A stretch of DNA of 64,000 bases, from assembly GCA_964496035.1 (NCBI GenBank), contig CAZBXI010000001.1, positions 1,126 to 65,125 of the forward strand, read 5' to 3'. The stretch's first letter is position 1. The number at the start of each line of letters is the position of its first letter. Below, piece by piece: positions 1-64,000 of the stretch. Both the position numbers and the translations under genes were made by a program. The stretch comes from an uncultured Desulfurococcales archaeon (GTDB taxonomy: Archaea > Thermoproteota > Thermoprotei_A > EX4484-217-1). The notes beneath the pieces are model-generated. The model saw nothing but the letters and a program-made list of their open reading frames with translations, was not told the DNA's origin and did no database searches.

Positions 1-2623
1 AATCTACATTACACCGCTAAAAGCGTTAATAAACGACATAACCCGAAGGTTAAAATGGTGGGCTGATAAGCTCGGATTTACCGTTGCTCGGAAACATGGC
101 GATGTACCGTCATATGAGAAAGTTAAGAGACTTAGGAATGTTCCACATATAATAGTTACAACGCCTGAAGGTCTAGAAATAGATTTGGATTGGGCACCTA
201 AATTCAGAAAGTACTATTCAAATGTAAAATGGGTCATTATAGACGAGGTTCACGAGCTATTATCATCTAAAAGAGGTGTACAGCTATCAGTACTTTTAGA
301 AAGGCTTAAGGAAATAGCTGGGAGAGACTTCCAAAGAATAGGTCTTTCAGCAACAATAGGTAATCCTGAAGTAGTTGCTAAGCTTATTTTCGGGTCTTCT
401 AAAAGAAAGCAAGTCATAATTAATGCTTGTGAAGAAAAAAGCATAATTTTCGAAATAGACTCTGTGAATGCTAATGATGATGAGGAACTATGGAATTTAG
501 TCTCGGAAAAAATAGTAAAACGTATTGAAGGACAAAGCTTGGTTTTCGTAAATTCTAGAGCGGCAGCTGAAAGACTTCATGAAGTCTTAGAGAAACATGG
601 TTTAAACAACGTAGGAGTACATCATTCATCAGTTTCTAAGGAATTAAGATTTGAAATGGAAAATATGCTCGATAGCGGAAAACTATCCTGTATTGTCTGC
701 ACTAAGACGTTGGAATTAGGAATAGATCTCGGAAATATAAGTAAGATTATACAGTTTCAACCTCCGGGCTCAATTACCACACTATTGCAGAGAACGGGTA
801 GAAGCGGGCACAGTATTAATGCGAGCTCTAAGGGATTAATTATTTGTTTAAGTAGCGTAGATGTTTTAGAGGCCTTAGCAACAGTCATGTTAGCTTTAAA
901 TAGAGACCTTGAAGAACCATGTATTCTTGAATGTCCTCTTGACGTTTTAGCAAAAGAAATTCTAGGAATGATTCTTCAATATGGAAAAATAGACCCAAAT
1001 ACAATATATAAGATCATCAAGAAAGCATACCCTTACAGAAAACTAAGCTTAAACGATTTCATTAAGTTACTAAACTACCTTGTAAAGAACGGGCTAATAT
1101 GCTGGGACCTTAAGGAACGTAAGCTTAAACTAGGTTCTATGTTCTTTAAAATATGGAGATTTAATTTAAACAGCAACTTTAAAACATGGTGGATGAAAAG
1201 TTTTTCAGAGTTTTTCACAACAATAGGCGAAAGATCTTCATTTCAAGTAAAATATGGAAACCAGGTAATAGGTGATGTAGATTCCCATTACGTTTATAGG
1301 TTTTTAAGGGTAGGCGACGTATTTAGGCTTTCAGGTAAAAATTGGAAAGTCGTTGAAATAGACGATTCATTAATGAAAATAAGTGTTATTCCTTCGACAC
1401 AAGATGAAGCTGAAATACCTATTTGGAGAAGTGGAGGGGTTAGAAGGCCAACTAAATTGTCAAAGACTATGGGTTATCTGCTTTCTAAACTTACATTAGG
1501 AAGCAAGGTTTCATATGAAAACATTATAATTCATGAAGATGCTTGTAAAGCTCTTGAAAACTTAGTTAAAGAGATTAAATCAAGAAAAGTAAAGTTACCG
1601 GATGAGAAGACTATGATTGTGGAGCGAAGCGGTAATGAGTGCACATTTCTCTATTGGATGGGTCAAAACGTAGCGGAGACTTTGGCCCACATACTCTTAT
1701 ACCTTATTTCAACTAAGTATACATTGAATGTTCAAGTAAAAGTTTCGCATATAGGTTTTTCTGTTAAAGTAAATGATGTAGACCCTATAAAAATACTTAT
1801 GAGCATAGACCCTGGTGAAGTAGAGGAGCTCGTCACCAAGTCTTTGCAAAGATCACCTCTCTATTACTACACTTTAAAAGAATTGCAGTTAAGCTTTGGG
1901 AAAGTAGGTAGGATAGATACTGGAGATGATGTTATAAGCGAGGAAGCAACGAAGCAAGTTCTAATGCAATATATGGACATTGAGAGTACTAAGGAGTTAA
2001 TTAGGAAGATAAGAAACGGAGAAATAAAGGTTGTAGTATTAAATGGCACTGAATCTCCCTTGAGTACGTACGTTAAGAAAATGCCACCTATAAGACCGTG
2101 GATTAAAGACTCAACATTGCTCATAATACAGACGCTAGAGCACATAGCATTAACTGCTGATGAACTTTCTGAAATACTTGAAATACCACGTAAAACTATA
2201 GAACACAAGCTAAAAGAATTAAGAAAACCCGGTAATGTTGATAGAGTTACATGCTTTATAGACATAGATATAGCTGAGTGGAGATGGGTTCTCTTAAGAA
2301 ATATTAGAGAAATATGTATGTCTTCAGAATATAATACCTCATTTAAGCCCATAGACTTAGATGAAACATTCATTCTATACGTTAAACCGTTAAATGAAAG
2401 TTCCTACTATATACTATACTTCACAGCACGTGAAATACTGAATAATATCAATGATTTCACATCTAGAATACCTTCAGATGAAGTATATGAATTGAGAGTA
2501 TTGCCTCTAGACAATATTCTTAGAACATTTGCACCAAAATACTTTTATGTAGCTAAAAAAGCTGTACCATATATAGCACTCAATGGCGTTACATATTTAC
2601 AAATAATTAGAGGCTACAGGTAA
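1..2623 (+). CDS. lhr: Lhr-like large ATP-dependent helicase, 5' partial; the reading frame is open from the window start (codons from position 2), upstream of the TTG start proposed in the ORF track
   Basis: The translation from position 2 (IYITPLKALINDITRR...HGDVPSYEKVKRLRNVPHIIVTTPEGLE...VIIDEVHELLSSKRG) aligns closely with the paralog at 35212..38025 (IYITPLRALNRDIMRR...HGDTPKNERRKIIRNPPHIIITTPE...VIIDELHELICSKRG). It has a DEAH-box Walker B, helicase motif VI (QRTGRSGH), and a long winged-helix/domain-4 C-terminus typical of Lhr-Core. Confidence 0.8.
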   Translation, partial: IYITPLKALINDITRRLKWWADKLGFTVARKHGDVPSYEKVKRLRNVPHIIVTTPEGLEIDLDWAPKFRKYYSNVKWVIIDEVHELLSSKRGVQLSVLLERLKEIAGRDFQRIGLSATIGNPEVVAKLIFGSSKRKQVIINACEEKSIIFEIDSVNANDDEELWNLVSEKIVKRIEGQSLVFVNSRAAAERLHEVLEKHGLNNVGVHHSSVSKELRFEMENMLDSGKLSCIVCTKTLELGIDLGNISKIIQFQPPGSITTLLQRTGRSGHSINASSKGLIICLSSVDVLEALATVMLALNRDLEEPCILECPLDVLAKEILGMILQYGKIDPNTIYKIIKKAYPYRKLSLNDFIKLLNYLVKNGLICWDLKERKLKLGSMFFKIWRFNLNSNFKTWWMKSFSEFFTTIGERSSFQVKYGNQVIGDVDSHYVYRFLRVGDVFRLSGKNWKVVEIDDSLMKISVIPSTQDEAEIPIWRSGGVRRPTKLSKTMGYLLSKLTLGSKVSYENIIIHEDACKALENLVKEIKSRKVKLPDEKTMIVERSGNECTFLYWMGQNVAETLAHILLYLISTKYTLNVQVKVSHIGFSVKVNDVDPIKILMSIDPGEVEELVTKSLQRSPLYYYTLKELQLSFGKVGRIDTGDDVISEEATKQVLMQYMDIESTKELIRKIRNGEIKVVVLNGTESPLSTYVKKMPPIRPWIKDSTLLIIQTLEHIALTADELSEILEIPRKTIEHKLKELRKPGNVDRVTCFIDIDIAEWRWVLLRNIREICMSSEYNTSFKPIDLDETFILYVKPLNESSYYILYFTAREILNNINDFTSRIPSDEVYELRVLPLDNILRTFAPKYFYVAKKAVPYIALNGVTYLQIIRGYR

Positions 2624-2630
2624 TACTCTA

Positions 2631-3380
2631 TCATTTTGCTTCTACTTCTACACAGTTTTGTAGTTTATTGTATAACTCTTTAGGTTTCTTAGTGTAAAGT
2701 CTGATTCTTGTAATGTTTTTCCCTGTCATTACTGTTTCCTGAACGATATCCAAGTCAACAAAACATCTCTTTTCATTATATGAGATGTTTCTTACCTTTA
2801 TAGGGAATGAAAAAGTATATCCAGGCCCTGTTTCGGAGTATATGCCTTTCTCCGTTACTATGTAATCATTAAGTATCATCATTGTTGTAAAACCTCTTCT
2901 TTTAGCTAAAATGTTTTGAATAAACCTTGAAATTAATGTTACCACGAAGAAGCTTTCGTAAAGTATAATATATCTTACGAAGCGCTCTAAGAATTCTAGT
3001 TTTTCTGCCTCTCCTACTATTGCTTCTCTCAGATGAGGAAGGAATATGAGAAGTATAATGATAGATATGAATGGTAGCATCATGGACACAAATTGACCTT
3101 TCATCTCTGATACTAGAAGTCTATCTCTGGTCATTAGTTGTCGAACTTCTGCTGCTTTTGCTCTAAACATTCTCTTAGCTTTCTTTATTACATCTAAATC
3201 CTTTACTTTACCTTTAAACATTTTCCTGGCGAAATAGAACATTAACGCACCAAATACGAGGACATATATTACTATGAAGTAAATAATGTAGCCTGGAGGT
3301 AACCAAGCATTTGCAAATGCGAAGCTTATTAGAAGCACCTGGCTTAAGCCGTACTGCATAAAGAACCTTTTAAACTTCAT
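2631..3380 (-). CDS. membrane protein (3 predicted TM helices plus a coiled-coil/soluble tail); possibly DUF106 / YidC-Oxa1-EMC3-like
   Basis: N-terminal hydrophobic helices and a basic cytoplasmic loop. The architecture resembles archaeal DUF106; the family assignment is a guess. Confidence 0.35.
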   Translation of the reverse strand: MKFKRFFMQYGLSQVLLISFAFANAWLPPGYIIYFIVIYVLVFGALMFYFARKMFKGKVKDLDVIKKAKRMFRAKAAEVRQLMTRDRLLVSEMKGQFVSMMLPFISIIILLIFLPHLREAIVGEAEKLEFLERFVRYIILYESFFVVTLISRFIQNILAKRRGFTTMMILNDYIVTEKGIYSETGPGYTFSFPIKVRNISYNEKRCFVDLDIVQETVMTGKNITRIRLYTKKPKELYNKLQNCVEVEAK

Positions 3381-3468
3381 GTGTATTCATCCTCAGAAAC
3401 GTAACTAAACCGTTTAAATTTAAAACTTTATGGAAATTAATATATTTTTGCCTCTACAGAACTACAAG

Positions 3469-3525
3469 TGGAGTGATGAATGAACCCGGATCTGATTGAT
3501 GATTGCATGTGGAAGGACTGACCAT
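3469..3525 (+). ncRNA. candidate C/D-box sRNA (C GUGAUGA, D' CUGA, C' UUGAUGA, D CUGA)
   Basis: Intergenic. C box gtgatga 3473-3479, 12-nt guide 3480-3491, D' ctga 3492-3495, C' ttgatga 3496-3502, 15-nt guide, D ctga 3518-3521. Total about 50 nt. Confidence 0.5.
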
Positions 3526-3593
3526 GGAAAAGACCGATGAAGAACAAGTAAGATACCGAGATGTGACGAAGTTATCCCCGTCGGAGGTCTAAA

Positions 3594-4184
3594 ATGAGGT
3601 TCGTAAAAAATATTCACCTAGTAGTGAACTTAAAACCCCAAGTTCTGACTACTAGGTTTTTGAAAGCAGCTAAGGACTATGGGCTCTCAGTAATTGATGT
3701 TAATGAAGAAGAAAGGTCGTTAAGACTCATTATACCTATTAAGATGTATCCTCTTGTACCCGAGCTTATTGAGGAATATTGTAGCTACTCTGAATTCCAA
3801 ATATTCTCCAAGGCAAAGCATAACATGTCTGCTACGAAACTTAGAAAAATACATAAAGAACTAAAACTTGTTAGCAACTATGTCTGCTGGTTTATTGAAC
3901 CACCTAACTCCTATCCCAGAATACTTGGAGTCATGTTGACAGACTACGGTAGCGTATATACTGAAATATATCCTGCCAGAAGTAGAGCTAAAGGAGCTGT
4001 TACCTTAAAATACATAAGCAGTAAGTTAATACTTCATACAATTCACTACACCACTATATCGTCATCCTATACCTTTATAGCATATAAAGGAAGAAACGAA
4101 TACTATTACACCATAGACAATGCGATAAGAAGCTTAAGTATATGCGAGAAAGTATTAAAGAAGGCATTTACAGAGAGTAAGTAG
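3594..4184 (+). CDS. hypothetical protein
   Basis: 196-aa ORF with no recognisable motif. Confidence 0.4.
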   Translation: MRFVKNIHLVVNLKPQVLTTRFLKAAKDYGLSVIDVNEEERSLRLIIPIKMYPLVPELIEEYCSYSEFQIFSKAKHNMSATKLRKIHKELKLVSNYVCWFIEPPNSYPRILGVMLTDYGSVYTEIYPARSRAKGAVTLKYISSKLILHTIHYTTISSSYTFIAYKGRNEYYYTIDNAIRSLSICEKVLKKAFTESK

Positions 4185-4185
4185 G

Positions 4186-4243
4186 ATGATGAATGCCCTA
4201 TCCTTTGAGGAGTCAATGAAGAATAGTAATCCCGTCTGACTTA
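4186..4243 (+). ncRNA. candidate C/D-box sRNA in the 3' region of the preceding gene
   Basis: Perfect C box atgatga 4186-4192, 12-nt guide, degenerate D' ttga 4205-4208, degenerate C' atgaaga 4216-4222, 13-nt guide, perfect D ctga 4236-4239. Total 54 nt. Flanking taag/ctta could form a terminal stem. Confidence 0.4.
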
Positions 4244-4795
4244 AATAACTTTTCTTATAGTTTTTGTAGCTGCGTCATGGTAAACTAGGGCTGCATTCTT
4301 CAGTAACTCCAATAGCTTTGCTTCTTCTTTACTTAACTTCTTAACATCATCAACAGGCAAGGGAAGCTTGTTTAGAAATTCTTCAAGCTTAGGCTTATAT
4401 ACTAAATATGCTTTTCCTGCTGCATGTATTACGTCCAATACACCATTGAAAACTAGTTTTTCTATTCTTTCGCGAGAAACCTTTATTTTATCCATAGGAT
4501 ATACGACTACGTCTTTCATAAACTCTACAAACCTATCATGTCTGGGTTTAGGTAGTTCCCTTCTTACGCCAATGGTTTTCTTTAATTCACTAACTTCTTT
4601 CTCGAGCTTATCTATTCTTTTAGCGACACTATATATTAAGCCTTCAAAATATTCTGTTCTCATACTTATCAAGAATTCTAGTACTTCATTTATGCTGGTT
4701 TTCTTGCCGAGAATTTTTTCGAAAAGCTTACTAAGCGATTCAAGTTTCTCATATACTTCATCACTTATTGTGATAGTTCTAGGCACTATTCTCAC
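4241..4795 (-). CDS. hypothetical protein with an N-terminal ribbon-helix-helix-like segment
   Basis: N-terminus RTITISDEVYEKLESLSKL resembles a CopG/RHH beta-strand plus helix; the rest is a coiled-coil-like, K/E-rich sequence. Confidence 0.4.
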   Translation of the reverse strand: MRIVPRTITISDEVYEKLESLSKLFEKILGKKTSINEVLEFLISMRTEYFEGLIYSVAKRIDKLEKEVSELKKTIGVRRELPKPRHDRFVEFMKDVVVYPMDKIKVSRERIEKLVFNGVLDVIHAAGKAYLVYKPKLEEFLNKLPLPVDDVKKLSKEEAKLLELLKNAALVYHDAATKTIRKVI

Positions 4796-4839
4796 TTATG
4801 TTAAACTAGTAGATAACGGTATAAATATTAGCATGACAC

Positions 4840-7800
4840 TTACGCTAGAGCTTTTTCTTTCACTGTGATTGTTGTTAAAAGCTGTTGAAGTTCCGAATAG
4901 AGTTCCTTTAGTACATCTAAATAATTTACCGCTCCATTTTCTATTGCTCTCATGCGCTGCTCTAGTTTTCTTGTCGTTTCCTCGGAAATGAAAGGCTTAA
5001 AGTGTATAGTGAGATAGTTGTAAATGCTTCTTCCTACAGTAGTAGGTACTAAATACTTGTTCTTGCTCTCTATGACATAGCCTCTTCTCAGCAATGTACT
5101 TAGGATCTTAACATACGTTGAAGGTCTTCCTATGCCCTTTTCTTTCATTAGCTTTATTACATCTCCTTGTCTGTACAGTTTCTCAATAGAGCCTTTCCAC
5201 ATTCTATGTTCGACTATTCTTAAGATGCTTCCCTTCCGTATATTGCGCCATTCTTCATGAACTTTTATAGGGAGTACTTTTAGAAACCCTTCATCAATAA
5301 TTTTAGACACAAATTCTACTACAGCAACGTTTTCTCCTATCTTTATATATAACCTATTTTTCTCAACAACAGCTTTCGCCATTTGACTTGCTATGAAACG
5401 TCTAAATATCATATCGTAAACTCTATAATGGTTATGAGTAAGATTAACATGAACCCTTATTGTTCCTGTCAAAACCATCTTCTTTAGGGTTTCTGCATCA
5501 ACAGGTCTTGTAGGTCTTATACATTCATGCGCTCCCTCCGAACTCCATGATCTTGGCTTAAATAAAGTACCTACTTTAAGAGCATCACATATGTAGTTCC
5601 TCGCTATTTCTATACCATGTTTTGATACTCTTATGCTGTCTGTTCTATGATATGTTATGAGACCTGATTCGAACAATTGCTGAAGTATTTTCATAGCATA
5701 TCTTGAATCCATTCCAAAACGCGTCGAAAGTTCGTGAAGTAGGGTATTAGTGTTGTAGGGGGGTGGCGGGTGTAATTCTTCAATGTTGCTTGACTTGATC
5801 AGTATCAGGGCTCCATGTTTAACATAGTCTTTAATAATTTTCCTGTCAATATGAGGCTCATAATCTATTCTTACAGCTAATCCGTTTTCCAGCACATATT
5901 CTACGAAAAGTCTGCGGGTTTTCTTCCATTTTTCATATTTTTCTATTATCCATCCTAGTACTGGTGTTTGTACTCTTCCTGCTGATAGCCAGTGCATTCC
6001 AAACCTCTTCCACAAAATAGGGCTCAAACTAAAACCAATCCACCTATCCTCAATACGCCTAACAATTTGAGCTTCAACAAGCCTTAGATTTATATTCCGT
6101 GGATTAGCTAAAGCATTTATAATGGCTTTCCTCGTGATTTCATGAAACTCTATCCTATAGATCCTTTCTACATATGGTTTTAACAGTACGTAAACATCCC
6201 ATGCGATTTTCTCTCCTTCACTATCAGGATCCGTACCAATAAATACCACTTCGACTTCCTGGGCAAGCTTCCTTAACGTCTTTATTATCTCCTTCGAGTC
6301 AAGTATTTTTGTGGAACTGCATCTGGGACAACTAGTAGTGTCTAATGTAAATTGGTGACCGCAGCTTCTACAACGCTTAATTGTCGTATATATTGGAGTA
6401 GTAACATTATCAAGTAGTACACCATAGTGTCCTACTTCGACATCTGAAGCTAAGTCTAATATGTGACCCTTAGTAGCTACTATGGTTACCATGTAGTCCT
6501 TAGTGCCGAGAATAGGGTCGCCGATTATGGTTTCATATGCTACAATTCTGCCTATTCTTCTTTTAGAAGGCTTACCAAAAAATGATGCTATGGTTTTGGC
6601 TTTTGTCGGGGATTCAACAATCATAAGAGCTGATATGACGGGTTCTTTAAATGTAGCTCTTATCTTACCTTCAAGTATACTCCTAACGTAGGCTCTATCT
6701 CTATCTATTTCCTCCAGTATTTTGCCCAAATTGACTTCGTTTATATGCTTTATAGAAAAACCATCTATATAATAGGCTAGCTGTTTACACAGTGCTTCGA
6801 ATACTCTTCTATCATCTACTATGATTATTGATAACCCCTTAGTCATTCCGTTAGCAAACATTCTTGATGTTCTACCGCTTGCTTGAATATAAGTCATAAT
6901 ATCTGGAGTTACAATGTACAAATTATTCTTTACTTCTCTGAGAAGCAATATCTTGCTTTCCTTAACCTTACGCCTTATTTTTTCGATATTTATTTTAGAT
7001 AGTATGTACTCCTTAATCTCCACTAAGAACTGACGTACTTTCTCTAGGAACCCCTCTAAGACAATATCCTCCCTAAGGGCTTTTATAAGCAATCTATATT
7101 CTCTATAGCTTAGCTTCTCAATAATTTTTCTTAGCTTATTAGCATACTCGTTTACCTTCTCTTTATCCTCGCCATCCACAACATCACTAAGTACGAGGAG
7201 CATTGAAAGTATTTTTAGCGGATTATTAAGACCTTTATCTAGTGCTAGCTGAAACTTTGGAACACCTAGAAAAAGAGCATATCTTACTTTGTCAGGTAGG
7301 TCAAGTCCTCTAACTATTACACCATAATAGCTGGCAACACCTACTAAAACATCTACTTTACCACTTGAAAATTTTTCAATAAAACCTCTTCTTGAAGATG
7401 AGGCTAAGGAGGCCTTTACACTATTTTCGATAAGGTATGTAGTAAGTTCCTTTGCAACCTTTAATCCAAAATCTTGAGAAACAAAAACTAAACCGCCAGG
7501 ACCTAATGTTTTAACCAAGTCGAGTATTTGCCTTTTATAATCAATACCTATATCAACATAAACGTCTACAATGTTTCTCATGTACTCAATGACAGTTCCT
7601 GCTTCAAAATTTAATAGTTCTCTAAAAATCTTTGACCTAAGCCCTCTACTTCTTCCTGTAGCGCTGCTAACTATAACTTGCCCTATCTCATGATTTCTCA
7701 TAAAGTTTTCTATTTCTCCCTTAATTTCTGTTATTTCCTTCTTTTTCTTTTCAATAAGGTCTTGAGGGGCATTAGATAATAATAGCCTAAGAAGCTCTAC

Positions 7801-8556
7801 CTTGCTTAATACTACCCGGTAGGCTTTGTCTACTATATCTTTACTGAAACCTATTAGTTGAAGAACTCTGTCTACATTCCTAGAATTTCTTAGAAGAGCA
7901 TCTACATCATCAACTATAATTAGCGAGAACTTATGCTTGGCTATTACGCTAAAGTTTTTAGATAGTTGAGCTGCTGTAGATACCAGAATGTCGAATGTTT
8001 CCCCAGACATGGACTCTAGTAACTTGTTTTTACTAAGCAATTGCCTATCTAACGCAAGAACTTTGATATTTAGATTATTCGTGTTTACTATTTCTAGAAT
8101 TTTACTGTAAACTTGCCTTAATAGAACCCTGGTGGGTACAATGAAATAAACTCTTCCTCTTCCCTTAACTGCATGATATATACTATACACTATAAGAAAT
8201 GTTGTCTTACCTACACCTGTAGGAGCTATTATTGCAAAACTTTCTCCTCGGATAATTCTTTTAGCCCATGTTCTTTGAGCACTCCATGGAGTTTTACCTG
8301 TAACGTTCTCGAAGAATTTCAAAAAATCCGAAAGTTCAGCGTTTAAACGGTAAACTTCATTAAATTTTCTTAAGGTTCCCTCAGATAGAAGCTTCTTCCA
8401 CACATACTTCACTCTATCTTCAAGTTTCTCCATTACACTATGTTCTATAGTACTTGATGGTAGACACTTCTTGCATGGTAAACCTAGTTCTAGTCTTTCT
8501 GAGGATATTGCATCTTCACAATTAGGGCATGCTCCCCGGATTACAGCATAAGGCAA
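4840..8556 (-). CDS. rgy: reverse gyrase
   Basis: 1238 aa. N-terminal Zn finger (CPNCEDA...CKKC). SF2 helicase Walker A APTGVGKTT and DEAD-like DDVD. TOPRIM (IVESPTKAKTIA, DPDSEGEKIA). Topo IA active-site Tyr context ITYHRTDS. A second Zn ribbon sits in the topoisomerase part. Confidence 0.95.
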   Translation of the reverse strand: MPYAVIRGACPNCEDAISSERLELGLPCKKCLPSSTIEHSVMEKLEDRVKYVWKKLLSEGTLRKFNEVYRLNAELSDFLKFFENVTGKTPWSAQRTWAKRIIRGESFAIIAPTGVGKTTFLIVYSIYHAVKGRGRVYFIVPTRVLLRQVYSKILEIVNTNNLNIKVLALDRQLLSKNKLLESMSGETFDILVSTAAQLSKNFSVIAKHKFSLIIVDDVDALLRNSRNVDRVLQLIGFSKDIVDKAYRVVLSKVELLRLLLSNAPQDLIEKKKKEITEIKGEIENFMRNHEIGQVIVSSATGRSRGLRSKIFRELLNFEAGTVIEYMRNIVDVYVDIGIDYKRQILDLVKTLGPGGLVFVSQDFGLKVAKELTTYLIENSVKASLASSSRRGFIEKFSSGKVDVLVGVASYYGVIVRGLDLPDKVRYALFLGVPKFQLALDKGLNNPLKILSMLLVLSDVVDGEDKEKVNEYANKLRKIIEKLSYREYRLLIKALREDIVLEGFLEKVRQFLVEIKEYILSKINIEKIRRKVKESKILLLREVKNNLYIVTPDIMTYIQASGRTSRMFANGMTKGLSIIIVDDRRVFEALCKQLAYYIDGFSIKHINEVNLGKILEEIDRDRAYVRSILEGKIRATFKEPVISALMIVESPTKAKTIASFFGKPSKRRIGRIVAYETIIGDPILGTKDYMVTIVATKGHILDLASDVEVGHYGVLLDNVTTPIYTTIKRCRSCGHQFTLDTTSCPRCSSTKILDSKEIIKTLRKLAQEVEVVFIGTDPDSEGEKIAWDVYVLLKPYVERIYRIEFHEITRKAIINALANPRNINLRLVEAQIVRRIEDRWIGFSLSPILWKRFGMHWLSAGRVQTPVLGWIIEKYEKWKKTRRLFVEYVLENGLAVRIDYEPHIDRKIIKDYVKHGALILIKSSNIEELHPPPPYNTNTLLHELSTRFGMDSRYAMKILQQLFESGLITYHRTDSIRVSKHGIEIARNYICDALKVGTLFKPRSWSSEGAHECIRPTRPVDAETLKKMVLTGTIRVHVNLTHNHYRVYDMIFRRFIASQMAKAVVEKNRLYIKIGENVAVVEFVSKIIDEGFLKVLPIKVHEEWRNIRKGSILRIVEHRMWKGSIEKLYRQGDVIKLMKEKGIGRPSTYVKILSTLLRRGYVIESKNKYLVPTTVGRSIYNYLTIHFKPFISEETTRKLEQRMRAIENGAVNYLDVLKELYSELQQLLTTITVKEKALA

Positions 8557-8639
8557 TACTTTTACCTAAATACTTCGTTAATGAAGCTTGCTTTAAATAA
8601 GACTTAAGAGGTAATAATACCGGTGTAGGTGCAAGCTGA

Positions 8640-10172
8640 ATGCCTATAACGGTAAAGGAAATGCGCATACGGGAGGTTAATTGTCAAGCGCTAGGTATTC
8701 CTACAAGAATGCTTATGGAAAATGCTGGTGCTCTTGTAGCAAAAATAATTGTAGATAGAATAGGTGTTAAGAGAAAAGCAGTAATATTTGCTGGCAAGGG
8801 AGGAAATGCTGGCGATGGCTTTGTTACTGCAAGGCATTTAGCAAGTTACGGTTTCAAGGTTTTTGTTTATCTCTTTTACAGCATTCACGACATAAGAAAC
8901 GAAGATACATTAGCGAATCTCGAAATTTTAAAGAACATGAGTGATGCTGTTAAGATTTTTGAGCAAGGAACATTTCCTTACGCTCCAGTAAGGGCAGACG
9001 TTATAGTAGATGCACTACTTGGCACGGGTATTAAGCCGCCACTACGTGAACCTATTAAGTCAGCTATAGAGATGTTCAATAGAAGCTTAGGCTTTAAGGT
9101 AGCTATTGATGCGCCTTCAGGCTTAAACCCTGATACAGGCGAGGTAATAGAAGAATGTGTTAAAGCCGACTTAACAGTTACTTTTCACGATGTGAAATAC
9201 GGTCTTTTAAGAGCTAAACAATACGTAGGCGAATTAGTGATTGTAAAAATAGGTATTCCACCAGAGGCATCATCGTACGTAGGTCCTGGAGATGTAATTT
9301 TCGAAGTACCAGCTAAACCTAAGGATGCACATAAAGGTGTAGGAGGTAGGGTGCTGGTTATTGGTGGATCAGAGCATTACACAGGTGCACCTGCTCTCTC
9401 AGCTATGGCTGCGCTAAAAGCCGGTGCCGACCTTGTTTTTATAGCTGCTCCTGAAAGCGCTGCTCCGATAATTTCTTCGTACTCACCTAACCTTATAGTT
9501 AGAAAAGTTCCAGGCAAAAACCTAAATGTGGAGGGCTTAAACATCATAGAGGAGTTAATAAGCAGAGTTAATGCTGTAGTTTTAGGCCCAGGAATAGGTT
9601 TATTTAAGGAAACAAAAGAAGCTGTAAAGGAACTTATTCCTTTAATCGTTAAGTTAGATAAGCCAGTAGTTATTGATGCTGATGCTCTTAAAATAATTGC
9701 TGAACAGCCTAATGCTGACTTTAAGGGAAAGGCTATTCTAACGCCGCATGCTAAAGAAGCTTCGATATTACTAGGGAAAGAGTGTGACATGGATTCGCTT
9801 TACAATAGATCTAAGGTAGCTAGAGAATTGTCTATTAAATACAATGCTGTGATTTTACTTAAAGGCCCTATAGACATTATAGCCTTTAGGAACATGGTTA
9901 AGTTCAATAGGACGGGGAATCAGGGGATGAGTGTAGGAGGTACGGGAGACACCTTGACAGGTATTATTGCAACGTTGCTTGCTAGAAAGGTTGAACCATT
10001 TAAGGCAGCATATATTGGCGCCTTCATAAACGGTCTTGCCGGAGACCTGGCCTATAGGGAGCTTGGTGAAAGACTGACAGCTACAGACGTCCTAGACAAC
10101 ATACCATTAGCGTTTAAGAAACCCTTAGAAAGCTACATTGAGACACAGAGAGTTCTTCATAAGTTTTTCTAG
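8640..10172 (+). CDS. nnr: bifunctional NAD(P)H-hydrate repair enzyme Nnr (YjeF_N epimerase plus ADP-dependent dehydratase)
   Basis: YjeF-N motifs (LMENAG, GKGGNAGDG) and a C-terminal carbohydrate-kinase-like domain with GGTGDTLTG. Confidence 0.85.
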   Translation: MPITVKEMRIREVNCQALGIPTRMLMENAGALVAKIIVDRIGVKRKAVIFAGKGGNAGDGFVTARHLASYGFKVFVYLFYSIHDIRNEDTLANLEILKNMSDAVKIFEQGTFPYAPVRADVIVDALLGTGIKPPLREPIKSAIEMFNRSLGFKVAIDAPSGLNPDTGEVIEECVKADLTVTFHDVKYGLLRAKQYVGELVIVKIGIPPEASSYVGPGDVIFEVPAKPKDAHKGVGGRVLVIGGSEHYTGAPALSAMAALKAGADLVFIAAPESAAPIISSYSPNLIVRKVPGKNLNVEGLNIIEELISRVNAVVLGPGIGLFKETKEAVKELIPLIVKLDKPVVIDADALKIIAEQPNADFKGKAILTPHAKEASILLGKECDMDSLYNRSKVARELSIKYNAVILLKGPIDIIAFRNMVKFNRTGNQGMSVGGTGDTLTGIIATLLARKVEPFKAAYIGAFINGLAGDLAYRELGERLTATDVLDNIPLAFKKPLESYIETQRVLHKFF

Positions 10173-10257
10173 ATAGTTTAAGAATAAAATTTATATGTAA
10201 GAACTAGGGTACTGTCTAGAAGGTTAAAAAGAATTTAAACACTTAGGGGCATAAGCT

Positions 10258-10554
10258 ATGTCTCAGCAAGCACAACCAACTCCAAGTAACGTAGTTTTAG
10301 TCGGTAAAAAACCAGTAATGAACTATGTTCTAGCAACACTAACATTGCTAAATCAGGGAGTAGACGAAGTTGTTGTCAAGGCTAGAGGAAGAGCCATAAG
10401 CAAAGCTGTTGACACAGTTGAGATTGTAAGAAACAGATTTTTAGCAGGACAAGTAGACGTCAAGGACATTAAAATAGGAAGTCAGACAATACAGAGTCCG
10501 GACGGCAGACAGTCAAGAGTTTCAACGATTGAAATAACGATAGTAAGGAAGTAG
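10258..10554 (+). CDS. albA: chromatin protein Alba (Sso10b family)
   Basis: 98 aa; [24 protein letters not shown]...[24 protein letters not shown] is the classic Alba fold signature. Confidence 0.9.
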
Positions 10555-10662
10555 CAGAGAAGACAATGAAGAACAGTATGTGAAGCTAAAATACAACATG
10601 TTTTCTTTTGTCAATGCTTTTTCTCTTAACCTGTTTTTAATAATACCTCTGTAATGCTCTAG

Positions 10663-10986
10663 CTACTCTTCTTCAAAAAGCTCTATTAGTATTCTTGCTT
10701 TAACCTCTTTGCTCTTAAATGGTGGTGGTGTTTCCCCTAAATCTACTGCTAAGAATACAGGATTCCCTAAAGAGTCTTTAAACCTAACTTCAGCAACATA
10801 TTTTTTCCTAGGACCTGCTTCTATAGATTTCATTAGGGCCTCATATATTCTAGAAAGGGCCATTTGTAATGCTATAGGGCTGGTAAAGTCTTCAGGTTTT
10901 AACTGTATTTGAGTAAAGCTTCCTAAAATCTCACCTATTCTAGCTTCACCATGATATATGGCTATTTTCTTTTTCTCTTCTCTCAC
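10663..10986 (-). CDS. hypothetical protein
   Basis: 107-aa ORF. Its C-terminal ...GETPPPF segment resembles the C-terminus of the 11443..11814 product. Confidence 0.4.
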   Translation of the reverse strand: MREEKKKIAIYHGEARIGEILGSFTQIQLKPEDFTSPIALQMALSRIYEALMKSIEAGPRKKYVAEVRFKDSLGNPVFLAVDLGETPPPFKSKEVKARILIELFEEE

Positions 10987-11132
10987 TTGCTTACACCGGG
11001 AAAGCGTGAGCCTAAGAAACCTTAGTTAGTTCTTACTACTTAAATCTTACATATCTTTATGGTATTACCCTAAAGTATTATCCATTTTCTCATTAACCAA
11101 TACCTCTTTAAGTGTAGTATGGTAGAAACCAA

Positions 11133-11501
11133 TTGATATGGAGGATAATGCTAGTGAACCAAGAAACATGTCCATTTTACAAGTATGGTCAGTGCACTAT
11201 TGTTCCTCCAGAACTAGCTTATACTGTAGTCAACACCTTACGTTGCCGAAAATACTGGAAAACATGCAGATATTATAGGAAAAAGTTAGGATTAAGTAGT
11301 AAAAAAAGAACCGAAGAGAATGAAATACAGAAAAATGTTCCATTAACAAGCTTTTTAGGAAGACCAGAACGTGAAATAGTAGTAACTGCTGAAGTAAGAA
11401 AAATGAATTCAAGAGGTAAAAGAACATTAGAAAAGAAAATGTCTAAAGTTTTTCAAATGCTATTAGCTGAGATGAAAAAGGAGGAGGATTCTCAAGCTTA
11501 A
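11133..11501 (+). CDS. hypothetical small Cys-containing basic protein
   Basis: Four Cys (CPFYKYGQC...CRKYWKTC) and a K/E-rich tail. Its 3' end overlaps the convergent ORF by 59 bp, so one of the two may be mis-called. Confidence 0.3.
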   Translation: MIWRIMLVNQETCPFYKYGQCTIVPPELAYTVVNTLRCRKYWKTCRYYRKKLGLSSKKRTEENEIQKNVPLTSFLGRPEREIVVTAEVRKMNSRGKRTLEKKMSKVFQMLLAEMKKEEDSQA

Positions 11502-11814
11502 CGATGATTCTTTCACCTACTAGTTGAACTTCACCTTTAATATTAGCACTTCTTATTCTCCTAGAAATTCTAGAGCTAATATACTTAATAAGGTGTTTAG
11601 CAAAAGCTTTCTCCGGTTTAACTACTTTAAACGAGTAATTGTTTATTCTATTTAAAAATCCCATTTTCCATAGTCTCTTTAAATCCTTTATCGCTATTTT
11701 CCTACTTGAAAACAGCTTGAGCACGTCTAATGCTTCACCTATGTTAAATTCTTTCTCTCCAAATATGGAGTAAAGTATTAGATATGTTGAGAGAAGTCTT
11801 TTATTAAGCTTCAA
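11443..11814 (-). CDS. hypothetical protein, predicted winged-helix DNA-binding
   Basis: wHTH-like N-terminal half (LSTYLILYSIFGEKEFNIGEALDVLKLF...LKRLWKMGFLNRI). Confidence 0.4.
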   Translation of the reverse strand: MKLNKRLLSTYLILYSIFGEKEFNIGEALDVLKLFSSRKIAIKDLKRLWKMGFLNRINNYSFKVVKPEKAFAKHLIKYISSRISRRIRSANIKGEVQLVGERIIVKLENPPPFSSQLIAFEKL

Positions 11815-11823
11815 GGTGAAACA

Positions 11824-11886
11824 CGCTCAGAGCCCGGTTTCCTATCATAACTATGAATTCAACCCTTACGAGCTTCATCATAGCGT
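11824..11886 (-). ncRNA. candidate C/D-box sRNA (minus strand, intergenic)
   Basis: On the minus strand: terminal stem acgc/gcgt. C box AUGAUGA (plus 11875-11881), 12-nt guide, degenerate D' uuga, C' uaugaua, 12-nt guide, D CUGA (plus 11827-11830). Confidence 0.5.
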
Positions 11887-11924
11887 TTTACTTCACCGTC
11901 TAATTTAAGTATACTTATACATTG

Positions 11925-12911
11925 CTAGATAAGTCGTTCGTACTTAAATAAAGCCACTTTCACTTTCTCATGAGAAGCTGAAAGCAAAGCCCTGCCCATA
12001 CCTTCGGTGTTGAAAGCTGAACCTATATACCCGCGTACATCTACTATTATGAGGCCGGCAGTATTTTCTCCGAAGATATTAGTTACATAGTCTATACTTC
12101 TAGAAGCTGCTTTGAACGCTGGTAACCCGTTTTCAACAAGTTCTACGGCTCTTCTACAGAGACCTGTGATTAATATGTATTCTCCTATTCCAGAAGCTGA
12201 AGCAGCAGCTACATTGTTAGCGTAGAAACCTGCTCCAACTATAGGTGAATCCCCTATTCTACCAGGTAATTTTAACCAGTAACCACCAGTTGAAGTAGCT
12301 GCTGCAAGCTTTCCATCTCTATCTAGGGCTACGGCACCAACAGTTTCGGGGATTAGCTCCCCTACTTTCTCCAGTAGCTTTCTTAGTCTCTGTAAATGCT
12401 TAACTTCTCCTCTAAGCAGCTTTGAGTAGAGTTCATTATACCTCTTGACTTTACTAACATATTGTGGATGCTGTTTAAAATCCCATGTTTTTAGGCCTAA
12501 TTTTATACCTAATTCTTCTATGAAATTTCCAGCTAAGAGAATGTGATCCGTTTTTTCCATAACTACCCTAGCTAAAAGTATAGGGTTTTTAATTTTCTTA
12601 ACTAAGGTAACTCCACCTACTCTCAAAGTGGAACCATCCATAATTCCGGCGTCCATTTCCACTTCCTTATGAATGTTAAGTACTGACCCCACACCAGCAT
12701 TCATGAACCCGCAGTCCTCCATGGTCTTTACAGCTTCAACAACACCATCTACAGCCCCACCCGTTAATAGGGCTCTAAACCCATTTTCTGCAGCATCTTT
12801 TAAGCATAATTTGTAATCCTTAAGTTGCTTATTTCTTAACCTCCCCGCACCACCGTGAACAAGAATTATTGGCTTTTTAAAAGGCCTCATATAATAAGCC
12901 ATTTTCCTCAA
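11925..12911 (-). CDS. isoaspartyl peptidase / L-asparaginase (Ntn hydrolase, plant-type asparaginase family)
   Basis: ILVHGGAG, autoproteolytic GTVGAVALDRDGKLAAATSTGG, and GRIGDSPIVGAG. Confidence 0.8.
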   Translation of the reverse strand: MRKMAYYMRPFKKPIILVHGGAGRLRNKQLKDYKLCLKDAAENGFRALLTGGAVDGVVEAVKTMEDCGFMNAGVGSVLNIHKEVEMDAGIMDGSTLRVGGVTLVKKIKNPILLARVVMEKTDHILLAGNFIEELGIKLGLKTWDFKQHPQYVSKVKRYNELYSKLLRGEVKHLQRLRKLLEKVGELIPETVGAVALDRDGKLAAATSTGGYWLKLPGRIGDSPIVGAGFYANNVAAASASGIGEYILITGLCRRAVELVENGLPAFKAASRSIDYVTNIFGENTAGLIIVDVRGYIGSAFNTEGMGRALLSASHEKVKVALFKYERLI

Positions 12912-12977
12912 CTCCTCTTAGCCTTTTCTTAAACAAAATTTTAAAACTTGTTCTTAAACCTATCATAGGGAAGAATA

Positions 12978-13778
12978 TTGCGCTACTATGCTATTATCCT
13001 TATACCTACGGAAATTAATTATCAAAATAGTATGATATCTGTCATGAAAACTTTAGGAGAGATATTTAATGCAGGATACGAGATTTTTTACTCCTTAGAG
13101 CCATTTACGCTTAAAGTTAAGGAAACAGTAATGCAAGATGTTAATAAATGGTTCAGGCGATGCTTTGGAGTAAACACTTTCATAATCCCTGTAGTTGATG
13201 AAAATGACCTAGACTACATGTTTGAAACCTCAGAAAGACATGGTATAAACATAGCATATACCTACGAAAGGTTATGGATCAAGGGTAGAAAATTAAAAAC
13301 GTACTGCATAAACGCGTTAGAAAACGTTCCTTTAGAAATAGTGAACATGCTTATAAGCATGGGATTTAATGTATGTAGAAATGAAAAATACCCTGCTATA
13401 ATGGGATTTGAAGACTTGCTACTTTTTTCTAAGAAACCTGAAGTCCGTATTGAAGACTATGCTATCTCAAAAACCAAGGTTTATGTGGAAAGCGTTCGTA
13501 CTTTAAAACCTTGGCACACATTAACGTATGGGGTGGAATTCAATGAAGTATATAAGGACCTTGTAAATGTAGAAGAGGAACTATATGAAGTCAATAACAA
13601 TATTTTTCTCGAGAAATTAGTCATTGTAAACGATAAATACCCTATACTTACCTTAAACGTTCAGGACGATACCATACTGCTGTATACGAAAGGGCTACGA
13701 AACAATATATATCTTGAAAAACTTCTCTCAAATATTCTTGCCTATATTTCTAGCGATTACGTTAAATTACATCTTTAA
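12978..13778 (+). CDS. hypothetical protein
   Basis: 266-aa ORF with typical codon usage and no recognised motif. Confidence 0.4.
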   Translation: MRYYAIILIPTEINYQNSMISVMKTLGEIFNAGYEIFYSLEPFTLKVKETVMQDVNKWFRRCFGVNTFIIPVVDENDLDYMFETSERHGINIAYTYERLWIKGRKLKTYCINALENVPLEIVNMLISMGFNVCRNEKYPAIMGFEDLLLFSKKPEVRIEDYAISKTKVYVESVRTLKPWHTLTYGVEFNEVYKDLVNVEEELYEVNNNIFLEKLVIVNDKYPILTLNVQDDTILLYTKGLRNNIYLEKLLSNILAYISSDYVKLHL

Positions 13779-13838
13779 CTAAATTATAAATGTTAAAATA
13801 GGTATTACCTAAAATTAGTATTCTGAAAGGGTGACATA

Positions 13839-14306
13839 TTGTCGGAAATAGACCCGCTATTTCTGAAGTACATTAACAGTCAACGTGTAAGAATATTGAA
13901 ATATATTATGCTTGGCATAAACGATATCGATGATTTATCACATCTAATGTTAACAGGTAAGAATGTTATTAAAAGACATGCTAAACTACTTGAAACTATA
14001 GGCTTATTAAATATCAAATGTAATACCTTAGAACTAAATAAAACACCGAGAAATCTTGCTTTGCTTTACTGTATTGGTGTAATTGATGAGAAGGATTTCT
14101 TCAAAATGACATACGAGTACATATTATCGATAATAGAAAAATGTGATAGGAGAATAGGTGCCGAAGATGTTAACGTCTATTTCTCTGGTGATGGAGGATT
14201 ACTTATAGAAACAGTGGGAAAGCTAGATGAGAATATGAGAAGTAAGATTGCTGAGAAAATACTTAAAGAGCTTAGCTTCACATATATTCATTTCAAGCAG
14301 GGATGA
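13839..14306 (+). CDS. putative HTH transcriptional regulator
   Basis: N-terminal winged-helix-like segment (RVRILKYIMLG...DLSHLMLTGKNVIKRHAKLLETIGLL). Confidence 0.4.
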   Translation: MSEIDPLFLKYINSQRVRILKYIMLGINDIDDLSHLMLTGKNVIKRHAKLLETIGLLNIKCNTLELNKTPRNLALLYCIGVIDEKDFFKMTYEYILSIIEKCDRRIGAEDVNVYFSGDGGLLIETVGKLDENMRSKIAEKILKELSFTYIHFKQG

Positions 14307-14352
14307 TGAGAGAAATTAGCGGAATATTGATGTCGTTCACCGACCTCTCTGA
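14303..14352 (+). ncRNA. candidate C/D-box sRNA overlapping the stop codon of the preceding gene
   Basis: C box atgatga 14303-14309 (contains the TGA stop), 12-nt guide, degenerate D' and C' (ttgatgt 14327-14333), 15-nt guide, D ctga 14349-14352. Confidence 0.35.
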
Positions 14353-14597
14353 CCATGCTTACTTATATGGGGTTGCGTTATCCTTCTCCTATATCCTCTC
14401 ACATTTGTTATTACACGCACTATGATTAAATCTTTAGTTTTCCTAGGGCTTGGCCACAGTTTCCACTTACATATGCCACATATCCTAGCCTTGAACTTTT
14501 TACCTCTCTTAGTATCTCTTATCTCAACAAGCCAACGGGCTCTGTGATTTCTACATAATTCACAGTCTTTCCTTGCCATGCTTGAACACGTCTTCAC
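14337..14597 (-). CDS. small basic zinc-ribbon protein
   Basis: CxxC (CELC) and CxxC (CGIC) pairs; highly basic. Confidence 0.35.
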   Translation of the reverse strand: MKTCSSMARKDCELCRNHRARWLVEIRDTKRGKKFKARICGICKWKLWPSPRKTKDLIIVRVITNVRGYRRRITQPHISKHGQRGR

Positions 14598-14668
14598 TTA
14601 CTTACTACAGTATTTTGTGGAATAATATTTTAAACGGTTTTCCTTAGTTCTACATAGAGGTTTAGGTC

Positions 14669-15211
14669 ATGGTAGAACCTAGATTTAACCTTATAGTAAC
14701 CACATATGCTTTAAGGGAGGAAGCAGCTATCGAAGAATTAACACAGTATATTGGAGGAGTATATGTTGTTTGGAAGCAAAGATCTCTTGTCCTAATTAGA
14801 GCTACGCGAATGGACCCTTATGAAGCAGTTAAAACTATCAGAGAACAGATTGATCCAAGGTATACTAACATACTTAGAGTCATACCGATAGATATTGTAT
14901 ATTCTCCAGTACTTGAAGACGTAGCTAAGATAATCTGGGATCTAGTAGATGAGAAAATAAAGCCTGATGAAACGTTTAGGATTACCCTAGAAGGCCATTT
15001 ATTTAAAGTAACTGAAGAAGGCAATCTTATTGAAGCTCGTAGTAGAGAATCTATAGACTATATTGCTAAAAACATTGACAGAAAAGTGAACTTAAAAAAA
15101 CCTGATAAGGTTGTCTACATAAAGGTCGTTAGAGTAGCAGGAAAACCTTACGCCGCTGTATCGATATGTAAGCCGGAAGATATTATTTCAACACAGAAAA
15201 TGGCTAAGTAG
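14669..15211 (+). CDS. THUMP domain protein (predicted RNA binding)
   Basis: N-terminal ferredoxin-like segment followed by a THUMP-like ETFRITLEGHLF...VNLKKPDKVVYIKVV...YAAVSI. Confidence 0.55.
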   Translation: MVEPRFNLIVTTYALREEAAIEELTQYIGGVYVVWKQRSLVLIRATRMDPYEAVKTIREQIDPRYTNILRVIPIDIVYSPVLEDVAKIIWDLVDEKIKPDETFRITLEGHLFKVTEEGNLIEARSRESIDYIAKNIDRKVNLKKPDKVVYIKVVRVAGKPYAAVSICKPEDIISTQKMAK

Positions 15212-15222
15212 CTTAGCTACTT
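15206..15222. terminator. perfect palindrome aagtagcttagctactt containing the stop codons of both convergent genes
   Basis: A 7-bp stem with a 3-nt loop lies exactly at the junction of the plus-strand TAG (15209-15211) and the minus-strand TAG (15217-15219). Confidence 0.3.
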
Positions 15223-16842
15223 GAAAAGTAACTCCGAAAGATCAAAACTTTTTCTCCGTCTCGACTGGAATTCTTCAAGAGTCCCTTTAACTATTATTTC
15301 ATAGAGTCTTGCCTCTTTACCTTTAGACGGTCTTAGTAGCCTACCAAGTCTCTGTATAAACTGTCTTCTAGAACCAGTACCTGTAACTATAATTCCGACA
15401 TTAGCATCTGGTATATCTAATCCTTCATCACCTACCGTGGTAACCACTAATACTCGAGTTTTGCCCTCTTTAAAATTTCTCAAAATTTCTTGTCTTTTTC
15501 TAGTTTCAGTTTCGCCTATCAGTATGGGTGCATTAAGGAGTTTACCGAGTTCTTTTGCTTGATCCACATACTGTGTAAAAACTATTATTTTACTACTTTT
15601 CTTAAGTTCTAAATCAACTATTTTCCTAACTACTTTATTTTTACTTTTAGACTTATGTACTATTTGCCTTAACTTACTATGTATTCTTAACGCATTCTGC
15701 GCTCTTATGTCTCCTCTTCTAGCTTTTTCCAGTACCATTTCAAATTTCTCCCCACCGCTTAGCTCTTTATACACCTTGTACAGCTCTCTATATTCTTTAT
15801 ATTCATCCGGCGTTAACGTTACCTCAATGGGATATATTATGTAAGGTGCTAAGTATCCTTTTATTGCAAGGTCTGATGGAGACTTATAGTAAACTACGCC
15901 ACCCATTAACGGGAAAAGTTCTTCATGTTTTCCATCTTCTCTTACTACAGTAGCAGATAATCCCATTCTTTTAGGAGCAAAAGAGTTTATAGCTATGTAT
16001 TTAAATTTGTCCGAAGGCAAATGATGTACTTCATCGATAATTAGAAATGAAAAATACTTTGTTAAAACATCTATATGCCTATAGGCTGTTTGGTATGTAG
16101 AAATAGTTATGGGGGAAAGCCTTTTTTCCTCACCATAATATAAGCCTATGTATTCTTTTTTAACATCTGTGAATTTAACTATCATGTCTTGCCATTGAAA
16201 CATTTGTTCTTTAGTATAGGTTACTATGAGTGTTCTTTCAGAGAGCTTAGTTATAGCGGCTATGGCTATGATGGTTTTTCCTGCGCCAGTTGGTAAGGCA
16301 ATAACGCCTTTAGCCCCTTTACTAAGCCATGTGTTTAGTGCTTCCTCCTGATAATCTCTTAAAGAAACGTTAAGTTTAATGTTGAAAGGGAGTTTTAGAG
16401 AGTCAGATAAACCTGTTTCATCAATTACTCTTAGTCCGAGCTCGTTGAGTTTCTTTTTAAGCTCAAAGAAATATATTGGCTTTACATATATCTTCCTTAA
16501 ACGCCTATCATAGGTGACAAAGTCCCTGATTTCGTTGAATTTCTCCCCTAGATAGATGTGTGTTTGAAGAAGAACTCTATTTTGATCCCAAACTAGCCTT
16601 ATTGTTCTCTTCGCTAAAATACGTTCCTTAATTCTCTCTAATATCCTTTCATCAAGTATTATGCCTACGTCCTCTAATATGGAAATCACATCTTCGTACT
16701 CTAGGTTGTTTTTATGTATTTTATTGAAGTTTATAACAAACTTTGCTCCTCTACTTGTTCGACCTAGGTAGTCTGCTATAGTAAGTAGTTTCTCATAGTC
16801 TTCTTTATCTAACCACTTTTTTACTTCGAAGTATGTTGACAA
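15217..16842 (-). CDS. xpb: XPB/Rad25-type SF2 DNA repair helicase
   Basis: DYQEEAL, Walker A LPTGAGKT, Walker B IIDEVHHL, helicase C-terminal motifs (TQYVDQ, RLGRLLR), and an N-terminal damage-recognition-like domain. Confidence 0.85.
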   Translation of the reverse strand: MSTYFEVKKWLDKEDYEKLLTIADYLGRTSRGAKFVINFNKIHKNNLEYEDVISILEDVGIILDERILERIKERILAKRTIRLVWDQNRVLLQTHIYLGEKFNEIRDFVTYDRRLRKIYVKPIYFFELKKKLNELGLRVIDETGLSDSLKLPFNIKLNVSLRDYQEEALNTWLSKGAKGVIALPTGAGKTIIAIAAITKLSERTLIVTYTKEQMFQWQDMIVKFTDVKKEYIGLYYGEEKRLSPITISTYQTAYRHIDVLTKYFSFLIIDEVHHLPSDKFKYIAINSFAPKRMGLSATVVREDGKHEELFPLMGGVVYYKSPSDLAIKGYLAPYIIYPIEVTLTPDEYKEYRELYKVYKELSGGEKFEMVLEKARRGDIRAQNALRIHSKLRQIVHKSKSKNKVVRKIVDLELKKSSKIIVFTQYVDQAKELGKLLNAPILIGETETRKRQEILRNFKEGKTRVLVVTTVGDEGLDIPDANVGIIVTGTGSRRQFIQRLGRLLRPSKGKEARLYEIIVKGTLEEFQSRRRKSFDLSELLFK

Positions 16843-16849
16843 CGCTCTT

Positions 16850-17308
16850 TCACTCCATATAATCGTATCCTATGATCATAGTTTTTCCAGATACTTCTAT
16901 TCCTACCTCTCTTAATGCCATAATGATATTTTTAATGACATTACCTATGTCTTTTAAACTTAATAGGTTTACTTCAATATATACGCTATCTCTGCTTTCT
17001 CTATAAAATGTGAGGTTTTTTAATACGTTACTTCTCTTTAAACTTGCTAGCACGTTGCTCCATGTTATTCCTCGCTTCTCTATAACGCTTTTATTTAAAA
17101 TAACCTTTATTCCATGGACGATAACGTTTTCCTTCGTCAAAACATCTATTTCAACGCTCAGCGAAATTAAGGGTTCTGTAGAGAAGAAAAACTCCAAGTA
17201 CCTACTACCTCTATGTATTGCTTCTTCAAAAGCCCAAAGTATGTAGTAATCTTTAGGTACATATTCTTTTAATGCACTTTTAATTTCCTTTACTGAGGTT
17301 CTTAACAT
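16850..17308 (-). CDS. hypothetical protein, co-oriented 7 bp upstream of xpb (too short to be Bax1)
   Basis: 152-aa ORF tightly linked to xpb. Confidence 0.4.
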   Translation of the reverse strand: MLRTSVKEIKSALKEYVPKDYYILWAFEEAIHRGSRYLEFFFSTEPLISLSVEIDVLTKENVIVHGIKVILNKSVIEKRGITWSNVLASLKRSNVLKNLTFYRESRDSVYIEVNLLSLKDIGNVIKNIIMALREVGIEVSGKTMIIGYDYME

Positions 17309-17386
17309 AGTTTATTCCAAATTATATAGTTTAACCTAAAACTTTATCTGGTTCTTGATATTTTTAAAACTTTGGAGTGAAATATA

Positions 17387-17983
17387 TTGATAATTAAGCT
17401 CGTTGGCTGCTTAGAATATGTTGAAAATCTTGAGAAAGAGTACAATAAGCTTTTAGAAAAGGTTAACATGGAATTAGAGAAAAAGGGCGTTAAAGCACGT
17501 GTTTCCTTGGTAAAAAATATAAGGAATGTTGATGGGAAAATTTTTGTAAAGTATCTTGGTACGAGGATTAAGATTTTTGGCGAAGTCGATGTTTCTCAAA
17601 TAACTTTACCTTCACGCTTTCCTCTAGATGGCTTCGAATACGTTATTGAAAAAGGCACTATGCTCTGTTCTTATAAGGTATTTAGAAAGTTCGCTAACAT
17701 GCTAAAACAATGTAGGGTTATTATTAGTCTTGATAACGTTAGAGATAAAATTATTGAAGAAATAATGGGAGAGGCATATAGGGTTAAAGAATACTACAGT
17801 AAACTACTTAAAGCCCCAGTAAATTGGGTTCCTCTAATAAAAACAGGTATTTTAAGAAAGACATCAAAAACATTAAATATTAACTATGAAGATCTTATCG
17901 ACTACCTAGCTTACCTAAGAGATAAAGGTGTAGTAAAAATAATGTTCGGTGAAAAAGGAGAACTCTGGTTGCAAGTGCTTTAA
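17387..17983 (+). CDS. hypothetical protein
   Basis: 198-aa ORF. Confidence 0.4.
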   Translation: MIIKLVGCLEYVENLEKEYNKLLEKVNMELEKKGVKARVSLVKNIRNVDGKIFVKYLGTRIKIFGEVDVSQITLPSRFPLDGFEYVIEKGTMLCSYKVFRKFANMLKQCRVIISLDNVRDKIIEEIMGEAYRVKEYYSKLLKAPVNWVPLIKTGILRKTSKTLNINYEDLIDYLAYLRDKGVVKIMFGEKGELWLQVL

Positions 17984-18081
17984 ATTAATTCCATAAACCT
18001 GAACTACCGCTTGTTACTTTAGCTAGTCCTAATATTCTTAAGTCTGTATTTTTACCACTTATCCTAGAGTGTGCGATAGAA

Positions 18082-18375
18082 ATGCAAGTAGGCCGAAGCA
18101 GCGAAAAACTACTTGAACACCTATCATGGCTTGCAAGAGTAAAACTTACAAGAAGAGAGAAGGAGTTATTAGTTAAGGATATAGCCAAAATTATAGATTT
18201 CTTTAATAAGTTAAGCGAAGCTAATGTTGAAAATATTGAACCCACAACACACGTTATTGAACTAGTCAATGCATTAAGAGAAGATATTCCACGTAAACCC
18301 ATGGAATCAGGCGAAGCTTTAGCAAATGCCCCTTCAAAAGAGGATAACTTCTTTAAGGCACCAAGAATACTATAG
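18082..18375 (+). CDS. gatC: aspartyl/glutamyl-tRNA amidotransferase subunit C
   Basis: 97 aa, immediately upstream of gatA and gatB, with GatC-like length and a helical pattern. Confidence 0.7.
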   Translation: MQVGRSSEKLLEHLSWLARVKLTRREKELLVKDIAKIIDFFNKLSEANVENIEPTTHVIELVNALREDIPRKPMESGEALANAPSKEDNFFKAPRIL

Positions 18376-19854
18376 GTGATTATGGTGACCTTGTTTTCTA
18401 AACCAGCTTACATGTTAAAAGAAGAAATAATTTCTGAAAGCGTATCCATAGTGGATTTAGTATGCAAACTTTATGAAAGAGTACGTAAGCTTGACCCTAT
18501 AATTAACGCTTTCATAACATTAAGAAGTGAAGATGAAGTTATTAGAGAAGCAGAGAGGAAGGAAAAGGAGGTTAAAAAAGGAAAAGCTAAGGGACTACTA
18601 TTTGGCATACCTATTGCAGTCAAAGACAACATATCAACTAAAGGTATTAGGACTACATGTGGTTCTAAAATATTAGAAAACTACGTTCCTCCTTATGATG
18701 CTTCCGTAATTAAGTTCCTTAAAGATGAAGGAGCCATTATTATTGGTAAAACAAACATGGATGAATTTGCTATGGGCTCTTCTACTGAAACAAGCTATTT
18801 CGGCCCAACAAGGAATCCATGGGATTTAGAAAGAGTTCCAGGAGGTTCTTCGGGAGGAAGTGCAGCAGCATTAGCTGCAGGGCTTGCTCCTATTGCTTTA
18901 GGCTCAGACACTGGTGGCTCTGTTAGGTGCCCAGCAGCCTTTACTGCTACGGTGGGTTTAAAACCTACTTACGGTTTGGTAAGCAGATATGGTTTAATAG
19001 CTTATGCTAATAGCCTTGAACAAATAGGTCCTATGGCTAGGAATGTGACTGATATCGCTTTACTTTTAAACGTTATTTCAAGGTACGATGAGAACGATGG
19101 CACATCTATACCCGGTAAGAGACCCGACTATGTGTACTCCGCAATCAATCCCTATGATTTCAAGGAGCATTTAAAGGTAGGGATTGTTTCTGAAATGTTT
19201 GGTGAAGGAGTATCTGAAGATGTGAAGAAGTCTGTTTTAAGGGTCCTTGATAAGGTTTCAGGCGAAGGCGTGGAGATTGATGAGATAAGTTTGCCCTCTC
19301 TAAAATATGCTCTACCAGCATACTACATCATAGCTATGTCTGAAGCCAGTTCTAACCTCGCCAGATACGATGGTGTAAGATACGGGTTCAGAGCTAATAC
19401 TGATGGAGATTGGAATAAAGTATATATGGAAACTAGAGCAGAAGGTTTTGGGTTAGAGGTAAAACGTAGGATAATAATGGGAACATTTGCTCTAAGCGCA
19501 GGTTACTTTGACCAATACTACTTAAGAGCTCTTAAAGTAAGAACGCTTATATTAAACGATTTTAGAAGAGCCTTTAAACGATTCCATATTCTCGTAAGCC
19601 CGACAATGCCAATATTACCCTTCAGGATAGGTGAGAAGATAAAAGACCCGTTAGCCATGTACATGTGCGATATTGAAACAGTTCCTGCAAACCTTGCAGG
19701 TATACCGGCTATATCTATACCAGCAGGTTTTGTAAACAATTTACCTGTAGGTCTACAGCTTATGTCGAGACCGCTAAGCGAAGATTTACTGCTTAAAGTA
19801 AGTAAAATGTTCGAAGACAAGATAGGGTTAAAGGATTTAATTGCACCATTATGA
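18376..19854 (+). CDS. gatA: aspartyl/glutamyl-tRNA amidotransferase subunit A (amidase signature family)
   Basis: Amidase signature GGSSGGSAAALAAG...GSDTGGSVRCPAA with the Ser-cisSer-Lys triad context. Confidence 0.9.
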   Translation: MIMVTLFSKPAYMLKEEIISESVSIVDLVCKLYERVRKLDPIINAFITLRSEDEVIREAERKEKEVKKGKAKGLLFGIPIAVKDNISTKGIRTTCGSKILENYVPPYDASVIKFLKDEGAIIIGKTNMDEFAMGSSTETSYFGPTRNPWDLERVPGGSSGGSAAALAAGLAPIALGSDTGGSVRCPAAFTATVGLKPTYGLVSRYGLIAYANSLEQIGPMARNVTDIALLLNVISRYDENDGTSIPGKRPDYVYSAINPYDFKEHLKVGIVSEMFGEGVSEDVKKSVLRVLDKVSGEGVEIDEISLPSLKYALPAYYIIAMSEASSNLARYDGVRYGFRANTDGDWNKVYMETRAEGFGLEVKRRIIMGTFALSAGYFDQYYLRALKVRTLILNDFRRAFKRFHILVSPTMPILPFRIGEKIKDPLAMYMCDIETVPANLAGIPAISIPAGFVNNLPVGLQLMSRPLSEDLLLKVSKMFEDKIGLKDLIAPL

Positions 19855-19863
19855 GGTGTAACT

Positions 19864-21330
19864 ATGGAGGAACTCAAGGTAAAAATAGGCTTGGAAGTTC
19901 ATGTACAACTAACTAAACTTAAAACCAAATTGTTCTGTTCATGTCCTTCAGATTATAGAGGAAAACCTCCGAATACCTATGTTTGCCCCGTATGCTTAGG
20001 TTTGCCAGGTTCTCTACCTAAGGTGAATATCAAAGCAATAGAGTATGCTATAATGGTTGCTTTAGCGTTAAACTGCAAGATAAACAAGAGAATATTGTTC
20101 TTCAGAAAACACTACTTCTACCCTGACATGACGAAGAACTTCCAAATTACACAGTACGATAGAGCAGGAGGAGCACCTATAGCCGTTAACGGATATTTAA
20201 AGCTTAATGTTAATGGTAAGGAAAAGATAATTAGAATAAGAAGGATTAACATTGAGGAAGACCCAGGAAAGCTTGTTTACCCTACAGGTTCCATAATTAC
20301 CAGCCCATATACTCTCGTTGACTACAATAGGGCTGGAATAGCCCTACTCGAAATAGTCACCGAACCCGACATAGAAACACCTGCCGAAGCTAGACTATTT
20401 CTACAAAAACTAAGGTCGATACTTGAACACTTAGGTGTTTGTGATTGCAGTTTAGAAGGAGCTGTTAGAACTGATGCAAACATCTCAATAGCTGGGGGAG
20501 GAAGAGTTGAGATTAAGAATATTGGATCTGTAAAGGATGTCGAAAAAGCACTTGCTTATGAAGTATTAAGGCAAAAGGAAGCGTTCCTCAAGGGAGTAAG
20601 TGTTAGAAGTGAAACCAGACACTGGGATGATGTAAGAAAAGTAACTGTACCATTAAGGGTAAAGGAGGAAGAACAAGATTACAGATACTTCCCCGAAGCT
20701 GACATTCCTCCCATAACAATAACGGATGACTATATTGAAAAAATAGCTAAGTGTATGCCTGAACTCCCTGATGAAAGAATAAAGAGATTTCAGAAGGAAT
20801 ATGGCCTCCCGCAGTATGACGCATCAGTCTTAGTTTCCAATAAGAAGTTAGCTGACTTTTTTGAAGAAGCAGTTAAGCTCTATGGTGGGAATCCCAAAAA
20901 GGTAGCCAATGTAATTATCAACGATTTTCTTAGATGGCTACATGAAAAGAATATGAGAATAAGTGATGTCAAAACAGGACCTGGAGATATTGCAGAACTG
21001 CTTAAATTAATGGACAAAGGAATCATAAGCATTAAGATAGCTAAGGAAATTTTGCCTGAAATGATAGTTACAGGTAAGAAACCTAAGGAAATAGTAAGAG
21101 AGAAAGGTCTACTTAGAATATCTGATGAACAAGTGCTGAAACCTATAATATTAAGAGTATTTAGCAAGCATAAGAAGGCGGTTCATGATGCTTTGAAAGA
21201 GGAAAAAGCAATAAATTACCTCATAGGGCAAGTTATGAAACTCACCAGAGGCAGGGCTGACCCGGTAATTACGAGAAACATCATAGTACAATTACTAGAG
21301 AAAATAAGGAAAGGAGAAAACATTATTTAG
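19864..21330 (+). CDS. gatB: aspartyl/glutamyl-tRNA amidotransferase subunit B
   Basis: GatB/GatE N-terminal catalytic motifs (GLEVHVQL, NIEEDPGKL) and a C-terminal YqeY-like tail. Confidence 0.9.
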   Translation: MEELKVKIGLEVHVQLTKLKTKLFCSCPSDYRGKPPNTYVCPVCLGLPGSLPKVNIKAIEYAIMVALALNCKINKRILFFRKHYFYPDMTKNFQITQYDRAGGAPIAVNGYLKLNVNGKEKIIRIRRINIEEDPGKLVYPTGSIITSPYTLVDYNRAGIALLEIVTEPDIETPAEARLFLQKLRSILEHLGVCDCSLEGAVRTDANISIAGGGRVEIKNIGSVKDVEKALAYEVLRQKEAFLKGVSVRSETRHWDDVRKVTVPLRVKEEEQDYRYFPEADIPPITITDDYIEKIAKCMPELPDERIKRFQKEYGLPQYDASVLVSNKKLADFFEEAVKLYGGNPKKVANVIINDFLRWLHEKNMRISDVKTGPGDIAELLKLMDKGIISIKIAKEILPEMIVTGKKPKEIVREKGLLRISDEQVLKPIILRVFSKHKKAVHDALKEEKAINYLIGQVMKLTRGRADPVITRNIIVQLLEKIRKGENII

Positions 21331-21370
21331 CTGAACGTCATTGCGTGGGTTTCTCATCACAACGTTCAGC
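21330..21370 (+). terminator. 9-bp stem / 23-nt loop hairpin overlapping the gatB stop codon
   Basis: gctgaacgt (21330-21338) pairs perfectly with acgttcagc (21362-21370). Confidence 0.35.
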
Positions 21371-21446
21371 ACTTAATCCCTAAATCATCCACTATAAATA
21401 TTAACACGTCCAGGGTAATATAAATAAACATGGTGTTATAGGAAAT

Positions 21447-21671
21447 ATGGTAAGCTATAAGATAATAAGATGCCCGTTTTGCAGGGGAATATTAGCCGTA
21501 AAGGTGGGTCAAAAGACTAAAACTTGTACATACTGTGGTAAAAAAATTAAGGTTTCTTCATTAAAAGCATTAGCTCTAGCTAAAGACTCAAAAGAAGCAG
21601 GATTAATTGTTAGGTTCCTAAAAGCTAAAGAAGCAGGTCTTGCCCACGAACTTTATCGTAGTGGAGATTAA
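21447..21671 (+). CDS. small zinc-ribbon protein
   Basis: CPFC...CTYC four-Cys ribbon; 74 aa. Confidence 0.4.
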   Translation: MVSYKIIRCPFCRGILAVKVGQKTKTCTYCGKKIKVSSLKALALAKDSKEAGLIVRFLKAKEAGLAHELYRSGD

Positions 21672-21777
21672 AGGATCAAGCACAACGTATTTAATTTTCC
21701 CTATATAGGAGCATCTAAAAAAATTTTTAAACCGGCAATTAAAAATTATAGCAAAACTATAGCGGGGCCAAGTTTAT

Positions 21778-22506
21778 ATGAGTGTTTCAGCAGACAAATA
21801 CGAAACATTAAGATTTCGCCTTATGGTTATTGAGAGATTAAAACTTTTGAAGCGAATGTTCTCATATAAAGAACTTTCATCAATAACTGGTGTACCGGAG
21901 ACTGTTCTTTGCAGATATATTAAAGGATCCATTATACCAAGCTATGATCAAGCAGAAAGAATATGGAATGCTTTGAACAAAATGGTTGATATTAGAAAAC
22001 TAATTCTAGAAAAACTTGAAGTTATTGGAGAAGGTTTTGTTGATCTCTCACAAATACTATCTGATCCATACATGCTACAATACATAGCGCAACATGTCTA
22101 CATGCTCTTTGCTGGTAAGAGGGTAACTAAAGTATTAGCTCCAGCAGTTAATGGTATACCTTTAGCTACGGCTATTGCCCTAACGTTTCAAGTACCTTTA
22201 GTTATAGCTCGTAGAACTAGAAATATCAACGTAATAGACTATGTTGAAGGCTCATATATAGGTCCTTCTGCAGATATCGTAACATTTTATGTGCCTAAGA
22301 GAATGATAAAGAGAAAAGACGAAGTCCTAATAGTGGACGACATAGTTAGAACAGGTAGAACTCTTAGAACTATGGCTAAAATAGTAGAAAAAGTAAAAGC
22401 GATAATTAGTGGTGCTGTCGTATTGGTAGGTATAGGTGATTCGTGGAAGAAAGAGGTTAACATACCTGTTGAAGTTATTGTACAGCTACCTAAAACCTTA
22501 AAGTAG
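21778..22506 (+). CDS. HTH plus phosphoribosyltransferase-domain regulator (GfcR/PurR-like, type I PRTase fold)
   Basis: N-terminal HTH (LSSITGVPETVLCRYIKG). C-terminal PRPP-binding motif EVLIVDDIVRTGRT. Confidence 0.55.
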   Translation: MSVSADKYETLRFRLMVIERLKLLKRMFSYKELSSITGVPETVLCRYIKGSIIPSYDQAERIWNALNKMVDIRKLILEKLEVIGEGFVDLSQILSDPYMLQYIAQHVYMLFAGKRVTKVLAPAVNGIPLATAIALTFQVPLVIARRTRNINVIDYVEGSYIGPSADIVTFYVPKRMIKRKDEVLIVDDIVRTGRTLRTMAKIVEKVKAIISGAVVLVGIGDSWKKEVNIPVEVIVQLPKTLK

Positions 22507-22554
22507 CCTCAATACTGCATTGGTGCTCCTAGGATATAGCGTTGAGGCATAGTA

Positions 22555-24294
22555 ATGTATGAAATTTCTGAAGAGCGCATTTCGAAATATTATTCCAAAT
22601 ATCTTTTCAAATCACCAAAAACTAGGATATTAGTTACGGTCTACATCCTCGGCCTTACACTGTATTCCACTATTCTTTACTTGCGAGGAACTTTTACTCC
22701 ATTACCGCTTATTGCCATTATTACGAATAACGGCTTACTGTATTTTGTTCTTAGGAAAACAGTTATTGCTAAAATGAATTATACACGAAGATTCTTAGTG
22801 TTACTAACTTATGCTCTGTACTTATCCTTAATAATGGATGCACTAGCATCATTTATTATCAATATTAATGTTCCATATCTAATAACATACATATCTTCTA
22901 CGTTCATCATATTTATACTGCTTATTCCTGAAAACAAGGTCTTAACCATGCTAAACGCTTCTTTAGCTATGGTGATGTACTACCTTCTACTACTTCCTTT
23001 AATAAATGATGGAAGACGCTATAGTTCATTTGTCTTTATTTTTTCCTCTCTCGTAGCTTGTCTATTTTTAGCAGGACTATACTATAGTATTTCGGGAAAA
23101 GTTCTTGGTGTTAATAGCAGACTTTTAGCTAAAAGCTTTCTAGACTTATGGTTCGCACATGATCCTAGAATACTTGAGAATATTTTACAAAAACACGGAG
23201 TAACTAAAAATTTGTGGGTAAAGCTCTATGCTATAGTTAAAGACAATAAACTAAAAGGAATACTTCTATCTACATTAATACACTCGGGTCCTTTAAGAAA
23301 CGTTGGCAGCTCTAAATACATATCAATGTTCAGAGAAATATTAGAGAAAAAACTTGAGGCACCAGTGGTTATATTTCATACCGCCACGACTCATATAAAC
23401 GACTTAGTATCCTCCTTAGATGTTGCCAAAATAGGAGGTAAAATAGTTGACAGGCTAAGTAAGCAAAACTACACAAAAATAAGCTTTATCGGCTCTTTCG
23501 CTGTAAGCTCTTTAGACGATTATAGTGTTTTATATATACCTCTTGAGAAATCTCCTATGTTCATATTATCTAATGATAAGGGCATAGATGACTTGCCTGA
23601 AATACTAAATGAAGAAGTAGAGAACTACGCTCGTAAGCTGGGGTTGAAAGACGCTCTCATTGTTGAAGCACATAACAATATGCCTTCGAAACGTAGAATA
23701 GTGAAGGATGAAGTTAAAGTATATGGTAAGTTGATACGTGGAATTCTTCGTAATTACCGATACCATTTAATGTATCCTTTAGAGTTAGGATTAGGCGAGG
23801 CTAGGGATAGTAGGCTTTTGAAATGCCCTGATGTGTGCTCAGATAGGATCTATGCAATCGCCATTAAAGCTGGAAAAGAAATACTCATGTTAGCCGTAGT
23901 AGATGGCAATAATGCTTTAAATGCTTTCAGGAAGAAGGTTATTTCAGCTTTAAAAACTTCATTGAAAGTAAGTCATGCTGAACTGTTAACGACGGATAAT
24001 CATGAAAAAACAGGTTTAATTACAGGAAAGCATGCATACGTACCCGTTGGTGCGAGCTTATGTAATGATATCATATTGTCTAATATTGTGAAAGCTGGGA
24101 GAAGAGCGTTGGCGGATTTGGGAAAATGCGAGCTCCGCTACTACCGTATAAACTTTACGTCTAAAACTCTAGGTGATTCTGGTCTTGCTTTCTTTGAAAA
24201 GATACTTTCAAAAATTCCGAGTATAGTACATTTGCTTTTCTTATTTAATGTTATAGCGTATGTTATTCCAATAATATTCCTAATATTCTTATAG
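22555..24294 (+). CDS. large membrane protein (N-terminal 6-7 TM plus C-terminal soluble domain), possibly DUF2070-like
   Basis: Hydrophobic N-terminal third. The family guess is based on architecture only. Confidence 0.4.
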   Translation: MYEISEERISKYYSKYLFKSPKTRILVTVYILGLTLYSTILYLRGTFTPLPLIAIITNNGLLYFVLRKTVIAKMNYTRRFLVLLTYALYLSLIMDALASFIININVPYLITYISSTFIIFILLIPENKVLTMLNASLAMVMYYLLLLPLINDGRRYSSFVFIFSSLVACLFLAGLYYSISGKVLGVNSRLLAKSFLDLWFAHDPRILENILQKHGVTKNLWVKLYAIVKDNKLKGILLSTLIHSGPLRNVGSSKYISMFREILEKKLEAPVVIFHTATTHINDLVSSLDVAKIGGKIVDRLSKQNYTKISFIGSFAVSSLDDYSVLYIPLEKSPMFILSNDKGIDDLPEILNEEVENYARKLGLKDALIVEAHNNMPSKRRIVKDEVKVYGKLIRGILRNYRYHLMYPLELGLGEARDSRLLKCPDVCSDRIYAIAIKAGKEILMLAVVDGNNALNAFRKKVISALKTSLKVSHAELLTTDNHEKTGLITGKHAYVPVGASLCNDIILSNIVKAGRRALADLGKCELRYYRINFTSKTLGDSGLAFFEKILSKIPSIVHLLFLFNVIAYVIPIIFLIFL

Positions 24295-24330
24295 TACTTA
24301 CTTTATAACAGAAGAAGGTGACCAATTTAA

Positions 24331-25161
24331 ATGGAAGTTCGGGGTTTCCAAAAAGTAATTGATGCTCAACGTAAACTTATAGCTGAACGTTTTGAGAAAA
24401 TAAAACATAAAATTGTTATCATGAGCGGTAAGGGAGGTGTAGGTAAAAGCTTTTTTGCTGCAAACATCTCTGTAGCGTTAGCTGATCTCGGTAGGAAAGT
24501 GTGTGTTTTTGATGCTGATTTTCATGGACCCGATATACCTAAGATTTTAGGTGTTAGGGGGAAATCCATTTACGCAGGGCCCAGGGGTATAGAGCCTGTT
24601 ATGACGGGTTATGGTGTTAAAGTTATTTCGTTAGATCTCATGATAGCTGATAGTGAGGCGCCAATTATCTGGCGTGGTCCATTAAAAATAACAGCGATTA
24701 GGCAGCTACTAGCTGAGGTTAACTGGGGAGAACTTGATTATTTCGTAATAGATTTACCTCCCGGAACAGGGGATGAACCATTAAGTATAGCTCAAGAAGT
24801 TCCAAACCTTGATGGCATAATCCTAGTGACCATACCCTCTGAAGTATCATTACTGGACGTTAAGAGAGCAGCAGGTTTTGCAAAGAAGCTTAACATACCA
24901 ATTATAGGTATTGTTGAGAATATGAGTTACTATAAGTGTCCAGTATGTGGTCATGTAGAATACCCGTTCGGTAAAAGTGGTGGTGAATTTTTAGCTAGAA
25001 AACTAGGTGTAGAACTCTTGGGTAGGATACCTTTGGACCCGAGAATTAATGAGGCTAACGATAAGGGCGAACCTTACGTGAAAATGTTCTCGAATAGTGA
25101 AACCACAAGGGAAATATTTAAAATAGCTAGGAAAATAATCAGTAAGCTTGAAGGTAGTTGA
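24331..25161 (+). CDS. Mrp/NBP35-family Fe-S cluster carrier ATPase (ApbC-like)
   Basis: Deviant Walker A IMSGKGGVGKS, the Mrp signature, and the CxxC pair CPVCGH. Confidence 0.85.
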   Translation: MEVRGFQKVIDAQRKLIAERFEKIKHKIVIMSGKGGVGKSFFAANISVALADLGRKVCVFDADFHGPDIPKILGVRGKSIYAGPRGIEPVMTGYGVKVISLDLMIADSEAPIIWRGPLKITAIRQLLAEVNWGELDYFVIDLPPGTGDEPLSIAQEVPNLDGIILVTIPSEVSLLDVKRAAGFAKKLNIPIIGIVENMSYYKCPVCGHVEYPFGKSGGEFLARKLGVELLGRIPLDPRINEANDKGEPYVKMFSNSETTREIFKIARKIISKLEGS

Positions 25162-25215
25162 TGAGAGGACCACGAACGGACATTTAGGATGAAGAACAGG
25201 CTAAATACTGATACC
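25153..25215 (+). ncRNA. candidate C/D-box sRNA overlapping the Mrp stop codon
   Basis: Terminal stem ggta/tacc. C ttgatga 25158-25164, 12-nt guide, degenerate D' cgga, C' atgaaga 25189-25195, 12-nt guide, D ctga 25208-25211. Confidence 0.45.
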
Positions 25216-25267
25216 TTAAGCTTCAAGAACTTGTACTATACTAAGTTAAAAATGGAGGTTTATTATT

Positions 25268-26158
25268 ATGGTTAAAATAGATCCTGCATGCATACCCTGT
25301 ATTATCACAGTAAGAACGCGTGAACTTCACGAACTACCTATAACAGAGCAAAAGAAATTCCATATTTTAAGACATATTTTAAAGTACTTGGCCTCTTACG
25401 CTAGTACTGAAGCTAATATAACAAGGTTAGCTACGCAAACTTTCCGTATTCTTAAAGAACTCTCAGGATATAGAGATCCTTATGCTAATGAGAAAGAAAA
25501 AGCTAACAAAGTAGCGCTTAGCTTTGCCGAGAAGATAAAGAAGGAAATAACTCCATATGAAGTTAAGGAGAAACTATGTTTTCTCATAAAATTAGCTGTT
25601 CTAGGTAATGCCTTAGATTTTGGGGTTGCAGGTTATAAATACGATATTGATAAGATATTAGCTGAAATAGATACTATGAATATACATATAGATGACACTG
25701 GAATACTTATTCAAATGATTATGAAATCTAGAAAGATTGTCTATTTACTTGACAATGCTGGCGAAGCAGTATTTGATAAACTTCTCGTAGATGAACTTGT
25801 AGACTTAGGTAAGAGAGTTGTAGTTGTGGCGAAAAGCGGGAGTTTTCAGAACGATATAACATATGATGAGGCTCTGAGACTGGGCTTTCACAGGAAAGCA
25901 ATACTTGTAGAGACAGGAAGTGATTCGTCAAGTATATTCCCTGAAGAAACATGCAGGAAGGTACTGGATGAAATATTATCTGCCGATGTAGTTATAGCAA
26001 AGGGCATGGCTCATTATGAACATTTGACTACTGAAAGAATAATCAGAAAACCTATTGCTTATCTACTGAAGGCTAAATGCGAAGTCATAGCAAGAGATTT
26101 ATCAGTTCCAGTAGGGTCATATATTGTTAAGGTGGAGAACAAAATAGGGTCTTGTTAA
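25268..26158 (+). CDS. DUF89 / ARMT1-like damage-control phosphatase family protein
   Basis: N-terminal CIPCI, the conserved DNAGE metal-binding motif (LLDNAGEAVFD), and C-terminal KGMAHYE. Confidence 0.6.
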   Translation: MVKIDPACIPCIITVRTRELHELPITEQKKFHILRHILKYLASYASTEANITRLATQTFRILKELSGYRDPYANEKEKANKVALSFAEKIKKEITPYEVKEKLCFLIKLAVLGNALDFGVAGYKYDIDKILAEIDTMNIHIDDTGILIQMIMKSRKIVYLLDNAGEAVFDKLLVDELVDLGKRVVVVAKSGSFQNDITYDEALRLGFHRKAILVETGSDSSSIFPEETCRKVLDEILSADVVIAKGMAHYEHLTTERIIRKPIAYLLKAKCEVIARDLSVPVGSYIVKVENKIGSC

Positions 26159-26835
26159 TGCCTGTGTACGCCATTTCTAGAGGAATTTACGCTATCGGTG
26201 GCCCTGAATTATCCTTCCCTCTTGACGCATTCTCGTACATTATAAAACTAAACCGTAAGTACCTAGTAGTGGATACAGGTACAGGGCTAGGTTTTTCAAA
26301 TATCCTATCTAATATCTTGGAGCTTAAAGTAGATATAAAAGATATCAGCTACGTTATTATAACTCACTGCCATGTAGATCATGCTGGGGGAGCGTATTTA
26401 TTCTATAAGGTAGGACTGCCTATTGTTATGCATGAAAAAGATGCTCTAGCTGTTAGAACAGGCGACCCCAAGAGAACAGCTTCTGACATACTAAATTTAA
26501 CATTTAATCCTTCACCTGTTACATTATGCTTAAGAAGCGATACTGAAATAAGTGTTGATGGAAAAGACATTACGATACTCCATACGCCTGGCCATACTCC
26601 AGGGTCTATATCAGTCCATTTGGAAGTTTATGGTAAAAAAGTGGTAATAATAGGAGATATTTTGAGTGGTTTAAAGAAGGAGTGGCTTTCTAATAGTATT
26701 GACTGGAAGAAAAGTATAAGTAAGGTATTGGAATTGGATTTTGACATTATTCTTGCAGGCCATTTTTATAGGAGAGGTAGGAGTAAGGACGTGTTTTATG
26801 ATGCTTTAAGGCAAGGTCCTTTATGGATGGATTAG
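26152..26835 (+). CDS. MBL-fold metallo-hydrolase
   Basis: HCHVDHAGG (HxHxDH), plus downstream His and Asp ligands (HTPGHTPGS). Confidence 0.8.
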   Translation: MLMPVYAISRGIYAIGGPELSFPLDAFSYIIKLNRKYLVVDTGTGLGFSNILSNILELKVDIKDISYVIITHCHVDHAGGAYLFYKVGLPIVMHEKDALAVRTGDPKRTASDILNLTFNPSPVTLCLRSDTEISVDGKDITILHTPGHTPGSISVHLEVYGKKVVIIGDILSGLKKEWLSNSIDWKKSISKVLELDFDIILAGHFYRRGRSKDVFYDALRQGPLWMD

Positions 26836-27470
26836 TATGGTTTAATAGCAAAATAGGGTATATATCTTCTTATAAAAATGTAGGCATTTACGTAGGGGCG
26901 GTCTTTCCTAGCATCAGATGATAAATCAACATATCCTAGTCTCCAAAGGTAGGATAAAGCTAGAAGGTACATGCTACGATATTTTTCCATAAGATTCGCA
27001 TATTGAACTTCATCATTAAAGAATTTCCTTACGAAAATTTCATCCTTAAAGTAAGGTTCTAAGACCTCTTTATGTTTCTTAATAAATTCACATGCGAGAG
27101 ATACTGTGTAACTGCTTCTGTGGAAGGCTATTTTGGATAGAGGATCAAAATAATAATTAATAGACTTAATTGTGTAAGGAAAACTTCTACAAATCAGAGG
27201 TTTATACTTGTCATGAATTAGGCAAAGATTTTTCCTGCTCAGAAACGGGCATTTACCGTTCTTGCCTAATTGCATATGATACGTTAAAACTATATTCACG
27301 CTACTTACGCGATCATATATTGAATATCCTTCAATAAATCTTAACTTTACATTATGGAGTTTAGCTAGGTCATTTAAGATAAGAACTTCATGGGGTAATA
27401 ATGAAATAGGGCTTGCCATGCAGCAAATGCCGCATCGAAGACAGGAGAATTTTATATGGTCCTCGCTCAC
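26832..27470 (-). CDS. YkgJ-family CxxCxxCC putative Zn/Fe-chelating protein (UPF0153)
   Basis: CLRCGICCMA motif plus additional Cys (CPF...CLIHD...C). Confidence 0.55.
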   Translation of the reverse strand: MSEDHIKFSCLRCGICCMASPISLLPHEVLILNDLAKLHNVKLRFIEGYSIYDRVSSVNIVLTYHMQLGKNGKCPFLSRKNLCLIHDKYKPLICRSFPYTIKSINYYFDPLSKIAFHRSSYTVSLACEFIKKHKEVLEPYFKDEIFVRKFFNDEVQYANLMEKYRSMYLLALSYLWRLGYVDLSSDARKDRPYVNAYIFIRRYIPYFAIKPY

Positions 27471-27617
27471 CCTACCTTGTCCCCTACAATTTCCTAACCA
27501 TTGTTAATTTACTTTTACAATAGCTTATAAATACAGTGTATTTTTAAATATTTTACCTTAACCTTAAAATAATCACCTTACCCTAGTCAGTAATAGGCTA
27601 AGACAGGTGATTCCTTA

Positions 27618-28379
27618 ATGGTGGTTTTTAAAGTAGGATGTTGCGGGTTTCCGGTTTCGAGGTCAAGGTATTTTAAAACACATAGTCTCGTTGAAATTCA
27701 GCAAACGTTTTACAAGTTACCTTCCAAGAAAACTCTAGTACGTTGGAGAAACGAAGCACCCGAGAACTTCGAATTTACTATTAAGGCATGGCAGGTTATA
27801 ACGCATTCTCCAAGTAGCCCTACATGGAAGAAAAGTGGCATTAAGGTTCCTGATGAATTAAAAGATAAATATGGATATTTAAGACCGACAAAGGAAAATT
27901 TTGAAGCATGGAACATGGTAGAAGAAGCTGCTGAAATATTAGGCGCGAAAATAATTGTTGTTCAGACACCTCCATCGTTTAATTATACCGATGAGAATTT
28001 TAACAATGCCATAGAGTTCTTCAGTAGAGTAGCTAAGAAAACGGAATTTATCATTGCATGGGAGCCACGAGGTACATGGCTTAACAACCTAGAAAAGATT
28101 AGAGAGATTATTGAAAAAACAGGTATAATTCATTGTATTGACCCTTTCATTAAAGACCCGGCTGTAATAGGACACACGGTTTACTTACGACTTCACGGAA
28201 GAGGTAAGAGGTGGCCCAATTACAAATATAAGTATACGGATGAGGATCTAGTAGAATTAAAAAAGAAAATATTTAGATATGGATCTGTGGGTGCTAAGGA
28301 GGTTTATATTCTATTTAACAACGTATACATGTATAATGATTCACTTAAGTTTAAGAAACTCCTTAGTATTGAGGATTAA
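27618..28379 (+). CDS. DUF72 (UPF0759) family protein
   Basis: N-terminal VGCCGFP...FYKLP...FEFTIKAWQVITH follows the DUF72 signature pattern. Confidence 0.55.
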   Translation: MVVFKVGCCGFPVSRSRYFKTHSLVEIQQTFYKLPSKKTLVRWRNEAPENFEFTIKAWQVITHSPSSPTWKKSGIKVPDELKDKYGYLRPTKENFEAWNMVEEAAEILGAKIIVVQTPPSFNYTDENFNNAIEFFSRVAKKTEFIIAWEPRGTWLNNLEKIREIIEKTGIIHCIDPFIKDPAVIGHTVYLRLHGRGKRWPNYKYKYTDEDLVELKKKIFRYGSVGAKEVYILFNNVYMYNDSLKFKKLLSIED

Positions 28380-28382
28380 CAT

Positions 28383-28622
28383 ATGAAAGTAGATAATGTG
28401 GTTCCCGTTCTCGTAATAATGTTCATCGCATGGGTAGGATTGCTTATTACTCTATACGTAATTAACTTAATTGTTTCAATAATTCCTCAAGGAGTAAGCA
28501 ATACGGAGAAGCTCCTGTATTCTATAGTTAAAATAGGGTTATCGGCGTTCGTTGCCTTTGTATGGTTGAGCTTATGGTTTCTAATGACATTAAAATACAG
28601 GAATATGTATTTAAGGAAGTGA
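28383..28622 (+). CDS. small 2-TM membrane protein
   Basis: Two hydrophobic helices; immediately upstream of the glycosyltransferase. Confidence 0.3.
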   Translation: MKVDNVVPVLVIMFIAWVGLLITLYVINLIVSIIPQGVSNTEKLLYSIVKIGLSAFVAFVWLSLWFLMTLKYRNMYLRK

Positions 28623-28627
28623 ATCCA

Positions 28628-30034
28628 ATGAGCAATATACTGTTACTCTTAATGTTGCTTTCCTATACTATCTTCATGATACCCTTTATATTACAATTGA
28701 TCTATTTTATTACTTCTACCAAGAAAAATCCTAAACTACATGGCGGTAAGTTTATACATTCTACATCTCCTCATGTATCCATATTAGTCCCGGTAAGGAA
28801 TGAAGACCCACAATTAATAGTTAAACTACTTAGAACTATAAGCAGATTACACTACGACAAAAGTAAATTAGAGGTTATCATAATAAGCGATGATAGAAAA
28901 GAGGACTTCTTAAAACTCAATAATGCCATACAGCAAGTACTTGGAAGCTTAGGCTATGAAGTTAAGCTTCTGTGGAGATCTAAACCTATAGGGTACAAAG
29001 CTGGAGCGTTAAATTATGGTCTAAAATATGCGAAAGGGGAAATCATTGCGGTATTTGATGTCGATAGTGAACCTGAGCCTAACATACTAAGCGTGGTCTT
29101 GAATTACATGAGAAGCGGATATCATGCGGTTATGGTTAAATGGGTTCCTTCAAATACTCATGAAAGCTTACTAAGTGAAGCTGTTGGCCTATATCAGGAA
29201 TTCGCTTTTAAAACACTTTTTGCAGGCAGGTTTAATGTTCTAGGATACACTAGTCTAGCAGGATCAGGTTTCTTTATCAGCAGAAAAGTTTTAGAGAATG
29301 TAGGCGGTTTCTGCGAAGAAACTATTCTAGAAGACGTAGATTTGGGACTTAGACTATTCCTTAAAGGATATAAAATATGCTATACTGAAGACACTTACGT
29401 TCGTCTAGAAGTTCCCTCCAGTTACGCATCGTATAAGGAGCAACAGAAACGTTGGGCCTATGGTGCTCTACAAATACTTAAAAAATACTTTAGAGCCATA
29501 TTGAAATGTCGAAGAACTCTTATTGAGAAACTAGAGTACATTACATATTTGGCTCAATACCTTTCCTCGTTGTTTCTAATGCTTTTCTCTCTTATGCTTG
29601 TGCTTTATCTTTGCTATGCAGATATGGAGCTCGTAGTACTATATTTATTTGCTGCTTGGCTTACTGTCTTCGTAATGTACTCTCTATTCTTCATGTCCTT
29701 CGGGATAAGTAAGGGATTATCAGCCTTTAGAGCATTAAGAATTATAGGTAGAATTTCCGGAATTACTTATCCTATGATACCTCACTTAATATCAGCAATG
29801 CTCAAAGCTGCATCAGGTAAAAGATTTTTCTGGTTTGTCACACCCAAGGGACGGAAAAAGCAAAGCACGAGAAGAAAGATGTCTCTACTTTATGAAACCC
29901 TATTTTACCTTGCATTAACAACGTTAGCACTTTATGTCATTATTAAAGGTTACCTGATAGCTTCTCTATGGTTGCTTTTACAGTTAAGTTCTGCACCATA
30001 CTTTTATCATATGTTTCTAAGAGGAAAAGTATAA
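28628..30034 (+). CDS. membrane-integrated processive family-2 glycosyltransferase (cellulose/chitin-synthase-like, QxxRW)
   Basis: DxD-type motifs (IISDD, VFDVDSEP), EDVDLGLRL, and the processivity motif QQKRWAYG. N- and C-terminal TM helices. ATG at 28628 is preferred over the overlapping upstream start. Confidence 0.8.
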   Translation: MSNILLLLMLLSYTIFMIPFILQLIYFITSTKKNPKLHGGKFIHSTSPHVSILVPVRNEDPQLIVKLLRTISRLHYDKSKLEVIIISDDRKEDFLKLNNAIQQVLGSLGYEVKLLWRSKPIGYKAGALNYGLKYAKGEIIAVFDVDSEPEPNILSVVLNYMRSGYHAVMVKWVPSNTHESLLSEAVGLYQEFAFKTLFAGRFNVLGYTSLAGSGFFISRKVLENVGGFCEETILEDVDLGLRLFLKGYKICYTEDTYVRLEVPSSYASYKEQQKRWAYGALQILKKYFRAILKCRRTLIEKLEYITYLAQYLSSLFLMLFSLMLVLYLCYADMELVVLYLFAAWLTVFVMYSLFFMSFGISKGLSAFRALRIIGRISGITYPMIPHLISAMLKAASGKRFFWFVTPKGRKKQSTRRKMSLLYETLFYLALTTLALYVIIKGYLIASLWLLLQLSSAPYFYHMFLRGKV

Positions 30035-30094
30035 TTAAGAATTCAGCATTTACCAAGATAGCAGAGGTTACGAAATAATATATGGTGCACATGT

Positions 30095-31456
30095 ATGGTT
30101 GCGAGAGAGAAGTATGACGTAGTCATAATTGGTGGCGGCGTTTCAGGGCTTTTCCTTTCAAGATTAATTGCTGAGAAAGGATATACTGTAGCCGTTGTCG
30201 AGATGAAACCCATGAACAAGATAGGGGAGAAAATTTGCGGTGATGCTGTAGATAGAAAATACTTTGCCAAGCTAGGGTTAAAAGAGCCTATGGGTAATGA
30301 AGTAGAAAATGTAGTAAAGGAAGTGAGAATTTACTCCCCTAGCGAAAAAGCTTTCCTAATAGTTAAAGGTGAGGGCTTTGAGCTAAATAGGAAAGTCTTT
30401 GGTCAGAGGTTATTGAAGGAGGCTTTAGAATCGGGTGTTATAGTTCTGGGTAGTAGCTGTTTGAAAAAAGCTGTTATTAAAAACAATGTAGTTACTGAAG
30501 TTATTATTCACGATGGAAATAGAGGAAGAGATGTTGTTCTTGAAGGTAGGGTGTTTGTTGATGCTAGTGGAATATCTGGGGCCCTTAGAACAAGACTTCC
30601 CAGTCACTGGTGGATTTCCGAGAAAATAAATGCATCAGAAACTGCAGTTGCCTATAGGGAAATAAGGGTTTTGAGCAAGGACATAGAAGACTATGATGCT
30701 TTACGAATTTACTTATCTCAAAAAATAACGCCTGGAGGTTATTGGTGGTTCTTCCCTAAGGGTCCTAGGAAGGTAAATATCGGCTTAGGTGTTCAAGGAG
30801 GTAGAGGATTAAACCCTATAAGGATATTTTACAAGCATATTGTTCCTAGAAAAGTTTTGAAAGGATCAAAAATAGTTAGTTATGGTAGTGGTGTAGTTCC
30901 AACAAGGAAACCTTTGAAAACCCTTGCTTTCTCTAATGTATTAGTCGTAGGTGATGCCGCATTCACTGCAAACCCTATTCATGGAGGTGGTATAGGTCCT
31001 TCCTTAACTTCAGCCTGGGCTGCGTCTAAGGCCATAGTAAATGCGCTTGAGCTGGGCATGATCTCTACAGGAACTCTATGGATTGCTAATAAACTGTATA
31101 TTGAAGCTTATGGAGCAAAACAAGGCTCATTAGACTTTTTAAGGATATTCTTACAGCGCCTAAGCGATAACGACTTAAATTACATTATAGAGAAAAAGGT
31201 TATTTCAGACGATGAATTTTTAGAGGTAAGCACGACAGGAGATTTAAGGCTAAGTCTTGTAGAAAAAATGCTTAAAGCAATTAAGTTTATTAGGAAAACA
31301 AGTTTATTATTCAAGCTTCGTATTCTTGCAGACTACATGAAGAAAGCTAAACAACACTACATGGCTTATCCAAATAATCCAAGAGACCTACCCAAATGGG
31401 AAAGCAAATTACTAAAGCTTTATAGGGAATTTGAAAGCAAACTAAGTATAACATAG
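30095..31456 (+). CDS. digeranylgeranylglycerophospholipid (geranylgeranyl) reductase, FAD-dependent
   Basis: Rossmann YDVVIIGGGVSGL, a GD motif (VVGDAAFTANPIHGGGI), and a C-terminal extension. Length (453 aa) matches Sulfolobus-type GGR. Confidence 0.75.
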   Translation: MVAREKYDVVIIGGGVSGLFLSRLIAEKGYTVAVVEMKPMNKIGEKICGDAVDRKYFAKLGLKEPMGNEVENVVKEVRIYSPSEKAFLIVKGEGFELNRKVFGQRLLKEALESGVIVLGSSCLKKAVIKNNVVTEVIIHDGNRGRDVVLEGRVFVDASGISGALRTRLPSHWWISEKINASETAVAYREIRVLSKDIEDYDALRIYLSQKITPGGYWWFFPKGPRKVNIGLGVQGGRGLNPIRIFYKHIVPRKVLKGSKIVSYGSGVVPTRKPLKTLAFSNVLVVGDAAFTANPIHGGGIGPSLTSAWAASKAIVNALELGMISTGTLWIANKLYIEAYGAKQGSLDFLRIFLQRLSDNDLNYIIEKKVISDDEFLEVSTTGDLRLSLVEKMLKAIKFIRKTSLLFKLRILADYMKKAKQHYMAYPNNPRDLPKWESKLLKLYREFESKLSIT

Positions 31457-31467
31457 GGGGTTTCATC

Positions 31468-31719
31468 ATGACATTTTACTGGCAGAGATGCGGGATATGT
31501 GGTAAATATTATCCAATAGATAAATGTTTCCTACATCCTGAAATATCTGTATGTGCTTACTGCTGCCTATTTTGTGCCGAAAGAAACCACTGTACGAAAC
31601 CAGCATGGTATTCTGCGGTAAAGCCAGTAACTAAAGAGGAAAAAGAGCGGAGAGAGAGGGAAGCTGCTGAGGAGAAGATACAAAAAGTGTTGGAAGAATT
31701 ACTGGGCAAGTTAGGATAA
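31468..31719 (+). CDS. small Cys-rich protein (two CxxC pairs plus extra Cys) with a charged tail
   Basis: CGICGKYY...CAYCCLFCAERNHC. Confidence 0.35.
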   Translation: MTFYWQRCGICGKYYPIDKCFLHPEISVCAYCCLFCAERNHCTKPAWYSAVKPVTKEEKERREREAAEEKIQKVLEELLGKLG

Positions 31720-31726
31720 TCCAATC

Positions 31727-32488
31727 TTAGGCCTTAGCTCTTGGAGCAACCCAGTATGTTAACGTTCCTCCTCCAGGTACATCGAAGACTATTTTCATAG
31801 GCATTGATGATCCAAATTCTAAAGTTACTGTTTCAGAGGCTGATGTAGCTTTAAGTGCAGCTTCTAATAGGTCTATACCGTATGTTGACCTAACTTCTGC
31901 TTCATTAACGACCATTGATATGAGGGGTCTATCAGGGAGTAATATATTGTAGTACTCTTTCTGAGGGGTTATTGTCCGAACTTCTATTTTATCTTGTGTT
32001 GCAATGAATTCTATTTCATCGCCTACTATTTTCGCATCCTTTATTATGTTTTTAAAGTCATCACTTACCATTCTAACGCTTACAGGTAACTCTATCTTTG
32101 GCTCAGGTAGTTTTTCAACAACACCTTCTCTTAAAGGCACATAGAACGTTCTTCTATAGCCCAGTTTCCTATCTATAAATGTTACCTTTAACCTCCTATA
32201 TTCTCTTTCAAGAGTTAACTCTAGCATGTCATTTCTTGACCCTCTTTTTACAGTTCTATTAAATTCATCGGCACTAGCAATGAATGTTACTTCTTTAGAG
32301 CATTCGTATTCTTCAAATGCTAATGAAGGTAAAGTAAGTATTATCATCGTGGTTTTATCTGGACTGAGAACTTTAACTGTGAGTCCGTTTTCATTTGCTG
32401 TAAAGGGTATTTCGCTAGCTATTTTTGCTAAAGTTTGGGCAATATATTTAAACTTAGATGCCGAAGGGTAGACTGCTCTAAAGTCCAT
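31727..32488 (-). CDS. pcn: DNA polymerase sliding clamp PCNA
   Basis: C-terminus SMPMKIVFDVPGGGTLTYWVAPRAKA and N-terminus MDFRAVYPSASKF match archaeal PCNA. The ORF track start at 32509 is probably too long. Confidence 0.85.
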   Translation of the reverse strand: MDFRAVYPSASKFKYIAQTLAKIASEIPFTANENGLTVKVLSPDKTTMIILTLPSLAFEEYECSKEVTFIASADEFNRTVKRGSRNDMLELTLEREYRRLKVTFIDRKLGYRRTFYVPLREGVVEKLPEPKIELPVSVRMVSDDFKNIIKDAKIVGDEIEFIATQDKIEVRTITPQKEYYNILLPDRPLISMVVNEAEVRSTYGIDLLEAALKATSASETVTLEFGSSMPMKIVFDVPGGGTLTYWVAPRAKA

Positions 32489-32578
32489 AATAGTCACCAT
32501 ATAAATCATATATAGACTAAACCTTAAAATGTTATTCTAGTCTTAAAAATTATTGTAGCAGCTAGCGTTGGTGTCTAC

Positions 32579-32959
32579 ATGAAGTTGGATTTGAAGGTTC
32601 TGCTGGGAAATTATAAATACGTCGAACTTCATTTAGCGGATGCTCTGAAACTTCTTGGCATGCTTGAAGAAAAATTTCCGAATAAGATAAAGGATATTTC
32701 TGAGGTTCGACGCATTATAGAGAACTTTGATGTATTTTACGATATTGCCAAGAGAAAATTTAAAGATTATATTTTAATACCGCATGAGCCTAGCGATATG
32801 CTACTTGGTAGAGTGTTATTTGATAAGGTTAAGCTCATAAGAACGAGTAACGCTAAGAAGATAGGTTTATTTTTCGATAAAAATATTAAGCTAAAAGATA
32901 TAGTTGAGGCACTAAAGAGTTTAGGTTTTGAAGTTAATGTCATTGAAAGCTCTATTTGA
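32579..32959 (+). CDS. hypothetical protein
   Basis: 126-aa ORF. Confidence 0.35.
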   Translation: MKLDLKVLLGNYKYVELHLADALKLLGMLEEKFPNKIKDISEVRRIIENFDVFYDIAKRKFKDYILIPHEPSDMLLGRVLFDKVKLIRTSNAKKIGLFFDKNIKLKDIVEALKSLGFEVNVIESSI

Positions 32960-32962
32960 ACA

Positions 32963-33199
32963 TTACTTTCTCTTTCTTCTCTTAGGTTTAGGTTTGACCC
33001 TAGCTTTCTTAGCCTTTATGAGTTCTTTTATTGACATTTTTCCTCCAAGAATGTTTTCCCAAAACTCTGTTATTTCAATGAAAAACTCTAGATCTTGAAT
33101 AGAAAATTCTTCTCCATATTCTTCTTCGGCAATCACCTCAGTTATCTCAGTACGTGCTCTCTCTGTTTCCTCAGACAATTCCTCTGTTTCAGAAGTCAA
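32963..33199 (-). CDS. hypothetical small protein with an acidic N-terminal half and a poly-basic C-terminal tail
   Basis: C-terminus KAKKARVKPKPKRRKRK. Confidence 0.3.
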   Translation of the reverse strand: MTSETEELSEETERARTEITEVIAEEEYGEEFSIQDLEFFIEITEFWENILGGKMSIKELIKAKKARVKPKPKRRKRK

Positions 33200-33285
33200 T
33201 AGTATTTAAACCTCCCGCGCTATTGTTTGAAAGCTTATTTGCAACATTTAGTATTTTAAGGAAGTTTAAAAGTATTATTGCTGAG

Positions 33286-35106
33286 TTAGATTTCTATTTT
33301 CACTATGGCGGGTTCTGCTAGTCTACTATCTCTTACTATAGCATAGAATCTAGGCATATAATAAAGTGCTTCCTTAAAAATTTCCAGCCTATTTTCCGAA
33401 ATATATCCTGCTAAGGTCTTAGCCATATAGTCTAAGTTTTCTGGTTCAGAAAGTTTAAAGGATATTTTTAATGCACTATTTGCTATTATGCCTTCATCTA
33501 TGTCTAGTGGTTGCTGCGTTATTATTATGAAGCCTATACCATACTTCCTACTTTCCATCATTAGTCTCGCTACTAGAGAAGGTTCTGTGCTTCTTCTACA
33601 TATTCTATGGGCTTCATCAATAACTATGTAGTGTGATAATCCCATACTCTCTCCTGAAACATACATGTAATGAGCTATTTTTCTTAGCAATGTTTCTGAG
33701 AGAATAGCTTTCACGTGGTCCCCAGGTAGATTAGCCATAGCTATTACGCTAGGTTTACTAAGAATATCTGAGAAGCTTATTGTTGTTTCCCTAAATATAG
33801 ATGTAGACAATAATCTGATGTATGGTTTTAATCCTTCATATCTTGATCTTTCACCACTACTTCTAGCATATTCTATTCTTTTCTCTATAACCCTAAGTAG
33901 TGTCAGAAACGTCGGGGGTTTAAATTTCCATGTTTCAGGGTCATCATTTACTATTCCTTTTTCAGCATAAGCTTCTTCTAAAAGATCTTCAAGAACAGCT
34001 CTTTGAAGGTTACCTAGCCTAAATACGCGTTGTATAGTGTCCGCTACTTGAACTATTCTTTCTCTTGGAGAACACTCGTCAAGTTCTAAAGGATTTATAG
34101 ATATTTTAGAAGCATCTACTACTATACCGCCAAGTTCCTCAATAACTTTAACGTATTCGTTATGTGGATCTATAACTAAGCATGGTATTGCCCATTGATA
34201 GTAAAGTTCCTTTATTAGTTTTTTAGCTAGGCTTGATTTACCTGTGCCACTACTTCCAGCTATCAAAATGTGGTAATTTATTTGAGAATAAGGGTTATAA
34301 GTGTATGTTCCTGATTCAACTCTCCAATACCAGCTTGGCGACTTGGGTATGTGAAGTTTTTCCTTTAACCATACATTAGCTGGTTTACCGTACACCAATC
34401 TAGAAACTATTCTACCTATCTTAACACCTTCTATTGCCTTTTCCTCTTCCACCATGCTTTCAGTTGCAACACCTTTAAACATCGCGTATGGGAGAGAAAT
34501 CCATGAAGCTATAGCATATAGGTTCCTGCTTATTTTATGACCTTTTAGAACAAGTAGTGATAAAGAGAATATTACTCCAAGAATATACACTATCTCTTCG
34601 TAGAACCCCATAGGCTTAACTAATGTTATGAGAGAGGCGATAGCTATTATAATAAATGACTTAGCTAGTAGAGTTTTCTGAAAGCCCTTTATAGATATTT
34701 TTAGGTCTTTTATTCTATCGATTACTATGTCTCCTCTTTTAAGAATTAAGCTCCATGAGTAGTAGGATGCTATGAAGGCTGAAAACGTTATAGCGTAAGT
34801 TACAGGGTTTCCAACAATGTTGTCTATATTCATCATTAACATAGCCAATTTATACTCAGGAGTAAACATTAAACATATGCTTAATACCTTCTTTACGGTT
34901 AACAGTGAAAGTATAGCTGAGAATGTTTCTGTTAGCGCTGCTATCGGAGATTCAAGAATTATAGACGCAACTATTAGAGATAACGAAATGAAGGCCCATA
35001 TCACATATATGTTCGCTATAATAAATGCTTGAATGTTAGATGCTAAGTAAAGTATTATAATTAACTGAGCTACAGCTATCAAAGTACATTTTAATCCTAG
35101 ATCCAT
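33286..35106 (-). CDS. membrane-anchored HerA/FtsK/VirB4-superfamily P-loop ATPase (about 8 N-terminal TM helices plus a DUF87-like ATPase)
   Basis: Walker A AGSSGTGKSS, Walker B HYIVIDEAHRI, and C-terminal IITQQP. The N-terminal 240 aa are highly hydrophobic. Confidence 0.7.
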   Translation of the reverse strand: MDLGLKCTLIAVAQLIIILYLASNIQAFIIANIYVIWAFISLSLIVASIILESPIAALTETFSAILSLLTVKKVLSICLMFTPEYKLAMLMMNIDNIVGNPVTYAITFSAFIASYYSWSLILKRGDIVIDRIKDLKISIKGFQKTLLAKSFIIIAIASLITLVKPMGFYEEIVYILGVIFSLSLLVLKGHKISRNLYAIASWISLPYAMFKGVATESMVEEEKAIEGVKIGRIVSRLVYGKPANVWLKEKLHIPKSPSWYWRVESGTYTYNPYSQINYHILIAGSSGTGKSSLAKKLIKELYYQWAIPCLVIDPHNEYVKVIEELGGIVVDASKISINPLELDECSPRERIVQVADTIQRVFRLGNLQRAVLEDLLEEAYAEKGIVNDDPETWKFKPPTFLTLLRVIEKRIEYARSSGERSRYEGLKPYIRLLSTSIFRETTISFSDILSKPSVIAMANLPGDHVKAILSETLLRKIAHYMYVSGESMGLSHYIVIDEAHRICRRSTEPSLVARLMMESRKYGIGFIIITQQPLDIDEGIIANSALKISFKLSEPENLDYMAKTLAGYISENRLEIFKEALYYMPRFYAIVRDSRLAEPAIVKIEI

Positions 35107-35211
35107 GGCTTATTTTTCCCACAATAAAAGTTAAAGATAAAATATTAAATAACCCTAACCACTTATTAGCTTGAAATACGGAAGCAGAAATACTGTATTC
35201 AATTGATTGCA

Positions 35212-38025
35212 ATGAGTTTCACTACGTTTGAAGATTTAGGTTTAAATAGGAAACTAGTTAATGTAATTAAGAAATTCGGATACGTAGAGCCTACTAGGAT
35301 TCAGAGAAAAGCCATTCCGCTTATTCTTGAAGGCCACCATACACTTATAGTTAGTACTACAGGATCAGGAAAAACTGAAGCTTCATTGTTTCCAATATAT
35401 TCTAAAATACTAAACTCGGGCCTTGAAAAAACAAGTAATATTTATTGCATCTACATTACTCCGCTACGAGCCCTAAATAGGGATATTATGAGGAGAATGG
35501 GAGAGATAGGTAAAGCCTTAAATATAAAGGTCTCGGTACGGCATGGCGATACACCGAAGAATGAACGAAGAAAAATAATTAGAAACCCTCCTCACATCAT
35601 CATAACTACTCCTGAAACTTTCCAATTCATTCTAGTTGGTCCACGTTTAAGAGAACTACTTAAGAATGTCAAATGGGTTATTATAGATGAACTTCACGAA
35701 CTCATATGCAGCAAAAGAGGTACCTCACTTGCCGTGGCTTTGGAAAGACTTTCTGCTCTTTCTAATAGGAGAGTGCAGAGAATAGGGCTTTCAGCTACTA
35801 TAGGGGATATTGATTTGGCCAAAAGATTTCTTGGAGGATTTAGGAAAGTTAAAGTTGTTACCGAGGATATTAAGAAACCCATGTCTATAATTGTGGATTA
35901 TCCCCGATCTACATCACATGATCATTTATCGGAAATTCATGCCATTAAACCCGAGTTTATTGCAAGACTTAGAAAGATGAAAGATTTCATAGAGAAAGCA
36001 AATTTAACTATAGTTTTTACTAACACCAGAGATCTTGCCGAGATCATAAGCCTAAGTCTTAAAGACATATTCGGCGTCAATACCTTAGTTCATCACGGAA
36101 GTTTATCTAGAGAAGTAAGGTTAGAAGCTGAAGAAATGCTTAGGAAAAAAGCTGTAAAAGCTGTGGTTGCAACATCATCCCTTGAATTAGGGATAGACGT
36201 AGGCTATATAGATTTAGTTATTCAATATGGCTCTCCTAGGCAAGCTATTAAGCTTATACATAGGATAGGTAGAAGCGGACATAGGGAATTTGAGACCTCT
36301 AAGGGTGTAATAATTCCAGCAGGAGGTCTTGACGACATTTTAGAATCTGCTGTGATTGCTAGAAGAGCACTGAACGGGTTTCTAGAAAAGCCTATTGTGC
36401 CAACTCGATCTTTAGACGTACTAGCACATCAAGTTGTAGGTCTAACTCTAGAATATGGAGCCTTAAGCATAGATAAAGCCTTTTCCATAATTAACAAGGC
36501 CTATCCATACCGAGGTCTTGACTATGAAATATTTAGAGAGCTTATTACATTTCTTAATGAAATTGGTCTTATAAGATATGATGGAGGATTTTTAAAAAGG
36601 ACAGCTAGGTCGTGGAAATATTATTACGAGGTCACTATGATACCTGATGTAAGACAATACATAGTTAAAGATGTAGTATCCGGCCGGGTTATTGGTGTTC
36701 TTGATGAGAAATTCGTAATCACCAATTGTGACGTAGGTTCTAAGTTTGTTCTTTCGGGAATGGTATGGGAAGTTATTAGTATTGATGAAGAATGTGTTCA
36801 TGTAAAGCCATCCATTAAAGGCATAGGTGTTTTACCGTGGTGGGAAGGAGAACTGATACCAGTAGATTTTAAAGTTGCTAGAGAAGTTGGTGCTTTTAAA
36901 AGAAGAGTTATGGTTAATGATCTTTCGGTTTTGAACATGTATCCCTTAAGCAAAGAAGCGAAGAATGCTATCTTAGAGAAAATACATTGTCAGAAAAAGG
37001 AAGTAGGCTTTATTCCCTCCGACAAACATGTAGTTATAGAGTCTTTAGGGAAAATCACCATAATTCATGTACATCTGGGTAGCAGAGGGACGTTCACTTT
37101 ATCCACTATCATTTCTTACATTTTAAGAAACATGGGTTTTAATGCCGTTCTCAGAAGCGACCCTTACAGGATATTCATTATTCCAAGTAAACCCATAAGA
37201 GCTAGCCTTGTAGCTAAAATACTGAAAAACCTTAGTACCATTAGCGAAGAGGCGTTCAAAGAAATACTGGAAAATGAACTTAAGAGAACTAAGCTTTTTA
37301 AATGGTACTTATTTAATGTAGCTAAACGCTTTGGCGCAATAAGACCTGGTATCCCATATAATGTTGTGTCAAGGATTTTACCTGCATATGAGAATACATT
37401 AATGGGAGTAGAAGCTCTCAACGAAATCATCACGTTTAAGACAGACTTAAATTCTACATTAAAAGTATTAAGAGATATAAAGGAGGGGAAGGTGAAGATC
37501 TTAGTTTATGAGAGAAATGATCCTATGCCTCTAACAGCTGAGATTTTAGGTAGCCAAATAACGTTCATGGAAGCTGCATATGAAATACCTTCAATCGTCA
37601 AAGTGTTTAAAGAGAGATTACTTAGCAAAAGAGTTAAACTGGCATGTATAAAATGTGGATCAGTTCTCGGTATTATTAGAATAAAAGATCTTCCAGAAAG
37701 GTTACATTGTAGAAAGTGTGGTTCCGGTCTTCTAACAGTGCTTTCACCTGATGATAGAGAAGTAGAGGACGTTATTAGGAAGAGGATAAGAGGTTTAAAA
37801 TTAAATCCCTACGAGAAAAGTATCTTAAGAGATGAAATACTTAAAGCGGACCTTGTTCTAAGATTTGGAAGATATGCAGTATTAGCTCTCTCAACGTACG
37901 GCGTAGGTCCGAAAACCGCCGCTAAAGTATTAGGCGAGCTCGTTTACGGCGAGGATAACTTCTATAAGGCTTTGCTTAAAGCTGAAATAGATTTTATTAG
38001 AACTAGGAAATATTGGGACACTTAG
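35212..38025 (+). CDS. lhr: Lhr-like large ATP-dependent helicase (second paralog)
   Basis: Walker A STTGSGKTE, DEAH-type IIDELHE, motif VI HRIGRSGH, and a long Lhr-core C-terminus. ATG at 35212 is preferred over TTG at 35203. Confidence 0.85.
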   Translation: MSFTTFEDLGLNRKLVNVIKKFGYVEPTRIQRKAIPLILEGHHTLIVSTTGSGKTEASLFPIYSKILNSGLEKTSNIYCIYITPLRALNRDIMRRMGEIGKALNIKVSVRHGDTPKNERRKIIRNPPHIIITTPETFQFILVGPRLRELLKNVKWVIIDELHELICSKRGTSLAVALERLSALSNRRVQRIGLSATIGDIDLAKRFLGGFRKVKVVTEDIKKPMSIIVDYPRSTSHDHLSEIHAIKPEFIARLRKMKDFIEKANLTIVFTNTRDLAEIISLSLKDIFGVNTLVHHGSLSREVRLEAEEMLRKKAVKAVVATSSLELGIDVGYIDLVIQYGSPRQAIKLIHRIGRSGHREFETSKGVIIPAGGLDDILESAVIARRALNGFLEKPIVPTRSLDVLAHQVVGLTLEYGALSIDKAFSIINKAYPYRGLDYEIFRELITFLNEIGLIRYDGGFLKRTARSWKYYYEVTMIPDVRQYIVKDVVSGRVIGVLDEKFVITNCDVGSKFVLSGMVWEVISIDEECVHVKPSIKGIGVLPWWEGELIPVDFKVAREVGAFKRRVMVNDLSVLNMYPLSKEAKNAILEKIHCQKKEVGFIPSDKHVVIESLGKITIIHVHLGSRGTFTLSTIISYILRNMGFNAVLRSDPYRIFIIPSKPIRASLVAKILKNLSTISEEAFKEILENELKRTKLFKWYLFNVAKRFGAIRPGIPYNVVSRILPAYENTLMGVEALNEIITFKTDLNSTLKVLRDIKEGKVKILVYERNDPMPLTAEILGSQITFMEAAYEIPSIVKVFKERLLSKRVKLACIKCGSVLGIIRIKDLPERLHCRKCGSGLLTVLSPDDREVEDVIRKRIRGLKLNPYEKSILRDEILKADLVLRFGRYAVLALSTYGVGPKTAAKVLGELVYGEDNFYKALLKAEIDFIRTRKYWDT

Positions 38026-39976
38026 TTGCTAGCTTTACTCTTAAGAGTTTCTCCAGGAACTTAGCTACCTCTTCCCTTTTCCTCTTAGTTTCTCTTCTCC
38101 ACGCATCATATTTATTTAGGATTAGAGCACTCACTATTTTCTCAACCATAACATCCGCTATCGGACATACGTCTAAACATGCTCTACACATAATACACGT
38201 TATAGGGTTAACTAGAACTTCATGGTTTTCGCCTATGCTTACTGATCCTGTAGGACACAGTGTTACGCAGGATAAGCATTCCGTACAGTACATACTTCTA
38301 TAAGTAAGTTTAACAGCATCTAATGTTTCCTCAAGTACGTTATTCTTTGCTCTAACACTTAAGGTTCCTCTCTCGCTAAAAACGTACGTTACATCCTTGC
38401 TATCGTTCTTAACTATAAGTATTTTCTCTCTTCTTACTACATTTTTCCCCAATATACTGCATGTTTTCTCTATTTTGCTTAAATCTATACCCTTAGAGAA
38501 CAATATATTGGCTTTTTCATCGCTAATGCTAGTTTCGACTATGTACATGTCTAGCCATGCTCTGTACTGTTCACGCCATTTCTCAACGAATTCTCTATGC
38601 TTCTTAGCCAAGACTTTCTTAGGAGTGGCCGGTCCTAGCCATCTCCATAAACCAAGAGTTACCCATTCTTTCGGAGCGTTAATTCTTTTTGCCCATTTAT
38701 AAAGGAACGATTCCCACTTGTTCCACAGTGTAGGATGGGTTTTCTTCACTACTTCGAACTCTGCCAGTCTGCTTGCTGGGCACATGTAACAACCTATTCT
38801 ATCAAAACCCATGTAGTATAGTGGATTCGCTTTGAGTTTATTTCTAAATATGTATAGCCATATAGCTAATTGGTTCCAATATTGGATAGGAGATATACTT
38901 ATTATAGTTGGTATCCATTTATTCCTCCATATTCTTGGACTTCTAGCTCTATCAAGAGACTCGTATGCTCTTTGCCCTACTATGTTGAGTATTCCGCTAG
39001 GATAGTTTTTCAGTATTTTTCTAGCTAAAGGTACCAATTTAGCTACCTTACAACACCACCTATAGTCTCTTGCCGGTGGCCCATAGAATTTTACAGATTC
39101 CCAAAAAGCATTTCCTGCATCTGCTACTTCTAAGTCTAGACCGTAACGGTCTGCTACTTCATGAACTGTTTTCACGGTTTCAGGAAGTTCAATACCTGTG
39201 TCGTTAAATAGAAGTGGACAATCACCTAGACTTCGTAGAGTTAAATGCAGCGAAACCAGACTATCTTTACCTCCAGAAAATGAGACTATAACTTTTTTAG
39301 AGATTTTAGTATGCATTTTTTCAAGAAATTTCGTAGCTTTCTGTATCATGCTATCCAGATGGTCTTCATTTGCCCTAATTACGTCTTCTAAAGTAGCTTT
39401 TCTTGCGCTTGTTTCGAAGTAGAACTTCTGCTTATAAACTTTAATTATTTTTATCTTGTTTTTAGATATAACTTTAGCCAGTCCTACGGGTTCCTCCTTA
39501 GTATTTACTAGTACTACATGATGCTGTTTTTCTAAAGGAGCTGGTAGGGTAATTATTTGAGCGGGCTTTATCTTTTCTCGAATAGTTAATATTTCTATAA
39601 CGTCTTTCTCTATTAGCCTTAAAGCCCCGTAGTATGATGGTCTAAACTCCCATTTACTTTCAAACGGATTATATAACATTATACCGAAAATATTACCATC
39701 AACTATTACTTCCTTGGCATCATCTATGTGTGTTGTTTTATTGAGTAGAATTACTCTCTCATAAAAGAACCTAGATTTGGACTTTTCCATACTTAGCGCA
39801 TTTAAAAGCTGATTTATATCATGTTCGAACGCTATCCTAACATCTCCGGGTTCTCTAAGCTTTAGTTCGTAACCTTCTCCACCACACTTGCAACATCGAC
39901 TACTTAGAAGGGGAACATTACATACAGGACACCAATACGTTCTCGCTATTAAGGGCCAATGCTTCTTAAAGACCAC
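38003..39976 (-). CDS. fusion protein: N-terminal Zn-ribbon plus PUA-like region, PAPS-reductase/PP-loop ATP pyrophosphatase domain, C-terminal 2x[4Fe-4S] ferredoxin
   Basis: PP-loop SFSGGKDS. CysH-like RAYESLDRARSP and ...GFDRIGCYMCP. Ferredoxin motifs CTECLSCVTLCP and CIMCRACLDVCP. N-terminal CPVC...CCKC. Confidence 0.7.
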   Translation of the reverse strand: MVFKKHWPLIARTYWCPVCNVPLLSSRCCKCGGEGYELKLREPGDVRIAFEHDINQLLNALSMEKSKSRFFYERVILLNKTTHIDDAKEVIVDGNIFGIMLYNPFESKWEFRPSYYGALRLIEKDVIEILTIREKIKPAQIITLPAPLEKQHHVVLVNTKEEPVGLAKVISKNKIKIIKVYKQKFYFETSARKATLEDVIRANEDHLDSMIQKATKFLEKMHTKISKKVIVSFSGGKDSLVSLHLTLRSLGDCPLLFNDTGIELPETVKTVHEVADRYGLDLEVADAGNAFWESVKFYGPPARDYRWCCKVAKLVPLARKILKNYPSGILNIVGQRAYESLDRARSPRIWRNKWIPTIISISPIQYWNQLAIWLYIFRNKLKANPLYYMGFDRIGCYMCPASRLAEFEVVKKTHPTLWNKWESFLYKWAKRINAPKEWVTLGLWRWLGPATPKKVLAKKHREFVEKWREQYRAWLDMYIVETSISDEKANILFSKGIDLSKIEKTCSILGKNVVRREKILIVKNDSKDVTYVFSERGTLSVRAKNNVLEETLDAVKLTYRSMYCTECLSCVTLCPTGSVSIGENHEVLVNPITCIMCRACLDVCPIADVMVEKIVSALILNKYDAWRRETKRKREEVAKFLEKLLRVKLATKCPNIS

Positions 39977-40690
39977 TTAGTTTTTCCTCTCGTATTCTTT
40001 CTTCTTTCTCTCATAGTTTTCTCTGCTATCTATTATTTTTGCTGGTACGCCTGCTACAACAACGCCTTCAGGAACATCTTTTGTAACGACAGCCCCTGCC
40101 GCTACTACCGAGTTCTTACCTATCTTCACTCCTGCAATAATGACTGCATTGGCACCTATGACCGCGTCATCTTCTATAGTAACTCCGCAGAGTCTTCTGC
40201 TCGGAGGATATTTGTCATTAGTTATAATTACGTTCGGGCCTAGGAAGACGTTATTTCCTATTATAGTTTTAGGTGGTATATAGACGTTTGATTGTACGCT
40301 AACATTATTACCTATAGTTACATAACCATCAATTATAGATTGTGTACCTATCTTCGTATTACTACCTATAATCACATGTTCCCTAATGAGAACATTGTGG
40401 CCTGTTTCTACGTTATTTCCAAGTATAGTTTCCTCGTATACTATCGTGTTTGCTCTAATTATGCAGTTTTCACCTATCTTTGATCCATTACTTATTTCAT
40501 CATATAGTTTAAATGGTTTTATGTTACGTAGCTTATCTAGTGCACTAATTATCTTCTTTCTCGTAGGATAACCTACAATGACATTATTTCCCAGTATAGT
40601 GTGTTTACCAATTATGGATTTACCTAAAACTACTACATCTCCTTCCAATATGGTAGCGCTTAGAATAGCTTTATGTGATATGTAGAACAC
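39977..40690 (-). CDS. hexapeptide-repeat (left-handed beta-helix) acyl/acetyltransferase
   Basis: Repeated [LIV]G-x-x-x-x hexapeptides throughout (IGNNVIVG, IGENCIIR, LGNNVETG, IGSNTKIG, ...). Confidence 0.75.
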   Translation of the reverse strand: MFYISHKAILSATILEGDVVVLGKSIIGKHTILGNNVIVGYPTRKKIISALDKLRNIKPFKLYDEISNGSKIGENCIIRANTIVYEETILGNNVETGHNVLIREHVIIGSNTKIGTQSIIDGYVTIGNNVSVQSNVYIPPKTIIGNNVFLGPNVIITNDKYPPSRRLCGVTIEDDAVIGANAVIIAGVKIGKNSVVAAGAVVTKDVPEGVVVAGVPAKIIDSRENYERKKKEYERKN

Positions 40691-40947
40691 TAATGTGCAC
40701 CTTTCTATACTAGGGTAAGGGATAGATAATCTGTATTTTGGTGTATAAATATATGGTTTGATGTACTTTTCCTTAGTTATATTTATATTTAATCATAGGT
40801 ATTACTGAAATATACATTTAAATAATGCCTTAGTACCTAACTCTATATCTTTAAATAAATAATTAAAGATATTAATGGGTATTACTTAGGAGAAGAAGGT
40901 ATATATTTAAACTTCATAGAAATCTGACGTACACTAAGGGGGTTTGC
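40691..40947. promoter_or_regulatory. 257-bp highly AT-rich divergent intergenic region with multiple TATA-like motifs
   Basis: tataaatat, tatatttatattt, catttaaata, ctttaaataaat, tatatatttaaac between the acyltransferase operon and the Zn-ribbon/Ced-like cluster. Confidence 0.4.
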
Positions 40948-41157
40948 ATGCCTGTTATTTACCTTTGTAGGAATTGCGGTTTCGTATTATACCGGTTCGA
41001 GAGAGTAGGTCAAGACTATTATGGATTGCCAACACCTAGCGAAATAATGAATTGGTATGGTGGTGTTTGCCCTAAATGTAATTCGAAACTTAGAAAACCT
41101 ACTTTATCGAGCATAAGAGTTGGATTTCGAGGGAAACTGATTACCTTAAAGCAGTAG
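40948..41157 (+). CDS. small zinc-ribbon protein
   Basis: CRNC...CPKC four-Cys ribbon; 69 aa. Confidence 0.4.
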   Translation: MPVIYLCRNCGFVLYRFERVGQDYYGLPTPSEIMNWYGGVCPKCNSKLRKPTLSSIRVGFRGKLITLKQ

Positions 41158-41353
41158 CTTTTAGTTGAACTTTCTTTACCGTACTTTTCTTTTCTTCACT
41201 GTAGTGATTTAATAATTCTATAATGGCTTTTCTTATTGCCTCACTTCTACTTGAAAAGTAACCTTTTTTAACAAGTTCATCAAGTTCCTCGAGAATTTCT
41301 CTTCTCAGTTTGAACGTTACAACAACGGTGTCATCGAGCCATATCGTCGCCAA
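41141..41353 (-). CDS. CopG/ribbon-helix-helix DNA-binding protein
   Basis: TVVVTFKLRREILEELDELVKKGYFSSRSEAIRKAI is a canonical RHH beta-alpha-alpha. Confidence 0.6.
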   Translation of the reverse strand: MATIWLDDTVVVTFKLRREILEELDELVKKGYFSSRSEAIRKAIIELLNHYSEEKKSTVKKVQLKATALR

Positions 41354-41476
41354 TTAGAATATCACCTAAAAGTAATACCGTAGTACATAATATAAAAGTA
41401 TTTTTAGTATCACGTATCTTCAGTAGTTTTTAAGGTTTCTGAAAGTCTCTTTTAAAACCCCCCTATATTCTTACGG

Positions 41477-41719
41477 GTGAAGAAGGTGGGTATAGACAGC
41501 TTGATTAGTGATTTGACTACAAGAGTTGTCATGGCAGCTTGGGCTTTATTCATGCTATCATGGGCTTTAGGGTGGTTATTGAAGGGTTCACCTATTCCGA
41601 TATACAGAGTTAAAAGGTTCGGCCAGGATATGGTTGAGGATGCTATAATGGGTGCTTTTTGGCTTGCTGTTGGTACAAGTATTTTCGCACTTATTAAGTA
41701 TTTAGCTTCAGCATTTTAG
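41477..41719 (+). CDS. small 2-TM membrane protein (CedA1-like)
   Basis: 80 aa with two hydrophobic helices; first gene of the cluster. Confidence 0.45.
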   Translation: MKKVGIDSLISDLTTRVVMAAWALFMLSWALGWLLKGSPIPIYRVKRFGQDMVEDAIMGAFWLAVGTSIFALIKYLASAF

Positions 41720-41745
41720 TTTAACAACCTAACGCGTGAAGAATC

Positions 41746-43197
41746 ATGGATCAGTTCCTTATATTAGCATACTCATTAGCTATACTTACATATTATCTAG
41801 GCGTATTCATATATGCCCTACCTATACCATGGTGGGGTATTAAAAAATGGGCTCCTACACTTATTTACGATGCTCTCGCTACAGCTATTCTCATTTTCAT
41901 GTTTTCTTCTATTATTGAACTAGTAAATTACCTTGGATCTATGCTGAACATTGATTGGCAATTATATTTTGAATGGATTACAGGCAGAATTGCCATTATA
42001 GGTTCCTTCATAACAACCCTCATGACCTTCTCTATGATGCTGTCTAGTGCGGGCATGAAAGCATTATCTACGGCAGGATTAGGCCCTATTATAAGTTTAG
42101 CAACGTATACTTTAATTGTTCTAGAAATTCTTTTCATACTAGGTCTCATTTTTCAACAATTCTTTGCTAAAATATTGGTAATAGGTGTATTACTGTATTC
42201 TGTGCCTTTCAGGATAACAAGGGGTGCAGGGGCATCTTTAATTGCTATGTCGATAATTTTTACTTTAGCTCTACCATTGCTACCGGCATTTGCAGAAGCT
42301 TTTGTTGTTGAAAGCGCTGAGAAAAATATTAGTGAGGTTATTGAAAAAATAGGTAGCATAAATGTTGAAGAATGGGGTATAGTTTTCGTTAAAGGACAAA
42401 TACTCGATAAAAAAGGACAGCCATTAGCTGGTGCTCTTACGAAATGGTATGCAAAACATAGTGGTGGAGAAGGCTTCGTAGCATCATATCTTACTTCAGA
42501 AGATGGATGGTTTAATGCTGGTAGACCATACGGAGGACTTCCATACAACGTACTATTAAGGCTGGAGGTAATCTACTGCGGTGTGAAGTTAATTCCAGAA
42601 TTAGAAACCATAGATCCGCATAAAGATTTCATATATGATCCTCTTAGAGATCCTAACGCAGATTACTTCATTACATTGAAAATGAAAAACGCTGTTATCA
42701 TGGATAAATACTTCATTATTAAATCAAGCAATCCTAAGATTCTAAGCTCATTAAAAATAAGTAAAAGCGAAGATGAAGTGAAATTAAAACTTAACGTAAG
42801 TGAAGAGTCAACATTAACTATAGTCGTACATGAGGACTATAATGCTGATAAAATCATGATTAACAACACGCAAGCAAAGAGCTATGATGAAGTGAAATCC
42901 TGGGGTCAAATCAATTTCTACGTTTACAACATCCCCTTAGAAGAAGGTTCGTACGAAATAAAAATACTCATTAACCCCGAGCAGCGAATAAGGAACCCAA
43001 AAATAAGCGATAAAGGGTACTTAAAGTCTTTATCAGGAGGCATAAGTAACTTAAGAGATTTAGGTAAAACCATAGCTAGTGTCATTTTTGAATGGATAAT
43101 GCTGCCGATAACATACCTTTCAATTCTCATAATGTCTACGTACTCCTTAGCTTATGTTATTGGTGGTAGAAGAGTAAGGTTACCTATAAAGACTTGA
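41746..43197 (+). CDS. polytopic membrane protein (CedA-like; 6-7 N-terminal TM, a soluble middle domain, and a C-terminal TM)
   Basis: Hydrophobic N-terminal 190 aa and a C-terminal helix. It sits between the two small TM genes and the ATPase. Confidence 0.5.
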   Translation: MDQFLILAYSLAILTYYLGVFIYALPIPWWGIKKWAPTLIYDALATAILIFMFSSIIELVNYLGSMLNIDWQLYFEWITGRIAIIGSFITTLMTFSMMLSSAGMKALSTAGLGPIISLATYTLIVLEILFILGLIFQQFFAKILVIGVLLYSVPFRITRGAGASLIAMSIIFTLALPLLPAFAEAFVVESAEKNISEVIEKIGSINVEEWGIVFVKGQILDKKGQPLAGALTKWYAKHSGGEGFVASYLTSEDGWFNAGRPYGGLPYNVLLRLEVIYCGVKLIPELETIDPHKDFIYDPLRDPNADYFITLKMKNAVIMDKYFIIKSSNPKILSSLKISKSEDEVKLKLNVSEESTLTIVVHEDYNADKIMINNTQAKSYDEVKSWGQINFYVYNIPLEEGSYEIKILINPEQRIRNPKISDKGYLKSLSGGISNLRDLGKTIASVIFEWIMLPITYLSILIMSTYSLAYVIGGRRVRLPIKT

Positions 43198-43207
43198 GGG
43201 TGATATT

Positions 43208-43399
43208 ATGGACCCCTTTAAAACTATGATAATAATGTATGTTCTTACCGTAATATTTGTAGTGTACAACGTACTCACATACTCAAGTCAAATGAATGTA
43301 TTTGTATCAATATTGTTCTCGATTCTAATAGTTTTCCCAGTACTAGCTATCCTAGCTTACTATAAAAACATAGTAAGAGGTGAAATTGATGGAAAGTAG
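43208..43399 (+). CDS. small 2-TM membrane protein (CedA2-like)
   Basis: 63 aa with two hydrophobic helices; overlaps the ATPase start by 20 bp. Confidence 0.4.
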   Translation: MDPFKTMIIMYVLTVIFVVYNVLTYSSQMNVFVSILFSILIVFPVLAILAYYKNIVRGEIDGK

Positions 43400-45263
43400 T
43401 AAAATAATACCGTACATGCTCATAGTAGTGGGCTTAATGATTTCCATGTACATTTCTAATCCTCAGATTTTTGAAAAACCCTATTACGCAACATTGCTTG
43501 TAGCCTCAACAGCAATTACTATATCAATAGCAATAATGGGTAGAGAGAAAATTAGGAAGCTATTAGGCGCTAAGCTCAGAAAAAGTATCATTAAAGATAT
43601 AAATGATTTCCACGTTGAAGAGAACATAGTAATTATGCCTAATAAGGACATTTATAAAGGGGCAATAGTATATACGGTAAGCGAAATACCGTATACGTTT
43701 GCCGATGTGTCACAAAGTTTTCTACTGCAACAAATAAGGGCATTTACTAACTTTATAGTTGCATCCGAAGACAATACTTCCTTACTTTTAATTAAAAAGA
43801 GCGGGGATGTGAGAAAATACGTTAGGAACCTTGAACGTACCATAACTAATTATAAAGTGCTGCTTTCCGCAGATCCTGCTAACCCCTACATTCAGAGAAA
43901 ACTGCAGAAACTTGAAGCATTATTTAACAGGATAAGTAGAGGAGAAACACCAATCAATGTAAAAATATATTTAATAGCTTCAGCCCAAGACAGAAATGTT
44001 AGGAAACTCTATGAAAAGTTAAGAAGGAAAGGTGAGACATTATCTTCATCGTTTAAAGCAAGCTTAGGGCTAGAGTTAAGGAAGGCATCTGAAGAAGAAG
44101 TATTAGAAGCAATAACACATGGCCTTCTAGGTGAAAGTAAACCTATAACCATGCTTGAATCTGACTTGAGCTTCCTAACACCTATAGGATATGTTAAGCG
44201 GCCTAAAATTTCTGGTGAAGGAATATTTATAGGAGAGGATATTGACTATGGAACGCTAGTATTCTACGATTTCGAAAAACACTTAACTAAACATATGGTT
44301 ATCATTGGACCTACAGGTAGGGGTAAAACAACGTTATTGTACACGATAGCTAAGAGGGTTATTGAACAATACGATGTTCCCATATGGATTTTGGACTTAA
44401 GAGGAGAATTTATCGGATTAAGTAAAACAATGGGTATCTCAGTAGTAGACCCTGAGAAAACACCAATCAACTTAATGTTACCATGGTTTACTAGCCCAAG
44501 GCTTAGAGCAAGGCAGTTAATAGATTTAATTAAATCGTTAACAGATTTAGAACCCACAGAAGAGTACATATTATACATGTCGATACTTAAATCATATGAA
44601 CGTGCTCAGCAGCCTAACCTAGAAACGCTAATAAGAGTTATTCAAGAAGAAAAATCATCGAGTTCAGAACTAGAACTAAAGTTCTACACCTTACTTACAA
44701 AAATAGAGCAGTTAAATAGCAAAGTATTTCTAGGAAGCAGTTACGGCAATGTATTCTCCATAGTTAAGAAACCCGTAATTTTTGCCCTATATAAGCTACC
44801 TGAAGAGTATAGGAAAATATATGCGTTGGCGATCCTACAAATACTTACTAATTACATGTTAACATTAACGCCGACGAACAAGCTTAGACGCTTAGTACTA
44901 ATAGATGAAGCTTGGAGGCTTACAGATACTAAATCCGGATCTAAAATTATTAGGAGTCTAATCAAGGAAGGTAGAGGCTACGGGTTAGCAGTTGCTCTTG
45001 CCTCACAAGACATTACAGATTTCCCAAAGGACGTACTTGACAACGCCGGCACTGTCATCGTATTTGGCTCCAATAGTAAGGACTACATAGAAGCTGTAGC
45101 TAGGTACATGAAGCTTAATGAGGAGGAGAAAGAGAGAATGACGTGGTTGAAAACAGGAGAGGCACTAATCAGAATTACAGGGGATCCTAGACCAATATGG
45201 GTAAAAATAATACCGGAAAGCATGGAGGCTCAGAGCATAGTATCTAAAGCAGAAAATAGGTAA
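43380..45263 (+). CDS. membrane-anchored HerA/VirB4-like ATPase (CedB-like; 2 N-terminal TM)
   Basis: Walker A IGPTGRGKTT, Walker B VLIDEAWRL, and C-terminal ALASQD...VFGS. Two N-terminal TM helices. Confidence 0.7.
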   Translation: MKLMESSKIIPYMLIVVGLMISMYISNPQIFEKPYYATLLVASTAITISIAIMGREKIRKLLGAKLRKSIIKDINDFHVEENIVIMPNKDIYKGAIVYTVSEIPYTFADVSQSFLLQQIRAFTNFIVASEDNTSLLLIKKSGDVRKYVRNLERTITNYKVLLSADPANPYIQRKLQKLEALFNRISRGETPINVKIYLIASAQDRNVRKLYEKLRRKGETLSSSFKASLGLELRKASEEEVLEAITHGLLGESKPITMLESDLSFLTPIGYVKRPKISGEGIFIGEDIDYGTLVFYDFEKHLTKHMVIIGPTGRGKTTLLYTIAKRVIEQYDVPIWILDLRGEFIGLSKTMGISVVDPEKTPINLMLPWFTSPRLRARQLIDLIKSLTDLEPTEEYILYMSILKSYERAQQPNLETLIRVIQEEKSSSSELELKFYTLLTKIEQLNSKVFLGSSYGNVFSIVKKPVIFALYKLPEEYRKIYALAILQILTNYMLTLTPTNKLRRLVLIDEAWRLTDTKSGSKIIRSLIKEGRGYGLAVALASQDITDFPKDVLDNAGTVIVFGSNSKDYIEAVARYMKLNEEEKERMTWLKTGEALIRITGDPRPIWVKIIPESMEAQSIVSKAENR

Positions 45264-45301
45264 AATATAATAAAACCCTGATATTATTGTTCTAAATGAA
45301 A

Positions 45302-45340
45302 CCGTGCGATCTAACCCCGCATGGGTAGAGATGAGCACGG
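45302..45340 (+). other. GC-rich interrupted hairpin downstream of the ATPase gene
   Basis: ccgtgc/gcacgg (6 bp), atct/agat (4 bp), ccc/ggg (3 bp) nested stems with a 5-nt loop. Local GC is much higher than the surroundings. Confidence 0.35.
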
Positions 45341-45389
45341 GGGTCACCTCTAGGCAACACTACACCCTTTAATTCCAACGTCTTTCTCG

Positions 45390-45929
45390 GTGATTTTCTT
45401 GAACAACCTAAGCAGCATTACGCCCGTGCATGCAGAATCTTACTTCATTGTTGAACGAAATGGCACTTTTAACCAAATATTAAAATATCAATATCACGAC
45501 CCAGAGGAGTACTTCTATAAGCTCATACATAAACCACGTGAATATTATAATGAAATCAGCAGATTATATTCGGTTATTAAAGAAGTTTTAGAAGAAGAGA
45601 GAGTGCTCATAAACGGAAAAAGAGTAAGCCTAAACGTTGAATTTATAAACATTGACTTTACAGGGTACATAGATTTACCCTACATAGTATATTTTATAAA
45701 GTTCAAAGGAACATTAAAGAAAGGTGTTAATGTTTTCGAAGACTATTACGGCGAAACCGTGGCAGAATATGATTACGAAGTATACTGGTTTTTTCCTAAG
45801 CGAACTAAGATATTAGAAGTTTATGTTGATGGAGACTACGATCTCGTAGATGACAATAAGCTCTTTATTTGGGTTAGAAAAGGCGATAAAATATCAGGTT
45901 ATGAGAAAATAGTTTTTAAGCTCTCTTAA
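45390..45929 (+). CDS. hypothetical protein
   Basis: 179-aa ORF, rich in Y/E/D. Confidence 0.35.
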   Translation: MIFLNNLSSITPVHAESYFIVERNGTFNQILKYQYHDPEEYFYKLIHKPREYYNEISRLYSVIKEVLEEERVLINGKRVSLNVEFINIDFTGYIDLPYIVYFIKFKGTLKKGVNVFEDYYGETVAEYDYEVYWFFPKRTKILEVYVDGDYDLVDDNKLFIWVRKGDKISGYEKIVFKLS

Positions 45930-47049
45930 TTCTTAGCACATTCTTATAATATTTCACTAAAGGATTCTTCACGTTACACTCTTCGATACATAAACCTAGT
46001 GTTCTCATGGTGTCGCAATTATAAGGCTTATACTTCTTCCTGGAACCTCTTAAACCAGCTAAATGTTCAACCTGATATTTAGCTATGGTTTCATCAAAAT
46101 CAGGTAATTTTCTAAAAACATTAACAACAGATTCTACATCTAGTCCTATATTAAGGAGGAAAGTAGCTAAAGCAAACCTAGCATGGTGTGAGAGATGTTT
46201 ACCATCTAAAGCATCCTGATAGAGAACTTTAATACATGGTGGAAAAGCTTCAAAAACAACAATTCCTAAGCTTCTAAGTTCATCAAATTTCTCCTTCATA
46301 CTAGCGTAAAGCGCGTATCGTGCATGTTCCTTTCTTATTTTTTGTACTTCCGACTCTATATTGCTTAAAATATCTTTAACTAAGTTAGGTATTTCCTCTC
46401 TGCTTAGAGGTCTAACTTGTTGTTCTATAGTATTAGTTATGATTTCTACTAAATATCTAATGACTTTCTCCCTAGTTAAGTAAACAAATCCTTCTGAGAC
46501 CATTTGATTAACAAGTTTCCAGGAAAGATCACTATGTAGCCTTATAGACTTAAGATAATCTCTAACATGAACCCTAAATGGGTACTTTATGTCATATATT
46601 ACTCCCCTACTTATAAGATAAGGGATTTTAAGAGGCTTATTTTCTATATTATCCAATAATATCCCTAGCTTACTTGCTATTACAGATAAAACATCGTTAC
46701 TTTCATCCATCAAGAACTTCCTTATTCTCTCTGCTTCAGCTACCGCGTATTTTCTGGTAAGCCACTTATCATTGAGAACAGATAATACTATTATGCTTAA
46801 ATAGTACGCTACTATTTCTTCATCATCTGATATTCCAATAGGATCAGGTATTTTCCCCTTTATTGCACCCAAAATTCTTTCTCTTACACGCCTTCCTAAT
46901 CTTTTAATATCCATGGTTTTTAGAATATCCATGAAGCTTAATCTTACGCTATATTTTATGTTAAAGTATTGCGTAGGTTGAATTAAAAAAGGGTATTTAG
47001 TAAAATCTACATGCACCCTTATATTTCTTCCAACGCCTTGCTTACTCAT
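45916..47049 (-). CDS. priL: DNA primase large subunit PriL
   Basis: C-terminal Fe-S domain FPPCIKVLYQDALDGKHLSHHARFALATFLLNIGL...YKPYNCDTMRTLGLCIEEC. Confidence 0.8.
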   Translation of the reverse strand: MSKQGVGRNIRVHVDFTKYPFLIQPTQYFNIKYSVRLSFMDILKTMDIKRLGRRVRERILGAIKGKIPDPIGISDDEEIVAYYLSIIVLSVLNDKWLTRKYAVAEAERIRKFLMDESNDVLSVIASKLGILLDNIENKPLKIPYLISRGVIYDIKYPFRVHVRDYLKSIRLHSDLSWKLVNQMVSEGFVYLTREKVIRYLVEIITNTIEQQVRPLSREEIPNLVKDILSNIESEVQKIRKEHARYALYASMKEKFDELRSLGIVVFEAFPPCIKVLYQDALDGKHLSHHARFALATFLLNIGLDVESVVNVFRKLPDFDETIAKYQVEHLAGLRGSRKKYKPYNCDTMRTLGLCIEECNVKNPLVKYYKNVLRIKRA

Positions 47050-47073
47050 AGTTAAACAACTTGAATACTAGGA

Positions 47074-47613
47074 TTACTCTACTTTAATACTAAACCCTTC
47101 CTCAGCTTCCTCTTTAACCTTCTTAATTTTAACTTCAAGAACACCGTTCCTATAGCTTGCTTTGGCTGTTTCAGGTTTAACATCGGTGGGTAATTCTACT
47201 TCTTTGTAATATTTCCTATCACCACTAGCAGCTGAGATTATTAATGTTCTACCCTTAATTTTTACGTCTATGTCCTCCTTATTCACTCCGGGAACTTCGG
47301 CAACAACAGTTATTGTATCTTTGTCTTCTATGACGTCTACAAGTGGTTCTCTTTCTTCAGAAATCTTAGGCCTTCCAGCAATACGCCTGACATTACCGAA
47401 CTCCTTAATTATAGGTTTACCGTCGGGACCTATGGTTATACTGAAACCATAAACATAGGGACCAAATACTCTTCTCTCTCCAAACTCTTCAGCAAATTCT
47501 TCCATTTTCTCTATTCTTCTCATCCAATCTCTAAACTCCTTATCGAGGTTTTCAAAAATATCTTCAAAAAATTCATCAAAAATATCCCAGAAACTTTTTC
47601 TTCTTCTAGGCAT
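47074..47613 (-). CDS. small heat-shock protein (Hsp20/alpha-crystallin)
   Basis: Alpha-crystallin domain DKDTITVVAEVPGVNKEDIDVKIKGRTLIISAA...ASYRNGVLEVKI. Confidence 0.85.
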   Translation of the reverse strand: MPRRRKSFWDIFDEFFEDIFENLDKEFRDWMRRIEKMEEFAEEFGERRVFGPYVYGFSITIGPDGKPIIKEFGNVRRIAGRPKISEEREPLVDVIEDKDTITVVAEVPGVNKEDIDVKIKGRTLIISAASGDRKYYKEVELPTDVKPETAKASYRNGVLEVKIKKVKEEAEEGFSIKVE

Positions 47614-47726
47614 CTATACTCACACCTTACCCTCTAAATTTCACTTCAAGTATTCTCTAGAACTGTATGAGTATAAAAGCTTTAAACGAGAATACTATGA
47701 CAGTGCATGTTACAGTATTTCCTACA

Positions 47727-48113
47727 TTATTTTTCGAAAACTATTTTTAACCCATGAAAGAGATGTTTAAATCTCAAGAAGGAATTCATGTTAAGAATTA
47801 TGTCGTCATTCTCCTTAACGTAGCTTAATCCTTCAAGAGGATTAAGAGGTGGTTTTGGTATGTTTTCACATATGTTTTTGCCTAAATATTTCCATTTGAT
47901 TTTTGTTCTTCCGCTCTCTCTAATGTGAACTATTTTCCACCAATAGCGACCATGATAAACATACTTCCTGCCTTTCACTGCAACTACATGTGTTGGTTTT
48001 AGGTAGAATCCGAGCCTTCTAATTAGGTCATTATACTCTCTAAGCTCTTCTTCATATTCTCTCTGGATATCAACAATCCTTCTATAACCACCAATAATCC
48101 TAACTCTGGACAT
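47727..48113 (-). CDS. hypothetical protein
   Basis: 128-aa basic ORF. Confidence 0.35.
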   Translation of the reverse strand: MSRVRIIGGYRRIVDIQREYEEELREYNDLIRRLGFYLKPTHVVAVKGRKYVYHGRYWWKIVHIRESGRTKIKWKYLGKNICENIPKPPLNPLEGLSYVKENDDIILNMNSFLRFKHLFHGLKIVFEK

Positions 48114-48127
48114 GGTTTAGAACCCGC

Positions 48128-48187
48128 TATCAGCCGCGGCCATTTATATCATCGTCTTCGGCTCAAAGAGGGAAAGGCCCATCATCC
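48128..48187 (-). ncRNA. weak candidate C/D-box sRNA (minus strand)
   Basis: Minus strand: imperfect C auGAUGg (plus 48179-48185), 12-nt guide, degenerate D' and C', 12-nt guide, D CUGA (plus 48130-48133). The region is GC-rich. Confidence 0.25.
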
Positions 48188-48263
48188 TCCGGAATATTTA
48201 CTGTTATGAGAGAAGTATTTAGCTTTTCAACACATATAGTATATTAAAGCTTAATTGAGGTGA

Positions 48264-49106
48264 ATAGTCTTTAAGGGGAAAATAGTTTCTGCAGCAATAC
48301 CTCAAACAGAGGAAGGTAAGCAATACCATATTCACTGTAAACCGGGAGATGTAGCCCCATATGTTCTTCTTCCTGGGGATCCTGGAAGAGTTTACCGAAT
48401 CGCTAAATACTGGGATGAAAAGAGAGAAGTAGCTAAACATAGAGAGTATGTGACTTTTACTGGAAAATACAAGGGAGTACCTATATCTGCGACAAGCACA
48501 GGCATAGGCGGGCCAGCGGCTGCAATAGCCGTTGAAGAGCTATTACGTGTAGGCGCTCACACGTTTATCAGAGTAGGTACTACAGGGGCTATTCAAAAGT
48601 TCATCGGGGTTGGTGACTTAATAATCACTACAGCTGCTGTAAGACTTGATGGAACAAGTAAGCAGTACGTATATACCGAGTACCCTGCTGTCGCCAGCTA
48701 CGAAGTTGTTCTAGCACTTATTGAGGCAGCGGAAAGTTTAGGAGTAAAATACCACGTGGGCATATCAGCTTCTACAGACTCATTCTATACAGGACAAGGT
48801 AGGCCTGGATATAAGGGGTATATGTTAAGCTGGATGAAAAACATAATCCCCGATCTTCAAAGAACAAATGTTCTAAATTTCGAAATGGAATCTTCAACAA
48901 TATTTACGCTAGCTAACATTTACGGTGCTAGAGCCGGTAGTGTATGCGCCGCAGTAGCCAATAGAGTAACCGACGAATTTGTTGTAGATGCAGGTGTGGA
49001 AGATGCCATAAAAGTAGCTAATGAAGCTGTTCGCATACTTTACGAATGGGATGGCGTGAAAGTAGAGAAGGGGAAGAAGCACTTCTATCCCTCTCTAATA
49101 ACGTGA
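48264..49106 (+). CDS. udp: uridine phosphorylase (nucleoside phosphorylase-I family); start codon unresolved
   Basis: HIHCKPGDVAPYVLLPGDPGRVYRIAKYW...ISATSTGIGGPAAAIAVEELLRVG...RVGTTGAIQ aligns with bacterial Udp from its first conserved block. The in-frame region 48264-48449 encodes these residues but contains no ATG/GTG/TTG. Confidence 0.8.
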   Translation: MVFKGKIVSAAIPQTEEGKQYHIHCKPGDVAPYVLLPGDPGRVYRIAKYWDEKREVAKHREYVTFTGKYKGVPISATSTGIGGPAAAIAVEELLRVGAHTFIRVGTTGAIQKFIGVGDLIITTAAVRLDGTSKQYVYTEYPAVASYEVVLALIEAAESLGVKYHVGISASTDSFYTGQGRPGYKGYMLSWMKNIIPDLQRTNVLNFEMESSTIFTLANIYGARAGSVCAAVANRVTDEFVVDAGVEDAIKVANEAVRILYEWDGVKVEKGKKHFYPSLIT

Positions 49107-49122
49107 GTTCAAGGATGAAAAT

Positions 49123-50121
49123 ATGGAAACAAAAATATTAGTTTCAAAGCTTGTTAACGACATTGTGTCATGGAAAATCAGAAGCTCAACAGAACTAGTT
49201 GAAGAAACGCTCAATACTTTAGAATACATAATTAAAGACTCTAAAACCTTGGACTCATTAGCACTAAATGTAATTTACACAATAAATGAAGTGATTAAAG
49301 TTAGACCAACAGCTGCAATGCTAATTAACTGTTCTAGAGATATTTTGCTAGAACTAAGCAATGTAGTTAGTAATAAGCCCAAATTATCTGAAGCTAAGGA
49401 AATATTACTAGGCAGAATTAAGAGGATAAAGAGTAGAATGGCAAGCAACATAGAAAGGATAGCTACCATAGGTGCTAATAGAATAATTTCAGGAGATGTA
49501 ATAATGACCTCTGCTTACAGTAAAACAGTTATGAAGATTTTAGAAAAAGCACTAGAGCAAGGTAAGAAGTTTGAAGTTTTCATTACGGAATCCAGACCGG
49601 GTGATGATGGAAAAATAGTTGCTTCGGAGCTGAGTAAACTAGGGCTAAAGGTAACTTTAATTGTAGACTCAGCTATGAGACATTTCATGAAATATACTAC
49701 TAGGGTGTTTTTAGGGGCAGAGGCCGTAGCAGCTAATGGAGCGGTAATCAGTAAAGTCGGTTCATCGCTTATGGCCCTAATAGCACATGAGGCCAGGGTT
49801 AGGGTTTTCGTAGCTGCATCAATACTCAAATTTAATTACGAAACAGTCTTTGGAGAACTAGTTAAGATACCTCAAGCACCCGAAGAAACCATTCTACCTA
49901 GAAAGGTAAAGGAGAAAATAGGTAAGAACGTTAAAACAGAAATACCCATATTAGACGTTATACCTCCCGAGTATGTAGACGCTATAATAACAGAGTACGG
50001 TGTAATAGCTCCTCAAGCCATACCGCTGCTCATGCATGACCTTTTAAAGACATGGCCTCTTAAAGCAGCAGACGTTAATGAAATAATGAATAGTATATTG
50101 AAGGTGGTGAAGAGTGGGTGA
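49123..50121 (+). CDS. eIF-2B alpha/beta/delta-family protein (aIF2B-like; translation factor subunit or sugar-phosphate isomerase)
   Basis: VFLGAEAVAANGAVISKVGSSLMALIAHEARVRVFVAA is the family core. Confidence 0.8.
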   Translation: METKILVSKLVNDIVSWKIRSSTELVEETLNTLEYIIKDSKTLDSLALNVIYTINEVIKVRPTAAMLINCSRDILLELSNVVSNKPKLSEAKEILLGRIKRIKSRMASNIERIATIGANRIISGDVIMTSAYSKTVMKILEKALEQGKKFEVFITESRPGDDGKIVASELSKLGLKVTLIVDSAMRHFMKYTTRVFLGAEAVAANGAVISKVGSSLMALIAHEARVRVFVAASILKFNYETVFGELVKIPQAPEETILPRKVKEKIGKNVKTEIPILDVIPPEYVDAIITEYGVIAPQAIPLLMHDLLKTWPLKAADVNEIMNSILKVVKSG

Positions 50122-51124
50122 GATGAAATATCCTAAAGAAGTACATCAAATAGCAGACGATATAAGAAGCATGAAGATAAGAGGAGCAGGTAGAATAGCT
50201 AGAGCAGCTGCTAAAGCATTAAAAATTGCTGCTGAAAAATATGAAGGACCTGCAGATGTAGAGTCTTTTATAACGTACATAGATAATGTAGCCAAGATAC
50301 TTTTAGAAACAAGACCTACAGCTGTTTCTTTACCCAATGCTGTCATGTATATTACTTCGAGGTTGAGAAGAAAAAGACCGGTAAATGTAAATGAGGCCAT
50401 ATTGATAGTTAGGAGAACAGCTGATGATTTTATAAATTACTCGTTAACTGCAACGGAAAGGATAGGACTCATAGGTTCGAGAAGAATCCTAAGTGGAGAA
50501 ATAATATTAACACACTGTAATAGTACTGCTGCACTTTCAGTTATAATACATGCGCATAGGCAAGGCAAGGATATTAAAGTCTATGCTACGGAAACAAGAC
50601 CTAAATTCCAAGGCCACATAACCGCTAAAACGCTTTTAGCCGAGGGCATAGATGTCACGTTAGTACCTGATGCCGCAGTGAGATATGTTATGAAGAAAAT
50701 AGATAAAGTAATTGTTGGCGCAGACACTGTTGCAGCCAATGGAGCAGTAGTTAATAAAATAGGTACTTCAAACATAGCATTAGCAGCACATGAAGCCAGA
50801 GTCAGGGTCTTCGTAGCTGCTGAAACTTACAAATTCAGTCCAGCTACAGTAATAGGTGAACTCGTAGAGATAGAAGAAAGAGATCCAAGAGAAATAGTTG
50901 ATGAAAAGTTCTTAAAAGAGAACCCAAACGTTATTGTAAGAAATCCAGCGTTCGACGTAACCCCACCGGAGTACATAGACGCTATCATAACTGAGGAAGG
51001 ACTCATACCACCTCAAGCCGCATATCTTATACTAATTGAGAAATTCGGATGGGTAATTCAAGACTACTTCATAAGTAAATATTCTCTAAGAGAGGAGGAT
51101 GAGGATTGGTACCAGAAGTTGTAG
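50114..51124 (+). CDS. eIF-2B alpha/beta/delta-family protein (second paralog)
   Basis: VIVGADTVAANGAVVNKIGTSNIALAAHEARVRVFVAA. Confidence 0.8.
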   Translation: MGEMKYPKEVHQIADDIRSMKIRGAGRIARAAAKALKIAAEKYEGPADVESFITYIDNVAKILLETRPTAVSLPNAVMYITSRLRRKRPVNVNEAILIVRRTADDFINYSLTATERIGLIGSRRILSGEIILTHCNSTAALSVIIHAHRQGKDIKVYATETRPKFQGHITAKTLLAEGIDVTLVPDAAVRYVMKKIDKVIVGADTVAANGAVVNKIGTSNIALAAHEARVRVFVAAETYKFSPATVIGELVEIEERDPREIVDEKFLKENPNVIVRNPAFDVTPPEYIDAIITEEGLIPPQAAYLILIEKFGWVIQDYFISKYSLREEDEDWYQKL

Positions 51125-52050
51125 CTATAGGTAATGCTAATGTAGATATAATAATGTATGTCGATAAAGTACCTGCAGAAGATGAAGCAGTAGAAGCATA
51201 TGATACGATAATCTCTGCAGGAGGCTCAGCATCAAACTATGCAGTAGCTCTTTCAAGACTAAATGTTAAGAGCGGATTTATAGGAAGAATAGGCAATGAC
51301 AGTTTTGGAGAATTTATTAGAAAAGAGTTCGAGAAGGAAAGAGTTGACATATCTCACTTAAAAGTAGATGACAAATACCCTACAGGCAAAGTGTTCATCA
51401 TAGTTACCAGGGACGGCATTAGGAGAATGATAGCTTATCGAGGAGCAAACGCCCGTATTTCAAAGGACGACCTAGATGAGGAATACATTTCAAAAGCAAA
51501 AATTGTTCATGCAGCAAGTATAAGAAAGGAACTAGCTGAAGACGTAGCTAAAATAGTTTCAAAATATAATGTTGCATTCAGTTATGATCCAGGCTCAATA
51601 GTTTGCAAGTACGGTATAAAGGGTTTCATGAGCATATTTAAACACGTCAAAATATTGTACTTGAATTTAAGGGAACTGGAATGCCTAACAGGGTCAAGGG
51701 ATCCCGAATCAGCATCACAACTATTAAGATACGGCCCCAAGCTTGTTGTTGTAAAAATGGGATCTAAAGGATCATACATAGTGCTAAGTGATGCAAGAAT
51801 AAGAGTACCACCGTACAAGCCAAAGCAAGTTATTGACACTACGGGTGCTGGAGATGTTTTTGCCGCCGCACTTACAGCATCGCTACTTAAAGGCTATAGT
51901 TTATGGGATTCAGCACTTTTTGCAAGTGTGGCTGCCGGAATTAAGGTAGGTAGGAAAGGTGCTAGAAACGGGATACCATATGAAAAAGAGGTGCTTTCAA
52001 TATTTAACGAACTACGTGAAAAACTTAGCAGAGGCCTTATACTATCCTAG
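51106..52050 (+). CDS. PfkB-family carbohydrate/nucleoside kinase (ribokinase-like)
   Basis: N-terminal GG dipeptide region and C-terminal DTTGAGDVFAAAL. Confidence 0.8.
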   Translation: MVPEVVAIGNANVDIIMYVDKVPAEDEAVEAYDTIISAGGSASNYAVALSRLNVKSGFIGRIGNDSFGEFIRKEFEKERVDISHLKVDDKYPTGKVFIIVTRDGIRRMIAYRGANARISKDDLDEEYISKAKIVHAASIRKELAEDVAKIVSKYNVAFSYDPGSIVCKYGIKGFMSIFKHVKILYLNLRELECLTGSRDPESASQLLRYGPKLVVVKMGSKGSYIVLSDARIRVPPYKPKQVIDTTGAGDVFAAALTASLLKGYSLWDSALFASVAAGIKVGRKGARNGIPYEKEVLSIFNELREKLSRGLILS

Positions 52051-52055
52051 GGAAC

Positions 52056-52547
52056 TTATATTATTTTAACTGTAAATGAAACCTTTATTTTCTTTATAAT
52101 GCTTTCAAAAGACTCCTGATTAAGTGTTGTAAAAAAGTTGTTCCATCCTCTAGCAAATCTATTGTCCTTAATAGCTACTCTCTTCTTAAAATTCTCACTA
52201 CTAAGTGTTTTTCCTTCAACATAAGATATAAGACTTAGTACAGTATTCCATGGACTTATGTAGTATTTCAGTTTAGGTATAAATTTACGTATCTCATCAA
52301 AGTATTTCTCTTGCCCAAGTAATGTACCATACCCTACATCTCCCTCTACTTCAACATAACTAAGTAGCGGATAATCGTTATACTTATCAACTACTGTGAA
52401 TAATTCAAAAACCTTTCCTCCTGGTATGTCTTCATAACACATTAATCCCAATTTAAAGACTGAATTCTCTCCAACGATATACCCTAGTATTTTCTCCCTA
52501 AACCTAGGTTTCTGAACGTTCTTTATATGTAATTCAAGAAATACCAT
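52056..52547 (-). CDS. hypothetical protein
   Basis: 163-aa ORF. Confidence 0.35.
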   Translation of the reverse strand: MVFLELHIKNVQKPRFREKILGYIVGENSVFKLGLMCYEDIPGGKVFELFTVVDKYNDYPLLSYVEVEGDVGYGTLLGQEKYFDEIRKFIPKLKYYISPWNTVLSLISYVEGKTLSSENFKKRVAIKDNRFARGWNNFFTTLNQESFESIIKKIKVSFTVKII

Positions 52548-52625
52548 CTACTAAGCCCTAACCTAGTTTACGGAGATTAAAATACTTAAAACATTAAACT
52601 ACTATATTACAATGGTGAAAGGGAT

Positions 52626-53183
52626 ATGGCTGAAGAAATACCCTTGAGACCTCTAGGTAAACAGGATATTCACAAGTTAGAAACAGCTCTTCTAATAGCT
52701 ACATTACTGAGACCCGATGTAATAGAGGAGATAAGAAAAGCTGAAGAAAGATTAACATGGGTTGATAGTTTAGCTGTTGCGGCAGCTGCACTTGCACGAT
52801 CTAAGGCAGGCTATACAGTAACTATGATAGCAGATGAACTTGGCAGAAGCGAAGGCACAATAAGAAACCATCTTACCGGTAAAACTAAAGCAGGTAAGCT
52901 TGTTCAGGAAACTTATCAAAGATTCCTACGTGAAGGAGTTAAAATAGAAATACCCGAAGTAGTAGCTAAAATTACGCCTGAAGAAGTATATAAGAAGGAA
53001 ATAGAGAAACTGGAGAAAGAACTGGAAGAACTACGTAGCGCTAAAACAGAACTAGAAGGTAAAGTGAAGAGTCTAGAAGAGAAAGTTAAGAACCTCGAAA
53101 ATGAAAAGACAAACCTAGAAACCGAAGTAACCAAGTATAAGCAAAAAATAGAAGAAATAAAGAGAATACTGTCCTCAATATAG
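52626..53183 (+). CDS. HTH plus C-terminal coiled-coil protein
   Basis: HTH-like MIADELGRSEGTIRNHL, and a heptad-rich tail (EKLEKELEELRSAKTELEGKVKSLEEKVKNLENEK). Confidence 0.4.
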   Translation: MAEEIPLRPLGKQDIHKLETALLIATLLRPDVIEEIRKAEERLTWVDSLAVAAAALARSKAGYTVTMIADELGRSEGTIRNHLTGKTKAGKLVQETYQRFLREGVKIEIPEVVAKITPEEVYKKEIEKLEKELEELRSAKTELEGKVKSLEEKVKNLENEKTNLETEVTKYKQKIEEIKRILSSI

Positions 53184-53212
53184 CCTAAACTTTTTTCCAT
53201 CAACTTAACAAG

Positions 53213-54538
53213 GTGTATTACATTTTGACTTCTATTCTTCTTTTATACCCTACAATACTCACTATGGCAAGCGAAAACGACGTAATAGATGAAGGTTACA
53301 TCTACATTGATGAAGGCAAAATAGTTGATGTCGGCAAAGCCAGTGAACTACCTTACGAATACAAATATGCTGACTTAGTACTTAACCTGAGAGGAAGAAT
53401 AGTTCTTCCAGGGTTTATAAGCTACCATAACCATTTAGCTCTACATTTCATTCGCTTCATGGGACTGGGTTTAACCTTAGATGAATGGATAGATTTAGTA
53501 GCTTGGCCTTACGAAAAATCTCTTACACCAGAAGAATCATATTATGCTGCTAAACTCGCCATATATAACTTATTGAGAAACGGTGTTGTTGGAATAGCTG
53601 ATATGCATTTCAATATGGACTCTGTTGCTAGAGCTGTTCAAGAATCAGGTATAATAGCTAACCTCTCAGTTGCAATAATGGATACTCGAATAAAAACATA
53701 CGAGGAAACGCTTAAGGAGAACATGAACCTCTTTAAAAAATGGAACGGCGTAGATAATAATAGAATAACGGTTTCTCTAGGCCCATGCGGTATAAGATTT
53801 CTCAAACCAAATCAGCTCCAGGAAATATCTGTTATAGCTAAAGAACAGAGCCTCTACATTCATATGCACATATCTGAAGTACAGGAAGATGTAAAGTACG
53901 CTAAGAAGGAATTCGGTAAGAGACCCATAGAAGTACTTAGAGACATGGGGTTTCTAGGAGAAAAAACCCTGCTAGCTCATGCAGTTTGGGTTTCCGAGAG
54001 AGAAATAGACTATGTAGCTAAAACATCAACCAGCATTGCACACTGCCCTATATCGAACACACTACTTCTATCTGGCATAGCACCTTTAATTAGCATGCTA
54101 CGTAAAAACGTGAAAGTGGGGTTTGGAATAGACATAAACCCTGAATGGGACGTACTTGCAGAAGCTAAATTAGCAATATACCTTGCTAATAACCTATATG
54201 GCGCGCCTCCTAGACTTCAACCTTTTGACGTATTAAAAATGGTTACAGGAAATTTAGCTAAATTCCCAGGTATAGAAAAGCATGGTCTTATAAAACCAGG
54301 CTATGATGCTAACATAGTAGTTGTAAACACAAAAACACCTGAAGGATGGCCCTATGAGGGAGCATACTATTCCGCAGTATTGTTCTCCAAAGCTAGTATT
54401 GAAACCGTTATTGTTAGAGGCGAAGTACTTGTTGACGGAGGCGAAGTACTCACAATAGGGGAGAGGGAAGTTGAAAAAGCCAAGAAGATTTTGTCAAAGA
54501 AGTTAGAAGAAATTCCTATACTTAAACAAAGTAGATAG
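53213..54538 (+). CDS. amidohydrolase-family nucleobase/nucleoside deaminase (MtaD/cytosine-deaminase-like)
   Basis: Metal-binding HNH at YHNHLALHF, downstream His (HMHISE, HAVW), and Asp. The true start may be the internal Met (MASEND). Confidence 0.75.
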   Translation: MYYILTSILLLYPTILTMASENDVIDEGYIYIDEGKIVDVGKASELPYEYKYADLVLNLRGRIVLPGFISYHNHLALHFIRFMGLGLTLDEWIDLVAWPYEKSLTPEESYYAAKLAIYNLLRNGVVGIADMHFNMDSVARAVQESGIIANLSVAIMDTRIKTYEETLKENMNLFKKWNGVDNNRITVSLGPCGIRFLKPNQLQEISVIAKEQSLYIHMHISEVQEDVKYAKKEFGKRPIEVLRDMGFLGEKTLLAHAVWVSEREIDYVAKTSTSIAHCPISNTLLLSGIAPLISMLRKNVKVGFGIDINPEWDVLAEAKLAIYLANNLYGAPPRLQPFDVLKMVTGNLAKFPGIEKHGLIKPGYDANIVVVNTKTPEGWPYEGAYYSAVLFSKASIETVIVRGEVLVDGGEVLTIGEREVEKAKKILSKKLEEIPILKQSR

Positions 54539-54911
54539 TTAATGAATCTCTTATCTTTTCAAAATATACTTCTTTATTAGCTGAGGTTTCAATACATAAT
54601 CCTTCATCGAATAAGATAACGTAGTTATATAGAAAAGCTCCTGGGGTTATTATGGTTAGGTATCTTGAAAAATCTAAATTTGTATATCTGAGTTCGAAAT
54701 TCCCAATAATCCTTGGCTTATTTATAACTTCTCCCTTCACGGATATAGGAGTAACATTATTGCTTAGTTCAACATATACGTAGCGTTTTCTACCATGTCT
54801 ACCTTCTTTATGTGTTTTCACATTGTTCGAAACTCTAACCTCTCTCGGGAGAAACATGAAAACCACGTTTTTAAATGCTATAATTAGCTCGTAAGGTTTA
54901 AACGTGGCCAT
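54522..54911 (-). CDS. hypothetical protein
   Basis: 129-aa ORF. Confidence 0.3.
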   Translation of the reverse strand: MATFKPYELIIAFKNVVFMFLPREVRVSNNVKTHKEGRHGRKRYVYVELSNNVTPISVKGEVINKPRIIGNFELRYTNLDFSRYLTIITPGAFLYNYVILFDEGLCIETSANKEVYFEKIRDSLTIYFV

Positions 54912-54993
54912 TAGAGAACCTTTCTTAGGAACCCATTCAATATATAGTTTTCCCGGCGTAATAGAGCACCTCTGTTAAGGTGATCGGTTAATA

Positions 54994-55854
54994 TTGAGTA
55001 ATTACACACCCCTAATTCGCAAACTAGCTCATAAAGTTCTAGGTAGTAAGAAGGCTAAAAAGATATGGTCGCGTATCGAAATAATAGGAGACATAGCTGT
55101 TATACGTAAGCCTCCAGACATAGATTTAGAAGATATGAAAGCTATAGGTGAGGAAATACTTAAAGAAATACCCTATGTTAAAAGCGTATGGTGTGCCGTA
55201 TCCGAGGTAAAAGGTACTTACCGTTTAAGAAACTATGTTCATTTGGCTGGCGAACACCGAAGCGAGACAGTATATGTTGAGCATGGGTGCAAGTTTAAGC
55301 TTGATATAACTAAGGTGTACATTTCACCTGCTTTAAATTATGAACATAAAAGAATAGCTGAAATGGTAAAACCAGGGGAAATAATTGTTAACATGTTTGC
55401 AGGTATAGGTATTTTTTCGATAGTAATAGCACGGAAGGTTTCACCTGTTAAAATTTACTCAATAGATATTAACCCCTATGCTTACAGGTACATGGTTGAA
55501 AATGTAAAAATAAATAAAGTAGAGAACTACGTAATTCCCTTACTTGGCGATGCAGCGAAGGTTATAGTAGAAAAGTTAATATCTGTAGCTGATAGGGTGC
55601 TTATGCCGTTGCCCGAACTAGCTATTAGTTATCTGAAATATGCTGTCTTATCGTTGAGAAGTAAGGGTTTTCTACATACTTACCTGTTTGTGAAAGCTAA
55701 TAATAGAAAGGAAAGCTTAAAGAAAGCAGAAGAGATGTACTCTCAAGAACTGGTAAAATATGTTAGAAACTATAGACTTCTATCCTATCGTGTTGTAAGA
55801 TCTGTAGGGCCGAGAAAGTACCAAGTGGTTTTAGATTACTATGTTGAAAAATAG
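54994..55854 (+). CDS. Trm5/Taw2-family class I SAM-dependent tRNA modification enzyme (Taw2-like by length)
   Basis: IIVNMFAGIGIFSIVIA...IYSIDINP matches the Trm5/TYW2 SAM-binding motifs. 286 aa. TTG start. Confidence 0.7.
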   Translation: MSNYTPLIRKLAHKVLGSKKAKKIWSRIEIIGDIAVIRKPPDIDLEDMKAIGEEILKEIPYVKSVWCAVSEVKGTYRLRNYVHLAGEHRSETVYVEHGCKFKLDITKVYISPALNYEHKRIAEMVKPGEIIVNMFAGIGIFSIVIARKVSPVKIYSIDINPYAYRYMVENVKINKVENYVIPLLGDAAKVIVEKLISVADRVLMPLPELAISYLKYAVLSLRSKGFLHTYLFVKANNRKESLKKAEEMYSQELVKYVRNYRLLSYRVVRSVGPRKYQVVLDYYVEK

Positions 55855-55864
55855 TTAAGCAGTT

Positions 55865-57031
55865 CTATCTTCTCCTACGTCTCCTAGGCACCTCTACTTC
55901 CAGTGCCCTAGCGCCTACACCTATAAGTTTCCTTAACACTGCATCTAAGAATTTAACATGGAATCCTTTCTGGCCAACAAAGGGTCCGAAGTCATCTCTG
56001 TTCACTTTAAACAACATGTAAGGACCAGCAAAATCAGCATCTACTACATGTTTATGAATCCAACTTACGGGGTGAATTGCTCTAATAAACTCTTTAAAGT
56101 CCAGTGTTAACTCTATTGCTCTCAATTTTAACCCTACTTCTTCTTGAATCTTATTTATTCTCTCACCGCCTCTACCTATGAGTCTGCCTAGATGTCCCTC
56201 TTTTGTAATTATTAATGCATCCGGTGTGTGTTCGCTTGTTATCTCGTATCGTTTTTTGTCATTAATGAACTCTGCAACAGTTATTATATCGGCATCGGGC
56301 GCATAGATTTTAGCTGCATCTAAGATTTCTTTCTCTGTATCATTAAGCTTTCTTTTTCTCATACGTACTTCCAGAATTAACTTTATTCCTCTCTTAGCAC
56401 CAACTCTTACGATATCCTTAAGCCCTAAATCTATTACAATAGCTCTTTCCTCGCCCATTAGAGCTTCGCGAAGAAGTGTAGCTCCATCTAAAACTATTTC
56501 AGGGTTCTTCTGGAATACAGGATCCCCAGCAATAATCATTTTACTATTGTTTCCCATTCTCATTAATAGTTCTAATGAGCTCTCAGGGGGGATGTTTTGA
56601 GCATCGTCAAGGAAAAGTATTGAATTATCAAATGTTCTTCCCCTAAGGAAGTGAATATCAGCTAATATGACCCTCTCCTTCTTTATAAGCTCTTCAACAA
56701 TACTCCAATTTATAAAGCTCGCTAATATGTCTCTAATATATGTTGAAATAATATCATAGTATAGGTTGCCAAGTTCTACTGCTGTAATTTCCTTCTCCAA
56801 TACTATGTCTATAAGAGGTCTTGCTATAATGAACCTCTGATATTTTTCCTTTAAAACCTCAGTAATGCCGTAAGCTATAGATAGAAGGCTTTTACCTGTA
56901 CCCGTAGGGCCGAAAACACCAACAATATCGTAATCTTTACTATGTAGGGCTTTCAGAAACTCTTCCTGCCCTGGAGTTAAAGGCTTAATTACATCTAAAG
57001 GTGTTTTTGTAGACTTCGACATTGTCATCAC
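55865..57031 (-). CDS. PhoH-like ATPase with a C-terminal KH domain
   Basis: Walker A GPTGTGKS, PhoH core, and a C-terminal KH GXXG (LGRLIGRGGERINKIQEEVGLKL). Confidence 0.75.
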   Translation of the reverse strand: MMTMSKSTKTPLDVIKPLTPGQEEFLKALHSKDYDIVGVFGPTGTGKSLLSIAYGITEVLKEKYQRFIIARPLIDIVLEKEITAVELGNLYYDIISTYIRDILASFINWSIVEELIKKERVILADIHFLRGRTFDNSILFLDDAQNIPPESSLELLMRMGNNSKMIIAGDPVFQKNPEIVLDGATLLREALMGEERAIVIDLGLKDIVRVGAKRGIKLILEVRMRKRKLNDTEKEILDAAKIYAPDADIITVAEFINDKKRYEITSEHTPDALIITKEGHLGRLIGRGGERINKIQEEVGLKLRAIELTLDFKEFIRAIHPVSWIHKHVVDADFAGPYMLFKVNRDDFGPFVGQKGFHVKFLDAVLRKLIGVGARALEVEVPRRRRRR

Positions 57032-57636
57032 CTTTTTCTTTCTAACCAGTTTCTTCTGATTTCAGTTTCTAACTTAAATATCTTCTTCTTAGATTCCAAG
57101 AGCATTTTATTAGCCCATTTAACTAAAGTTTTCAAACGCGTTTTTCTACATATAAGCTTTCCTTTAAGTTTTAAAGGCATAGCTAATTGCTCATTACCTC
57201 TCAATTCAACAACTATGCCTGTTCTAGCGAAACTTATTATACCACTATGCTTGAACCCAACGTTTCTTGCTACTTTTAGAAGTTCCTGAGCTCTGTTAAC
57301 GGTTAAGCATGACACGTGAAGTATGGGAGGTTGTAAAACAAACCATAAATTCTCATCTCTGCTCTTTTCTAGAATACTAATAACCTCGTTTACATCTATC
57401 CTGTTGTGCGCCTTCAAATAAATCCTTATGGATCTTCTATCCCATGGTCTCTTAGATGAAAACACCATAAGTCTACCCGAACAACTGCTTGAAGTAAACA
57501 TGTCGTTAAAGCTGTTTAATAGTTTAATTAAGGAGTACAGTTCCCTATCAAAATACCCTGTTACGATATCTCTTTCGAGGCGTTTTAGAAATGCTTGTTT
57601 CCTATTAATCCAAGCACTGTAATTAACCGACATACT
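57028..57636 (-). CDS. tRNA wyosine-derivative biosynthesis protein Taw3 (TYW3 homolog)
   Basis: Conserved SSCSGR motif (FTSSSCSGRLMVF). Start chosen at the internal Met (MSVNYSAW...), giving about 203 aa. Confidence 0.75.
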   Translation of the reverse strand, partial: SMSVNYSAWINRKQAFLKRLERDIVTGYFDRELYSLIKLLNSFNDMFTSSSCSGRLMVFSSKRPWDRRSIRIYLKAHNRIDVNEVISILEKSRDENLWFVLQPPILHVSCLTVNRAQELLKVARNVGFKHSGIISFARTGIVVELRGNEQLAMPLKLKGKLICRKTRLKTLVKWANKMLLESKKKIFKLETEIRRNWLERKR

Positions 57637-57725
57637 CACATTATACACCTCAAATATTAAGTATCTTAATTGGGCTGAATTAAGTGTCACGATAGAAAAG
57701 TATGAATACGTAGAAAATATTACTG

Positions 57726-58082
57726 ATGTTTGGTGCATTATCGTTGGAAAGCACTATTACTATTGAGGAGTTCTCAAAAATAGATCTAAGAGTAGGCGTG
57801 GTTAAGGAGGCGGAGAAAATACCTGGTACAAGAAAACTCTTAAGACTAATAGTTGACCTAGGAGAGTTAGGAAAAAGACAGCTCATAGCAGGACTGGGCG
57901 ACGTATACTCCCCTGAAGAGCTTTTAGGTAAAAGAATCATCGTTGTCGCTAATTTAAAGCCTAAGGTTATTAGAGGATATTTAAGCGAAGGCATGTTGCT
58001 AGCTGCAGGTTGCGGAAAAGGAGAAACACCTAGAATACTGACTGTTGACGGAGAAGTTAAACCTGGAAGTAAGGTTTGCTAA
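57726..58082 (+). CDS. tRNA-binding protein (Trbp111/CsaA/EMAP-like Myf domain)
   Basis: IDLRVGVVKEAEKIPGTRKLLRLIVDLGE...IVVANLKPKVIRG...SEGMLLAAG. Confidence 0.8.
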   Translation: MFGALSLESTITIEEFSKIDLRVGVVKEAEKIPGTRKLLRLIVDLGELGKRQLIAGLGDVYSPEELLGKRIIVVANLKPKVIRGYLSEGMLLAAGCGKGETPRILTVDGEVKPGSKVC

Positions 58083-58657
58083 AGTATTTGACCAATAATA
58101 TACGTTAGCAACGCTACAAGCATCCCTCCTCCAGTATATAAGAATGCAGTTTTTATTCTCTCCCTCCTGGAGGTAATAAAACCGGTAAACGCTAGTGTAC
58201 TCAAAGCCAAAATGATACCTGCAACCGCGTTAATAGGATACGGTAAGGTAAAGAATAGTGTCGCTGGAATTAAGCCTCCGAGAAGCGTTGAAGCGCCTGC
58301 CGCAAACACTCTTACACGTACTTTAAAAGCAGTCTTCTCTGATATTACAGTCCCCCTTAAGCTCCTTAGTAAATGCCTTTCAAGAACATAGAGTCTAGCT
58401 TCTTCAAACGATCTTTCCGCAAAATATGCTCCATAAGAGTTTGTTAAAGCTGCAGTTACTACTCCTCCAATCCATGCTTTAACAGCCTCCTGAACAGAGA
58501 AACTAAGCGTAACCAGCAGAATTCCAAGAGCGAAAAGTACACCATCACTCATACCTAAAATAATGTATCTTAAAACTTCATGCCGTAGCTTACGTTCTAG
58601 CTTGAGGGGGTTGAGCAGATTCAATAATTTTTTCACCAACAACAACTTGGTCGACAC
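58079..58657 (-). CDS. multi-TM membrane protein, possibly VIT1/CCC1 family
   Basis: GMSDGVLFALGILLV resembles the VIT GxxDG motif, and there are 4-5 TM helices. The start is uncertain because of a 68-bp overlap with the upstream ORF. Confidence 0.45.
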   Translation of the reverse strand: MSTKLLLVKKLLNLLNPLKLERKLRHEVLRYIILGMSDGVLFALGILLVTLSFSVQEAVKAWIGGVVTAALTNSYGAYFAERSFEEARLYVLERHLLRSLRGTVISEKTAFKVRVRVFAAGASTLLGGLIPATLFFTLPYPINAVAGIILALSTLAFTGFITSRRERIKTAFLYTGGGMLVALLTYIIGQIL

Positions 58658-58916
58658 TATGAATTACGGCCCCTACTCTTGTTAGTTCTTTTTCAATATC
58701 ATCAAAATTTATATCTTCACCCTCAATGGTAATGATTAGACCCATAGTTTCAACGTCAACCTCGTTTACAGTAACGTTTACAGCAGATACCCCCTTAACC
58801 CTAGCTAACGCCTTAGCAACATCGACAACTGAAGGCTCTTTCAATGGCTTTAAAACATCGAGAACAAGTCTTCTAATTTTAACTCTACCTGTTTTACTCA
58901 TATACTCCTGCTTCAC
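58590..58916 (-). CDS. hypothetical small soluble protein (possibly DUF211-like)
   Basis: 108-aa ORF. Confidence 0.35.
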   Translation of the reverse strand: MKQEYMSKTGRVKIRRLVLDVLKPLKEPSVVDVAKALARVKGVSAVNVTVNEVDVETMGLIITIEGEDINFDDIEKELTRVGAVIHSVDQVVVGEKIIESAQPPQART

Positions 58917-59003
58917 CCTCCGCTATAACTACTATAGTAAACTCTTTTCCTTATAAACATTAATAAAAATAAGAACATAAGACATTTATGTGAATTTAAA
59001 ACT

Positions 59004-59474
59004 GTGGAGATAGGAGTGTATTCGATGGCTCTGGACGAGCTAGATAAGAAAATAATAAATGCACTCATTGAAAACCCCAGAATAACGTATAGGAAGTTAG
59101 CTAAAAGTTTAGGTGTCTCGGTAGGCACCGTGTATAATCGAGTGAAGAAGCTAATGAGCCGAGGCATTATAAGAGACTTCACAGTACAGGTTGACTTTTC
59201 AAAGGTAGGATACGACGTAACAGCTTTAATACTAGTTAAGGTTGATGGAAAACATATAATAGACGTTGAACGCGAAGTAGCCAGATACCCTAATGTATGT
59301 GCAGTTTACGATGTTACCGGAGAATTTGATGTAATAGTTGTTGCGAAATTTAGAAATATAGGAGAATTAAACAAGTTTATCAAGAATTTACTTGCAAAAC
59401 CGTACGTTCTAAGCACCAATACAAGTATAGCATTAAATGTGGTGAAAGAAAACTTTAAACTCAAAATACCTTAA
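59004..59474 (+). CDS. lrp: Lrp/AsnC-family transcriptional regulator
   Basis: HTH DKKIINALIENPRITYRKLAKSLGVSVGTVYNRVKKL, and a C-terminal RAM domain. Confidence 0.85.
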   Translation: MEIGVYSMALDELDKKIINALIENPRITYRKLAKSLGVSVGTVYNRVKKLMSRGIIRDFTVQVDFSKVGYDVTALILVKVDGKHIIDVEREVARYPNVCAVYDVTGEFDVIVVAKFRNIGELNKFIKNLLAKPYVLSTNTSIALNVVKENFKLKIP

Positions 59475-59477
59475 GGG

Positions 59478-59723
59478 GTGTTAGCAATGAAGAAACATAG
59501 ACCATTAGTTAAAACACCTAGGCTAATAAGTAAAGGGAAAACAACGCCAAAATGGAGAAAAGGAAGAGGGTTTAGCTTACCTGAACTTAAAGAGGCAGGT
59601 ATAACGCTTGATGTAGCGAAAAAACTGAGGATATACGTCGATAAGAGACGAAGATCAAAACATAAGGAAAACGTTGAATATTTAAAGAAACTTCTTGAGG
59701 AATTCAGTAAAGCTAAAAGCTAA
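59478..59723 (+). CDS. rpl13e: 50S ribosomal protein L13e
   Basis: RKGRGFSLPELKEAGI...VDKRRRSKHKENVEYLKKL matches the L13e signature (GRGFSL...D.RR...ENV..LK). Confidence 0.65.
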   Translation: MLAMKKHRPLVKTPRLISKGKTTPKWRKGRGFSLPELKEAGITLDVAKKLRIYVDKRRRSKHKENVEYLKKLLEEFSKAKS

Positions 59724-59737
59724 TTATAACTCAGCTA

Positions 59738-60001
59738 CTACTTGCTACAACAGAGAACACATATCAGTCTAACAGGGTCTAATTGCCTAGAACATTTTTC
59801 ACAAACTATTCTACCGCACTTAATACATGAACCTAAGGCTAAATATTCTCCACATATTTCGCATAAACTTTCTTTACAAACAATGCATATTCCATCATTA
59901 AGGCTAAAATGCTCTGAACAAACTCTTCTTCCACATATTTTACAGGCATGTATAGCCTCCATTTCCTCACATATCTCGCATTTAACGTTCTTGTCTTCCA
60001 A
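59738..60001 (-). CDS. multi-zinc-ribbon Cys-rich small protein (19 Cys in 87 aa)
   Basis: Three tandem CxxC...CxxC...C modules (CEIC...CKIC...C, CIVC...CEIC, CIKC...CEKC). Confidence 0.45.
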   Translation of the reverse strand: MEDKNVKCEICEEMEAIHACKICGRRVCSEHFSLNDGICIVCKESLCEICGEYLALGSCIKCGRIVCEKCSRQLDPVRLICVLCCSK

Positions 60002-60116
60002 CCCATACCACCAAGGACTTCTTAATTAAATAACATAGACAGGTAAAAATATCCCCTATGTCCATATATTCCATAGCTATTTAAAGCCCTATGTTATCTA
60101 TATTAAGGGTTAAAAA

Positions 60117-60722
60117 ATGAGTTCCTCGGAGTACAGCGTATACGTAGAACATGAATATTTAGCAAGGGTATTGCCTGTAATTCTCATAGTTGTATATTCC
60201 AGCACCTTACTCTTCGGCGTATCATTAGCTGTTACAAATCCCGCATATGCTCATGAAGTTCTTGAGCCAGCTATTAGAAGTATCGAAGAGAGCCCCTTAA
60301 CGAAGTTATGTCAAGAAGCTTCAAAATTATGGTTTAGTGAAAAAACTCTTGAAGCTACCTTACTCATTGTTGTTATAGGTTTTCTCAGGACTTTGTCAGA
60401 ACTTATAACAGCTTTGTTGCCACCATATGTTGCGTTTACATACTTCATAGAAGGTTTATTCATAGGCACTTCGGAGTACATGGAGAGATTGTTTTTAGTA
60501 ATGTATATACCAGTAACAGTGGGTGATCTAATATCGATATCCCTTATTGAGAGCGGTCTGTTTCAAATATTGCTTTCAAAAACGAAGAATAGGCCTCTAG
60601 GAAATATAAGTGTTGTATTGATAATTACGGGTATCATAGGTGTCTTTGTGGCGAGCTACTTAGCAACCATTTCATCATGTATTATTGAAGGAATACTTTT
60701 AAGCCATAAACCAGGTTTTTAA
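60117..60722 (+). CDS. membrane protein, hypothetical
   Basis: 4-5 hydrophobic helices. Confidence 0.35.
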   Translation: MSSSEYSVYVEHEYLARVLPVILIVVYSSTLLFGVSLAVTNPAYAHEVLEPAIRSIEESPLTKLCQEASKLWFSEKTLEATLLIVVIGFLRTLSELITALLPPYVAFTYFIEGLFIGTSEYMERLFLVMYIPVTVGDLISISLIESGLFQILLSKTKNRPLGNISVVLIITGIIGVFVASYLATISSCIIEGILLSHKPGF

Positions 60723-61881
60723 TGTTCTTAGTAGATAAAACGGTATTTAAAATGTTAAGTATTGAACGAGGTCTTCCAAGAATAACGTTTTTCAACAACT
60801 TTTCATGGTAATCATAGTCGACGTACTTTATTTCAACATTTTCACCAATAGACTTGAGCACATCTTCTTTCTCCTTTAACGTCAGTTCGTGAAACACTTG
60901 AGAAAGTAGCCCCTGTATTTTCAGTCTTAATCTTAATTTTAATGTTTCTTCTTCATACTTGCTAAATAAATACTCTACATCTTCAAACTTCGCATTAATG
61001 ATGTTGGCTAGTTTTCTCCCAAATAATGCGTGTACATATAAACCACCGCCAGTTAGTGGTTTTACATGTAAGGCTGCATCACCGATCATTACAACTCTTT
61101 TGTAATGATCTTTCCAGCGCGGAGGAGTTTTCAATACTATGCCTCCAAAAGGTTTTCCTTTCTCTTTCACGTGAACTATTCCTTTAGCGCATAGAAAGCT
61201 AATAAAAGAATTTAAGGTGTTCAGGCTAATGTTCTCTCCACCTATCCCTATTCTTACATGTTTTTCATCTAATGGAACTATCCATCCAAAAAACCCTTTA
61301 GCATAATTATCAGAAAACACCACTGTAAACTCGTCTACATGCTGTGTTTTTCCTACACAGTCCATTTGAATACCATAAACTCTAGCCTTTTTCCTATCAT
61401 TTTTAAATATTTGCCTTCTTATTCTATGGATAGCTCCTTCAGCATTCACTATAATATTGCCGTAAACAATTTTGCCGTTATCTAATCGTATGCAGGGTTT
61501 AAGGGTTCCTATGCTCATTACCCTATGAGCGAAATGAAACTCAAACTTGTCCCGAACATTGTAGAATAATTCTTTCAAATACCTTGTTCTGTCTAAAACA
61601 TATACAGGATTACTCGGAATTATTTCTACTTTAGCTCCCGTTTCTGTCATGATACATAATCTTTTAAACTTATTAACTACGCTTTTACGAGCCGCTTTAC
61701 CTACAATATTTAGTACTCTCTGACTCACTATCCCCGTGCAATGCCTTTTCATTCCTATGCCACTCTGTTCTTCAAAAACTGATACATCAAAGTGTTCTTT
61801 AAGGAAATTTAAGAATGATAGCGCAGCAGAACCGGCACCTACAACGATGATATCGTAATGTTTCCTCATAAAATTCCACAT
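60682..61881 (-). CDS. geranylgeranyl-reductase-family FAD-dependent oxidoreductase (second paralog)
   Basis: Rossmann YDIIVVGAGSAALS, and a GD-type motif (MIGDAALHVKPLTGGG). Confidence 0.65.
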   Translation of the reverse strand: MWNFMRKHYDIIVVGAGSAALSFLNFLKEHFDVSVFEEQSGIGMKRHCTGIVSQRVLNIVGKAARKSVVNKFKRLCIMTETGAKVEIIPSNPVYVLDRTRYLKELFYNVRDKFEFHFAHRVMSIGTLKPCIRLDNGKIVYGNIIVNAEGAIHRIRRQIFKNDRKKARVYGIQMDCVGKTQHVDEFTVVFSDNYAKGFFGWIVPLDEKHVRIGIGGENISLNTLNSFISFLCAKGIVHVKEKGKPFGGIVLKTPPRWKDHYKRVVMIGDAALHVKPLTGGGLYVHALFGRKLANIINAKFEDVEYLFSKYEEETLKLRLRLKIQGLLSQVFHELTLKEKEDVLKSIGENVEIKYVDYDYHEKLLKNVILGRPRSILNILNTVLSTKNIKNLVYGLKVFLQ

Positions 61882-61905
61882 GATATTTAAGATAGGTTAC
61901 GTTTA

Positions 61906-62376
61906 ATGTATTTTTACCTAAGAGTTAATACTGGGTGGTATATTGTGTCTGAGAATATTAAGCCTTTTAGAAAACTTATACATGTAAATGCTTGTTCACG
62001 TATGATACGGAAACTTAAAAAGATACTTATTTACGGTACATGTCTGAGAGATGAACATCCAGAAATTTTAGAAAAATTTTCTACAGATCGTGTTCCTTTG
62101 GCGGTATGTTTAGAAGAAGAACACATGAACATGGTTGGTTTTAAATTAGCTACAATGATGAAGACTTGCAAGCCTAATGAGATAGTTGTGTTAACAGTAG
62201 ACGGTAGTCCTCATTGTGTGCAATTACATATGATGGTTGAAGAATGCCTGAAGCTCGTTCCAGAGGTTACAGTTAAACACTACGTGGTACATAAGGGGGA
62301 TGTAATAGAAGTTTCTTCTAAGGTAGTTAAAACATCACGCTATTTAAGCAAGGTTAAGAAGCTTCTGGGAGAGTAA
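61906..62376 (+). CDS. hypothetical protein
   Basis: 156-aa ORF with several Cys. Confidence 0.3.
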   Translation: MYFYLRVNTGWYIVSENIKPFRKLIHVNACSRMIRKLKKILIYGTCLRDEHPEILEKFSTDRVPLAVCLEEEHMNMVGFKLATMMKTCKPNEIVVLTVDGSPHCVQLHMMVEECLKLVPEVTVKHYVVHKGDVIEVSSKVVKTSRYLSKVKKLLGE

Positions 62377-62401
62377 GTTAGCTCAAAAAACAATGAGCTC
62401 A

Positions 62402-62427
62402 ATGAGTATTGGTAAAGTAATACTCAT
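62402..62427. terminator. 9-bp stem / 8-nt loop hairpin between convergent genes, overlapping the speH stop codon
   Basis: atgagtatt (62402-62410) pairs with aatactcat (62419-62427). Confidence 0.3.
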
Positions 62428-62810
62428 CCCCGATATGAGCGGTCAACATAGCCTCTAATGACTTTTTTAGCTTTTAGACTTGAAGCTATGTAATGGAATG
62501 CTGCTTCAGGATCTGTATGTTCTCCGCAAGAGTAAACATCAACTGTTGCAAAGCTAAATTCAGGCCAAGTATGTACGGCTATATGGCTTTCAAGAACTAT
62601 AGCAACTATGCTTACTCCATCGCCGATTTTCCAGGATTTAACATCAAGCAATGTCATATTGCCTATTTTCGTAGCCTCTACAACTATATCCTTCAGCATT
62701 ACTTCATTTCTAAGGAGCTCAGTATCACATTCATAAAGCTCTCCATAAACATGTTTGCCAATAACCTTCGGCACAGAGACTCTTCTTTGCAAAGCTACGA
62801 GTTCCGTCAT
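62424..62810 (-). CDS. speH: pyruvoyl-dependent S-adenosylmethionine decarboxylase proenzyme family (SpeH; in Crenarchaeota a paralog acts as arginine decarboxylase)
   Basis: The [13 protein letters not shown] self-cleavage site context (Ser to pyruvoyl), and YGELYECD. Confidence 0.8.
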
Positions 62811-62830
62811 CGCCCCCTAACACCCCCCTC

Positions 62831-63409
62831 TTGGGGGATTACCCCCCTATAACATTTAAAGTTTACCCTCAAAGAAATGTGAGAATAGAATATAAGCAAA
62901 ACCCGCACTCCATAAGTCTAGGTGGATACATAATGGCTATGCCCGGATTTCAAATAGTAAGATATGTAAAGGACATTATCAGCAAAGATCAGCTACAACC
63001 AGCAGGAGTAGATTTAACAGTAAGTAAGATCTTTGAGTTAAAATCGCGCGGATATTTAGGTGTTAATCGTAGAGAGATTTCTGATGTTCAAGAAGTTCCT
63101 AAGAGAAACGGAAAATGGTATTTAGGCAAGGGAGTATACAAAGTTCTAATTAATGAAATAATACATGTGCCAGAGAATGCTATAGGCATATGTTTTCCTA
63201 GATCATCACTTCTAAGGATGGGTGTAGATGTAAGATGCGCACTTTGGGACCCTGGATATTATGGTAGAAGTGAAATACTACTAGTTGTCCATAATGGGCA
63301 TGGTGTTGTTATTGAAGAAAACGCTAGAATAGCGCAAATCGTTTTCATAAGACTAACGGAAAAACCTCATAAACTGTACTCAGGCATTTACAAAGGCGAA
63401 AACGTATGA
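62831..63409 (+). CDS. dCTP deaminase / dUTPase-family protein
   Basis: PAGVDLTV...RSSLLRMGV...DPGYYGR...IAQIVF matches the trimeric dUTPase/dCTP deaminase fold motifs. Confidence 0.65.
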   Translation: MGDYPPITFKVYPQRNVRIEYKQNPHSISLGGYIMAMPGFQIVRYVKDIISKDQLQPAGVDLTVSKIFELKSRGYLGVNRREISDVQEVPKRNGKWYLGKGVYKVLINEIIHVPENAIGICFPRSSLLRMGVDVRCALWDPGYYGRSEILLVVHNGHGVVIEENARIAQIVFIRLTEKPHKLYSGIYKGENV

Positions 63410-64000
63410 TAGACCTTAACGAAGAACACATAGTTAGAGTATGTGAGAGCTTAAGGTTTATCAAGATACCTCTAGACGACTTTACAAACCCTAATTATTA
63501 CCCGGTAAAAGGTAGCTTAGAGGATACAGCAAGGTATTTCGTATTCATGGTGGCCATAGATCATAGAACAAGCTATAAAGGTGTAAGTTACGAGGAAACT
63601 ATTAATGGCAAATTGTATCATGGCGCAGACTTACTTTATAAATTGGGTGCTATGAAGTATGAAGAAGATCCAGAATTTTTCTCGCCACGAAACATGGCAA
63701 AAATAACTGTAAAAGACGTTAAAGCGTGGCTAAACCATGGTAAAGCAAGAATATGGGATATAGGAGTAAGAACAATGCTTCTTAGGGATCTAGGACTTAA
63801 ACTAATAAGATTATACAATGGCAAGGTATTAAATCTCATAGCTGAAAGTAAAGGGTATTTAAAGAAGATGAATAGAGGATTAATAAATTCACTAAAAACG
63901 TTTAAAGCTTATGAAGACCCCGTTGAAAAGAAAGCCTATCTACTGGTAAAATTTCTTGAAAGAAGGAAAATAATGCAAATAAAGGATCAAGAGCATATTG
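63406..64000 (+). CDS. hypothetical protein, 3' partial (runs off the window end; absent from the ORF track)
   Basis: The ATG overlaps the upstream stop (ATGA). The frame is open for 198 codons to the window end (MIDLNEEHIVRVCESLRF...). Confidence 0.4.
   Translation, partial: MIDLNEEHIVRVCESLRFIKIPLDDFTNPNYYPVKGSLEDTARYFVFMVAIDHRTSYKGVSYEETINGKLYHGADLLYKLGAMKYEEDPEFFSPRNMAKITVKDVKAWLNHGKARIWDIGVRTMLLRDLGLKLIRLYNGKVLNLIAESKGYLKKMNRGLINSLKTFKAYEDPVEKKAYLLVKFLERRKIMQIKDQEHI

Follow-up and report, generated by a model that had tools for sequence, protein, structure and literature searches.

The 606-aa ATPase encoded on the minus strand of the window (the whole 64,000-nt stretch analysed here, from an uncultured archaeon of a hot environment) is a member of a family of polytopic membrane ATPases of the HerA/DUF87 type that is passed on vertically and has no name yet, and its gene is kept head-to-head with the gene of an aLhr1-type helicase and is repeatedly linked to the ced cluster. 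The reading that we favour, tentatively, is that this protein is a Ced-associated membrane DNA translocase, i.e., a functional counterpart of CedD/VirD4 that is not itself a CedD member, and that it is co-regulated with aLhr1. The conservation of the ATPase–lhr pair across the lineage, usually close to the ced genes, is suggestive of a further component of DNA exchange in archaea that has yet to be described.

Domain architecture and relatives of the ATPase

The ATPase gene (33286..35106, minus strand) was called as an ORF and is supported by Pfam, homologues and an AlphaFold2 (AF2) model; its coordinates are exactly as first described. Full-length homologues down to ~25% identity show that this ORF did not arise by chance. 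In the AF2 model (pLDDT 87.7), the chain runs from membrane helices through a hairpin into the ATPase domain. The N-terminal membrane domain (aa 1–210; 34477..35106, minus strand) is assigned 6–8 helices from AF2, hydropathy and charge distribution. AF2 places helices at residues 3–23, 29–51, 54–81, 85–99/101–121, 144–163, 168–187 and 192–210, hydropathy gives 5–7 segments, and the positive charges are placed as expected for about six crossings plus one interfacial helix. The polytopic nature of this domain in the initial annotation is thus retained, whereas its figure of about eight transmembrane (TM) helices is an upper bound. Conserved motifs of the membrane domain are ESP (aa 52–54), KRGD (aa 123–126) and SWIxLP (aa 201–206). 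The domain has no match in Pfam, none among PDB folds (best E 0.67), and none to the CedA TM domain (hhalign probability 0.2%).

A linker with a long beta-hairpin (34285..34476, minus strand; strands aa 228–240 and 258–270), recognised from AF2 and invariant columns, comes next, and its invariant residues are G227, G231, W259 and W261 (WYW motif). The P-loop ATPase domain (aa 275–606; 33289..34284, minus strand), identified by motifs, Foldseek, HMM, PADLOC and NCBIfam, matches the Pfam DUF87/HerA central domain with an E of 9e-14. It carries the Walker A motif GSSGTGKS at residues 284–291 (nt 34234–34257) and the Walker B motif YIVIDEAH at residues 493–500 (nt 33613–33630 are given for Walker B), which bears out the original assignment to the DUF87/HerA type. 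The catalytic residues G284, G287, G289, K290, D497/E498, R520, K521 and Q531 are invariant, and the stretch ESRKYG (aa 518–523), with the invariant R520 and K521, is a candidate arginine-finger region.

The top PDB matches of this domain in Foldseek are DndH-C (7es4), VirB4 (4ag5/6) and HerA (4d2i). DndH-C is the best of them by HMM and Foldseek, with an E of 2e-16 and a target-normalised TM-score of 0.74. The fold and sequence neighbours of the protein are all DNA-translocating ring ATPases. A secretion or pilus-assembly identity, raised as an alternative in the initial annotation, was not found, in that the ATPase lies outside these families in Pfam and NCBIfam. By analogy with characterised members of the FtsK–HerA superfamily, we infer that the ATPase domain forms a hexameric DNA-pumping ring. 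Each family member joins a polytopic membrane domain, a short beta-hairpin collar and a HerA/DndH/VirB4-like P-loop ATPase, and the ring would here be held right against the membrane on its cytoplasmic side.

The family comprises ~70 full-length clusters at 50% identity with 4–7 predicted TM segments, and its hosts are mainly uncultured Desulfurococcales/Acidilobales-like Thermoprotei, in which the gene is single-copy. No curated model covers the family, and more than 150 unnamed clusters (50% identity) are closer to it than any NCBIfam-named protein, which counts against a Ced role.

The divergent pair and its conservation

The helicase gene lhr (plus strand) runs from 35212 (ATG) or 35203 (TTG) to 38025, encodes 937/940 aa, and is divergent from the ATPase gene with the start codons 105 or 96 bp apart by ORF calls, as the initial annotation had it. 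The AT-rich intergenic region (35107..35211; 105 bp, or 96 bp with the TTG) presumably carries the promoters of both genes, and the equivalent gaps in relatives measure 33–214 bp. The ATPase and aLhr1 may be expressed from this common divergent promoter region. The Sulfolobales ANTTTC motif was not found within 35107..35211.

The helicase contains DEAD, Helicase_C, WH_Lhr and DEAD_assoc (domain 4) domains and a C-terminal extension by Pfam, and scores 471 bits on NCBIfam PRK13767. A zinc ribbon, CxxC-(17)-CxxC (aa 812–837; 37645..37722, plus strand), is shared by all Lhr orthologues that are paired with the ATPase. Since such a C-terminal CxxC...CxxC zinc ribbon defines aLhr1 (PMC8301817), we assign the helicase to the aLhr1 type. 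The earlier label of Lhr-core helicase is thus right about the Lhr type, but the protein is not a bare core. An Lhr-type helicase of Sulfolobus, Saci_1500, reportedly lies beside the ups operon. It is implicated in the response to UV (PMC8301817, PMC8775617), and its locus tag falls four genes past the ups pilus genes saci_1493–1496 (PMC11823120). In the literature searched, no paper was found that mentions Lhr and the Ced system together.

The head-to-head pair occurs in 13 of the 16 ATPase lineages (60% identity clustering), down to 30% ATPase identity, and in 21/26 at 90% identity clustering. The initial annotation had made its proposal depend on such neighbourhood conservation in related genomes, which is what these lineages display. 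The three unpaired lineages branch from within paired ones in the ATPase tree. The lhr gene is missing from the ATPase locus of the L034–37 clade, L047 and L011, and the pair is dispensable in the L034–37 clade, where the ATPase gene lies 4 bp downstream of a PAPS-reductase gene on the same strand.

The pair sits in a ~20-kb collinear block consisting of the genes for hexapeptide transferase, PAPS reductase, lhr, the ATPase, rpo13, p126, pcna, p83, DUF72, parA and xpb. Because the whole neighbourhood is collinear in the lineage, adjacency alone is weak evidence for a functional link, and the proposed coupling of a membrane translocase to a processing helicase was overstated in the initial annotation. 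It is a serious, if doubtful, alternative that the ATPase and aLhr1 adjoin through kept ancestral gene order and do no joint work, the ATPase having another membrane-associated role. The reach of the collinearity, from hexapeptide transferase to xpb, is consistent with this alternative, as are several other junctions, such as p126–pcna and PAPS reductase–lhr, which are kept about as well as the ATPase–lhr pair, the loss of lhr from the locus at least twice with retention of the ATPase, and the finding that no motif is common to all ATPase–lhr intergenic regions of the relatives. However, the head-to-head junction is intact in L015, where the neighbouring pcna block is locally inverted, and in L016 and L048, which have lost the PAPS-reductase gene, and the pair is still found at ATPase identities as low as 30% and PCNA identities of ~32–58%. 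At such divergence, archaeal genes that do not form functional units have usually been shuffled.

Linkage to the ced cluster and comparison with CedD

The ced cluster of the window (41477..45263, plus strand), delimited by ORFs, NCBIfam and Pfam, begins 3.5 kb past the 3' end of lhr, and its distance to the start of the ATPase gene is 6.4 kb. It comprises, all on the plus strand, cedA1 (41477..41719; Pfam CedA1), a cedA-like gene (41746..43197; 483 aa, NCBIfam CedA 155 bits, full length), a cedA2-like ORF (43208..43399) and a cedB-like gene (43380..45263; 627 aa, NCBIfam CedB 261 bits, full length). The CedB-like protein shares 24% identity with the 606-aa ATPase in the ATPase domain only (E 7e-21), and both genes fit within 12 kb, in agreement with the original report of two membrane-anchored HerA-superfamily ATPases over that distance.

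Six lineages scattered across the tree have the ced cluster at most 10 kb from the ATPase gene, with varying intervening genes: five genes lie between in the clade of the window, only the PAPS-reductase gene intervenes in L017, L034 and L049, and in L016 cedA1-cedA-x-cedB follows lhr immediately and in the same orientation. The ancestral layout would have been the ATPase gene head-to-head with the aLhr1 gene, beside a cedA1-cedA-cedA2-cedB DNA-import cluster. In our favoured reading, the Ced DNA-exchange machinery of this lineage would include the ATPase as a further motor or coupling ATPase, and aLhr1, a 3'-5' helicase, would receive the transferred DNA or make it ready for recombination. DNA translocation and its direction, co-regulation, and physical or functional contact of the ATPase with aLhr1 or CedA/CedB are predictions of this reading. 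About half of the lineages (L006, L007, L008, L014, L015, L046, L047 and L048) do not have the ced cluster within 10 kb, which, like the absences of lhr noted above, speaks against a Ced role.

Ced systems depend on CedD/TedD, a second membrane-associated ATPase of the HerA-like type, of which TedD is encoded within the ted locus and CedD, described in 2025, is membrane-bound and reported in Desulfurococcales and Acidilobales (PMC11868833, PMC11823120). A second membrane HerA-like ATPase in Ced is thus no longer a new concept, and the 606-aa protein might be the already known CedD orthologue of the lineage, which we regard as improbable. The reported hosts and membrane location of CedD agree with this identity, and CedD is the best NCBIfam match of the ATPase (67 bits, limited to the ATPase domain, where the cutoff is 600) and of every family member tested (67–92 bits). 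Orthologues of CedB (69–261 bits vs. 700) and CedA (120–155 vs. 330) from the same lineages also fall far below the Sulfolobales-trained cutoffs. However, the ATPase alignment never reaches the N-terminal 218 positions of the CedD model, i.e., the TM region and the VirB4-like NTD, whereas the CedB-like and CedA-like proteins of the same lineages align to their models at full length; the AF2 model likewise lacks the NTD and has only membrane helices and the hairpin. DndH-C scores above CedD for the ATPase (100 vs. 67 bits), and the CedB-like protein of the window outscores the ATPase on the CedD model (79 vs. 67 bits). An Acidianus member, P0187, shares the polytopic domain and the motif SWISLPY and has no CedD match even at 1e-8; canonical CedD is reported for Sulfolobales. 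Furthermore, none of the 143 closest clusters scanned (50% identity) matches any NCBIfam model. The weak and unspecific CedD similarity, on which the CedB-like protein does better, is also an observation against a Ced role.

The PAPS-reductase gene and core-gene surroundings

The gene for a BrxP-like PAPS-reductase/4Fe-4S protein (38003..39976, minus strand; 657 aa), identified from Pfam PAPS_reduct and Fer4 and from synteny, is convergent with lhr, the 3' ends overlapping by 23 bp, and in nearly all relatives it completes the lhr–ATPase block as a third gene. The protein could combine, as a BrxP/DndC-like enzyme, with a BrxHI-like Lhr and a DndH-like ATPase into a module for DNA backbone or base modification and surveillance, which we consider very improbable. 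PADLOC scores of 181 bits for BrxP (6e-54), 311 bits for BrxHI and 100.6 bits for DndH would fit such a module, as would DndH-C as the best PDB match, the 4-bp spacing in the L034–37 clade, and the phosphorothioation that BrxP carries out in BREX type 4 (PMC12914056). However, no other Dnd, BREX or Ssp components are present, and the block is single-copy, vertical and beside core genes, unlike mobile defence islands, with no relatives of the ATPase found in viral contigs. The PAPS-reductase gene is convergent and not co-transcribed with lhr and is missing in L016 and L048, and its product passes the equivalog cutoff of NCBIfam PRK13795 (478 vs. 456 bits), a 'hypothetical protein' family. PRK13795 is probably widespread in archaea.

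Downstream of the ATPase gene by 86 bp, on the same strand, lies rpo13 (32963..33199, minus strand; 78 aa). This position hints that expression may be constitutive and not induced by damage, against a Ced role. Other genes around the ATPase gene are pcna, xpb, reverse gyrase and priL (replication, transcription, repair). A region so full of housekeeping information-processing genes also speaks against a Ced role, as adjacency there could be inherited, not selected.

These surroundings bring up an unlikely alternative that is independent of Ced: as a repair motor or an FtsK-like functional analogue, the ATPase would work together with aLhr1 on the chromosome of its own cell, e.g., to clear or rescue DNA at the membrane or at the site of division. 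Crenarchaeota are not known to have an FtsK homologue. Single-copy vertical inheritance of the ATPase amid these core genes, the non-adjacent ced cluster in about half of the lineages, and the preference of Lhr for fork structures (PMC7437997) are in line with such a role. However, the family is narrow and, among the matches listed, was not recovered from most Thermoproteota genomes, the 606-aa ATPase contains no FtsK gamma domain and scores at most an insignificant 15.9 bits on FtsK_SpoIIIE, and linkage to ced recurs in deep branches of the ATPase tree.

An unnamed family of polytopic membrane ATPases

Both open reading frames were recovered where the initial annotation had placed them, i.e., the ATPase gene at 33286..35106 on the minus strand, encoding 606 residues, and a helicase gene ending at 38025 on the plus strand. 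The ATPase matches PF01935, the DUF87/HerA central domain, at 9e-14 (52.5 bits vs. the Pfam gathering threshold of 23.2). It has the features of the FtsK-HerA superfamily, namely a P-loop, Walker A (GSSGTGKS, aa 284–291), Walker B (YIVIDEAH, aa 493–500) and the arginine-finger region, and K290, D497/E498 and R520 are invariant in its family. An AlphaFold2 model with a mean pLDDT of 87.7 was built from a 45-sequence family alignment, whose first sequence, the homologue P0001, shares about 99.5% identity with the window protein. Membrane helices are predicted at residues 3–23, 29–51, 54–81, 85–99/101–121, 144–163, 168–187 and 192–210, followed by a disordered acidic linker, a long beta-hairpin (strands 228–240 and 258–270) and a compact P-loop domain (aa 275–606).

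The protein was initially described as having about 8 transmembrane (TM) helices. The N-terminal domain is indeed polytopic, but hydropathy detects 5–7 segments across family members, and Lys and Arg are concentrated in the loop 122–143 and the linker 211–227. This charge distribution is consistent with about six membrane passes, one interfacial helix and a cytoplasmic ATPase domain, so that eight is an upper bound only. Conserved motifs include ESP, KRGD and SWIxLP in the membrane domain and EGxxLG...YGxP...WYW in the hairpin. A Pfam search returned no match for the membrane domain, the CedA1 and CedA families included. Alignment by hhalign of a 73-sequence profile of the TM domain with a 12-sequence CedA TM profile gave a probability of 0.2%, and the best PDB match of a TM-only model in Foldseek reached only E 0.67. 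On these two results, a CedA-like membrane domain, which would make the protein a channel–motor fusion, was rejected.

The closest PDB match is the C-terminal domain of DndH/DptH (7es4), by profile (HMM E 9e-20) as well as by fold (Foldseek E 2e-16, target-normalised TM-score 0.74), followed for the ATPase domain by the VirB4 C-terminal domain (4ag5/6, target-normalised TM-score 0.72) and HerA (4d2i). The Foldseek probability is 1.00 for the DndH-C, VirB4 and HerA fold matches.

A profile search over 1.84 billion cluster representatives yielded 286 matches below 1e-30. About 70 of the best are full-length proteins of 540–680 aa with the same layout, having 4–7 predicted TM segments and Walker A near residue 240–340, and the remainder are soluble or otherwise fused DUF87 proteins. 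A second search with the 45-sequence profile added no family members. Close homologues carry the labels of Acidilobales, Desulfurococcales or Thermoprotei archaeon MAGs, and exact or near-exact copies of the locus are present in hydrothermal and hot-spring metagenomes; the window accordingly derives from uncultured Thermoprotei outside Sulfolobales. In Candidatus Acidianus copahuensis, a 552-aa homologue (P0187) shares this polytopic domain, with an SWISLPY motif, and did not match the CedD model at 1e-8. Among the best 150 listed clusters at 50% identity, 143 were scanned and none reaches E 1e-50/1e-60 on any NCBIfam model, and membership of a curated family was rejected. An origin from a virus or mobile element was likewise discarded, since a search of IMG/VR found no relatives of the ATPase and its PHROG matches are to generic P-loop proteins only. 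The family is conserved and vertically inherited, and its members join a novel polytopic membrane domain to a motor of the HerA/DndH/VirB4-like type.

Among the soluble proteins nearest to the ATPase domain (alignment A6, P0113–P0185), many are about 540–600 aa long with Walker A at residue 50–90, and none of these matches an NCBIfam model at 1e-50. Their C-terminal segment is conserved and bears a 'PD...A.E.ETG' signature; it may represent a PD-(D/E)xK-type nuclease fused to the motor.

Comparison with CedD, CedB and other ring ATPases

The Ced system requires CedD as a second HerA-like ATPase at the membrane; this protein is essential for import, has been proposed to be VirD4-like, and has TedD, encoded within the ted locus, as its Thermoproteales counterpart (PMC11868833, PMC11823120). 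A canonical CedD has been reported in Sulfolobales, and the PDB holds no CedD entry. The ATPase resembles CedD in several respects. Like CedD (Saci_0667 / SiRe_1715) and TedD, it is a membrane-associated ATPase of the FtsK-HerA superfamily. It is also the second ATPase besides CedB in a genome with cedA1-cedA-cedA2-cedB (ced cluster at 41477..45263), and in several lineages its gene, like that of TedD, lies in or beside a transfer-gene locus. Moreover, CedD (NCBIfam NF053655, a 527-position model with an equivalog cutoff of 600 bits) is the top NCBIfam match for the target and for the other members that have one.

There are also differences between the two. First, CedD has a short anchor, whereas the target has a 6–8-helix polytopic membrane domain. 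Second, the VirB4-like N-terminal domain (NTD) of CedD (PMC11868833) is absent from the AlphaFold2 model, where only the beta-hairpin at aa 228–270 stands between the TM helices (aa 3–210) and the P-loop. Third, DndH-C and many unnamed DUF87 proteins are nearer to the target than CedD is, and the PADLOC DndH model scores 100.6 bits, above CedD. On NF053655 the target obtains 67 bits, with residues 275–549 aligned to model positions 219–476 only, reaching neither the cutoff nor full-length colinearity; other members tested score 82–92 bits, again over the ATPase part only (positions about 219–525). Orthologues from this lineage generally score low on models trained on Sulfolobales, yet its CedB-like and CedA-like proteins, unlike the target, align to the CedB and CedA models over their full length despite low scores. 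In addition, the CedB-like protein of the window scores 79 bits on the CedD model, above the target, showing that the CedD signal is not specific. Simple orthology to CedD is thus quite improbable, and we conclude that the ATPase is not CedD in the published sense of a TM anchor, a VirB4-like NTD and an ATPase (PMC11868833). The family probably forms a separate, unnamed clade. That Ced systems have a second HerA-like ATPase bound to the membrane is a published idea; the novelty lies in the architecture of the family, the missing NTD, the membrane domain with no known fold and the conserved pairing with aLhr1.

The CedB-like protein (43380..45263, plus strand) is, as the initial annotation held, a second and distinct HerA-superfamily ATPase nearby, a paralogue with 24% identity over the ATPase domain only. 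Both have an N-terminal TM anchor and a HerA/VirB4-type ATPase, whereas CedB has a cytoplasmic N-terminal domain of about 250 aa and 2 TM helices, the target scores only 41 bits on the CedB model, and the true cedB-like gene lies inside the ced operon.

DndH, the best match by profile and fold, is a HerA/FtsK-like DNA-dependent motor, but it is a soluble multidomain protein of about 1,700 aa from the DndFGH restriction module, of which only the last ~370 aa correspond (the PADLOC match covers positions 1365–1636 of 1715). The target is not a DndH/DptH member; the gene tables of the loci list no dndF/G-like neighbours, and neither dndF/G nor dndA–E genes occur at the target locus. VirB4 and VirD4 (TrwB), both ring ATPases, power DNA transfer at the membrane. 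The C-terminal domain of VirB4 superposes well on the target, and VirD4 is likewise anchored through N-terminal TM helices. Type IV secretion system models all remained under cutoff on the target, i.e., TIGR00929 (27 vs. 643), TrwB_AAD_bind PF10412 (17.5 vs. 20.5), P-loop_TraG PF19044 (22.8 vs. 25.8) and PF12846 (23.5 vs. 27.5). The target lacks the VirB4 N-terminal domain, and the secondary-structure output of the AlphaFold2 model contains no VirD4 all-alpha domain.

With HerA and FtsK/SpoIIIE the target shares its superfamily and catalytic motifs, and it is presumably likewise a hexameric DNA pump; FtsK, too, is anchored through a polytopic N-terminal membrane domain. On the HerA side, the target scores far below HerA proper (NF040937, 42 bits vs. 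800; NF040819, 39 bits vs. 970), its AlphaFold2 model has no HAS barrel, and the gene tables list no nurA, mre11 or rad50 in any locus. On the FtsK side, PF01580 (FtsK_SpoIIIE) gave no match to the target with E up to 0.01, and the AlphaFold2 model contains no FtsK alpha/gamma (KOPS-binding) domains and no extra C-terminal domain. We consider a housekeeping role, as an FtsK-like or repair translocase working with aLhr1, unlikely.

The aLhr1 helicase and its divergent arrangement with the ATPase

The helicase gene starts at 35212 (ATG) or 35203 (TTG), giving 937 or 940 aa, and the two genes diverge with 105 or 96 bp between their starts, in agreement with the initial annotation. An aLhr1 is defined by the Lhr-core domains plus a C-terminal cysteine-rich zinc-finger region (PMC8301817). 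The helicase has DEAD, Helicase_C, WH_Lhr and DEAD_assoc (domain 4), all above Pfam cutoffs, and a C-terminal zinc ribbon (CxxC-17-CxxC, aa 812–837), which is kept in all Lhr orthologues from related loci; it therefore has the full aLhr1 architecture, as in SiRe_1605. According to a 2021 survey of Lhr proteins, aLhr1 had not yet been characterised biochemically and no neighbour is kept in all archaeal genomes studied (PMC8301817).

A second Lhr-type helicase gene at 2..2623 (plus strand), incomplete at the window start, encodes a protein 31% identical to the paired aLhr1. It has no C-terminal zinc ribbon and is therefore aLhr2- or aLhr3-like, and the genome thus has at least two Lhr paralogues. 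It lies close to the gene for a 1238-aa reverse gyrase (4840..8556, minus strand). Of the Lhr paralogues in the window, the one that stands beside the ATPase gene as its partner is the aLhr1 type alone.

Genomic contexts were collected by exact look-up of 12 family proteins, from at least 5 genome loci, and from 48 metagenome loci found by surveying metagenome contigs with a C-terminal-only alignment; 31 window genes were mapped onto all contexts. The two genes proved to be conserved neighbours in related genomes, as the proposed pairing had presumed: lhr and the ATPase gene stand head to head in 21 of the 26 ATPase clusters at 90% identity and in 13 of the 16 lineages at 60%. The gaps range from 33 to 214 bp, and the pair is kept down to 30–33% ATPase identity (loci L016 and L048). 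Among the exceptions, the L034–37 clade has lost lhr and has the PAPS-reductase gene on the same strand as the ATPase and 4 bp upstream of it, L047 has Sm-like, L37e and tRNA genes upstream, and L011, a very distant lineage, has no pair. In a neighbour-joining tree, the unpaired lineages are nested among paired ones, showing that the head-to-head arrangement is ancestral and has been lost at least twice.

Inherited synteny alone, with the ATPase and aLhr1 not functionally coupled, would also keep the two genes together. The neighbourhood is collinear as a whole, comprising hexapeptide transferase, PAPS reductase, lhr, ATPase, rpo13, p126, pcna, p83, DUF72, parA-like and xpb, so that the lhr–ATPase pair is not uniquely conserved, and comparison of the divergent intergenic regions across lineages revealed no shared regulatory motif. 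On the other side, the junction is intact where the adjacent pcna block has been inverted (L015) and where the PAPS-reductase gene has been lost (L016, L048). We regard mere synteny as a somewhat unlikely explanation.

The 126-aa protein (32579..32959, plus strand) has no match in Pfam, NCBIfam, PADLOC or PHROGs, and nearly all related loci in which this flank was recovered have its gene between rpo13 and pcna (26–99% identity). The conserved neighbourhood also includes an XPB (ERCC3/Rad25) helicase gene and an adjacent 152-aa gene with no family match (15217..17308, minus strand). The 895-aa XPB orthologue of L017 (L017:17699-20386) carries an intein with a LAGLIDADG domain.

Linkage to ced genes and possible roles in DNA exchange

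Linkage to ced genes is recurrent: six lineages from different parts of the tree have cedA1-cedA-(cedA2)-cedB within 10 kb of the pair. In the window clade and in the clade at 53–62% identity, the pair and ced are separated by five genes that are small or unrelated, and only the PAPS-reductase gene stands between the ATPase locus and ced in L017/L038, L034–37 and L049. In L016, cedA1, cedA, a small ORF and a cedB-like gene directly follow lhr on the same strand. About half of the lineages have no ced cluster within 10 kb.

On this basis, we tentatively favour a reading in which the ATPase is a hexameric membrane DNA pump and a CedD/VirD4-like partner of Ced, and a co-expressed aLhr1 processes DNA. 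By analogy with all characterised relatives, the ATPase would act as a hexameric DNA pump at the membrane; it may work with the Ced apparatus as a CedD/VirD4-like coupling ATPase or as a second motor, and aLhr1, co-expressed through the shared intergenic region, may process the transferred DNA. The precedent in Sulfolobales is Saci_1500/Hel112, an Lhr-type helicase tied to the UV response (PMC8301817, PMC8775617) and apparently encoded near DNA-exchange genes, its locus tag falling four genes past the ups genes saci_1493-1496 (PMC11823120). However, that case joins an aLhr2 paralogue to the Ups pilus operon rather than an aLhr1 to a membrane ATPase. The literature search returned no paper in which Lhr and the Ced system are both mentioned. 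Two observations speak against a role in Ced that is inducible by damage: rpo13 lies 86 bp downstream of the ATPase on the same strand, and the intergenic region lacks the Sulfolobales DNA-damage hexamer ANTTTC, an element that may not apply outside Sulfolobales.

A bolder proposal, which we hold with very little confidence, is that the ATPase and aLhr1 are the missing donor-side, or at least a CedAB-independent, conduit of crenarchaeal DNA exchange, possibly an exporter. Here aLhr1 would unwind chromosomal DNA, as the relaxase-helicase does in bacterial conjugation, and a single strand would be fed into a self-contained 'channel plus motor' protein whose polytopic domain itself might be the membrane pore. 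Published Ced work has identified no export component (PMC11823120). A membrane domain with no known fold relative, fused directly to a motor, is compatible with this proposal, and it is large enough for a share in a hexameric pore.

The locus bears on how DNA crosses the membrane in Ced/Ted exchange, on which enzymes generate or receive the strand and on whether a dedicated exporter exists. Two concrete candidates outside Sulfolobales are aLhr1 and the motor ATPase, which carries a large membrane domain of its own. If the link to Ced holds, the parts list of archaeal conjugation-like DNA transfer becomes longer and aLhr1 gains a physiological context; if it fails, there is still an unannotated, well-conserved family of membrane-anchored HerA-type ATPases that deserves a name and a curated model.

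The gene convergent with lhr encodes a 657-aa PAPS-reductase/4Fe-4S protein (38003..39976, minus strand), and the two 3′ ends overlap by 23 bp. The protein is above the cutoff of NCBIfam PRK13795 ('hypothetical protein'), matches PADLOC BrxP (181 bits, E 6e-54) and is kept in the block in nearly all lineages (the L034 copy is L034:6664-8655). According to one account (PMC12914056), phosphorothioation in BREX type 4 is catalysed by BrxP, and the conserved archaeal PAPS reductase might accordingly modify nucleic acid. The PAPS reductase, helicase and ATPase might then form a modification- or defence-like trio, as PADLOC also matches the helicase to BrxHI (311 bits), along with BrxP and DndH for the other two. 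However, the locus is single-copy and beside core genes, has no relatives in viral contigs and is missing all other Dnd and BREX components, which makes such a trio highly improbable.

Further features were observed around the ced cluster. The 483-aa CedA-like protein (41746..43197, plus strand) matches the 259-position CedA model over its first ~200 residues only. The remaining ~280 residues, which comprise a non-membrane domain and, at the end, a hydrophobic segment, have no family match and are kept in the CedA orthologues of related loci (468–489 aa). Just upstream of cedA1, at 40948..41353, the genes for a 69-aa zinc-ribbon protein (CxxC...CxxC, plus strand) and a 70-aa ribbon-helix-helix protein (minus strand), a candidate local regulator, overlap tail to tail. 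Both proteins are kept at 62–100% identity in lineages with ced nearby and also in L006, where ced is not nearby. Downstream of the cedB-like gene, at a distance of about 650 bp, is the gene for PriL, the DNA primase large subunit (45916..47049, minus strand). Genes for replication, repair and transcription are unusually abundant across the 64-kb window, namely those for reverse gyrase, XPB, PCNA, Rpo13, PriL and two Lhr paralogues.
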